64,000 nucleotides of DNA from Macrostomum lignano (Eukaryota), in NCBI GenBank assembly GCA_002269645.1, contig NIVC01000364.1, positions 434,001 through 498,000 on the forward strand. The letters are read 5' to 3'. Below, in pieces: positions 1 to 64,000 of the stretch; positions within the stretch are counted from its first letter, which is position 1; the number at the start of each line of letters is the position of its first letter. Made by a program: the position numbers and the translations under genes. The notes under the pieces are model-generated. The model had not been told where the DNA came from and searched no databases. It saw only the letters and a list, made by a program, of their open reading frames with translations.

Positions 1-165
1 GCTAGGGTAATTGAGGGTGTGTGTGGCAACCCCCCCCCCCAGTGCTTGGACTGAACAGCCGTATGCAGCCTTCAGATGCGCCGTACAATAGCGGCGGCTG
101 AGCTGTCGGTTGCACATCTGGCTATTAGGGCAGGTGTAATCAATTATTATTATTACTGACTCTTC
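1..165 (+). mobile_element. 3' half of a tRNA-derived SINE (5' part cut off by the window edge)
   Basis: GTAATTGAGGGTGTGTGTGGC...GAACAGCCGTA...GCAGCCTTCAGATGCGCCG...CAATAGC...GGCTGAGCTGT...CACATCTG...GCAGGTG plus a (TTA)n tail matches the reverse complement of ~26860-27040. Confidence 0.75.
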
Positions 166-559
166 GACAAAGGACTGCCCTTGTCAGTTTTTAACCACAG
201 CTTCACAGTTCACCCAATCACGGCAAAGTGGCAATGGATAGCTTTATACTCGTAGTTTATAAAATCAGAGCAGGTGGCAATCAATTAAGCAGCCAAATCC
301 CAGCTCGGAGACATTTAAGGGAGGAAATCCTGGATGGAAATCCAATCGGAATGGCTTTAAAAGCTGAACCTGATTATGGAAGACTAAATATCAGCAACGG
401 CTGGAAAGGCTGGAAGGTTTTTTCATACTTTCACCTATTTGGGCTCCAGATTCCCAGTCATTTCAATAACTTCTTTATCTTCCCATCTATCTCTAGCTCT
501 GCAATCTCTCTCCCTCTCTATCCTCGTTTCTCGAATCCATTTTGCTTGTACTGCTGGCT

Positions 560-850
560 CTTAAGTTGCCATCTCTCTGTCCCTCCACCTCTCTCGTCTC
601 CCTCCACCTCTCTCATCTTCCTCCACCTCTCTCATCTCCCTCCACCTCTCTCGTCTCCCTCCACCTCTCTCGTCTCCCTCCACCTCTCTCTGTCCCTCCA
701 CCTCTCTCGTCTCCGTTCCCCTCTCTCGTGCCGCCCTCTCTCATCTCCCTCCACCTCTCTTGCCTCCCTCCACCCTCTCTCGTGTCCGCCTCTCGCTTCC
801 CCACTTCTCTCGTGTCTCCCTATCTCGCCTCCCTCCTCTTCTCTCGTCAC
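560..850. repeat. Pyrimidine-rich degenerate tandem repeat (~21 bp, CCCTCCACCTCTCTCGTCT-like)
   Basis: Visible periodicity; accounts for the Pro/Ser/Leu-rich ORFs here. Confidence 0.8.
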
Positions 851-1595
851 CCTCTGCTTTTTCATTATGGTCAATATGCCAGTTTCTCATCTCTCAACTT
901 TACTTACACTATCTGTTCCTCTCCAGGTTTCAAATCGTCCAGCTTCCCAATGCTCTCATTCTCTCCCGCGAATAAAATTCATTTCCTATATCTACGAGTC
1001 TTTTTTATATTTTTCCTCATGCCAGTATCGTTTTTTATTCTCCGATCTGTCTCGTTTTCTGACGGCCTCATTCCATTATGATTGCCCTTCAGCGATGCAT
1101 GCCGAGCACAGCGGGGGGTCCACGCTTTTGTGTCTTCCTCTCCTTCTCTTCCCTTCTCGCTTTCTATTTCTCTCAGGGGGGAGACTCATGGGAATCGAGC
1201 CCGCGCAGAAAATGTCTCCTGCAGCCGAGCCGGGGGCAGCGCACAGACCAAACACACAACTGCAAACACACACAAACACATGCACACACACACATGCTTA
1301 GGCAAAGTCTAAATTATAAATGCAATATGCCTCTCATGCGCCTTGCTGGGGTGGGCAAGGCGCAAGACTAAAACCAGCGTTCCACTTCCCCCGTTTCTGC
1401 CAGACACCGGTCGCGGACACGACAGCTCCGCGGCAGTCTCCATCTGGATTTGGCCTTCTGTGTACTTAAACTGCCGACATGGGGCTGTAAACACTGCGTC
1501 TCCGTCTGCCTCCTTCTGGGTTGAATTCTGAGAAGCTCAAAACGAAAAATAGAAAGCTGTGCATGGAGCTTTGTGAAACAGATTTGTGATCCACC

Positions 1596-2503
1596 CTGTG
1601 TCAGCAGCTGAGCAGCTGAGCAGATCATTCAATAGTCTACTGTGTCAGCAGCTGAGCAGCTGAGCAGATCATTCAATAGTCTACTGTGTCAGCAGCTGAG
1701 CAGCTCAGCAGATCATTCAATAGTCTACTGTGTCAGCAGCTGAGCAGCTGAGCAGATCATTCAATAGTCTACTGTGTCAGCAGCTGAGCAGATCAGCAGA
1801 TCATTCAATAGTCTACTGTGTCAGCAGCTGAGCAGATCAGCAGATCATTCAATAGTCTACTGTGTCAGCAGCTGAGCAGATCAGCAGATCATTCAATAGT
1901 CTACTGTGTCAGCAGCTCAGCAGATCATTCAATAGTCTACTGTGTCAGCAGCTCAGCAGATCAGCAGATCATTCAATAGTCTACTGTGTCAGCAGCTGAG
2001 CAGATCAGCAGATCATTCAATAGTCTACTGTGTCAGCAGCTCAGCAGATCATTCAATAGTCTACTGTGTCAGCAGCTGAGCAGCTCAGCAGATCATTCAA
2101 TAGTCTACTGTGTCAGCAGCTGAGCAGATCAGCAGATCATTCAATAGTCTACTGTGTCAGCAGCTGAGCAGATCAGCAGATCATTCAATAGTCTACTGTG
2201 TCAGCAGCTGAGCAGCTGAGCAGATCATTCAATAGTCTACTGTGTCAGCAGCTGAGCAGATCATTCAATAGTCTACTGTGTCAGCAGCTGAGCAGCTGAG
2301 CAGATCATTCAATAGTCTACTGTGTCAGCAGCTGAGCAGATCATTCAATAGTCTACTGTGTCAGCAGCTGAGCAGCTCAGCAGATCATTCAATAGTCTAC
2401 TGTGTCAGCAGCTCAGCATGAGATCATTCAATAGTCTACTGTGTCAGCAGCTGAGCAGCTCAGCAGATCATTCAATAGTCTACTGTGTCAGCAGCTCAGC
2501 AGC
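1596..2503. repeat. Minisatellite, 36/44-bp units (CTGTGTCAGCAGCTGAGCAG[CTGAGCAG]ATCATTCAATAGTCTA), ~21 copies
   Basis: Head-to-tail units with no unique spacers. Confidence 0.95.
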
Positions 2504-3256
2504 AAATCTATATGCATTTGGACCTTCTCTATATGCCATTTATCATCGTCTCAGTCTCAGATTATACGGTGGATGCGGCATCCGCTATACTGAATCAGTC
2601 TGCTTCTCCTAGTCCCAAGGATTTTTTCCTAAAAATCTGGCTGCAGACCGGAGGCCCGCATTAGAATGAGAATATGTGTGCCTGTGGGCTGGAGAGAGAG
2701 AGGAGAAGATGGCTGCTAGGCGGCCGGGGTTGTTGCCACCAGAAGAAGAAGCCCCAGCAACAGCAGACAAGGCCTAAGGGTTGGGGGGAGGTCCTGATGC
2801 CTGTCATGAAATTTTAAGGCTGAGAGCTGGCAAGGAGACTGGGGCACTCTCTTCCCTTCCTGACTGTCTCTTATTTTCGCCATCACCCCCCGAGGCAGCA
2901 GCTCTGAAGTCAGGCAATACCGCCGCCTCCTCTCCCTGGCCTCTGCACACAATGAAAGCTGCTGCTCCACTGCATCCACTGACTGCGCGTTGAAGTTAAG
3001 AAAGTGGGAAACTGATGATGCAGCAGCTCGTTTCCTCCTACCGTAAGATCTTTGCTAGGCAACAGGCTGTGTGGCTTAGGCTAGATACGCTTAGCTGAGC
3101 AGTGCTTACTCGTGTTTCTCTCTCATTGTCTCGGCGTTTATACAGCTGCCAGCATCAGAATCATGTACTTTTAAGGTGGGAGGGAGAAAGACACCCTTAA
3201 AACTGTTTTGAAAGCCAGTAAATGGATCAGTTAGCTGACAGAATCCCTGAAGGGTA

Positions 3257-3445
3257 GGTGCGTTCTTCTCCTAATGCATCAGGTCATTGTCTGAAGGGTG
3301 GTGCCTTCTCCTAATGCATCAGGTCATTGTCTGAAGGGTGGTGCCTTCTCCTAATGCATCAGGTCATTGTCTGAAGGGTAGTGCCTTCTCCTAATGCATC
3401 AGGTCATTGTCTGAAGGGTAGTGCCTTCTTCGTCTAATGCATTGA
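3257..3445. repeat. 40-bp tandem repeat, ~4.5 copies
   Basis: GTGCCTTCTCCTAATGCATCAGGTCATTGTCTGAAGGGT[AG] repeated. Confidence 0.9.
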
Positions 3446-3509
3446 TCAGGCCATTTATATCTGGAGTTTAAAAATTGAAATTTTGGTGCCTTATCAGGTG
3501 AAGAGGAGA

Positions 3510-6500
3510 GATTTAGGGAGATCCATAGTGAGTAGATGGAGACAGGGAGAGAGATTTAGAGAGATCCATAGTGAGTAGATGGAGACAGGGCAGATTTAGG
3601 GAGATCCATAGTGAGTAGATGAAGACAGGGAGAGAGATTTAGAGAGATCCATAGTGAGTAGATGGAGACAGGGAGAGAGATTTAGCCAGATTCATAGTGA
3701 GTAGATGGAGACAGGGCAGATTTAAGGAGATCCATAGTGAGTAGATGGAGACAGGGCAGATTTAGGGAGATCCATAGTGAGTAGATGGAGACATGGAGAG
3801 AGATTTAGAGAGATCCATAGTAAGTAGATGGAGACATGGAGAGAGATTTAGAGAGATCCATAGTGAGTAGATGGAGACAGGGTAGATTTAGGGAGATCCA
3901 TAGTGAGTAGATGGAGACAGGGCAGATTTAGGGAGATCCATAGTGAGTAGATGGAGACAGGGCAGATTTAGGGAGATCCATAGTGAGTAGATGGAGACAG
4001 GGCAGATTTAGGGAGATCCATACTGAGTAGATGGAGACAGGGCAGATTTAGGGAGATCCATAGTGAGTAGATGGAGACAGGGCAGATTTAGGGAGATCCA
4101 TAGTGAGTAGATGGAGACATGGAGAGAGATTTAGAGAGATCCATAGTAAGTAGATGGAGACATGGAGAGAGATTTAGAGAGATCCATAGTGAGTAGATGG
4201 AGACAGGGCAGATTTAGGGAGATCCATAGTGAGTAGATGGAGACAGGGCAGATTTAGGGAGATCCATAGTGAGTAGATGGAGACATGGAGAGAGATTTAG
4301 AGAGATCCATAGTAAGTAGATGGAGACATGGAGAGAGATTTAGAGAGATCCATAGTGAGTAGATGGAGACAGGACAGATTTAGGGAGATCCATAGTGAGT
4401 AGATGGAGACAGGGCAGATTTAGGGAGATCCATAGTGAGTAGATGGAGACAGGGCAGATTTAGGGAGATCCATAGTGAGTAGATGGAGACAGGGAGAGAG
4501 ATTTAGCCAGATCCATAGTGAGTAGATGGAGACAGGGCAGATTTAGGGAGATCCATAGTGAGTAGATGGAGACAGGGCAGATTTAGGGAGATCCATACTG
4601 AGTAGATGGAGACAGGGCAGATTTAGGGAGATCCATAGTGAGTAGATGGAGACAGGGCAGATTTAGAGAGATCCATAGTGAGTAGATGGAGACAGGGAGA
4701 GAGATTTAGGGAGATCCATAGTGAGTAGATGGAGACAGGGCAGATTTAGGGAGATCCATAGTGAGTAGATGGAGACAGGGCAGATTTAGAGAGATCCATA
4801 GTGAGTAGATGGAGACAGGGAGAGAGATTTAGGGAGATCCATAGTGAGTAGATGGAGACAGGGAGAGAGATTTAGGGAGATCCATAGTGAGTAGATGGAG
4901 ACAGGAGAGAGATTTAGAGATCCATAGTGAGTAGATGGAGACAGGGCAGATTTAGGGAGATCCATAGTGAGTAGATGGAGACAGGGCAGATTTAGGGAGA
5001 TCCATACTGAGTAGATGGAGACAGGGCAGATTTAGGGAGATCCATAGTGAGTAGATGGAGACAGGGCAGATTTAGAGAGATCCATAGTGAGTAGATGGAG
5101 ACAGGGAGAGAGATTTAGGGAGATCCATAGTGAGTAGATGGAGACAGGGCAGATTTAGGGAGATCCATACTGAGTAGATGGAGACAGGGCAGATTTAGGG
5201 AGATCCATAGTGAGTAGATGGAGACAGGGCAGATTTAGAGAGATCCATAGTGAGTAGATGGAGACAGGGAGAGAGATTTAGGGAGATCCATAGTGAGTAG
5301 ATGGAGACAGGGCAGATTTAGGGAGATCCATAGTGAGTAGATGGAGACAGGGCAGATTTAGAGAGATCCATAGTGAGTAGATGGAGACAGGGAGAGAGAT
5401 TTAGGGAGATCCATAGTGAGTAGATGGAGACAGGGAGAGAGATTTAGGGAGATCCATAGTGAGTAGATGGAGACAGGGAGAGAGATTTAGCCAGATCCAT
5501 AGTGAGTAGATGGAGACAGGGCAGATTTAGGGAGATCCATAGTGAGTAGATGGAGACATGGAGAGAGATTTAGAGAGATCCATAGTGAGTAGATGGAGAC
5601 AGGGCAGATTTAGGGAGATCCATAGTGAGTAGATGGAGACAGGAGAGAGATTTAGAGAGATCCATAGTAAGTAGATGGAGACATGGAGAGAGATTTAGAG
5701 AGATCCATAGTGAGTAGATGGAGACAGGGTAGATTTAGGGAGATCCATAGTGAGTAGATGGAGACAGGGCAGATTTAGGGAGATCCATAGTGAGTAGATG
5801 GAGACAGGGCAGATTTAGGGAGATCCATAGTGAGTAGATGGAGACAGGGCAGATTTAGGGAGATCCATAGTGAGTAGATGGAGACAGGGCAGATTTAGGG
5901 AGATCCATAGTGAGTAGATGGAGACAGGGCAGATTTAGGGAGATCCATAGTGAGTAGATGGAGACAGGGAGAGATTTAGAGAGATCCATAGTAAGTAGAT
6001 GGAGACATGGAGAGAGATTTAGAGAGATCCATAGTGAGTAGATGGAGACAGGGCAGATTTAGGGAGATCCATAGTGAGTAGATGGAGACAGGGCAGATTT
6101 AGGGAGATCCATAGTGAGTAGATGGAGACAGGAGAGAGATTTAGAGAGATCCATAGTGAGTAGATGGAGACAGGGCAGATTTAGGGAGATCCATAGTGAG
6201 TAGATGGAGACAGGGCAGATTTAGGGAGATCCATACTGAGTAGATGGAGACAGGGCAGATTTAGGGAGATCCATAGTGAGTAGATGGAGACAGGGCAGAT
6301 TTAGGGAGATCCATAGTGAGTAGATGGAGACAGGGCAGATTTAGGGAGATCCATACTGAGTAGATGGAGACAGGGCAGATTTAGGGAGATCCATAGTGAG
6401 TAGATGGAGACAGGGCAGATTTAGGGAGATCCATAGTGAGTAGATGGAGACAGGGCAGATTTAGGGAGATCCATAGTGAGTAGATGGAGACAGGGCAGAT

Positions 6501-7110
6501 TTAGGGAGATCCATAGTGAGTAGATGGAGACAGGGCAGATTTAGGGAGATCCATAGTGAGTAGATGGAGACAGGGCAGATTTAGGGAGATCCATAGTGAG
6601 TAGATGGAGACAGGGAGAGAGATTTAGAGATCCATAGTGAGTAGATGGAGACAGGGCAGATTTAGGGAGATCCATAGTGAGTAGATGGAGACATGGAGAG
6701 AGATTTAGAGAGATCCATAGTGAGTAGATGGAGACAGGGCAGATTTAGGGAGATCCATAGTGAGTAGATGGAGACAGGAGAGATTTAGAGAGATCCATAG
6801 TAGTAGATGGAGACAGGAGAGAGATTTAGAGAGATCCATAGTGAGTAGATGGAGACAGGGTAGATTTAGGGAGATCCATAGTGAGTAGATGGAGACAGGG
6901 CAGATTTAGAAAGATCCATAGTGAGTAGATGGAGACAGGGAGAGAGATTTAGGGAGATCCATAGTGAGTAGATGGAGACAGGGCAGATTTAGGGAGATCC
7001 ATAGTGAGTAGATGAAGACAGGGCAGATTTAGAGAGATCCATAGTGAGTAGATGGAGACAGGGAGAGAGATTTAGGGAGATCCATAGTGAGTAGATGGAG
7101 ACAGGGGAGA
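3510..7110. repeat. Large minisatellite, ~40-43-bp unit, roughly 85-90 copies
   Basis: GGGAGATCCATAGTGAGTAGATGGAGACAGGGCAGATTTA and interspersed variants over 3.6 kb. Confidence 0.97.
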
Positions 7111-8120
7111 TTAAGAGACATGAGCAGCTGCAGTGGTAGAGTGTGAGAATGACAGATATTCATGACGCAGACTGCAATGCTAAGTTATGAACGCAGTTTC
7201 AAGCTTCCACCCTGGGCAAACTCTGTGAAGTAGAATTCTTACTAGCTCATGGAGCTAACAAATTTTCCAATCAATATTGGCATTTGCAAGTCGCAGGCCT
7301 CTCAGAGGCAGTTGCGGCGCGCTTGACATTCAAGTTATTTTCTGAAATTCACTCCGGGCAGAGCCTTGGCAGTCGGAAAGCGGACTTGGCCCGTAATTCA
7401 ATTAAAAAGCAGCCCAGACCACAGATACTATAAACACTAGATAGGCCACTCCAGCTAATTTTCACAACACGACAGTTTACTCTACTTTCTGCTTAGTAGT
7501 AGTAAAAACATTTTAGCGTTATTTATATTTTTTTAAAATAAAAAAACAGATGAATGCAATGCAGCAATTGTATTGATTTTTTGCAAAAAGAAACTTATAA
7601 TTATACTTTCCACAATTCAAAGCAACATTGTGAATGCTTTAGATTGCATAGAAGGCTATATTATTGCAGTCTACTATTGTATATTTAGCAAATACGAGCT
7701 ATATCATATACTCCATAATCCATATTCGTGAAGCAAAATAGAAAGATTTCTCATCTTAATCAGCTCATCTGTTTGTGAAACTCGCAGCGTGCTGTCGAAG
7801 AACAGGGTCGCCAGTCGCCCTTGTTCAGAGGCAGCATTCAGAACGGCCCAACAGATGAAAAAAAACTGGCGAATGCGCCACTTCAAGGTCCAGGGATGTA
7901 TCCGATGGAGCCAATCCTCAGTGGTTTCGTAACAGGCAGCCGATAAGCAGCAGGACTTTTGTGGTGCAGCTGCAATGAGCTGCTGATGAGATGACATCCT
8001 TTGACCAGAGCACCCCTGACTGCGAGCGCCCTGCCGCCCAGTCGACCGCTGGAAGCTGCGCTAGCCACGCCTCCACAGTCCATGGATGCACGACTGCGCT
8101 GCACTTGCCTTGACCATCGA

Positions 8121-8385
8121 GAGTTGCCGCTGCAGCCGCTTGATTTGCCTGTCGCTTTCGGGATTGCCGCTGCAGCCGCTTGATTTGCCTGTCGCTTTCG
8201 GGATTGCCGCTGCAGCCGCTTGATTTGCCTGTCGCTTTCGGGATTGCCGCTGCAGCCGCTTGATTTGCCTGTCGCTTTCGGGATTGCCGCTGCAGCCGCT
8301 TGATTCGCCTGTCACTTTCGGGATTGCCGCTGCAGCCGCTTGATTCGCCTGTCACTTTCGGGATCGTTGCTGCAGCCGCTTGATC
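8121..8385. repeat. 40-bp tandem repeat, ~6.5 copies
   Basis: GGATTGCCGCTGCAGCCGCTTGATTTGCCTGTCGCTTTCG repeated. Confidence 0.9.
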
Positions 8386-11267
8386 TTTGCCTCTAGCGCT
8401 TGGAACCCGCGAATCGGCTGCAGAGGTGAGAGCTTTCAGCCGCAACAGCTGTTCTCGGCGCAGAATCTGGTAGCCGAAGGTTGCTCTGCCACAGCACTGG
8501 CAGCAGGCAAGTCGCAGGCTCGGCTGCAGATAGATTGCTAATTGGCCCCAGCACTGGAGGGTACATGTCGTCTGCCTCTTCATCGTTTATCAGTCCTTTG
8601 CACAGAGGGTAGCTGGTCTATTTGAACGAGCCGAGGCAGCATCAACTCTTGGTGTGGGATTGCGTCCCAGCGAAAACAGATGTCTTGCACATCCGTGGCA
8701 CTTTGTAAGGCAGCAGTAGGCCTCGTCCATAAAGTGCAAGCTGAACACACGGAGGCCCCGTGATTTAATTGTTTATAAAGATCAATATCCACGCTCCTGT
8801 AGTAGCTGCTGCCAGCGCTTCGCCAGTGTCATCTTTTGGTAATTTATGCATTCGCAACGGATTTTTCTTTCTCGGATGTTAATAGCACTAGTACAAAGCT
8901 CGTGCAAGTGGGAGCACAGCAGTGGTTCGAATCAAAACATTTCTCGAGTACAAGATTAGATAGAAAAGCTAGTATGCACTCGAACTTTCTTTAACTCTGA
9001 CTCTTGTCCTGTTCATCTATATAAGCTTGTATTTAAGCACGATTCGCCACCCCCAAATTTTCTAACCCACAACCTCTCAACCCCCACCCCACCCCTAACC
9101 CAGGCTAGCTATGTGCAGTCCTTTATTTTCTATCCCACCACCAGTAGGCCTAAATTATCGATCCACTCACCCTGCCTTATACGAAACTGATATTAACCCT
9201 ATTCCAGACTACCCCCCTTCCTCCACTTTGAAAGATAGCGGCATTGCACACTGTCTGTCGCGTCTTAATGTACACCATTACTGCACAAAACAAGTTAGTT
9301 GTTTATGGCGTTAGCAAAACGATGTCTTAAAAACAGTCACTCGATTTGTCTAATTTAGCAAATAATACTGTTGCTTCCTTTCATTGCTACTAAGCAGAAA
9401 GTAGAATAAAAAACTTGCCCAGAAAATTAGCCTGAGTGGCCTATCTAGTGTTTATAGTATCTGTGGCCCAGACACCGAAGTACCCCCGCCTTGGCTTCGG
9501 CGTTCACTTTGAGGAGAGATTGCTAATAAAATGAATTCGCTGTGCACCAGGTACTGCATGAATAATTCCCTTAAGTCTCTAAGCTGGCACTAATTGAGTT
9601 TGTCAAGCTCTCGTTCCGTTGAGGATTGGGGCAGTAAAAATGGAGTTTAAAATAGCAAAGTCTGCCGCGAGTCAAAGTCATCTCTGTGGCTGGGTTCGAT
9701 CAAAACAGCCCCTCTTCTATTTCTGGCGATCTCTCAAAGGTCGGCGCAACTCACCGGGCCGAAACTCGAAAGCCTGTCAGCTCCCTCTGCTGCTCTCGCT
9801 GATCGGGTGGTGCAGTGTAGCTCGGGAGCTTGATCTGTCTGATGGTGGACAAGGGGTGAGACTTGGCCCGTGCTTTTTGGGGTTACTATATTAGCTAATC
9901 TTCCACCGCGCTCCTCCCTGTCCCCGGCCCCCTATCTGCTCTCCTTTATCCCCCTCTGGGCGCTGGCTGGCTCTCAAAATACAGAAGATTGGCTGGCTGG
10001 CTCTCCGGAATGGAAGCGGCATGCGGTGCGGTAGCTGGGGGAGGGGAAGGCGGAGGCGGGAGAGCCGCCTGGGGGGTCTGAGCTGGTGGCATGGCAGCTG
10101 CTGCATCAACCGCTGGCTCTGAGTACACACGAACACAACACACACTGCTATAGCACCTGAGAGCCTGAGGCCAAGGCGCATAGTTAATGGCGCTGATACG
10201 GCCGCGCGGAATGGGACTGCTCCGGTGAGGGGAGGGGAGATATTGAGACATCTGGGTCCGAGGCAGAACGGAAGAAGCGAGCGTGTTTAGCTGTCTCCCC
10301 AGCCAGCCCCCTTCTGCTGCGTTCCCAAACCGCTGGTGGGAACCAGGGATGTGCAATCGATGAAGAGAGTGACGTGAAATGATTTTTCTCTGTTGGGTTG
10401 AACTACCGATTGGTAATGTATTTTCTGGATAGTAGGCCTTTTAAACAGCCGGCTGGGACACGCAGGCTTGTACTACAAGATGAATCGAGGACCAGGCAGA
10501 GAGAGAGAGTGGACTCCGCGGGGATTGTCCCTGAGGATTATTCTCCCAAAAAACTTCGCCCAGCCACTTTTTTCAAACCCTTCCCTTCTAAAGCACTTTG
10601 CATGGCTGAGAAACAAAGGAGAAAAATCAGCAGGTGATGATTTGAGTTCAAACTGTAGCTTAATTCACATTTGGCCTGGGCAATGCTACACAGCCACAAT
10701 GGCATCTGTGTGACTCCCAATTGTTCAACCTCCGCGGTATGAGGTTTGGTTTCTGAGTCAATCCCCTCTTACATTCACATCCTGCTGCATCCTCTCCGCC
10801 ATCCTCCCTTGCCCCATCTACCCACCCCCAGCAGCCGGGAGTACGACCGTATCTGGTATCGGCGCCGGCTGTGGGTCTATTTTTAACCATTGCTGTTATT
10901 CTATTAGCAATTCCACGCCTACGGGTTTTCGACTCTCTCTCTAATCCTCAGCTTCGCTCTCTGAGTCGAACTGGCGTCCTCACTCTGGGAGCGAGTGAAT
11001 GAGTGAGTGTTGACCTGCTTCAGAGTCTCCGTGATCTCTCCGCTTCCCCCCCCCCCATGGGAGCCGGGCGGAACCCGCTATAATTCGACGTGCTAAAAAG
11101 CATTTTCTTTAATCTCTCCGGCTCACAATTCTAGAGAGCGGCACGTATTCTTCGAATTAAGTATGGCGAATTAAGTATGCCGTGCTCTTGTGCCGGTTGT
11201 AAAACATTTATCGAATCCTCTCCTCTCGTCTGTTGTCGCCAGGTTTTAAGAGGCCTAAATCACTGGG

Positions 11268-12715
11268 ATGTGTATTGGAGTAGTAGCTCACTGAGGGATT
11301 CGATAGATGGTTTAGTAGCTGAGGGATTGGGTAGAGGGGTCAGTAGCTAACTGAGGGATTGGGTAGAGGGGTCAGTATCCCACTGGGGGATTGGGTAGAA
11401 TGGTCAGTATCTCACTGGGGGATTGGGTAGAATGGTCAGTATCTCACTGGGGGATTGGGTAGAGGGGGTCAGTAGCTCACTGAGGGATTGGGTAGAGGGT
11501 CAGTAGCTCACTGAGGGATTGGGTACGAGTAGAGGAGTCAGTAACTGAGGGATTGGGCAGAACGGTCAGTAGCTGACTGAAGGATTGGGTAGATGAGGGT
11601 CAGTAGCTCACTGGGGGGTTGGGTAGAGGGGTCAGTATATCACTGGGGGATTGGGTAGAGGGGTCAGTAGCTCACTGAGGAATTGGGAACGAGTAGAGGG
11701 GTCAGTAGCTGAGGGATTGGGTAGAGGGGTCAGTAGCTCACTGGGGGATTGGGTAGAGGGGTCAGTATCTCACTGGGGGATTGGGCATAGGGGTCAATAG
11801 CTGAGGGATTGGGTAGAGGGGGGTCAGTAGCTGAGGGATTGGGTAGAGGGGGGTCAGTAGCTGAGGGATTGGGTAGAGGGGTCAGTAGCTCAGTGAATGA
11901 TTGGGTAGAGGGGGTCAGTAGCTCACTGAGGGATTGGGTAGAGGGGTCAGTAGCTCAGTGAATGATTGGGTAGAGGGGGTCAGTAGCTCACTGAGGGATT
12001 GGGTAGAGGGTCAGTAGCTCACTGAGGGATTGGGTACGAGTAGAGGAGTCAGTAACTGAGGGATTGGGCAGAAGGGTCAGTAGCTGAGTGAGGGATTGGG
12101 TAGATGAGGGTCAGTAGCTCACTGGGGGGTTGGGTAGAGGGGTCAGTATATCACTGGGGGGTTGGGTAGAGGGGTCAGTAGCTCACTGAGGAATTGGGAA
12201 CGAGTAGAGGGGTCAGTAGCTGAGGGATTGGGTAGAGGGGTCAGTAGCTCACTGGGGGATTGGGTAGAGGGGTCAGTATCTCACTGGGGGATTGGGCAGA
12301 GGGGTCAGTAGCTGAGGGATTGGGTAGAGGGGGGTCAGTAGCTGAGGGATTGGGTAGAGGGGTCAGTAGCTCAGTGAATGATTGGGTAGAGGGGGTCAGT
12401 AGCTCACTGAGGGATTGGGTAGAGGGGGTCAGTAGCTCACTGAGGGATTTGGTAGAGGGGTCAGTAGCTCACTGAGGGACTGGTTGGACGGGTCAGTTGC
12501 TGAGGGATTGGGTAGAGGGGTCAGTAGCTCACTGGGGGATTGGGCAGAGGGGTCAGTAGCTCACCGAGGGATTGGGTAGAGGGGTCAGTAGCTCACTAAG
12601 AGATTGAGTAGAGGGGTCAGTAGCTCACCGAGGGATTGGGTAGAGGGGTCAGTAGCTCACCGAAGGATTGGGTAGAGGGGTCAGTAGCTCACCGAGGGAT
12701 TGGGTAGAGGGGTCT
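11268..12715. repeat. G-rich minisatellite, ~29-35-bp unit
   Basis: GAGGGATTGGGTAGAGGGGTCAGTAGCTCACT and variants. Confidence 0.95.
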
Positions 12716-13152
12716 TTGGTCATTGAAGGACGGAAGCTGTAATAGAGGTTTCATCAGCTAATCGATCTCATCATTTGATGATGCATGTTACACCTCACAC
12801 TGCTAAGAAAATTGCACACTGTATCATGGCCGGAGAACCAATATCTGAACACAAGTGCCTTGCCTAAAATACGTCAGTGTTCCACTTTACAATGCATCGC
12901 ATATCCTATACCATCATAGATATGTAATAAAAATTATTTCAATATTTGCTTTCTCCCTTCATCTGATCTACAGGAAAAGCAGCAGCAAGCATCACTTCCA
13001 CGGATTCAACAATTTTGCAGCTAAACTCGGTTTCCACTTTTAAGGGACTGAAGGGTTTTCGACCAGTCAGTCTGATTAACACGAACAGGTTTTACTGTCT
13101 ATATGTAAGCAGTGTTTCATGGGGTAATTGATTCTTCCAACTCAAAAAACTG

Positions 13153-13955
13153 CTTCTGTTACTGTCCGACACTGTTTCTGATACTGTCCGACACTGTTTC
13201 TGATACTGTCCGACACTGTTTCTGATACTGTCCGACACTGTTTCTGATACTGTCCGACACTGTTTCTGATACTGTCCGACACTGTTTCTGATACTGTCCG
13301 ACACTGTTTCTGATACTGTCCGACACTGTTTCTGATACTGTCCGACACTGTTTCTGATACTGTCCGACACTGTTTCTGATACTGTCCGACACTGTTTCTG
13401 ATACTGTCCGACACTGTTTCTGATACTGTCCGACACTGTTTCTGATACTGTCCGACACTGTTTCTGATACTGTCCGACACTGTCCGACAATGTTTCTGAT
13501 ACTGTCCGACACTGTTTCTGATACTGTCCGACACTGTTTCTGATACTGTCCGACACTGTTTCTGATACTGTCCGACACTGTTTCTGTTCTGTCCGACACT
13601 GTTTCTGATACTGTCCGTCACTGTTTCTCTTACTGTCCGACTGTTTCTGATACTGTCCGACACTGGATCTGTCACTGTCTATCACTGTTTCTAATACTGT
13701 CCGACACTGTTTCTGATACTGTCCGACACTGGATCTGTCACTGTCTATCACTGTTTCTGATACTGTCCGACACTGTTTCTGATACTGTCCGACACTGTTT
13801 CTGATACTGTCCGACACTGTTTCTGATACTGTCCGACACTGTTTCTGATACTGTCCAACACTGTTTCTGATCTGTCCGACACTGTTTCTGTTCCGTCCGA
13901 CACTGGTTGTTGCTGTCCGAAACTGGTTCTGTGACTGTCCGACAGGTTCTATCGC
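13153..13955. repeat. 22-bp minisatellite
   Basis: TGATACTGTCCGACACTGTTTC repeated; degenerates at the right edge. Confidence 0.95.
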
Positions 13956-14590
13956 TGTCGAAAACTAGTAAATACAATTTAAATAAATCAAACTCATAAG
14001 CGAGAATCTTGTATTTTTAAAAACTCCTTTCGATTAGAAGCGTAAAGTTTGTGTGCCCTGCAGTGCACAGTGCCCCAATGTTTTAGTGAAATATATCTTT
14101 GTTGATTCACTCGAACATTAGAAAGTACAATCGAAAGAAAGCATAGGCAAATGTAACAGACAGTGAACTAATACACACGGAAGTCCAGCTTGGGGACTGC
14201 ACTATGTATAGTGGGAAAATCACAGAGGAAATTCAACTATAGACTTATTAAGTTGATAATATATATATAGTTAACATACCATAATATGAATATAGTAGGC
14301 ACAGAACCACTGGCCCACTGCCTTGGGTGATTAGACAGAGATAATATTATTATAATAATTAATGCCGTTCATATAAATTTATGTGAACCTGCTTTAGGTC
14401 TCGCAGTAGTATACGCTGAATAATCAATCTTAGAAAAGCGCAACAACAACATTTCTTAGAAAGGCGAGCACAACACGCACGCTAAAGCAATGAGCCATGC
14501 GTTTGTACACTTGACCAAGGCCATAGGAAGTTTAGCCCTTTAATCAGTCCAGAGCCTCTAGCTAGAGCCCAATTTGCAGTTGCTGCCAGT

Positions 14591-16989
14591 TCAAGACATC
14601 TGCAGCAGAGCCGAAATAGCGGCGTCCTTGTTGCCGCCGTGGGCTTCTAGCACGGATTTGATCACTTCTGTGTCGGTGTCGGGGAACACCTCCTGCACGC
14701 TGCCAATGTCTGCATCCGTGATCTGCACAGGCTGCTGCTGCTGCTGTTGATGAGGCCGCGGATGCTGGGCTGGGTAATAGCCGCCAGCTGGTATGTACTG
14801 GACCTGCGGCTGAGGCGGCAGGTTCTCCAATGTGAGCACCAGGCTGATCATGCCCTCCTTATCGTCGCCTTGACGACCGCTAAGTGGATACCAGTCGTCT
14901 ACGGTGCTGCCCTGTGTTGGAGATATCAGGAATATATACTTAAGCCAAATAGACTACTTGTATAAGTAGCATTATGCAAATAGACTCACAGCTAGTGGCG
15001 CGAGAATCAGAGGCGCAAATATTTTTCTAAAGCTCTGAGACAGCGGTATGTATTCAATGCTTTTGAATAAATTAAGAACCTAACAAAACATACATGCCTA
15101 ACTTCGAATTTTCACCCAGCCGTGCGACTTACCTATGAAAAATTTTATGTACCAATCAATGGTAATTTTGGGTTACCGGCAGGAGTAACTATAACTGTAT
15201 TTTTAAGGCTAATTGCCTCGTCAGCTAATTAGTACTAAGCCTGTATTTTTTGGGTTTCTTTCTTATTAAACAAATAGCCATGCCATTTCAGAATTCTTCA
15301 TGTCCAAAGTTTCAATTCTAAACTATCCACTTTCGCAGAATGCTGCATTACATGGCCAGGACGCGAAATTTCGGAATCAGACCCCGAAAAAACCCAGACC
15401 AAACCCTCTCACCTGGAACACCCGAGCCGGCAACTGGATAAGAGTCCAAGCGATCCGGTCGTCCTCGGCAAACGTCATCTCATTGTAGATCTCGATGTTG
15501 ATGGCGTCGACGCCGTCAAGGAGGAACACCGAGAATGATTTGCTCCAGCGCGGATTCTTGGAACCGTTGACCGCTGTTGGCGTCTCGAACACGTGATGGC
15601 CGACAGTGAGCCGGCAGTACGGATCCATGCGAGTGATGCCGTAGTTTTTGGCCAGCTTCGCCTGCGGAAACAGGCGCGGCGCGTCGCGCAAACATACTAC
15701 TTATTAGCTAACTGAAGTATCGTTAGTGAAAACGCGTTTTGTCAATAAATATCGCAAACTGTGTGTATAGCAACTCTTTGTAAATTTTGATTAGATCAAA
15801 GGACCTGGCAGGGGCAGTAACAGGGCTTAAGGAGAGGGGGCTACTCGCAGTAAAATGATGGCAGTCAAACAGCCCCATCTGCTTCCACGCCTCTCCTTCC
15901 CCTTCTGCTTCCACTCCTCTCCTTCCCCTTCCCCATCTGCTTCCACTCCTCTCCTTCCCCTTCCCCATCTGCTTCCACTCCTCTCCTTCCCCTTCCCCAT
16001 CTGCTTCCACTCCTCTCCTTCCCCTTCCCCATCTGCTTCCACTCCTCTCCTTCCCCTTCCCCATCTGCTTCCACTCCTCTCCTTCCCCTTCCCCATCTGC
16101 TTCCACTCCTCTCCTTCCCCTTCCCCATCTGCTTCCACTCCTTGCCTTCCCCTTCCCCATCTGCTTCCACTCATCTCCTTCCCCTTCCCCATCTGCTTCC
16201 ACTCATCTCCTTCCCCTTCCCCATCTGCTTCCACTCATCTCCTTCCCCTTCCCCATCTGCTTCCACTCCTCTCCTTCCCCTTCCCCATCTGCTTCCACTC
16301 ATCTCCTTCCCCTTCCCCATCTGCTTCCACTCATCTCCTTCCCCTTCCCCATCTGCTTCCACTCCTCTCCTTCCCCTTCCCCATCTGCTTCCACTCATCT
16401 CCTTCCCCTTCCCCATCTGCTTCCACTCATCTCCTTCCCCTTCCCCATCTGCTTCCACTCATCTCCTTCCCCTTCCCCATCTGCTTCCACTCATCTCCTT
16501 CCCCTTCCCCATCTGCTTCCACTCATCTCCTTCCCCTTCCCCATCTGCTTCCACTCATCTCCTTCCCCTCCCCACCTGCTTGTGTACCCCTCCTCTCACC
16601 CTCCTATCACCCCTCCATATATACGAGAGTGTCCCAGTAGTGTCACTTTTGCTTGCTTCCACAAGTATATGCCTTAAAAAAGTTAGTGGCTTATTTTAGC
16701 TTTCATGGAACAAGTTCTCTACCTGGTTAACGGTGACAATCAGCCTGCCAATAGCATTGGGCGGCACATTATAGAAGGCCTGCTGGTGCGAGAACTGGCT
16801 GACTGGCGGGTACTGCGGCCCGCCGGTCATCGAAACCCGCTGGCCGGGCGCTCCGGCTGGCGGTGCAATTCTTAGAAAATCAGGCCCCAGATCGCCTAGG
16901 AACACCTGGCGGCGACGGGCCTCGCGAATGGCTTCGGGACTGCCAGAGGCGGCAGCGTCGCTACTGGGCACAGATTGAACCTCAGTCAT
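14591..16989 (-). CDS. TOLLIP: Toll-interacting protein (TBD + C2 + CUE); exons 16723-16989, 15413-15661, 14591-14911; 278 aa
   Basis: Spliced translation gives VFLGDLGPDFLRI...GRLIVTVNQ|AKLAKNYGITRMDPYCRL...FETPTAVNGSKNPRWSK...DDRIAW...|GSTVDDWYPLSGRQGDDKEGMISLV...QEVFPDTDTEVIKSVLEAHGGNKDAAISALLQM. All junctions are GT-AG, phase 0. Confidence 0.96.
15153..15233 (+). pseudogene. Degenerate fragment of 28S (LSU) rRNA, helix 69-71 region, in TOLLIP intron 2
   Basis: GGGTTACCGGCAGGAGTAACTATAACTGTATTTTTAAGGCTAATTGCCTCGTCAGCTAATTAGT vs conserved 28S GGGTAAACGGCGGGAGTAACTATGACTCTCTTAAGGTAGCCAAATGCCTCGTCATCTAATTAGT (recalled); about 75% identity by manual alignment. Confidence 0.7.
15870..16575. 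repeat. 32-bp minisatellite filling TOLLIP intron 1
   Basis: CCCCATCTGCTTCCACTCCTCTCCTTCCCCTT, ~22 copies. Confidence 0.95.
16623..16707 (+). mobile_element. Fragment of one arm of the foldback MITE at 19657-20422
   Basis: CGAGAGTGTCCCAGTAGTGTCACTTTTGCTTGCTTCCACAAGTAT...CCTTAAAAAA...AGTGGCTTATTTTAGCTTT is nearly identical to 19657-19737. Confidence 0.75.
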
Positions 16990-17952
16990 GACTGCTAGGA
17001 TTAATTTAATTGATGCTGCAATTATAGAAGAGAAGACATTCTGCGAATAAAAAAATCAAGCAATTAAGATAATAAACAAGCAATTGATAGGGTTCAAAAA
17101 CGTTTTTACTGGGTAGCTAGTATTGTTTATGCATATTTTGTAGAGTGTTCTACCTCCCGTTAAAAAAGGAAAAAAGAAGATAATCGTATAATACTACTAT
17201 AAGTAAGTAAGTACACGCATGTGCGCCTAAGCTTTGAATGAATCACGCTACCAGAAAAAGATGTTACCAGAATAATACGCCATGAGCCATTTTCCCCTTT
17301 TAGCGCAACACGTGAATTGTCATGATACTATTTTGGATCAAAAACTTGTCTATAAATACAAGCGATCTGAAGCGGTACCGGAGCCATTCTCCCCACGGAA
17401 GAGGAGCGCTCCAAAGAGGAAGCCTTAGGAGGACTTCCTGATCTACCAAGTCAATCGAGACTCGGTCGAGTTGTTGCGGTAAGCCTTCCTTATTTGCGCC
17501 CGTTGTGTTAGAGACGTCTCGCTCAAGTCTATTGAGACTTGAGTCTAATTGAGTCTGTTGAGACTCTTGAGTCTGTTTAGACTCCATTGGTTGCAGTCTC
17601 CAGAAGGACTGCCCCTGATAGATCTTAGAGGACTATCAGTGGTTTCCGGAGCTATACCTAGAGTGCATAGAGGCACTGCTAGAAGAAGGAGGCTTAATTT
17701 AGACCGCAGTTTGGCGCAGGGTACCCATTGTTGCTACGAGGCCTCTGATTGGTCCTGACGGAAGATACCGGCCGGAAGAACTTATCGGAAGTACAAGAGG
17801 AACCAGGACCAGAGCAACTGAAGAATCAAGGCGCCTGATCTACGAGATCTACTGACAAGTTCCTAGCGAGAACTACTCAAGAAATTCAAATCCGGATTAA
17901 AGGTAATTGAATACCTTCGTTTGACTTACTGGGTTGCCTAGCTGTTGAGCTA

Positions 17953-19245
17953 CGAGGGGCACTATTAAAGTTCTGAGCCTTAATATGAAAGAGAGGAGAT
18001 ATGGGCAAAGTGAGATCAGCTTTTCTCAACATAGTCTCCCCCAACCAAGATGCACTTATGGCATCTTGATCGCAGCGCCTCAATGCCACTCTGGAAGAAT
18101 TGCACCGAGCAGCCCTCAAACCAAGCAGTTGCAGCATCCTTCAGCGCATCATCAGTGTCAAATCGCTGTCCACGGAGCGCCCGCTTGAGATGTGGAAACA
18201 GGTGGAAGTCGCTCGGGGCCAGGTCTGGTGAATAGGCTGGGTGCGGCATCTCTCGAAACCCTGCGACACTGACAGCAGCCTTGGCAATCCTGCTAGTGTG
18301 GGCCGGTGCATTGTCGTGCAGCAGCACAACACCTCGGCTCAGCATCCCTCGCCTATTTTCCTTGATTGCTTCGCGCAGACGGGCGATCAGGTCAGCATAG
18401 TAGGCGCCTGTGACTGTCTGCTTGTGCGGTAGAAAGTCCAGCAGCAGCGGGCCCTTGGCATCCCAGAAGACGGTGAGCATAATCTTGCCCGCACTGCATG
18501 CAGTCCGTGCCTTCAGTGGTGCAGGTGAACCAACTGGCAGCCACTGCTTGGACTCCTGCTTGGACTCGGGATCGTGGTGATGGATCCACGTCTCATCCCC
18601 GGTCACGCAGCAGGACAGAAAGTTGGCAGGGTCCGGATCGTAGGAGTCCAGGACAAGCTTTGAGTACTGCACCCGTGCGGTCTTTTGGTCCCTTGTCAAG
18701 ATTCGTGGGATCCATCTGGCAGAAACCTTGGACAGATGAAGATGCTGGTGCAGGATCTCAATGACTTGCGGGTCAGAGAGTCCAGTGTCTGTCGCAAGTT
18801 CCCTGACTTTCACCCGCTGGTCACTGTCAACCAGAGCCTGGATGCGCTGGATGTTGTCGGCAGTGACAGCAGTCCGGGGTCGTCCACATCGGGGGTCATC
18901 TTCGAGCGAGTCGCGGCCACGCTTGAACTCGGCTGCCCAGCGCTTTATGGTGGCGTATGAGGGGGCAGCGTCAGCGTACACACTAGCCATGCGGCTTTGA
19001 ATTTCAGCAGGCTTTGAGCCCTCCAGAGTCAGAAATTTAATCACTGCCCTGTGCTCAAGCTTCAATTCTTGAGAAAATGCCATGGGGTGCTGGAAATAAA
19101 ATGGTGCAGTGGGACTTAGGGAATGCAGAAAATTCTGAAAAGTTGACAATAGACTATTAACATGTGGCGCTTTTAGAGCCTAAAGTTTCAACACTTTGCC
19201 ACTATAAGATCTTGGTCAGGCTCAGAACTTTAATAGTGCCCCGCA
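17953..19245 (-). mobile_element. Full-length mariner transposon (1293 bp)
   Basis: 28-bp TIRs 17953-17980 (CGAGGGGCACTATTAAAGTTCTGAGCCT) and 19218-19245 match at 26/28. TA dinucleotide on both flanks (17951-17952, 19246-19247). Confidence 0.95.
18016..19083 (-). CDS. Mariner transposase, D,D34D, uninterrupted 355 aa (irritans-like motifs)
   Basis: HTH region EHRAVIKF...RWAAEFKRGR, GRPR, WIPRILT, VTGDETW, LLHDNAPAH, HPAYSPDLAPSD; 34 residues between the 2nd and 3rd catalytic Asp. Confidence 0.95.
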   Translation of the reverse strand: MAFSQELKLEHRAVIKFLTLEGSKPAEIQSRMASVYADAAPSYATIKRWAAEFKRGRDSLEDDPRCGRPRTAVTADNIQRIQALVDSDQRVKVRELATDTGLSDPQVIEILHQHLHLSKVSARWIPRILTRDQKTARVQYSKLVLDSYDPDPANFLSCCVTGDETWIHHHDPESKQESKQWLPVGSPAPLKARTACSAGKIMLTVFWDAKGPLLLDFLPHKQTVTGAYYADLIARLREAIKENRRGMLSRGVVLLHDNAPAHTSRIAKAAVSVAGFREMPHPAYSPDLAPSDFHLFPHLKRALRGQRFDTDDALKDAATAWFEGCSVQFFQSGIEALRSRCHKCILVGGDYVEKS

Positions 19246-19656
19246 TAAACAATCACTCGTAGAAGTGATTGTTCCTTGATTATCGAAAGTCGGGTAATAA
19301 GGAACACATCAATTTGTCAAAATGCTAATAATTAGAATCTATTATCAGACTATTAGTATTATCCTTGCCAAACCTACCGCCTCCCATTTTTTCTAAATTA
19401 TTTTTTGTTCAGTATAATAAAAATCCTTGACATTTAGTATTTTTTGGAATAAAAATAATAAAGAAAGGAATATACTTCTATGACAAATGCTTAAAATTAG
19501 ATTTTTATAGAAACAATAAACACAAAACATTTTTCAAAGCAATCGCTAACGGGTACAATTTGTAGTCAAAAAGATCTCTTTATCAGTCAAAAAAATTCTA
19601 ACATAGCAGAGGCTATAGTATAAAAAACTGAATAACCTAGACTATGCCTATATATA

Positions 19657-20422
19657 CGAGAGTGTCCCAGTAGTGTCACTTTTGCTTGCTTCCACAAGTA
19701 TGTGCCTTAAAAAAAGTGAGTGGCTTATTTTAGCTTTGATGCCATGAAAGTCCAATTTTTATAAGTGCTTCCTGTTGTAAGCAGCATGCATTTGTTTGCA
19801 TACCCTTGGCCATAGAAATACACAGCTGCATAGTACTTCTATGCTCACTCAGAAGAAAGCTACAAGTAGAGCTGATTAAGTAGAGTTGCAGGACAGCAGC
19901 TGCAAGATTTGTTCCAGTCATGGACCCTAACTTTTGGGTAAGTTGGCAACATACTGCTGGCCAGCCTCAAACTGTTTGATTCACCTGTAAACTGTTCATT
20001 GACTGATGGCATTGGGACTGTGAATGTGGGTCAGGTTTTCGTGAATATCAGGGCATTTCTGACCAAGGCTTTGAAGTGTAAAAATTGCGTGTCTCTGCCT
20101 TTCTGTAGAGTGAATGTTAGGGTCCATGACTGGAACAAATCTCGCAGCAGCTGCTATTTTGCAACTCTGTGCTTGATCAGCTTTACTTGTGGCTTTCTTC
20201 TGAGTGAGCATAGAAGCACTATGCAGTGTGTATTTCTATGGCCAAAGGTATGCAAAGAAATGCATGCTGCTTACAGCAGGAAGCACTTATAAAAATTGGA
20301 CTTTTGTGGCATGAAAGCTAAAACAAGCTGCTAACTTTTAAGGCAAATGATTTTTTAAACACACATTAAAAAAAAACTTGTGGAAGCAAGCAAAAGTGAC
20401 ACTACTTCTGGGATACCCCTTG
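19657..20422. mobile_element. Foldback/MITE-like element with ~275-310-bp inverted arms and a ~180-bp spacer
   Basis: 19657-~19931 is the imperfect reverse complement of ~20113-20422 (e.g. GTGTCACTTTTGCTTGCTTCCACAAG / CTTGTGGAAGCAAGCAAAAGTGACAC). TA on the left flank only, so the TSD is not clean. Confidence 0.8.
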
Positions 20423-22431
20423 TTTTAGCAATTTTAGGCCCCCTAATACTTTATAGGCATTAAAAATATTTTATATACAATACTAAATTCCTTTAAGTTT
20501 TTTTTAATGTTAGAGCATTTGTAACAATAATTTTATATTTATAAATACTTTTTTTCTGTTTTTAAGGGTCATAATTATTATGAGTTTAAGAAAAAAATAA
20601 GGGATTAAAAGACCAAAAAACAACTCTAAAGTAAAGTCCTTTGAAAAAAACCTGAACTTTAACCTTTTGACCATTTTACATTTCTTTTTAATATGCAATT
20701 TAAAGCTTATGGATTTATGTTATATTTTAATGCAATTAGCAAGTGCAAGCTATATTAGTTGTCAATGGCCAAAACTAAAAGAAACAGTTTAAAACAAGGT
20801 GTTGTCTTTCTCTAGCTATGAAGCTGCAAATATCTGTTTTAAATGACACATTGAAATTATATCAAGCTTACTATGCTAAAAGCTATATATGGCTAGATGA
20901 CATGCTACCCTATTGGAATAAATTCTAAAAATGTGCACTTGCAGTCAGGTCTCAAAGGTCTAGCAGAAATATGCCTAAGGATCACTCTCCAAGGTACATG
21001 GTCTATGCCAGGGGGTCATTTTAAAAGTTGTTTTGTTTACAAGTGGTCACAAGTAACCAACAGGTCTTAAATATTTCTATTAATCTTATTTAAAGATTAT
21101 GATTATGATTATGATCATTATGATTAGTTTTTTGTGCTAATCATACTTAACTTGCACTGAAAAAAAACTTTCTTCTATACTTTGGCAGCAATATTTTGCT
21201 TTTAATTGTTGTTTCTATGATTCATTAGCTGTTTTGACATGGATTCTATGCACTGCAACAAGTATTGCACAGTACTACATTATATTCCACTACACTGCCT
21301 TATAAAAATGCATTGCATTACAGGGTCATTTTGAAAATATCTATCATTTTGAAAAATCTATCTGCCATTTAGCCACTTCTCCAATAGGGACCTGTTCTAT
21401 CATGCATCATTGCATTAGTTGATATTGTCCTAGTTATAGAGTTACTCAATTTATTTAATTTGACAACAAAATATTTATAAATATCTGAAGTTATCTACAA
21501 TATAGATAGTGTAGACCTATCTGACACTGTTTAAGATATGCAATATTGGGCTTAGCATAGCTGTGTAGTATGAGACAGACAAGGCTTATAAGCTAAGGTC
21601 TATAATCTTATACATTTGCACTCCCTTTATTCTAGTGCAAGAATATTAGGGGACCTCCCTCCAAGTTGACTCTTAAGCTAACCTAAGGGTTTACATTTTG
21701 CATGTGTTCAAGGCAGCTTTAGAGCTACTAGACTGACTATTAGAGAATATATGCAATGGGGGTTATATATATATATATATCTTCTATATATATCTTATAT
21801 ATCTATCTTCTTTACATAGTCATCTATTTGCTTACATAATATTGCATAAACTATATAATTATAATACACATGATTCATATTATTTTATAGCTCTGCTACC
21901 AACTAAGTCCTGGCTAATTCCAATATTGTTGGAATTATCCTTTCATACAATTACTATTATATTACTATAGATTATATATTACACTATATTATATGTACAC
22001 ATGTACCTATGCTAATAGCAAGGGGTAACTAGATTTATCACTATCTCAAATTAATGACAATAACTGATATACTTATACTTACTAAAACTTTACTATTTAT
22101 GGCAGACAAAATGACTATATCATATTCTTGCAGATGAAAGGGCAGCAGAAAACTGGCAATAGACAAAATGACTATCAACCTTATAAATAGCCTATCTTTT
22201 TGCCAAACTGGTCACTTTCTTTCACCAAAATGTATAGTTGTATAAATTAAAAATTCACTTTGGCTAAAGCATCTTTTGTCAAAACTTAATTCCTTGCCAG
22301 AATGGGCTGCACCTATTTGTCTTAGGGTCTAATTAATTATATTATTAGACAATAGGCCTAATGTTAGGTCTTATATGTGGTCATGTGGATTTAGAATTCA
22401 ATTGCATAAAGTCAAAGTTGTATATTAATAT

Positions 22432-22936
22432 GGCAGTGCTTATCCCCACGGTACCGTAGGAATAATTTCTGTCTTATTCCAACGGTACCGTGCGAATAAT
22501 TTTCTGCTTATCCGCACGGCACACTGAAGAGATAGCTGCCCTATCTTCTACATATGCCGTGCAAATAATTTTCTGCTTATCCGCACGGCACGCAATTTAA
22601 ATCATTTGTTACTACACAAAAAAAATCTTTCTCATAGTAAAGTTATTAAATCTTTATTTCTTTAGAACAAATGTTCAAGCCAAGTTATGTTGTTATACTG
22701 CACTCAAATCGTATGTACTAAACTTCCCACACGGCATATGTAGAAGATAGGGCAGCTATCTCCTCAGTGTCACAGTGTGCCGTGCGGATAAGCAGAAAAT
22801 TATTCGCACGGCATATGTAGAAGATAGGGCAGCTATCTCGTCAGTGTGCCGTGCGGATAGGCAGAAAATTATTCGCACGGTACCGTTGGAATAAGACAGA
22901 AATTATTCCTACAGTACCGTGGGGATAAGCACTGCC
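22432..22936. mobile_element. Mutator-like MITE (505 bp) with long, internally repetitive TIRs
   Basis: GGCAGTGCTTATCCCCACGGTAC ... GTACCGTGGGGATAAGCACTGCC; identical 9-bp flanks TATTAATAT at 22423-22431 and 22937-22945. Confidence 0.88.
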
Positions 22937-24575
22937 TATTAATATATATCAATAAATTTATAAGACAATTGACAACTATCACAAAAATATAGACCCAGTT
23001 GTTACATTGACCATAGGCATAGACAGGGGCTAAGCCAGGAGTTTCCTATGGGGGGATACACCAAGGTAAAAGTGCTATGTCAGAGTCACATGGTAGGCCT
23101 AGCCTAGCATGTATAGCAACAAAGCCGTCAAAGGGCAACAAAACAGTTTTGGTCAGGCTCTTTGGGGGGATAAATCCCCCCATCCCCCTCCCTACATCCC
23201 TGGCCATGGATTCCTTGGGCCTGAAGCTGAAAATTCAAAATGATGCAGAATAGAATGCTAGGTCAGCTATATAGGAATAGTTGTCAAACATCAGCTGTAT
23301 TGTTATTTTACAGCTAGATAAAATCTGCCTAGAATCAAAGTCTAGATTGATTTTTCTAACTTCTTTATTATTATTATTATTAAGTTCTAATTCTAACTTA
23401 ACTAGCTTAGCCGCCTAGCTAGGCCTATTTAACTTTGATTAGAGTTCCATCCATTTTAACTTTGTTTACTATTTAATTTACTAATACATTTACTAATTTT
23501 AAAAGAAGCTTTGAGCATAAAACAAGGGCAGCTCATAGCTGATAGTTTGAACCATTGGAAAAGCACGATTGATAATATTGTAAGTAAATCTTGTCATTGA
23601 CATTGATCAATTGTCTTGATACTTATTATGCCGCGATTAAATAACGTCTTTCCTAAAAAGGTTTTTAAACTCACGCGGAACTGTGATGTCGTAATTTGGC
23701 CATTAAAACATTTTGACTAGATATGTTGTCAATAATCACTAATTTATAAATACAAAGTTTTTATGTTCAATGATCTGCTCCCTCCTGTACACCGATTTTT
23801 ACAGTGATTTATTGGTGAATCAGTAATAATGTAATTATTACTATTTATTGATACTACACATGATAGTAATTATGCGTTAGTAATTTATAGTTTATCACAC
23901 GTCCCTCGACAGTTCCCGCGTCAAGTAAATTGTATTTTTTCTAATTCTACGCGAGCCACTTCAGTTTTTTATCGACTGACGACTATATATTCCAAATGAA
24001 CTCGAGTAGAATGACAGGAAACTTCATTTTTTAAAATAAATGGTTCTGGGCAATGAAACTAGCGAGGGGGCTAGGCCATCTACAAATGTTTCATTTTTGA
24101 AACAAAATAGCGATAATTTCTTATGCAACTCACACCAGAGCAGAGATACTTCAACACGAGACGCAGGAATTCTCTACTTCTCTTTATAGTGCCGTATCTA
24201 GACACTCGTTTTAGCTCGCAGCGAACACACATTTTGGCAAGCTACAGCAAAAATCCGCATTTCCATGTTCTGTGTAATAGTTTGTTTTTGTCAATAAAGC
24301 TTTTGAAAGTTTCCAAGTCCAAGATGAAAGCATTGGAATGACCCCATATAGCTTTTACGGGGGCATCGTAGTCTAGCGGGTGCATCGATCGAGGATTGAG
24401 GAAAAAACCGCCCCACCCATCCCGCTGACCCGCTATAGCCCGGCCTGGTTACTGGGAGGGGGACATATTATACCCCTCTGTTCCCCAGGTGAGGATGCCC
24501 CTATCTACTGTAGCTGGAGTCATCCCACAAATCTAGACGTTAGACGCTATGTATAAAATAATATACACATGTAAT

Positions 24576-24576
<1 letters not shown>

Positions 24577-24636
<60 letters not shown>

Positions 24637-24650
24637 AAAAAAAAACAACA
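24577..24650. repeat. (CAA)20 + A-run: left flank of the Ingi-like element
   Basis: Direct reading. Confidence 0.95.
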
Positions 24651-26387
24651 CCCTCTGGGCTTTACGCCTAGACTGCGGGCTTCCCGCAGCTCCTACTCGG
24701 CGCCGCGTTTTCATCGCGGAGGGGACCCTCTTCCGAGCGCCGTAAATCGGACACCATGTCCCACGTGCAACTGTTGCTTTTGTGTTTCGCGATTTTCTCC
24801 AGCATGGTGTACCTTGGTTGCGACACCGGAAACGCTGGCAGCGAGGCACGCCGGCGCTCCACGCTCCTGCTCAGGGCCGGTGACATCGAGCCGAACCCAG
24901 GTCCAGGCCCGACTCATATCTGTGGGCGGCGTGAGTGTGGTCGCCCCCTCGGAGGGAGATCCCTCCACTGCCAACTATGTGGGCAAGACTTTCACCTCCA
25001 ACGTGGCTGTTCCGGCCTCAGCCGCTGGGCGGCCGACAAAAAGATCGGTTCTCCCGACTGGCGCTGCCCAAATTGCTCGGGCGGCCCTGACACCGATCCC
25101 GGCAACCAGGCCACAGGATCACCAGAGGAACCTGCTGATGGCGCCATCCGTGGATACGGCAGACGTGAAGAGCTCCTCCGTCGCCTCCGCGAAGAAAAAC
25201 CTAAGTGCGCCCACCGTAACAAACCCGTCAGGGTCAGCTCCGTCATCGCCTGCTGTAATACCTGTGAAGGTTTCTTCCACAATGCGTGCACGGCTGCGAC
25301 ACGGGAGCAGATCAAACGCGAAGTCAGCCGAGGTCTCTGGAGATGCATCTGCTGCTCTAATGCTACCCGCCGGCCGAGCCCGACATCTCCGTCACAAGAT
25401 GACCCCTCTGAACCCCTGAGACACCACCCGCGCATCCTGTCCGGCTGGAACAAAGCCAAGCCGAGCCAAATTATCCAATGGAATGCGGACGGCATCTCGA
25501 ACAAGATCGGAGAGCTCGAAGAGCTTGCTCACAGGGTCCAAGCTGATATCATCACTGTCCAAGAAAGTAAGCTTACGTTGTTCCACAAGACTCCCAAACT
25601 GCCAGGGTTCGCTGTGATCCGCAAAGACCAAAAAGTTGCGAGGCGCGACCCCAACATCAAAGGAGGCGGCCTCCTGTGCTACATTCGGCAAGGCATTCCA
25701 TTTCGTAAACTCCGGGGATGGACAGGCGGCACCACTGAAGGATGTTGCTTTGTCATCAATGACTCCGCCAGAAACAAGCTGATCATCTCCAATATCTACC
25801 ACCCCCATCCGGCGTGTGGAGGGCGAAGACCACCGGTAGCACCCGAGCGTGGACGACTGGCTCAAATGTCACAACCGCGAGCTCATCACTGGGGATCTGA
25901 ATCTGCACCACCCAGCTTGGGGCAGCGAGGGAGACCAAGGCAGAGACAGCGCTGCTCAATCCAGATGCCTCCTTGACTGGTGCTCCACCTCTCAGTACCG
26001 CATTCTGAACACTGGTGAACACACCTGTGTCGACCGCCACTCCGGTCGTACTTCAACCCAACCCTTCAGGGGCACATGGCCGAGGTCTATGGTAAACCGA
26101 TCTCCTTCCATCAGGGACCACGCCGTCAACAAGTCCTTGTGGCGCAGGACGGAGCAGGCCACTGCCCTGACCCCAACTACTATCGCAACCGCACAGGCAT
26201 CACCGAAGGCGGCCCCTGCCGACTTTGCCTGGATGTCCCGGACCAATTCCACCTCTGGACCTGCCCTAAGCTCGAAGCAATTCGACAAAACATCGGCGTC
26301 ACTAATCTAAGCGACTTTGCACGTGGTGATATGGTGGCGCAGCTCCTGAGAGCCGTCGACTGGCGGCCCCTGTGAGATGCTTACCGC

Positions 26388-26390
<3 letters not shown>
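24651..26390 (+). mobile_element. Internally deleted non-LTR retroelement, Ingi/Vingi-like: 2A peptide, PHD, PHD, AP endonuclease, then C-terminal Cys/His motif; no RT
   Basis: ORF from 24756: LLLRAGDIEPNPGP (DxExNPGP at 24882-24905), two Cys/His PHD-like fingers, IIQWNADG...ITVQESKL...GGGLLCYIR. After a frameshift: ITGDLNLHHPAWGS...ILNTGEHT, then a jump to AQDGAGHC...CRLC...HLWTCPKL*. 15-nt 3' UTR followed by (CAA)n. Confidence 0.85.

Positions 26391-26447
<57 letters not shown>
26391..26447. repeat. (CAA)19: right flank or tail
   Basis: Direct reading. Confidence 0.95.
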
Positions 26448-26449
26448 AA

Positions 26450-26845
26450 TATACAGCCCCGCATATATGGTCACAGTCAGAGCAGGGCGCGTCAGATGGC
26501 GCGCCGCAGAGCCTGAGAGCGGACGAAGTCCGCCCCGTTAATATGGCACCCCAGCGTCGCATAGCAGGCGGTCCACATGTCGACGGTTGGGTCCTACCCC
26601 GCCTGACCGGGCCCTGCAAGGTGAGCAGCAGGACGTCCTAAACAGGTTGGGGGCAGTAGTCCTCGGCCCGGATAACGCGACCCTCCAGTTGAAGTCGCAG
26701 CCGGGGCAAGATGCTGCACGGACGCTGCAGCTTGGCCCGATCGTACAGGGCCTCGGTCCCGACGCTCTCGTCAGCTCGAAAAGCCGCATGCACGGAGCAT
26801 CTCTAAGTGCGCCGAGTCCAACTGCCGCTCTGGCGTAGCCGTCAG
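26450..26845 (-). mobile_element. Degenerate 3' fragment of an RTE-like non-LTR retrotransposon
   Basis: Minus strand reads QPV*DVLLLTLQGPVRRG / RRHVDRLLCDAGVP, matching EPVQEVLLLTLQEPYWRG / RRFVDCLLADAGAP of the copy at 28383-28755. Its 3' end abuts (TTG)n. Confidence 0.7.
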
Positions 26846-26854
26846 CGTTCACGT

Positions 26855-27205
26855 CTCTATACAAAAATAATATTAAATAATAATAATATGTAATAACTGA
26901 ATGCACCTGCTCTTATGGGCAGATGTGGAACCAACAGCTCAGCCGCAGCTATTGCGCGGCGCATCTGAAGGCTGCGCTGCGTACGGCTGTTCAATCCAAG
27001 GACTGGGGGGCGCCACACACACCCTCAATTACTGTACACCAGCTAATGCTGGCACCCATGCATTTTGCAGCTGGGTGAACTGAAGCAATGCAGAGTTAAA
27101 TGTCTTACTCAGTACACCATTTGTTCCGAGTAAGGTCGAGAATCGAACCCCTGACCTTTAAGTCGTGAGTCCGACGCTCTAACCATGCTAGGCCACAAAC
27201 TCCCT
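26855..27205 (-). mobile_element. tRNA-derived SINE, full length
   Basis: Head GTGGCCTAGCATGGTTAGAGCGTCGGACTCACGACTTAAAGGTCAGGGGTTCGATTCTC has A-box and B-box but an unpaired anticodon stem. Central domain GAGTAAGACATTTAACTCTGCATTGCTTCAGTTCACCCAGCTGCAAAATG; (TTA)n-like tail; second copy at 1-165. Confidence 0.8.
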
Positions 27206-28382
27206 CTGTTAGGCATGACCAGCCTATATCACCTGTTATAGGTATAAATTAGGAAGCTAGGATCTCGGTCGCCGATTACAGCACTCGGTATGTACACTGT
27301 AGAATGGCTTGTACAAAATTTTCGGCGTCTATAATTAGACTTAAATCCAAACGCAGTGGATTAGCTTAGCTAATACTGCACAAGCACAGTTCTACAGGGT
27401 ACATGCTCGAATTGAGACCAGTGCTGAGTACTAAGGATTGATTGATATGCTGAGTGTAAAGGATACTCGCGCAGACAACAACAGGACGGCTAGAGAACTT
27501 ACGATCATAGAGCTGTCTATTGATTTTATTGAACAGTTAAACGCAAAGCAAATACTTTAACAGGCGAAAATACTGTGACCTCGGATCGAGGGCGCCGATT
27601 TATAGGCGTCCCAAGCTCGCACGAGTTCATCGGTACAGGAGGCCGCGCGGCCATGCAGTCAATTGCGCAGCAAATCGAACCCCTCATTTTTGGAATGGAG
27701 GCAGCTGGATTTCACGGTCGATTGGACTTGCTCGAACTTTGAGCTATTAATTTTTCTCTCTATGTAAATGTGCTTGTATAATATAGAAATTTTGAGCGAA
27801 TCACTGCGCTTAGCTAAATCGGAGCTAATCTTAGTAAAACAATGATCGCGACGTTGCGTTTCGCTTGAAGAGCCACCAATTTAAAAAAAGCAATATTCAT
27901 TCTTGAAAATATTAATTTGCGAGTACATTATTAATGATAGCTGGAATGTAGCTCGAAAATGGTAAATTTGCATTCTTAAGCCCTAGCTACATCATCAGCT
28001 CTACGAGTATGCGCTCTCACGCAGCCAGCTGTGCTACTTAGCAAACCTTACAAATTTTAATTCGATACGTTTTCGCTGAGCGCCAATTGGAGTTTATGCT
28101 TGATAAGAATAAACCATACCTGGTGGCTGCAGCAATTAATTTTTAAATTGCCTAGCTGATTAACGCTAGATACTCATGCAGCCATGCAGAGACAAACTGT
28201 TTGCCTAGCAATTATAAACACAATGCTCCAGTATGGCTGATTGCGTATTTGCAAATCGTTTAACGAAATCTTTTCGTAGAAATGTTTTACAAAACAAAAT
28301 GCAGATAGAAATTGCATAACAAGTTCCGTCGTAACTTACCTGTACTGTAAATACCACAGTAATAATTGTAACAAGCCAACAA

Positions 28383-28755
28383 CAACAACAGAATACAGTC
28401 AGACTCACAGGGCGCGTTAGCAGTCGGACTCACATGCAGGGCGCGCTTCAAGGCCAGCAGGTCGCGAATGAACGCCACGCCGCCGGCCGAATCCGGGGCG
28501 CCGGCGTCAGCCAGCAGGCAGTCGACGAAACGCCGAGTGCGCGCCTGCCCCCGCCAGTAGGGTTCCTGCAGCGTTAGCAGCAGCACCTCCTGCACCGGCT
28601 CTGGCCAGTACGACTCGGCGCGGATGATGTGGCCTGCCAGCTGGAGTCGCCGACGGCGCAACAGGTCGCTTGGACGAAGCAGGCCGGCGCGGCGATACAA
28701 AGCCGCGTTGGTCACTCGCTCGCAGCTGATCTTGAAGGCGGCACGCAGCAGGGAC
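28383..28755 (-). mobile_element. 5'-truncated RTE-like retrocopy with (GTT)n tail and 14-bp TSD
   Basis: TNAALYRRAGLLRPSDLLRRRRLQLAGHIIRA is typical of the RTE post-RT region. TAACAAGCCAACAA occurs at 28369-28382 and 28756-28769. Confidence 0.85.
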
Positions 28756-30725
28756 TAACAAGCCAACAATGACAAGAACTGTTAGAAAATTGGTCAACAT
28801 AACTGTATTGGGCACCGTCCGTCTATGTGTCATTCTGTACATGTATGAACGTAAAAAACAGCGTCACAACACACGCTGTCAAGTTCAAAGGCCTTAATGA
28901 GTAAATCCATGATGCGCCCTGCCAGCTGGAATCCATAATACTAAAATTAATATGCCTCTATAGGTTGCACGCAGCTTTCCAAGTTGATGAACTGCTGAGC
29001 GTCTGAGAAATGCAATTAATGTCTTGACAAATTAAAATTGTGTTTATTCGAATGAAAAAATATGGATTAGGATCATTGCACATACCAAAATTCAATAAAA
29101 AGATAAATATTTGCCAGTATTCTATATAATAACTAAATGTTTACTGAAATTAACAAACGCTTAAAGATGGTCCATGGACACATACTTCGTACATTAAATG
29201 TGAGCTTGTGGATCAAACCTCGGACAAAGCCCGCACAATGTGCACATGCTTAATTCCTAAGCAAATTCATAGGCGGAAAACCCAAAAAATGTCACTATTC
29301 TCTGCAAAAACCTGCCACCAGTGAAATTCATTCCATTCATGATATATATATAGTAATTATAGTAATTATAGTAATATATATAGTATAGTAATAATTCATT
29401 CCATCCATTCATGTATATAGCTGATAGCTATATACAGTGGTCCTTGATCATGATTACGCGTTCGTTCTAAATGGCATCCACTTTGAATTCATGCCTAATT
29501 TTTGAACCTTTTATAGTAGCCTGCATTTATGCCATTTATGACATTTGTCGAGATTTCATCATAACATCTAATTCTTGTTAGGATACGGTTTACGAAACAT
29601 CAGCAAATCATTCTGCTTGTGTGCACGCATCGCATTCCGCTGGGTAGAATTGGTTAATTCGACTCTTTAAATTTCCAAATTTAACTTCGTGTATGTGTAA
29701 AACAAACCATACAGACAAAAATACAAATTAGGAAACACTGGTAATCAAAAATTCGGTTTATAAATTTTAAATAACTTATTTATAATGGATTCTGTATATA
29801 ATGTAAAACTCTGTTGTATTACATGGCATGGCATTTTTGCTACGAATTCGATATGCAACATTCCTTGACTATTTTTCGCAGCACTTAAAATTTTTCTGCT
29901 TATTTAAATTGATTTGGATCAAACGCGAAGTAATTCAGAGTAAGTAAGATCTATTTTTACAAGCTTGTATAATTTCTTCAAATAATTATTTTTCTTAGAT
30001 CATAGTAGGTTCGGAAATAATGGTAGGTTCAGAGTGTCCTTAAACGGCTTAAAGTAAGTTCTGACGACTCAAAAAGACTAAAACTACTTGACAAAAATAT
30101 CTGTAGTCACAGAAAGTCAACAAAATGGATGCCATGAAACTAAATTAACCAAGCCATCATTGAAACATTCCAAATATGAAAAGAACTTGCTTTTTATTTA
30201 TCATACATTTTGGTATAGCATAATTTTAATAAACATCTGCCCAGAAATCTCAAAAAAGATATTTAATCTGCAACCAAAACGTAAAAATTCTCCATGAATA
30301 ATACATCCGTACAAGCAAAATTTAAAAGTAAATTTGATGAACTAATTGAATGTTATAACTGAACTTATAGATTTGATTATCTGTTATGGACCCATATATT
30401 TCTTAAATAGGTTTGTTTGTGTTGTTGATTGAATGTCATGATTAAAAATACTTAGCTATTGGACATTTGTGCATTCAAAAGTACCATAATGATCATGAAG
30501 AATGGCTTTCTTAGGACAATAAACCAGTTAAGTTTATAGTAGATACCTTATATAGAATAAAAAGGCATGCCATTTAAATAAAAAAAAATAATTTTATTCA
30601 ATAATTCAAACAATTTTTTTCTCTTTTTAATTTAGCTATCTGCATTTGTCATTCTGGGTTTCTTTTTATAGATTAGGTTAAGCTAATTTCGAAGGCTAAT
30701 TTTAATCATGTATTATTATCATTAG

Positions 30726-33700
30726 ATGGCTAGCAGAGGCTCAGCGCTGAGGCCCGGCACAGCCTCCAGATTGAAAACTGCAATGCGCCCGGAGACAAAG
30801 GGCGGCTCCGCAGTTGCCGCAGGAGCCAACGTGCGGGTAAGAATAACTCTTCCACGATTCAGCCTTACGCTTTGTGACCATTGACTTATTGGAATTGCAT
30901 TTTTTCTGCTTTTCTTCCCAAGTTCGAAGATCGGCCCATCACCCAGCAAGGCCTTGGCGGATTGAAGACCGGCGGCAAAGGCCTCCGACGCCAGCACGAG
31001 GACAAGAGCTACTACATCGGCCTGCTGCGCTCCAAGATCAACGAGCTCGCCTCCGAGATTGGCCAGCTGAAGCAGAGCTTCGAAACCATGGAGGAGGAGA
31101 GTAGCAGCTTTGTGCAATACGAGAAGATGGCGGAGACCCTGGCCGGCGACATCAAAGCGCTGCAGGGCGAGCTGGCTGACTACAACACGCTGGTGGACAA
31201 GCTCAACACCGACCAGGATGTGGCCAACATTCAGATGGACTGCGAGGAGCTTCGAGGCCAAAACGAACGAGAAGAACGCGAACTTGAACGCGTGTTCAGC
31301 GAGCGCAAAGAGGCCGAAGCTGCGGTTCGCTCAGTTGAACAGGAGCTGGAGCAGGAGAGGCGCATGGCTGACAGTCTGGTGCAGCAGATGCAGCCGGCGC
31401 AGCAGAGACGCTACCAGCAGTTGAAAGAGGAAAACGGGCAGCTGGCCAAGCAGCTCGAGTCCGGCCAAGAGGAGCTGGAGGAGCTGCGGCGGCGACGCGG
31501 CCACCTGGAGGACGAGCTGGCGCCGAATCCCGTCAAGCAAGAGGCGGTGCGACTTAGCGAGCAGCTGCGCGAGGCTGAAGAGAGGCGGGACGGCCTGCTG
31601 GAGGAGGCCAGGGCGGCCGGGAACCCGCAGCAGGAGCGGGAGAGACTGCTGGCTCAGGTGAGACTTTGAGGGAGACTGCTGGCTCAGGTGAGACTTTGAG
31701 AGAGACTGCTGGCTCAGGTGAGACTTTAGGAGAGACTGCTGGCTCAGGTGAGACTTTAGGAGAGACTGCTGGCTCAGGTGAGACTTTGAGGGAGACTGCT
31801 GGCTCAGGTGAGACTTTGAGAGAGACTGCTGGCTCAGGTGAGACTTTAGGAGAGACTGCTGGCTCAGGTGAGACTTTGGGAGAGACTGCTGGCTCAGGTG
31901 AGACTTTGAGAGAGACTGCTGGCTCAGGTGAGACTTTAAGTGAGAGACTGCTGGCTCGATCAGGTGAGACTTTGAGAGAGACTGCTGGCTCAGGTGAGAC
32001 TTTGAGAGAGACTGCTGGCTCAGGTGAGACTTTAGGAGAGACTGCTGGCTCAGGTGAGACTTTAGGAGAGACTTCTGGCTCAGGTGAGACTTTAGGAGAG
32101 ACTGCTGGCTCAGGTGAGACTTTAGGAGAGACTGCTGGCTCAGGTGAGACTTTGGGAGAGACTGCTGGCTCAGTTGAGACTTTGATGGAGACTGCTGGCT
32201 CAGTTGAGACTTTAAGAGAGACTGCTGGCTCAGGTGAGACTTTGAGGGAGACTGCTGGCTCAGGTGAGATTTTGAGGGAGACTGCTGGCTCAGGTGAGAC
32301 TTTGGAAAAAGATTGAGAGAGACTGCTGGCTCAGGTGAGACTTTGAGAGAGACCGCTGGCTCAGGTGAGACTTTGAGAGAGACTGCTGGCTCAGGTGAGA
32401 CTTTGGAAAAAGATTGAGAGAGACTGCTGGCTCAGGTGAGACTTTGAGAGAGACTGTTGGCTCAGGTGAGACTTTGAGAAAGATTGAGAGTGCTTTTAAG
32501 TGTACATCTGAGAGCCATTGTGCGCATGCCGCATGGAGACTTCCATCTACTGTCCGGCACAGGTAATGATACCAGTATATTTCTCTCCAACAGGTAAAGG
32601 AGGACAACCAAGAGATCGGCACGATGGAACGGCAAACCAGAGAGGCGGTGGAGCGCCTGCAGATGTTGCAGAGCGAGATCCGAGCCACCGAGCAGGACAT
32701 CGAGGACGTGTCCGGTCAGCGGTCGCAGCAGTACAGGGAGCTGCGAAAACGAGAGGAACAAATGGACGAATTTCTCGGCAGCTACGACTCCACATTCTCA
32801 AGCGAGAAGGCCAAACTGAGCGAGCTGGAGCGCCAGGTCGTGGAACTGCTGGACTTCATCACCAGGAGCATGGGCCGCGTGAGCTCGCTGCCATCGGCCA
32901 CCGACTTCCGCTCAATGCAAGACCAGCTGAAGTTCAAAGCCAACGAGAAGGACAAAGCGGACGCGACAGCCGCCAACCTGACTGGCGGCCACGTGAAGGT
33001 GCAGCAGGACCTGCTGAAGATCGACCAGCTGGAGAGGAAAACCACGGAGGAGATTGAATCGCTGAAAGAGCGAATCAAAGCGATGCAGGACGAGCTGGTT
33101 CGCTACGGCGACATTGGCGGCTTGATGGCTGAGAGCGAGGCGAAGAGGGAGTCGGTAAGGCGGGAACACACTCTGGCTTGCTATGCGGCTCTTTCTTCGA
33201 TGTTTTATAAAAAAAGTCAAACGTGTCTATTGTTAGTAGTCTAGTCTGGTTTTTAGCAGATTTATTAAATTGTTTAGGATACCTTGGAATATACAAATGG
33301 GTCTCATGTATATATTGTACAGCATCGTATATGTACGAGATTTGCCCAGCTCAGATGTCAATATTCCATAAGGAGGGTTTGATGGTTAATCAGTGCGAGA
33401 AAGCAGTGAGATAAATGTTAATTACCGAGAAATTTATACGGCTATCAGCCTAGTTGTGTTAGTTGTGTTTTATTAAACGGTTTCATTGTAAACAAAATAA
33501 GTGCTTATTTAAAATGCAGTTTTTTTTCAAATGAACAAATGTACTTATTGATCTTCATCGAATTGAAGGGTATATAAGTAAGGAAAGGTGATTAAGTAAT
33601 TAATAATGCAACTCGCAGCTAGTTGTTGGCACATTTTGAATGAAAAATAATTATTTTGGTTGAATATGAACTACTGTACGATATAGTACTGCCGATAGTA

Positions 33701-36672
33701 ATATTTGTAGCTGAACCGAAAAATAATGAGATTAACATTTCGAATTACTTTAAAATACTGATGTTTACTTTTGAAAATAATTGGCTGACAGGGAAGTTTC
33801 ACATAAAAATATGGGTTTACAGAAAATGACTCAAGTTAGTCTCAGTTCAGTTGGAACTTAGATATTTCGATATTCCTGAACTGCTGATTATCCTGAAGGG
33901 TTTCTTGCTCTGAACTCCTTGGAGTATCTCTAACCCTGAACTCTCTGAACCGCCTGAAGTATCTCTTACCCTGAACTCCCTGAAGTATCTCTAACCCTGA
34001 ACTTCCTGAAGTATCTCTAACCCTGAACTCCTTGGAGTATCTTCAACCCTGAACTCCCTGAAGCATCTCGTACCCTGAACTCCCTGAACTGCCTGAAGTA
34101 TCTCTAACCCTGAACTCCCTGAAGTATTTCTAATCCTGAACTCCCTGAAGTATTTCTAACCCTGAACTCCCTGAAGTATTTCTAACCCTGAACTCCCTAA
34201 AGTATTTCTAACCCTGAACTCCCTGAAGTATCTCTAACCCTGAACTCCCGGAAGTATCTCTAACCCTGAACTTCCTGAAGTATCTCTAACCCTGAACTTC
34301 CTGAAGTATCTCTAACCCTGAACTCCCTGAAGTATCTCTAACCCTGAACTTCCTGAAGTATCTCTAACCCTGAACTTCCTGAAGTATCTCTAACCCTGAA
34401 CTCCCGGAAGTATCTCTAACCCTGAACTTCCTGAAGTATCTCTAACCCTGAACTTCCTGAAGTATCTCTAACCCTGAACTTCCTGAAGTATCTCTAACCC
34501 TGAACTTCCTGAAGTATCTCTAACCCTGAACTTCCTGAAGTATCTCTAACCCTGAACTCCCTGAAGTATCTCTAACCCTGAACTTCCTGAAGTATCTCTA
34601 ACCCTGAACTTCCTGAAGTATCTCTAACCCTGAACTCCCTGAAGTATCTCTAACCCTGAACCCCCTGAAGATTTTCCAAAAACATTTCCCATCACGATTT
34701 CCCAATGGCGTCAATTTTTGCTCGCAAGTCGCTACAAAGCATCCCGAAGGCTGTTAAAGCGGCTCTCGTCGCGGGCATCAGACCCGGCGCACTTCGGCAG
34801 AGGCTGGCAGCGGTGGCCGATGCGGCGACCGAGGCAGAGCAGCGAATATCAGCAGGTAGAGAGCCAGACAGACCAACACCAGAGCCGCTGCCCCAGCTGA
34901 CATCCAGGCCATTGTTAACTTGGCAGAGTTGCCGTCCTGTTCGCCAGGTGCACCGGAGAGGATCACGACACCGAACACGGCTACAGATACCAGCAGGGCC
35001 ACAGCTAGGAGCAGCAGAGCCGTGAGCAGGCGGGTCACTCCGCTAGATGAGGCCTCTTCCGGCTGCTGGCTCACTGACAGCAGCAGCACTTGATACTTAA
35101 ATAGTTTCTTCATTTCCGCCTTGTCCTGCCCTTATGGTCAGTTGTATTCTCCCGCGAAAAGTTAGAAAGTATAATTCAAAACCTTCCAAGTCCTGTCACT
35201 TTTATGTGGAGCTCTGGTTTGACTTGGGGGTGGGGCTCTCAACCCCTCCCTCCCTTCTCTTTCCCTTATCTCGCTAAATTGCACATAGCCTCGACTTTAA
35301 TAATATCGATTTTTGCTCTGCAATTCTTCTCGCTCGGGTTATTGCGCAACTCCTCGCTCTGCCCCTGTCTGCCCCCCCTCTGTGCCATCTCTCTCTTTCT
35401 CCTTAGTTCGATTTTTGCACCGAGTTTTCAAAAGTCACAGCGAGAGGGAAGGGTTCAGAACAGGTCAAGTCCGACATGCATAACTAGTTTTGTTGACACA
35501 CTGTGGATGAGAGGTTCATGAGCTTCATTTGTCACGAAATCTGTAGGCAAGTCAGAGTTAGGTTGGGGATGAAATCAGTGTGCAGCAGCGGCAGTGGCTT
35601 ACAGTGGTAAATTCCCGAAGGGGGAATTAAAAGAATTCGGTGACAGTCACGACTTGTTATAAATACATGAAAATAGAAAAATAAATCTGTTTATTTTCAT
35701 AGGCTAACATAGGCTTCAGGTTCTCGCAATGAGAAGTCTAGATATAATAAGAAGCCTGATGCTGTGGATTTCAGGCTCAGGTAATATGAAGTTCAGGCAA
35801 TATTAAGTTCAGGTAATATTAAGTTCAGGTAATAGGAAGTTCAGGTAATAAGAAGTTCAGGTAATAAGAAGTTCAGGTAATATGAATTTCAGGTAATATA
35901 AAGTTCAGGTAATATGAGGTTCAGGTAATATAAAGTTCAGATAATATGAAGTTCAGGCAATATAAAGTTTAGGTAATATTAAGTTCAGGTAATAAGAAGT
36001 TCAGGTAATAAAAAGTTCAGGTAATATGAGGTTCAGGTAATATAAAGTTCAGGTAATATTAAGTTCAGGTAATATTAAGTTCAGGTAATAAGAAGTTCAG
36101 GTAATAAGAAGTTCAGGTAATAAGAAGTTCAGGTAATAAGAAGTTCAGGTAATATGAATTTCAGGTAATATAAAGTTCAGGTAATATGAGGTTCAGGTAA
36201 TATAAAGTTCAGGTAATAAGAAGTTCAGGTAATAAAAAGTTCAGGTAATATGAGGTTCAGGTAATAAAAAGTTCAGGTAATATGAGGTTCAGGTAATATA
36301 AAGTTCAGGTAATATGAGCTTTAATAAGGTTCAGGTAAAGTATATCCCTCCCGAAAATCCCCTCAGCTCGGCAAGGAGCGGGCCGTCCTAGGCCGGCGCC
36401 GAGAGCAGATGAAACGACTCAGCCGCAGCCTCTCATCCGCCTACGAGACCAAGAAGAAGGAACTGTCCGAGAATGAGAACCATTCTCAGCTGAGCAACCT
36501 GGAGCGCAAGTGGCAGCATCACGAGCAGAACAATTTTGTCATGAACCAGTTTATCGCGTCGAAAACCGCTGAGTCCGACACCAGCCTGGTTTCCAGCAAG
36601 GTCCTGTCGCTGTCTCAGAATCTCAATAGTCGATTAATGCAGAATGCAGCTAAAGCCCAGACTCTGGCCTGA
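30726..36672 (+). CDS. IFT74: Intraflagellar transport protein 74; exons 30726-30836, 30923-31657, 32594-33154, 36367-36672; ~570 aa
   Basis: RPITQQGLGGLKTG...DKSYYIGLLRSKINEL, YNTLVDKLNT, NPVKQEAVRL, LLAQ|VKEDNQEIGTMERQ, KKELSENENHSQLSNLERKWQHHEQNNFVMNQFIASK. GT-AG, all phase 0. Confidence 0.95.
31640..32480 (+). repeat. 30-bp minisatellite made from the IFT74 exon 2/intron 2 junction, ~28 copies
   Basis: Unit GAGAGACTGCTGGCTCAG|GTGAGACTTTGA equals the last 18 nt of exon 2 plus the first 12 nt of intron 2. Confidence 0.95.
33930..34670. repeat. 26-bp minisatellite in IFT74 intron 3
   Basis: CCCTGAACTTCCTGAAGTATCTCTAA repeated. Confidence 0.95.
34778..35113 (-). CDS. Candidate single-exon 111-aa protein with two TM segments, nested antisense in IFT74 intron 3
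   Basis: ATG-to-TGA ORF in a GC-rich island between two minisatellites. Hydrophobic segments LLTALLLLAVALLVSVAVFGVVILSG and LTMAWMSAGAAALVLVCLALYLLIFAAL. No homolog recognised. Confidence 0.5.
   Translation of the reverse strand: MKKLFKYQVLLLSVSQQPEEASSSGVTRLLTALLLLAVALLVSVAVFGVVILSGAPGEQDGNSAKLTMAWMSAGAAALVLVCLALYLLIFAALPRSPHRPPLPASAEVRRV
35770..36340. repeat. 15-bp minisatellite ending ~25 nt before the IFT74 exon 4 acceptor
   Basis: AAGTTCAGGTAATA[T/A] repeated ~37 times. Confidence 0.93.
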
Positions 36673-36899
36673 CGCTTCATATTTGACTTGATTCTAATAT
36701 CTTAATAGTCGTTTTTGGCTGCTTATCTTTGTCTTTATCTTTGGATAGCTTAGCTTTAGTTGGTCTGTTGCTTTGATTTGCTTCAAGCTTTTATATAGTT
36801 AAGGAAATATATTTTTAAAAAGAAAAATTACATGTACAAACAGTATACAGTACAGGAATTTCAGTGGTAGGGGAGCGCCAGAGGATTGGAAGCCATGGC

Positions 36900-37245
36900 T
36901 TTATGCTGATATGGGATAGTAGGGGTCAGAAGCCATAGACTACTGTATGCTACGGAGAGGGTCAGTAAGGGTCAGAAGCCAAAGACTATCCTACGGAGAG
37001 GGTCAGTAGGGGTCAAAAGCCATAGACTATACTACAGAGAAAGTCAGTACAGTAGGGGTCAGAAGCCATAGACTATGATACAGAGAAAATCAATATGTCA
37101 GAAGTCATAGACTATGTTATGGAGAGAGTCAGTAAGGGTCAGAAGCCATAGACTATGCAACGGCGAGAGTCAGTAGGGATCAGAAGCCATAGACTATGCT
37201 ACGGAGAGAGTCGGTAGGGGTCAGAAGCCATAGACTACTGCAATC
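36900..37245. repeat. Degenerate ~40-bp minisatellite, same family as 39183-40535
   Basis: GTCAGTAGGGGTCAGAAGCCATAGACTATG core. Confidence 0.85.
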
Positions 37246-37659
37246 TATGATCACACTTTTCCTGTTTCTTTCCGATATCGTTAAAATTGTTTCAACTCTT
37301 GCAATAAATTTATTACAAACTGCAAACATAATTGCATGGTCTGGCAATATCCTTATAACAAACTTTTTTGTTTTAAACCTTAACAAACATTATTGCAGAA
37401 AGCATCTCAGTTTAAATTCAAAGTCAGCAAATTTTTAATTCTCTGTATCTCAATTTTCAGTTTGTGATTTATGCAATACATGAAATATACAGAAGTAGAA
37501 TATTTGCAAACGCTTTTTTATAGACGCAAACGTGTTTATCACTTTAATAAATTGCTGAACCAATTAATGTTCAGATGTCTCTAGCAAGTATGCTTTGTGG
37601 CAGTGTCTAAAACAAAGAAACAAACTAACTAACTGACGGACTGACAAACTAATTAACTA

Positions 37660-37712
37660 AATAACTAAATATCTAACTAACTAACCAACTAACTAACTAA
37701 CTAACTAACTAG

Positions 37713-37770
<58 letters not shown>

Positions 37771-37771
37771 G

Positions 37772-37802
<31 letters not shown>

Positions 37803-38020
37803 GACTAACTAACTAACTAACTAACTGACTAACTAACTAACTAACTGACTAACTAACTAACTAACTAACTAGCTAACTAACTAACTAACTAACTAACTGA
37901 CTAACTAACTAACTAACTGACTAACTAACTAACTAACTAACTACATGTAACTTACTAACCAACTACAATAACTAACTAGCCAACTGACTAACTAACTAAC
38001 TAACTAACTAACTAGCTAAG
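37660..38020. repeat. (CTAA)n microsatellite
   Basis: Direct reading. Confidence 0.95.
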
Positions 38021-39182
38021 TAAATAAGTGACTGGTTCAATAAAAAGATACAATTCATTTATTTTTTTATTTGTGCCGTCTTCACTCTGTTTCTCTATCT
38101 TTAAATTTTTTACATTTTTTCACCACACTCCGCGCGCATCTTGTTACTCGTACAATAAATCCCTTATTCTCATTGGAACTGTCAACTGATAATGGCTAAT
38201 CCGTAAATCCTGCATCGATTTAAAATGAAATTCGATTCTCAACAATTCACCCACAGGTAATCCGATAGATAAGCCTATTGCAAAGCGGAACGCTAAGCTT
38301 GTTGAACGAACGAACAAAAAATTATTTAAAACAAGTCATTCTCTCAGCCCTTTTGTTTGTCTTGTGAAGCCCAGCCATGCAGGTGATATAATATCATTAT
38401 TATTACTGTTATTACCTGTTGAAATCAGCAATTTACACTGCCGCAAGCCGTCAGGTGAGGCGCGGGACCAGCGGCAGTTAATTAATGTTGAAGCAATTTC
38501 TATTTGAGTTGTTAAACAAGCAAACGTCAATAGCTCATCAGCGACTTCAGCAAAAGGCCTCGCGCCATTTTAGTGGCTCAAAAAATATGCAATTGCCGTT
38601 CATCCGCACGCAGTTAGCGTTTTTGAAGCTGCATTTAAAGTAATTGTGGTTATAGAATTTAACAAAGCATGACAGAGAATAACAATGGGAACCTTGGTTT
38701 GTCACTCTACCTAATAATTTGGGGCAATTCTGCCCATAATGCTGACAGCTGCTAACAAGCGCGCCAATACTGTACGCAGGCACGCACTCAGGCACAAGCT
38801 CACGCAGGGTGTACAGTCAGGCATGTACACTCTCTGTGCCTTGGGGGTCGGCCCTCATGGCTTTGAATCGCACGGTAACCCCCGGCCAATTTTTCATGCA
38901 CACGAGCCCCAAATGAGATGATGTAGTAGATTACAAATCTAGATTCACAGGAATCTGAAGCTAGAAAAGTAATTTTCAATGTTTGTTTCAACCGAAAAAA
39001 AATTAACGTTTTATTTTGCGAATTTGCGAATTCTAGGCTACAGATAAGAAGATAACACTAATAAATAATAAAACGTGTAAATAAAAACAATGCTCCAGTA
39101 TCATATTGGAGGCCTGCTGTGCTTGGTGCATGCTGCTTGTGCAATATAATGTTGACACTAACAGAGTTTTGCTAAAGGAGAA

Positions 39183-40535
39183 GTCAGTAGGGGTCAGAAG
39201 CCATAGACTATGATACGATAACGTCAGTAGGGGTCAGAAGCCATTGACTATGCTACGGAAAGGGTCAGAAGGGGTCAGAAGCCATAGACTATGCTACGGA
39301 AAGGGTCAGTAGGTGTCAGAAGCCATAGACTATGCTACGGAAAGGGTCAGTAGTGGTCAGAAGCCATAGACTATGCTACGGAAAGAGTCAGTAGGGGTCA
39401 GAAGCCATAGACTATGCTACGGAAAGGGTCAGTAGGTGTCAGAAGCCATAGACTATGCTACGGAAAGGGTCAGAAGGGGTCAGAAGCCATAGACTATGAT
39501 ACGGGAAAGTCAGTAAAGCTTAGAAGCCATAGACTATGATACGGGAATGTCAGTAGGGGTCAGAAGCCATAGACTATGATGCGGGAATGTCAGTAGGGGT
39601 CAGAAGCCATAGACTATGATGCGGGAATGTCAGTAGGGGTCAGAAGCCATAGACTATGATACGGGAATGTCAGTAGGGGTCAGAAGCCATAGACTATGAT
39701 GCGGGAATGTCAGTAGGGGTCAGAAGCCATAGACTATGATACGGGAATGTCAGTAGGGGTCAGAAGCCATAGACTATGATGCGGGAATGTCAGTAGGGGT
39801 CAGAAGCCATAGACTATAATACGGAAAAGTCAGTAGGGGTCAGAAGCCATAGACTCTGCTACGGAAAGGGTCAGAAGGAGTCAGAAGCTATAGACTATGC
39901 TACAGAGAATGTCATCAGTAAGGGGTCAGAAGCCATAGACTATGATGCGGGAATGTCAGTAGGGGTCAGAAGCCATAGACTATGATGCGGGAATGTCAGT
40001 AGGGGTCAGAAGCCATAGACTAAGCTACGGAAAGGGTCAGAAGGGGTCAGAAGCTATAGACTATGCTACAGAGAATGCCATCAGTAAGGGGTCAGAAGCC
40101 ATAGAAGCCATAGACTATGATACGGGAAAGTCAGTAGGGGTCAGAAGCCATGGACTATGATACGGGAAAGTCAGTAGGGGTCAGAAGCCATGGACTATGC
40201 TACGGGAAAGTCAGTAGGGGTCAGAAGCCATGGACTATGCTACGGGAAAGTCAGTAGGGGTCAGAAGCCATGGACTATGATACGGGAAAGTCAGTAGGGG
40301 TCAGAAGCCATGGACTATGATACGGGAAAGTCAGTAGGGGTCAGAAGCCATAGACTATGATACGGGAAAGTCAGTAGGGGTCAGAAGCCATGGACTATGA
40401 TACGGGAAAGTCAGTAGGGGTCAGAAGCCATGGACTATGATACGGGAAAGTCAGTAGGGGTCAGAAGCCATGGACTATGATACGGGAAAGTCAGTAGGGG
40501 TCAGAAGCCATGGACTATGCAACAGGAAAGTCAGA
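39183..40535. repeat. 40-bp minisatellite, ~33 copies
   Basis: GTCAGTAGGGGTCAGAAGCCATAGACTATGATACGGGAAA and variants. Confidence 0.95.
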
Positions 40536-40872
40536 AAGGGCCATTCGTACTCCTACACATCTACACTCTTACCCCCGCCTACGCGATCTTCTATTTTTAG
40601 GTGTGCCAAAGATGAGTGCCAGTGGCGCCAAACTGGGCTATCGGGTGCACTAAAATAGCGTCTGCTAGCTGTGCAAACATGAGAGCTAATAAAAGAAATC
40701 GTTGCGCTCGTACGAAAAGCCGTACAAATAGTTGGTTAATAACCACGGTAATGTCTGCTGCAGACTATGCTGGTGCGCTGCTAAATTCTACCATTGCGAT
40801 TAAAAAATCATTAGTTTCTTTATTTTTTTATTTATTTGGGAACACAAAAGTTGCTCAAATGTTTCAGAACTC

Positions 40873-49511
<8,639 letters not shown>

Positions 49512-49739
49512 TTCGACAGTTAAAAAACTGGATGAGGCAAAAAGCGCCGAGAGCTGACAGCAAGTGCACAGTTTTATGAGGAAATTTTTCATCCAATAAC
49601 GTCTGTTGAAAGGCTGCATCGTCACGTGATTCGGATCGAACTGGCTGTTGGCTCTCTTGGAAAATTCCCCTGCCAGTTGACAGGTCACTGCCGACATCAG
49701 ATACTCATTTTCTCTCGTTTGTAACCAAGCTATTCTCTC

Positions 49740-49832
49740 TACTAGACTGAGTACAGGCACTCTACTAGACTGAATACAGACACTCTACTAGACTGAGTAC
49801 AGGCACTCTACTAGACTGAGTAGACACTCTAC
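49740..49832. repeat. 23-bp tandem repeat, ~4 copies, upstream of the GPCR start
   Basis: CTCTACTAGACTGAGTACAGGCA. Confidence 0.85.
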
Positions 49833-50279
49833 TTTCATTTGTGCCCCAAAAAATAGGTCTGGTGGGTCATGTAACTTAAGCTTGTTTTCGAGCTCCCAAT
49901 CGGATCTAATTGCCGCATTAAAAATTCAAAGGATGCAAGGCCAACCATGCAATATTGCCATGCAGCGCACTTCTAATGTTTCTCAGACAAGCAAAATGAC
50001 TGCTCAGGTAAATCAGGCGGAAATCACGCAGAACGGCGCGCTCTGCCAGCACGCAACGAGCCATAGATGCACAAATGGGAGTAGATATAATATTCTTACC
50101 TGGCTACTTACAGTAGAGTATGTCAATGACGATCTTTTTAGGGAAGCAGAAAATCAAGCGCAAATTTTATTGGGAACACAAGGCCATAATTAAATTTTAT
50201 ACTAATCAGAGAGGATAAACTGACGAATGTAGGAAATAATCATAGTGATTCAAACACGAGTGAATGAGGAGATTCACAC

Positions 50280-51310
50280 ACTACGGAGTTTCACACACAA
50301 GGGAATTAGGAGATTCACACAAAAGGGAATTAGGAGATTCACACGAGAAAATCAGGAGATTTACACACAAGGGAATTAGGAATTAGGGAATTAAAAGAAG
50401 ATTCAAACATCAGGGAATTAAAAGAAGATTCACAAATCAGGGAATTAAAAGAAGATTCAAACACGAGGGAATTAAAAGAAGATTCACACACCTGGGAATT
50501 AAAAGAAGATTCACACACGAGGGAATTAAAGATTAACACACGAGGGAATTAAAAGAAGATTCACACACGAGGGAATTAAAGATTAACACACGAGGGAATT
50601 AAAAGAAGATTAACACACGAGGAAATTAAAAGAAGATTCACACACGAGGAAATTAAAAGAAGATTCACACACGAGGAAATTAAAAGAAGATTCACACACG
50701 AGGAAATTAAAAGAAGATTCACACACGAGGGAATTAAAAGAAGATTCACACATCAGGGAATTAAAAGAAGATTCACACACCTGGGAATTAAAAGAAGATT
50801 AACACACGAGGAAATTAAAAGAAGATTCAAACATCAGGGAATTAAAAGAAGATTCACACATCAGGGAATTAAAAGAAGATTCAAACATCAGGGAATTAAA
50901 AGAAGATTCACACATCAGGGAATTAAAAGAAGATTCACACACGAGGAAATTAAAAGAAGATTCACACACGAGGGAATTAAAAGAAGATTAACACACGAGG
51001 GAATTAAAAGAAGATTCACACACGAGGAAATTAAAAGAAGATTCACACACAAGGAAATTAAAAGAAGATTCACACACGAGGGAATTAAAAGAAGATTCAC
51101 ACATCAGGGAATTAAAAGAAGATTGACACACCTGGGAATTAAAAGAAGATTAACACACGAGGAAATTAAAAGAAGATTCAAACATCAGGGAATTAAAAGA
51201 AGATTCACACATCAGGGAATTAAAAGAAGATTCAAACATCAGGGAATTAAAAGAAGATTCACACATCAGGGAATTAAAAGAAGATTCACACACGAGGGAA
51301 TTAAAAGAAA
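50280..51310. repeat. 27-bp minisatellite
   Basis: GGGAATTAAAAGAAGATTCACACACGA and variants. Confidence 0.95.
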
Positions 51311-52509
51311 AAGGTTTTCATAAGAAGTTAATCGATTTATTTTTAGAGGACATTTAAGATCGTTTTAAGTTATGCTTTTATCGAATTAGGAAAGCAGAAA
51401 TAGCACTAAACCATGGTTGCTCCTTACCTTTCTAAGAATACATGTATAACAAGGAACACAATAGTTCAACCTTGACACCAAAGCTACAGCCTGGTAGGCC
51501 TTAATTATAAATAATAAGGTTTGATGGTCACGCTACATCAATCTGTTCATCCAAGCTAGGCTGCGACAGAGCACATCCGGCCACTAAGGAAACGCTTCGC
51601 CCCTAAACACAGCTTGCAGCTGCAGCAAGTAAGACTGAAAATAGAAGCTTGCCACAATTAGCAGCAATTTGCGCTTCGATTGACTTCAGCACACGCAGGC
51701 TGGCACATCCGCCAGTATAATCGATAAAGATCATTTATTCTTTTTTTCAATAATAGTCGCGTATAAATGTAGATCAATGCGCCTCTTGAACGGACGCTAT
51801 TTCAGCGCCAGAAATTGCAAAAGCAACAACAAACAACAAGGAAGCCAGACGGGGAAAAACAAGTGTGTACAAGTACAGGGCGAAAAAATATAATTTATGA
51901 AAAAATTCGATTTCTTAAAGTCGTGGGAAAATATAGAAAATAGTCATGGACTAAGACGGTAGGGAAAAATCAAGATGATTACAAAAATATAGCAAAAAAT
52001 AATGAGCGAATGCATCGAATCAATAATTAGTCAATGGACAGAACCCGCACTCATTAGGAGATGGCGAGCCTGCTAAGCATTTGAGCACACAATGCCTATA
52101 AATAAGCAATAAATATAATACTAAAAAAGCCAGCAAAATCAGGTGTAAAAAAAGCCATTTGAATCAGTGGAATAAATATTAATTAAATTCAATCAATTTG
52201 GCAGAACCAAAGCTCGGTTTGGATTCGAATAGTGTGTGCAGGGAAAAATCAGTGCTTTAAATACATACTGATTGGAATATAGAAATTGCCTGAATCAACT
52301 GGAAAGCTGATACAAAGTACTGTCTATATAAATAACAATAAATAACAGCTAAAAGTGCAAGCAGGACAGCAGTTAGCGCGAAAAGTTAAGCCACGGAAGT
52401 TTAAGAATTAGCATATTAGTAAAGAACGGTTCTTGATTGCGTATAAGACGTAGCAAAGCTACGATATGAGAACGAATCGTTAAAAACGTTTAACCAAATC
52501 TAACAGGGA

Positions 52510-53310
52510 TGGGGCAGGGGGTGGCATCTCACTGATGGGTCAAGGATGGGGTGGCATCTCACCGATGGGTCAAGGGTGGGGTAGGGGGTGACACCCCTCT
52601 GATGGATCAAGGATGGGATAGGGGGTGACACCCCTGTGATGGATCAAGGATGGGGTAGTGAGTGACACCACTCTAATGGATCAAGGATGGGGTAGTGAGT
52701 GACACCACTCTAATGGATCAAGGATGGGGTAGTGAGTGACACCACTCTAATGGATCAAGGATAGGTAGGTGGTGGCACCCTTCTGATGGATCAAGGATGG
52801 GGTAGTGAGTGACACCACTCTAATGGATCAAGGATGGGGTAGTGAGTGACACCACTCTAATGGATCAAGGATAGGTAGGTGGTGGCACCCTTCTGATGGA
52901 TCAAGGATGGGGTAGTGAGTGACACCACTCTAATGGATCAAGGATGGGGTAGTGAGTGACACCACTCTAATGGATCAAGGATAGGTAGGTGGTGGCACCC
53001 TTCTGATGGATCAAGGATGGGGTAGTGAGTGACACCACTCTAATGGATCAAGGATAGGTAGGTGGTGGCACCCTTCTGATGGATCAAGGATGGGGTAGTG
53101 AGTGACACCACTCTAATGGATCAAGGATAGGTAGGTGGTGGCACCCTTCTGATGGATCAAGGATGGGGTAGTGAGTGACACCACTCTAATGGATCAAGGA
53201 TAGGTAGGTGGTGGCACCCTTCTGATGGATCAAGGATGGGGTAGTGGGTGACACCTCTAATGGATCAAGGATGGGTAGGTGGTGGCACCCTTCTGATGGA
53301 TCAAGGATGG
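52510..53310. repeat. ~38-39-bp minisatellite with two alternating variants
   Basis: GATGGATCAAGGATGGGGTAGTGAGTGACACCACTCTA and ATGGATCAAGGATAGGTAGGTGGTGGCACCCTTCT. Confidence 0.93.
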
Positions 53311-53470
53311 CGTAGGGACTGACCTTCAATGACCTTCAATGAGTACAGACTTCGGACTCTAGCGCAATGAACAATGAAAATATAAAAACTAAAACTAGAA
53401 GTTACAAGCGCCTCACACTAGCCTGGTCACTGTGCAATGTTTTGAACAAAACCACAAACACTCGATTCAA

Positions 53471-56271
53471 TTAGTTTGCCGAGTTGTCCCGCTTCTTTTT
53501 CTTGGCCGAGTATTCACCAATGAACGAGCCGTCCTCGGTGAAATCGCCCACTAAAGAGTATAAAATGATTTAAGTTTATTATATAATGGAATTATTGCAC
53601 AATATATAGATACAAACAGACAAATGAGCACTCACTGTCGCCCATGTCATCTTTGTAGACGTCCAATTCTCGATCGTCTTGACTCTTGATTGACACACCC
53701 GAGTAGGAATTCAGCGACATTCTTTCAGCCCGAATTGGCGCCTCCTCCGCCGGCTGGTACTCCTTGAAGTGCTCCTCCTTGACCTCCAACTCGGGATGGT
53801 TGCCCTGCTGGCGCTCCTTCTCGTCGACCAAGTAAGTCTGGCCCGAGTCGCGTCTCAGAAGCAGCACCAGGAGTATGATTGCAATTAAAACAATGAGAGC
53901 GGCCAGGGTGATGCCAGCAATGAGACCGGCACTGGCGCTGGCTAGCCCAGCAGCCGGCTGCTCGTCGCTGATCCAATCGAAACCCAGTCTGATGCTTAAA
54001 TCGGCGAGCAAATCAGCCGAGTCAAAGTCGGTGGAGTAAAAGCAGGTAGAATCGGCTCGGCAGTCTCGGTCACCAAATGACACAATAGGCTGGCCGTAGC
54101 GCTCTTTGTGCAAGTTTAGATTAGTAAGCTTCGTACCGGAGGAGTCTTTGTACCCAAAATTAAATACTGGCGTTAAATATTTGTACTTTTGTAGAATCGA
54201 GATGACTTCTTTTTTAGCGTTAGGCAATATTTTAAACAACAAACGGTTCGTCTCGGGATAGAACTTTGATACAGAAATATCCTGTCCATGGATGGTATGA
54301 ATGTTTTCAAGCAGCTCGTTGTCAATCTTAAAATAGGCAAACACTTTGACACCGCTTGCCGCCAACCGACGAGTCATGTCGGGGCTCAAAGAGACTTCAA
54401 AAGTACCGCCAACTTTGTTGGAGCATTTCTGCTCAGAACAAGGCTTAGCAGACGTTCGATTGAAACTTAAAATCGTGGGTCGCTTAAGAAAGATGACATT
54501 GCTGCTGCTCTGGATGTTGTATGATGGTAGGCCAACCTTCTGGGCATCGGCAGGGCTGACAGATGCATCGCACACAAATCGATGAGTGAAGTTCAGATAA
54601 GTTGAAGAATCGGATACAGGCACCCGGGAGATTGTCAGGTTTAGTGTTTTGGTTTCGTTTGTTTTAAGAGTTGACTGGCGAACGGTGGAAACAGAAGAGG
54701 AAAACATCTGATTAAATTGGTCCAGATCGAGCTTTTTCCACTTCTGATCAGCGGTGCCAATGGTGTGAAAGGCTGGAATCACGTCGACTTGGTCCATATT
54801 AGTGTAGTAAACTGTGCAGTTATAAGAGAGAGTCTCGTTTTCAATTGCAAATACTACTTGAGGCAAGTCTCCCGAAACAATTTTGCTGTCGCTATCGTGC
54901 AATCTTGTTAAAAACTGGGGCATGGAGACAATTTTAACGTCAAACTTGAAGCTCTTCCCGCCAGCCTCGCACCTGTATTCACCGGAGTCGTTCTCGAAAA
55001 GCTCAGCTGGAAATTCGATTACATTTCCTGTTCGAGAAATTTTCAGTCCCTGAACATAAGTCCATTCGCTTTGACCGTTGGACACAATTTGTTGGTTGCC
55101 ATGGTAAAATCTAAACACCTGGTTAGGATCGTCACAAATAATTGGACACACTAACGGGGTGTAGTCCATGCCAGCAAATATGCTCACTGATCGAGCCGTG
55201 CCCGAGCCAACAATCGAACATTCAGTGGTTCTTGAACCCATTTGCTTATAATTCACAATAGTAGTAGATATTCTCTGCTTAACCTCATCAACCTTGAAAT
55301 ACGGCTGGCTATGACCAGCAAAAGAAACTAGAGTGCAAATACCGATTTCTTTGGGCGATCCTCGGTCTCTGAAGAAGTTTGATATGGCGGTTGTTAGTCC
55401 ATATTTCGAATAGTACAACCTGCCGTCATCCAAGCTTAATCCAATATGTTTTAACAAATTAATATTATTCTCATTCATCTTTGAGTAGTAGTTAACAAAC
55501 ATAGAGACCAAATGCGACTGGAAATTCTGACAGTCGCCGGCATCGAATTGCAAAATTGCCCCAATGTTTATCTTTGCCTTGATAAAATCCGGAGCTGAAC
55601 GAATCCGATCGACAATCTGCTGGTCGATAAAGGGCACATAAGAGAATGGATCGGCGGTAGTGTTCATCTGGATCATGAAATTGATGGCCGGCACAGTTAA
55701 AAGCGCTTATAAAAGCTGTCAATAATGGCGTCGTTAGACGATGAACTGGGCGATTTGCTAATAGCGTCCAGGTTGTAAACAAACAGACTGTTGGATGTGA
55801 TTGTGCCGACAGGAAATTCAACCCGGATGTACAGTTGAATCTTTTGAGAAAACACGTTATCGTAAGTTTGCATCGAATCCAAAAGTGTAAAATAGAAGTC
55901 AATGCCTTCCTTTCCGCTCACTTTACTAATGGTGAAGGGCATAGTGCCCGGCAATAATTACTCTGCGACTGAACGCTACTAAGAGCGACTTCCTCCGGAG
56001 GACTCGACTCAGTACACCTGTAAACTAGAACCTTGGTGCCAGAGCTGTTGCCAGTATCGCCGCCAACGTTAATCCTGATAATAAGCCGCTTATCTTTGTT
56101 AAGAAAGGCCAACTTGTTGGATACGCCAACTTCCCAGACGTCGTCCCAGGACAGCATAATTTTGTTAGACTGTGAGTACACAAACTGTGGCGACTTCTGC
56201 GCAACACTAACTGCTAGTAGGGCCGCCAGCAGCACGCATAGCCGGCTGAAAGTCTGGCTCCAAGCCATCAT
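53471..56271 (-). CDS. L1CAM/neuroglian-tail single-pass Ig-like membrane protein, paralog 1; exons 53636-56271 (two apparent 1-bp deletions) and 53471-53550; ~905 aa if repaired
   Basis: Signal peptide LCVLLAALLAVSVA; Ig-like motif DSGEYRC; TM IAGITLAALIVLIAIILLVLLL; tail RRDSGQTYLVDEKE...FKEYQ...DDRELDVY...MGD|MGDFTEDGSFIGEYSAKKKKRDNSAN*. Collinear with paralog 2. Confidence 0.8.
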
Positions 56272-58927
56272 GCATCAAAATGGCAAAGGGAGCATTGTGA
56301 AAGGATTCTAAACTTTTAATAAGTCTAAGACAAACATTAAAGTTTCCAGTACAGTAGACATATTGGATTTTCCTACCAAAAGTGGGGGAGCGGCCCTACC
56401 ACAGCAAAAAGTGGGGAGGGGGCAGTGGTGCCAATAAACCTTTCAGGCTTTATGAAGTTTAATAAAATCTAAATTAAAACACTAGAGAAGTTCTCCCAAA
56501 TAAAATTCAGATTTTAAGAATTCTTCGACTTGAAATTTTCGCATTGCAAAAGGCTCAAAATGAATGAACGCGTATTTATTTTTGTTCGCAAATCGATATT
56601 ATAATTTTGCAAAGCGGCGAAAAAATCAGTTATAAACACGACGAGAGAAAACATTTTTTTCGAGGACGCACGAGTGACAGATTTGAGAATTTTGCGTAAC
56701 AAAAATCGGTAAAAAAAAACACGCGGGATTAATTATTAGGAACATGGCGATCGGGTAAGCAGGTATTAGAGCAGTTATTATAAAAAGCATAGAAATATTG
56801 TGAGCTAATGAAGCAAGGAAAGCAGTCAGAATTTACAGCACAAAGAGGTGCAAAGCTGACAAAAAAGTTTAGAGACATGTAACTGCACCGCTGAATGGCA
56901 ATTATTTTACGAAATTAATAATTTTAGGACAGAAAATCAAATAAAACACTGCACTGCACACGGGGTAAGAGTCGGGTGAAGGAAATTTCTCCTGGCCAGT
57001 TTCTGTATTCAAAGCTCCTTGAGCTGACTAGGGCCTAAACTAAAGCTTGCACAACCAGCCGACCTTATGATTATGCATTATAACAAGAATGCTAGGAACA
57101 AGATAACGATCTTGATCTGACCCCTAATGCCCACAGGCAAGCCAGGCCTTATTCTGTAATATCTGCACATGCAGTATGTAGGACCCGCAATCTATGCAGT
57201 CAACAGGCCATCAATTCAGACAAGTTGTACGCATGGCGCATATTTTCCCTAGTTAGTTATATGGGAATACGGCCGCGAAATCTCTCCCAGCTCCTATGGG
57301 ACCAATGCAAATGGAACTTGTTATTGCCTCTCTTGCCGCCTAGATACGTGCTACACCTTCATCTGCTGGCAAGGTACGCTTTCCCATAGGTTAAAAAAAT
57401 AGCAAAAGACCAATTCGGCTGGCTAAATATAACAGGCAGAGGAATGCCGACAGGGGTTAGTATGCCATATATAGAATTCTTAGAAACTAAAATGTTGAAC
57501 AAATTCCAGCTTAAACTAACTAAGCTTGACTAAAGGCGGTATTTTAAAGTAAAAAAATGACAAAAAGTTGATTATTACACAATTAAATGTTGCTTTTAAA
57601 ACAAAAGAAGCAGAAAAAGCAATGAGTAAAGCAGTAAACTTTCTGCAAATAGCAGCCACACAGCTGACTAAATTAAAAATACGTTACTGTAATTCAAAAC
57701 TTACGCAATGTTACTAACAAAAATATTGACAGCTGTGCTTTTACATTAAACTCATTAGGTTAGCTACTCAGGACTAATATATCGGATAAATGAAGAAAAA
57801 AACGGTAACAGACACTGATATGCTGCTTTTGACTAAATGGGAGGAAAAAAAGCAAAAATTGATTGCTGCTTGAAGCAGAAAAAAAGAATTCTAAACACAT
57901 TGTAATGCTACCGTGGAGATTAGAACTTGAAAAAAACACACCTCTTTAAAAAAATAAACGCCCAAATAAAATTGCAACAGCCCGGCTAATCGCGGCGGTT
58001 CTGATTAGTATGAAGATTGAATATTTAATATTTGATCGGGGTTATTTCGAGTAGCCTCACTGCCACCGTTGATATCATTTGCATCAGGCTTAGTAGTATC
58101 AGACCACACAGCTCGGGGGTGATTATTTAGCTTAGGCCCACACAAAACTATAATAAGCTATCTGAAGGCAGAACAGAGCGCATATCGACCGCCCTCCCTC
58201 CTGCCTTCCTTGACCGGCCTTAAACCTTCCTCTCTAAACCTCAGACCGGCCCGCACGCACGCACTGGGCGTGGGCAGAACTAGAGAAAGAGAAAAAATGG
58301 TCAAACCCGCTTCCAAAAATGCATTATGCAGATATATATGGAAGCTGACTTGTGCTAACAAATATCTATATCTATATATATGACTATATTGCTAAACTAA
58401 GACCGAAATGCAAATACAGTTAGAAATGAGCTACAGCTCAGTCATTGAGAGCAACAGAACCGCTAACCTAAGGCTTCATCTGTCTTTTTAGTTTAGATAT
58501 TACTGTTTAATAGACGGAGTTTGCTACTACGGTAGCTGAGGCAGCGATGAGATTGCACACAGGACATAGAAACATATTCTAATACATGTAATCTCTCAGA
58601 TTTTTTGTAAATTTGTTCAAACGGACAAAGTACTGTGATATGCATACAGACAACTAACGTTATGCGAAAACGCTATAAAAAGCAAAGGAAAGGTTGATAC
58701 CATAGTGTATAGCCGCATAACAAGTATAAATATTTTAAACTGAACAAAAAACCTACAGAGGCACAAAGCCAGACAACACACACTGCTAAATATTATAAAA
58801 TATGACACACTAGCAAATCATTACACTAGGCTGGCAATCCAATAAGCTATAGATAAGCTTAACACTACCCTCAGCTGACTGAACAGTTATCCACCTGGCT
58901 GTCTATCGCCACTCTCGTTCTCGCCTT

Positions 58928-61900
58928 TCACACTTGATGAGCGTTGAAGGCGTCGCGTCTACGCGCGTCCGTAGAATAATCGCCGATGAATGAGCCGTCC
59001 TCCACGAACTTTGCTGTAAAAGACAAGGAATTGCAAAGTTTTGAAATCCTAGTATTTCCATCGGATGCTAAAGCTTTCACACTCTCTCAAGGATTTGTCT
59101 CTTCCTTGAATCTCAAGACTTTGCCACCTTTAGCAACTCGGTCTTATGTGTCAGCGGGCCAGGCAGTCACATTAACTTTGTAACTAAACTGGAATCTCGG
59201 CTTGGCTCTGCTCGTGCAATCAACGCCCTTGAGGGCCAACCCCCAAGACACGTTAATTAAAGTGTACATGCCTAACGATAAATAAAGTTAGGGCCGCTGT
59301 ACACTCCTGTGTGTGTGCCTGCTCAGGGGAGTCGGCGGAATGGGAAGTAAGTAATGCCTCTCGCTGATTGTGTGACAATGTCGCTTAAAGTGTGCCAGGA
59401 TGCGCACAGAGAGGATCTCTTTTAGATTCAGAGGATTAAATTTACAATTCAGAGCATCGAGAAGTTCACACTTGATTTATTTGAACTTTTTTATCCCAAA
59501 ATGCCCTCTCATGGCCCCAGATTTGTTTATAATCCAGCACTTAAATAATCTTAACCTGAGTTCGCAATGTTGAGCTTTGTGCTTGGCCCCATTTACACAA
59601 TAGTTGCGCATATGGGCGGAAAGACAGGGCAGAATTAGTCTATAAAATTTATTAACAGGCGCTGTGAGACTGATAAGAGATAAGAGATAAAGGCGGGCTA
59701 AATACTCTTCGTCTCGACAATTTCTTTAGGCTTAAATTCTTTACATGGCAAATGGAGCACTCGGCCAGTCATAACAGCGGGAGCTCATTCATTTTGATCG
59801 CAGTTAGTTTTACGATTCTAGAAATTAGCCTTTTTTGGGATGGAGCTTGACCATATTAGGTTTGCTTTGTCATGAAGATTATGCCAATTAAGTCATGCTA
59901 TGTATCGTACACACTGAACAGTACTTACTGCAGTCTATATCGTCGTTGCCATATTCCTCAAGCTCTTGGTCATCTTTGCTACCAGCAGAGATACTCGAGC
60001 CCACTGACATCTGCCTGGCCTTCAGCGGGCCCTCCTCGGGTCGCTGATACTCTTTGAACTGCTCCTCCTTGGCTTCCTGCTCAGGATGATTGCCCTGCTG
60101 GCGTTCCTTCTCGTCTAGCAAATAGGTCTGACCGGTGTCGCGTCGAAGAAGGAAGACGATGAGTACGGCAATAATTAGCAGTAAAACAATAGCCAATATG
60201 ATTCCCACAATGATGCTAGTGCTGGCAGTCGCCGCATTTTCGCTAACAACAGGCTGACCCTTGAAGTCCAGGCCAAGCATGAGGCCTTGAAGAGTGGTGT
60301 CAGCGTCAAAGTCGGTAGAGTAGAAGCAGAGATCGTCCGCTCGGCAGTCGCGCTTACCAGCAAAAAGTTGGCGCGGGCCGTAGCGCTTCTTGTCAAAAAC
60401 TAGATTGGGCGATTTTGTGCCCTCTTTGTAGCGAAAGTTGAATATTGGTGTCAGCGTCTTGCGCGACTGAAGCTCGGTTAACACCTCAGGCTTTGTTATG
60501 CGATTAACTTTAAAGGAAAGCTTTGTTGTATTCGGATCGTAGGATACTTTTGCCACATCCGGCTGATTAAGCACCTTGACAAAGTCCAAGTAATCATCAT
60601 CAATCTTGAAGTAACCTGTCACGGAAACGCCAATCGCTTTCAAATAGGCGGCAAGTTGAGGCTTCAGTGAAAATTGGAAATACGCCCCATCTGAGGCGGT
60701 GCACGACTGCAAGCTACAGTTCTTTGCCATGCTTATGTCGAAGCTGTTTAGTAGAGGACGGCTCAAAAAGAAAACACTGCTGCCACTCTGCACGCTGTAA
60801 GATGGCATACCAATCTTTTGGGTGTCAGCTGTGCCAACAGTTACGTCACACACGCAACGATGCGTGAAATTCAATCCAGTTGACGGATTTGCTGGCGGAA
60901 CTTTGCCAATATTGAATGTTAGCGTCATCGATTCAAGTTGAGAAACTTTCGGCACAGTTATAACATTGGACACCGGAGTAGCCATTAGACGATTGAAACT
61001 ATCTAAATCGTATTTTTTCCAATTGTTTTCGCCCAAGGCAGCACTGTAAAAGACCGGTAAGACATTTGTAGTTGCAACGTTGGTAAAGTATGCCGTGCAG
61101 TTATAAGATAGTCCTTCGCCTTCCATAGCATACACTGTTGGTGGCAGATTACCAGAAATTTCTGAGCTAGAGCTGCTACCATACGATTTTGACGTAAACT
61201 GCGGCATGGAAATTACTTGCGTGTTAAAGGTGAACCTTGTACCACCAGCGACGCACGTATAGGCACCTGAATGTTTATTGTAAATTATCGGCGGAAACTC
61301 TATTATGTTGCCCGTCTTGGAGATTCGAATCCCATTCACTTCTGTCCAATCGCGCCGCGTATCCGGAACAAGACCCTTATCACCGTGAAAAAATCTGTAC
61401 ACTTGGTTTGGACTGTTGCATATAATGGGACAAACAAGTGGAGTGTAGTCCATACCAGAGAATACTGTGACCGCTTTTTGATTAGTAGAACCGATTATTT
61501 TGCAATTTGAGTTTCGATCTCCAAGTGTCTTGTAGGACAGCTCAGTCTTTGGTATCTTCTGCGCAATAGAGAATGTTTTGTCATAAGGTTGGCCTTGGCC
61601 TGCGAACGATAAAGTTGCGCAAATACCAATCTGAACCGGACTCTTGGAAGAAAAAAAATCAGAGATTATGGAACTGAGACCGTATCGTGAGTAGTGCAAC
61701 AGACCAGTCTCCGTATCCAAATAGATATGCTTAAGTAGATTCTGGTTTCTTTCATCCAATTTTGAGTGATAGTTGACAAAGAGCGACGCCCTTGATATCT
61801 GATAGGACTCGCATGTGCCAGCGTCAAAGTTAAGAATAGCTCCGATGTTAATCTTCGGTTTGAGAAATTCTGGAGCCTCTTTGATTATTTGGCTCATGGC

Positions 61901-62512
61901 AGGATCCAAAAATTCCGTACTATCAAACTCTGTATCCGGCATGTTCTCCGACATTCGCTTCAGAAACTGTTCAGCCCCTGCAGAAAGGAAACGCCTACCA
62001 TCCGGGTTCAGTTTGCCAATGGCATCTAAATTCCATACAAATAGGCTATTGGATTCAAGAACGCCAGACGAATGCTCGATGCGTACTCGCAATTCGATTT
62101 TATCAGAAAAGGCACGCGAGTATGGTAATTTTGACGACAGTAGCGTGAAGTCGAATTCATTTTCGCGCTCGTTTTTAAGCCTCACTGAAAATGGTATAGT
62201 GTCTTTACACTGGACCTCATTTGAGCTGGACTTCAATGATTCCATGTCCATCATTGACTCAACATAATCTCGCCTGCACTTGAACTGTAGAATTCTTCTC
62301 AAGCCAGTACCAACATTTCCTACGACTACGATTTTAATTATTAGCCGTTTGTCAGTGTTCAAAAATGCTAACATGTTTGACGATCCAACTTCCCATGTTT
62401 CTTCCCAGGACAGCATGATCTTGTTGGTCTCGGAGAACATGAATCTTGGCTTTTCATTGGCTGCGAGAGTGGCAGCAATTATGCAGAAGAGGATCAGGTG
62501 TTGATAGTGCAT
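58928..62512 (-). CDS. L1CAM/neuroglian-tail single-pass Ig-like membrane protein, paralog 2; exons 59929-62512 and 58928-59013; 889 aa, intact
   Basis: Signal peptide MHYQHLILFCIIAATLA; HSGAYTC; TM IIVGIILAIVLLLIIAVLIVFLL; tail RRDTGQTYLLDEKE...FKEYQ...DDQELEEYGNDDIDC|TKFVEDGSFIGDYSTDARRRDAFNAHQV*. Phase-1 GT-AG intron. Confidence 0.88.
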
Positions 62513-64000
62513 AACAGCTGAAATATAGAAGTTTAGATTTGTTTTTGTGTTACATTGTTCAAAACACAGCAACATGTTACATGAATACAATAAGTCTATG
62601 ATACTTTGCTACATTATCATTTTAAGATTATATAAAGTAGCAGAAAAAATACTTTTCATTTTCACTGCTATGCTTTTGATATCAGTAAACCAGAAAAGCT
62701 CAAAACTTTCAAATTTAGACAAAAATGATCTCCCTTAAAATCAACATTTTTCTGCCAACCAAACTTCTGGGAAAATGTGTTTTACACTTACAATCATGTG
62801 CATACAATGTACAACATAGAATTATAAAAAATAAAACTTACAGAAGTTTACAATTATGAAAGATATGAAAAATAGACAAATGAAAGACTAAAGACGAGAC
62901 TGTCACCACTGCCTTAGCCCTACAAAGTACAGATCATAGAAGGTTGGCAATAGTCAGTCAATTAACAATGTCAACTTATTATCTCTAGGACCAAGTTTAA
63001 GTTCTGCTTCTGCTATCATTAGGGCCTATTGGTTTTTTAGCTCATGTAATGTTACAAGTGTTTAAACAGCAGTTGTGCCAGAGGGTTTGCTTAATCAGGA
63101 TATAATCAACTAGCCTATATAAACCCTATAGGAAAAAGTTGTAAAACCGCGGACGGTGTCCAGCGCACTTTTGAAATTTTTCTAAAGCGCAGTGCGCACA
63201 CAGGCGCAGCGCCTGCGCACACTGCCCTTTCTTACTGGCTGCTGCTCTAGCAAATACATATACATGGAAATGGGTATGGCTCATTCCATATAAGATGGAC
63301 ATATTTGGAAAATAGAAAAAAGTCAATATTTTTGCTTGCCATTGCCTAATTAGCCTATTTTTTTACCAAATGTTTATATTGTGCAATATATACAATCTAA
63401 GAATAAAGGAATGGTAAAATGTTGGATTAGTATGTTATCAATTGGCAAAAAGTCATTTTTGTAAAAATTTGGACATTTTTCGAAGCAAAAGACATCATTA
63501 AGATTTTGTACCTTTTAAAAACAAATAGAAAGCTTTTGAAGGTTGAAACAAACTATAGATAAAAGTATAGTACTTGTATCATCAGATAAAAGCATTGGTG
63601 ACCAAATAATCTATTATATTTTTAATGTATTAGTACCTCAAAGTTACTGAATTGACAGAAAAAAATATGTTACGACCATAATGTTACGACCATAAGGCTG
63701 CCTTTTCTTTTGTATCTTTGTTGCCTTTTGAGTTTATATATTCTAATAAAAGAGTATGATTTCTAAAGATGTTCTTAGTCAAATTTTAAAAATGTATTGC
63801 AAAATATCAAAAATGAAAAATGTTATAAGACTTTTACCTTTTAGTTTCTATATGTCAAAAATCCTGTCATTACAACCATAAGTGTCATTTAAGGTTTAAT
63901 AGCATCTATACTAATGATGATATCTATATGAAACTCTATAAATATATTCTAGACAAAATAATCTTTCATTTAAAATATTGGTTTAGTATATTCTATTATT

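What the first reader, a model, noticed from the sequence alone, without database searches (positions are those of the whole stretch)
53471..62512. Tandem pair of receptors: L1CAM/neuroglian ankyrin-binding tail on an unrecognised ectodomain
Seen: two same-strand paralogs share signal peptide, TM and a tail of form RRDxGQTYLxDEKE...FKEYQ...DDxELxxY...F(T/V)EDGSFIG(E/D)Y. Known: this matches the L1-family cytoplasmic domain (juxtamembrane GGKYxV, FxEY, DDSLxxY, ankyrin-binding FIGQY; Pfam Bravo_FIGEY), which normally sits under 6 Ig + 5 FN3 domains (~1100 aa). Here the ectodomain is only ~760-780 aa. I see at most two Ig-like units (C...DSGEYRC / HSGAYTC, and YNC...FVCD). A ~330-aa N-terminal region and a ~200-aa membrane-proximal region match nothing I recognise, and there is no obvious FN3. 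The whole ectodomain, TM and most of the tail sit in one ~2.6-kb exon, in a locus otherwise full of introns. Inference: a lineage-specific adhesion or recognition receptor family that kept the ankyrin-spectrin anchor but replaced or remodelled its ectodomain, possibly by retroposition or exon shuffling, and then diversified (ectodomains diverge, tails stay conserved).
Basis: partly seen in the sequence, partly recalled or inferred. Interest (0 to 1): 0.78.

Follow-up and report, generated by a model that had tools for sequence, protein, structure and literature searches.

The report
Flatworm short L1-like adhesion receptor pair
Two neighbouring genes of the flatworm Macrostomum lignano encode membrane proteins that carry the ankyrin-binding tail of the L1/neuroglian adhesion family under a shortened outer part, which is predicted to be four very divergent immunoglobulin-like domains plus an unidentified small domain; this is a flatworm-specific offshoot of a known family and is already in databases as hypothetical proteins.

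Summary
Two minus-strand paralogues (gene A 58928-62512, gene B 53471-56268) each encode signal peptide, a ~750-aa ectodomain, a TM helix and a tail that matches Pfam Bravo_FIGEY well above threshold (59.7 bits, cut-off 23.8). No Ig or FN3 model reaches threshold in the ectodomain.

The window is Macrostomum lignano. The same pair is annotated as hypothetical proteins in GCA_002269645.1. In the window copy, gene B carries two 1-nt deletions that break its frame.

An exhaustive profile search with the ectodomain found relatives only in M. lignano: about 7 tail-bearing and 4 tail-less lineages.

The ectodomain is not a new fold. A confident AlphaFold2 model (pLDDT 85.6, pTM 0.78) shows four Ig-like sandwiches. 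Its best PDB matches are contactin, sidekick, DCC, axonin-1 and Dscam Ig1-4 "horseshoes" (TM 0.45-0.58, versus 0.24 for extended Robo1). An alpha/beta domain and a conserved Cys stalk follow; neither is FN3.

Retroposition is not supported: a phase-1 intron is conserved, and a paralogue has three introns.

Best reading: a lineage-specific, remodelled L1-type IgSF adhesion receptor linked to ankyrin. It is a new variant of a known kind, of moderate interest, with no functional data.

The parts
62456..62512 (-). Gene A signal peptide (aa 1-19, MHYQHLILFCIIAATLAAN)
   Evidence: Hydrophobic N-terminus read directly from the sequence; ATG at 62512. The allele in L001 starts at the same place.
62030..62455 (-). 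Gene A domain D1 (aa 20-161): all-beta sandwich of 10 strands with a conserved Cys pair. Occupies the first-Ig position.
   Evidence: AF2 models, block pLDDT 81-93. The D1-D2 model aligns over ~290-320 columns with two-domain Ig chains at E~1e-4. No Pfam hit.
61520..62029 (-). Gene A domain D2 (aa 162-331): 7 strands plus helices, one of 15 residues. Invariant Cys pair 64 residues apart. A deviant Ig-like domain in the second position.
   Evidence: DSSP of both models. Invariant C215/C279 in mature numbering in the 18-sequence alignment. Foldseek two-domain alignments.
61196..61519 (-). Gene A domain D3 (aa 332-439): Ig domain with LVCPIIC ... HSGAYTC.
   Evidence: Sub-threshold Ig_2/Ig_3 (E~0.08). 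Titin-like Ig proteins hit profile positions 417-460. hhalign best match is NrCAM Ig3, residues 282-349, probability 45%, E 2e-4.
60755..61195 (-). Gene A domain D4 (aa 440-586): Ig-like domain with inserts (SYNC ... HRCVCD).
   Evidence: DSSP of the AF2 model. Nearly invariant C453/C536.
60410..60754 (-). Gene A domain D5 (aa 587-701): alpha/beta module with order beta-alpha-beta-beta-beta-alpha-beta. Not FN3; fold unidentified.
   Evidence: DSSP, block pLDDT 86-93. No Pfam hit. No PDB sequence hit at E<=10.
60218..60409 (-). Gene A stalk (aa 702-765) with the motif DCRADxxCFYSTDFD, invariant in the tail-bearing paralogues.
   Evidence: Alignment A7.
60143..60217 (-). Gene A transmembrane helix (aa 766-790).
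   Evidence: 25 hydrophobic residues followed by RRD.
59929..60142 (-). Gene A cytoplasmic tail, part in exon 1: RDTGQTYLLDEKERQQGNHPE...FKEYQ...DDQELEEYGNDDIDC.
   Evidence: PF13882 match at aa 790-872. Alignment with NrCAM.
59014..59928 (-). Gene A intron: 915 nt, phase 1, GTAAGT...ACAG.
   Evidence: Read from the sequence. Same position and phase as in gene B, P0001 and L003.
58928..59013 (-). Gene A last exon: TKFVEDGSFIGDYSTDARRRDAFNAHQV, then stop.
53636..56268 (-). Gene B exon 1 (signal peptide to most of the tail). In this window it is broken by two 1-nt deletions, at about 55952 and 55700.
   Evidence: Three ORF pieces. 99.6% aa identity to P0002 over aa 190-878. Deletions located against L001.
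53551..53635 (-). Gene B intron: 85 nt, phase 1, GTGAGT...TTAG.
53471..53550 (-). Gene B last exon: MGDFTEDGSFIGEYSAKKKKRDNSAN, then stop.

Best explanation
These are two tandem paralogues of a Macrostomum (probably flatworm-specific) family of type I membrane glycoproteins. The family is a remodelled offshoot of the L1/neuroglian branch of the immunoglobulin superfamily.

Shown here:
- A bona fide L1-type cytoplasmic domain is present. It has the juxtamembrane G..Y..(D/E)EKE, F.EY, DD..L..Y and F.EDGSFIG.Y motifs.
- A single TM helix is present.
- The predicted ectodomain has four Ig-like sandwiches. Their mutual arrangement resembles the Ig1-4 horseshoe of contactin, axonin-1, DCC, Dscam and sidekick.
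- One alpha/beta domain and a conserved Cys-containing stalk follow, in place of Ig5-6 and the FN3 repeats.

Inferred:
- The head mediates homophilic or heterophilic cell-cell recognition, as horseshoe heads do in L1-type CAMs.
- The tail recruits ankyrin, and through it spectrin, via the FIG(D/E)Y segment. Binding is probably switched by phosphorylation of that tyrosine.
- The juxtamembrane stretch may bind ERM-type linkers.

The family grew by tandem duplication and by the polyploidy of M. lignano. It also has tail-less members, probably GPI-anchored, that keep only domains D1-D4.
For: Tail:
- PF13882 scores 59.7 bits against a cut-off of 23.8, and 56.7-60.9 bits in the paralogues.
- 25 columns are invariant with fish NrCAM, including EKE, F.EY, DD, L..Y and F.EDGSFIG.Y.
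- The nearest tails outside the family are metagenome neuroglian-type fragments at 46-49% identity.

Ectodomain:
- The AF2 model has pLDDT 85.6 and pTM 0.78.
- Top Foldseek hits are contactin-2/1 Ig1-6 (E 3e-17), sidekick, CNTN5 Ig1-4 (TMt 0.58), CNTN4 (0.57), axonin-1 (0.55), DCC (0.53) and Dscam (0.46). Extended Robo1 Ig1-4 gives 0.24.
- D1-D2 modelled alone (pLDDT 87.5) aligns over ~300 columns with two-domain Ig chains.
- D3 matches NrCAM Ig3 best, which is collinear.
- Conserved Cys pairs occur in each domain.

Family:
- Four further full-length lineages (P0007-P0010) and four tail-less ones (P0011-P0014) cover D1-D4. All are M. lignano.
- Recurrent adjacent pairs exist: PAA58181/58182, PAA46397/46398, PAA81940/81941.
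- The same pair is present in GCA_002269645.1.
Against: - Outside D3 there is no sequence-level similarity to any Ig domain or to L1 ectodomains.
- The horseshoe is shared by several IgSF families, so it does not prove descent from L1.
- The domain arrangement is a prediction from 18 paralogues of one species. I could not inspect coordinates or query ranges of the Foldseek alignments.
- D1-D2 matches are weak (E~1e-4, TMt 0.3-0.38), and D2 has four helices of 6-15 residues plus a short 4-residue turn at its start, which is unusual for Ig.
- In P0001 the TM and tail lie on separate exons, and tail-less paralogues exist. The tail could therefore have been acquired by exon shuffling.
- There are no expression, localisation or binding data. 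None of the gene ids appears in the searched literature or in the two supplements checked.
- Some paralogues (P0009, P0010) lack the FIGxY end in their gene models.
Confidence: 0.6

Rival explanations
1. Exon shuffling chimera. An unrelated, flatworm-specific four-domain IgSF surface protein (the D1-D4 unit, as in the tail-less paralogues) captured the TM and tail exons of a canonical neuroglian gene. On this reading the ectodomain is not descended from L1 Ig1-4.
For: - Tail-less paralogues P0011-P0014 match only profile positions ~12-583 (D1-D4) and end in a hydrophobic, GPI-signal-like segment.
- In P0001 the D5 end/stalk, the TM plus tail, and the FIGxY end are on separate exons.
- D1, D2, D4 and D5 have no sequence similarity to NrCAM.
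- Flatworms are reported to have separate neuroglian orthologues: Smp_176350 in S. mansoni, PMC6743411, and a D. japonica contig with BLAST E 2e-41, PMC3507646.
Against: - The head resembles the horseshoe shared by L1 and its relatives.
- D3 matches NrCAM Ig3 best, in collinear position.
- Loss of the tail, as in contactins relative to L1, explains the tail-less members equally well.
Confidence: 0.25
2. Not an adhesion molecule but a fast-evolving recognition receptor (self/non-self, gamete or pathogen recognition) that merely uses the L1 tail for cortical anchoring. The expansion and divergence of the ectodomains would reflect diversifying selection.
For: - There are 7 tail-bearing and 4 tail-less lineages in one species, 36-52% identical to gene A among the tail-bearing ones and 19-22% for the tail-less ones.
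- Ectodomains are less conserved than tails.
- No detectable relative exists outside Macrostomum in 1.84 billion cluster representatives or in JGI metagenomes.
Against: - The difference in conservation is modest: 41-56% against 59-78%.
- Between the two near-identical copies of gene A, 7 codons differ synonymously and 9 non-synonymously. That is no clear excess over neutrality.
- No expression data are available.
Confidence: 0.12
3. In this window only gene A is functional. Gene B is a young pseudogene on this haplotype or homeologue of the polyploid genome.
For: - Two single-base deletions lie in codons 106 and 191. Neither is in a homopolymer. They put the ORF into three frames.
- Gene A has no indel in 2670 nt.
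Against: - The rest of gene B is open and differs from the intact public allele by only 7 synonymous and 5 non-synonymous codons.
- Isolated 1-nt deletions are also typical of long-read assembly errors.
- The public assembly has the gene intact.
Confidence: 0.4

Closest known systems
L1 family of IgSF cell-adhesion molecules (L1CAM, CHL1, NrCAM, neurofascin; Drosophila neuroglian; C. elegans SAX-7/LAD-1)
   Same: - Type I topology.
- Cytoplasmic domain matching Pfam Bravo_FIGEY, with the juxtamembrane, F.EY, DD..L..Y and F.EDGSFIG.Y motifs.
- Predicted horseshoe-like four-domain Ig head.
- D3 matches NrCAM Ig3 best.
   Different: - Four Ig-like domains instead of six, two of them unrecognisable by sequence.
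- No FN3 repeats. An alpha/beta domain plus a Cys stalk takes their place.
- The ectodomain is ~746 aa, against ~1100 by my own knowledge of the canonical family.
- There is no RSLE-type insert.
- The fourth residue of FIGxY is D, E or G.
Contactins / axonin-1 (TAG-1), DCC, Dscam, sidekick: Ig1-4 horseshoe receptors
   Same: They are the best structural matches of the whole-ectodomain model: E 3e-17 to 1e-12, TM-score normalised to target 0.45-0.58. The tail-less family members with hydrophobic C-termini parallel the GPI-anchored contactins.
   Different: Sequence identity in the structural alignments is only 8-12%. D1 and D2 are much larger (142 and 170 aa) and carry helices. There are no FN3 repeats. 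The tail is of L1 type, not DCC/Dscam type.
Deposited M. lignano proteins PAA... BOX15_Mlig011430g1 (P0002), BOX15_Mlig021638g1 (P0001) and the unnamed 890-aa neighbour on NIVC01001207.1
   Same: P0002 is gene B (99.6% aa identity over aa 190-878). The 890-aa product is gene A (16 codon differences). The tandem order is the same.
   Different: The public entries are uncharacterised ('hypothetical protein', or domain-based UniRef names). The window copy of gene B is frame-broken.
Schistocephalus solidus A0A183SHS7 and the Schistosoma 'Bravo_FIGEY domain-containing protein' (literature only)
   Same: The cestode protein is 915 aa: signal 1-19, outside 20-768, TM 769-792, inside 793-915 (PMC12090676). 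That is almost the same topology as gene A (889 aa; 1-19, 20-765, 766-790, 791-889).
   Different: I could not obtain the sequences, so homology of the ectodomains is untested. The ectodomain profile did not reach them at E<=0.001.

Membership tests
L1 family (L1CAM/NrCAM/neurofascin/CHL1/neuroglian) | Conserved cytoplasmic domain (Pfam PF13882 Bravo_FIGEY) | tested here: met
   59.7 bits, E 6.4e-16, cut-off 23.8 for gene A. 60.9 and 56.7 bits for P0001 and P0002. 9 of 18 family members match.
L1 family (L1CAM/NrCAM/neurofascin/CHL1/neuroglian) | Ankyrin-binding segment: DD..L..Y followed by F.EDGSFIGxY | tested here: met
   KDDQELEEY...FVEDGSFIGDY in gene A and QDDRELDVY...FTEDGSFIGEY in gene B. 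The columns are invariant with NrCAM.
L1 family (L1CAM/NrCAM/neurofascin/CHL1/neuroglian) | Six N-terminal Ig domains | tested here: not met
   The model has four Ig-like sandwiches, D1-D4. Pfam finds none above threshold.
L1 family (L1CAM/NrCAM/neurofascin/CHL1/neuroglian) | Three to five membrane-proximal FN3 repeats | tested here: not met
   No FN3 hit at E<=10 in any of 18 members. The membrane-proximal domain has two 9-residue helices in a beta-alpha-beta-beta-beta-alpha-beta order.
L1 family (L1CAM/NrCAM/neurofascin/CHL1/neuroglian) | Single-pass type I membrane topology with signal peptide | tested here: met
   Read from the sequence: hydrophobic aa 1-19 and 766-790, with RRD after the TM.
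L1 family (L1CAM/NrCAM/neurofascin/CHL1/neuroglian) | Physical binding of ankyrin, regulated by FIGQY tyrosine phosphorylation | not testable with these tools
   Needs pull-down or recruitment assays.
Horseshoe IgSF receptors (L1, contactin, axonin-1, DCC, Dscam, sidekick, hemolin) | Ig1-4 fold back so that Ig1 packs on Ig4 and Ig2 on Ig3 | tested here: inconclusive
   TM-scores to horseshoe structures are 0.45-0.58, against 0.24 for extended Robo1 Ig1-4. The model's pTM is 0.78. I could not inspect coordinates or contacts, and this is a prediction.
   Both genes keep a phase-1 intron before (K/G)F.EDGSFIG. It lies at the same place in P0001, which has three introns, and in the environmental relative L003.
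SEA-like / ferredoxin-like juxtamembrane modules (considered for D5) | beta-alpha-beta-beta-alpha-beta sandwich with matches to solved SEA-type domains | not tested
   Only the order of secondary-structure elements is known. The sequence searches are empty.

The most novel reading that the evidence does not exclude
A flatworm-wide family of 'short L1' receptors, including surface proteins of tapeworms and flukes. In these, the ancestral Ig5-6 and all FN3 repeats of neuroglian were replaced by a previously undescribed alpha/beta juxtamembrane domain and a Cys stalk. The first two Ig domains were rebuilt beyond sequence recognition. The ankyrin-binding tail was kept.
Probability: 0.35. Interest if true: 0.55.

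Novelty: new variant of a known kind. Interest (0 to 1): 0.38.

Why it matters
The L1 family is usually treated as architecturally invariant from worms to man (six Ig domains, FN3 repeats, FIGQY tail). This family would show that the ankyrin-coupling tail can operate under a much reduced and remodelled head.

It also gives flatworm biology a set of candidate adhesion or recognition receptors: about 11 lineages in one species.

If the cestode and schistosome 'Bravo_FIGEY' proteins of the same size are orthologues, the family would include exposed membrane proteins of parasites.

At present this is a bioinformatic description of already deposited hypothetical proteins, with no functional evidence.

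Tried and rejected
- **Pfam on the whole protein, three sub-pieces and all 18 family members.** Only the tail passes. Ig_2/Ig_3 stay sub-threshold.
- **PDB sequence searches.** The ectodomain profile gave only obscurin Ig at E~0.8. The D5-plus-stalk profile gave nothing at E<=10.
- **hhalign of the six segments against each other.** No internal repeat.
- **hhalign against fish NrCAM.** Only D3 matched, to Ig3, and weakly.
- **Word-indexed protein searches were erratic.** The full-length query missed P0007-P0010. The TM-plus-tail profile returned only short fragments. The tail-only profile returned one hit. I therefore could not retrieve a canonical M. lignano neuroglian or the parasite proteins.
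- **Two metagenome scans**, with an ectodomain profile and a stalk profile: no relatives.
- **Literature.** Nothing on these genes. Gene ids are absent from the supplements of two M. lignano expression papers.
- **Retroposition:** rejected because of the conserved intron.
- **Tiny introns as the cause of the gene B frame changes:** rejected, because the public allele simply has one extra base at each site.
- **Schistosoma primer sequences from PMC12949596.** I translated them by eye. One frame reads LDGRYGP, reminiscent of the family's LDK.RYG.P stalk motif. That is too short to count as evidence.
Full report
**What is there**

Both genes lie on the minus strand.

Gene A starts at 62512. One 2584-nt exon (to 59929) encodes the signal peptide, the whole ectodomain, the TM helix and most of the tail. 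After a 915-nt phase-1 intron, a last exon (59013-58928) encodes TKFVEDGSFIGDYSTDARRRDAFNAHQV. The product is 889 aa: signal 1-19, ectodomain 20-765, TM 766-790, tail 791-889.

Gene B (56268-53471) has the same layout with an 85-nt phase-1 intron at the homologous codon. It ends in ...FTEDGSFIGEYSAKKKKRDNSAN.

**The tail**

Pfam Bravo_FIGEY (PF13882) matches gene A at E 6.4e-16, 59.7 bits against a cut-off of 23.8. The M. lignano paralogues score 56.7-60.9 bits.

In an alignment with a fish NrCAM, 25 columns are invariant. They include the juxtamembrane R..G..Y..EKE, F.EY, DD, L..Y and F.EDGSFIG.Y. From established knowledge of the L1 family, the last two blocks form the ankyrin-binding segment, and its tyrosine is the phospho-switch. 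That function is inferred here, not shown.

The closest tails outside the family are metagenome fragments of neuroglian type (KGDSYPVDEKER.NGNDPEKE...FNEDGSFIGQY) at 46-49% identity.

**Organism and public status**

Gene B is 99.6% identical at the protein level to P0002, Macrostomum lignano BOX15_Mlig011430g1. The contig that encodes P0002 is GCA_002269645.1 NIVC01001207.1. It is collinear with window 43.5-63.1 kb at 95-99% nucleotide identity. It carries the same tandem pair, both called as genes with Bravo_FIGEY as their only Pfam hit. So the window is M. lignano, and the proteins are already deposited as uncharacterised entries.

Gene A differs from the public copy by 7 synonymous and 9 non-synonymous codons and no indel.

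Gene B differs by 7 synonymous and 5 non-synonymous codons, plus two single-base deletions in codons 106 and 191 (window ~55952 and ~55700). Neither deletion is in a homopolymer. As assembled, the window copy of gene B is therefore frame-broken. Whether this is a young pseudogene on one haplotype or homeologue of this polyploid genome, or an assembly error, cannot be decided without reads.

**How wide is the family**

I ran a profile of the ectodomain alone (three sequences) against 1.84 billion cluster representatives. It found:

- four more full-length lineages (P0007-P0010, E 1e-240 to 1e-165);
- four distant lineages of 530-720 aa (P0011-P0014, E 1e-39 to 1e-18). These match only the first ~580 profile positions and end in a hydrophobic segment without a tail;
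- otherwise only giant titin-like proteins, which hit the Ig F-strand motif.

Every true relative is M. lignano. Several are adjacent pairs on their contigs (PAA58181/58182, PAA46397/46398, PAA81940/81941), so tandem pairs recur.

One environmental contig (ENA ERZ25070786, L003) encodes a stalk-TM-tail exon 45-51% identical to P0001 and P0002, with the same phase-1 donor. At least one other organism therefore has the family. Two scans of JGI metagenomes found nothing.

Literature lead: a Schistocephalus solidus protein named 'Bravo_FIGEY domain-containing protein' (A0A183SHS7) is 915 aa, with signal 1-19, outside 20-768 and TM 769-792. That is almost the topology of gene A (PMC12090676). A Schistosoma protein of the same name serves as a genotyping marker (PMC12949596). 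I could not obtain those sequences, so this stays a lead.

Separate neuroglian orthologues are reported in S. mansoni (Smp_176350, PMC6743411) and Dugesia japonica (PMC3507646).

**What the ectodomain is**

By sequence it is almost blank:

- no Ig or FN3 model passes;
- PDB sequence searches give nothing useful;
- the segments do not resemble each other.

By predicted structure it is not blank. An AlphaFold2 model from an 18-sequence family alignment has mean pLDDT 85.6 and pTM 0.78. In mature numbering it shows:

| Segment | Residues | Description |
|---|---|---|
| D1 | 1-141 | all-beta, 10 strands |
| D2 | 144-305 | 7 strands plus helices, one of 15 residues; invariant Cys pair 64 residues apart |
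| D3 | 318-420 | classical Ig, ...HSGAYTC |
| D4 | 421-565 | Ig-like with inserts |
| D5 | 570-680 | order beta-alpha-beta-beta-beta-alpha-beta |
| Stalk | 685-741 | carries DCRADxxCFYSTDFD, invariant in seven paralogues |

Foldseek against the PDB puts contactin-2 and contactin-1 Ig1-6 (E 3e-17) and sidekick Ig1-5 first. Target-normalised TM-scores for Ig1-4 structures are:

- CNTN5 0.58
- CNTN4 0.57
- axonin-1 0.55
- DCC 0.53
- Dscam 0.46
- extended Robo1 Ig1-4 0.24

Titin triplets give about 0.29.

The ~575 aligned columns for 380-residue targets fit D1-D4 (565 residues) against Ig1-4. This is my inference; the tool gives no query ranges.

D1-D2 modelled alone (pLDDT 87.5, pTM 0.83) aligns over ~290-320 columns with two-domain Ig chains: Fab and TCR chains, LAR Ig1-2 and the transglutaminase beta-barrels. 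The matches are weak (E ~1e-4, TMt 0.3-0.38). These are Ig-like sandwiches, but far from any solved one.

In a profile comparison with NrCAM, D3 matches Ig3 best (residues 282-349, between Cys284 and Cys332; probability 45%, E 2e-4). That is collinear but weak.

D5 and the stalk remain unidentified. They are clearly not FN3 by secondary structure.

**Gene structure and origin**

The long first exon is a family trait, not a sign of retroposition:

- P0001 has a 2-kb first exon (aa 1-677) plus three further exons: aa 677-763, 759-869 and 869-896;
- the last phase-1 intron is shared by gene A, gene B, P0001 and the environmental relative.

The two window genes lack two introns that P0001 has.

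Two origins remain open. The tail may have been inherited from an L1-like ancestor together with a horseshoe head, or it may have been captured by exon shuffling. The tail-less D1-D4 members and the exon layout keep shuffling alive. The horseshoe resemblance and the D3-Ig3 match favour divergence.

Tails are better conserved than ectodomain segments (59-78% against 41-56% identity). The contrast is modest.

**Verdict**

This is a lineage-specific, remodelled L1-type IgSF receptor family: four divergent Ig-like domains in a probable horseshoe, an unidentified alpha/beta juxtamembrane domain, a conserved stalk, and an L1 ankyrin-binding tail.

It fails two defining features of the L1 family, six Ig domains and FN3 repeats. 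I therefore do not file it as an L1 family member proper. It most likely works like one: cell-surface recognition coupled to ankyrin-spectrin.

It is a new variant of a known kind, already present in databases as hypothetical proteins, with no functional data. Interest is moderate.

Noticed in passing
window 55690-55960 (minus strand): The window copy of gene B lacks one base at ~55952 (TTGTCCGGG becomes TTGCCGGG) and one at ~55700 (CTTTCTAAC becomes CTTTTAAC) relative to GCA_002269645.1. The ORF is put into three frames. Neither site is a homopolymer.
   Followed up: partly
window 43831-44472 (minus strand), probably further exons up to ~49760: An exon of a class C GPCR (Pfam 7tm_3, E 2.4e-23) lies directly downstream of gene B on the same strand. 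Its introns are full of minisatellites.
   Followed up: partly
window 18016-19149 (minus strand): An intact-looking 377-aa mariner/Mos1-type transposase ORF (Transposase_1 E 4e-22, DDE_3, HTH_48).
   Followed up: partly
window 24756-28715: A LINE-like retroelement remnant: a 406-aa ORF with weak endonuclease (Exo_endo_phos) and PHD-like hits. GC content is 50-54%, against 32-36% for the flank at 20-24 kb.
   Followed up: no
window 30881-33244 (plus strand): Coiled-coil gene exons. They are interrupted by, or fused with, a repeat encoding GETLRETAGS units (31666-32316). No specific Pfam family was found.
   Followed up: no
window 40103-53323: A dense run of mini- and microsatellites. Examples: (ATG)n 41008-41765, (GTA)n 45345-45742, (GATA)n 46168-46950, a 27-nt unit at 50385-51309, and a 37/73-nt unit at 52564-53323 that ends about 150 nt beyond the stop codon of gene B. 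Copy numbers differ from the public assembly.
   Followed up: partly
P0011-P0014 (M. lignano PAA91929, PAA72301, PAA81941, UniRef A0A1I8G5H4): Distant paralogues keep only domains D1-D4 and end in a hydrophobic C-terminus, like a GPI signal. This resembles the contactin-versus-L1 relationship.
   Followed up: partly
L003 5038-5595 (ENA ERZ25070786 ctg142120l): An environmental contig with a stalk-TM-tail exon of this family (IIFYSSEEDP...TRDRGETYIIDEKERAQGHNPEQE...DEYGEIDAG) and the same phase-1 donor. It is embedded in retrotransposon-rich DNA. The organism is unknown.
   Followed up: partly
   Followed up: partly
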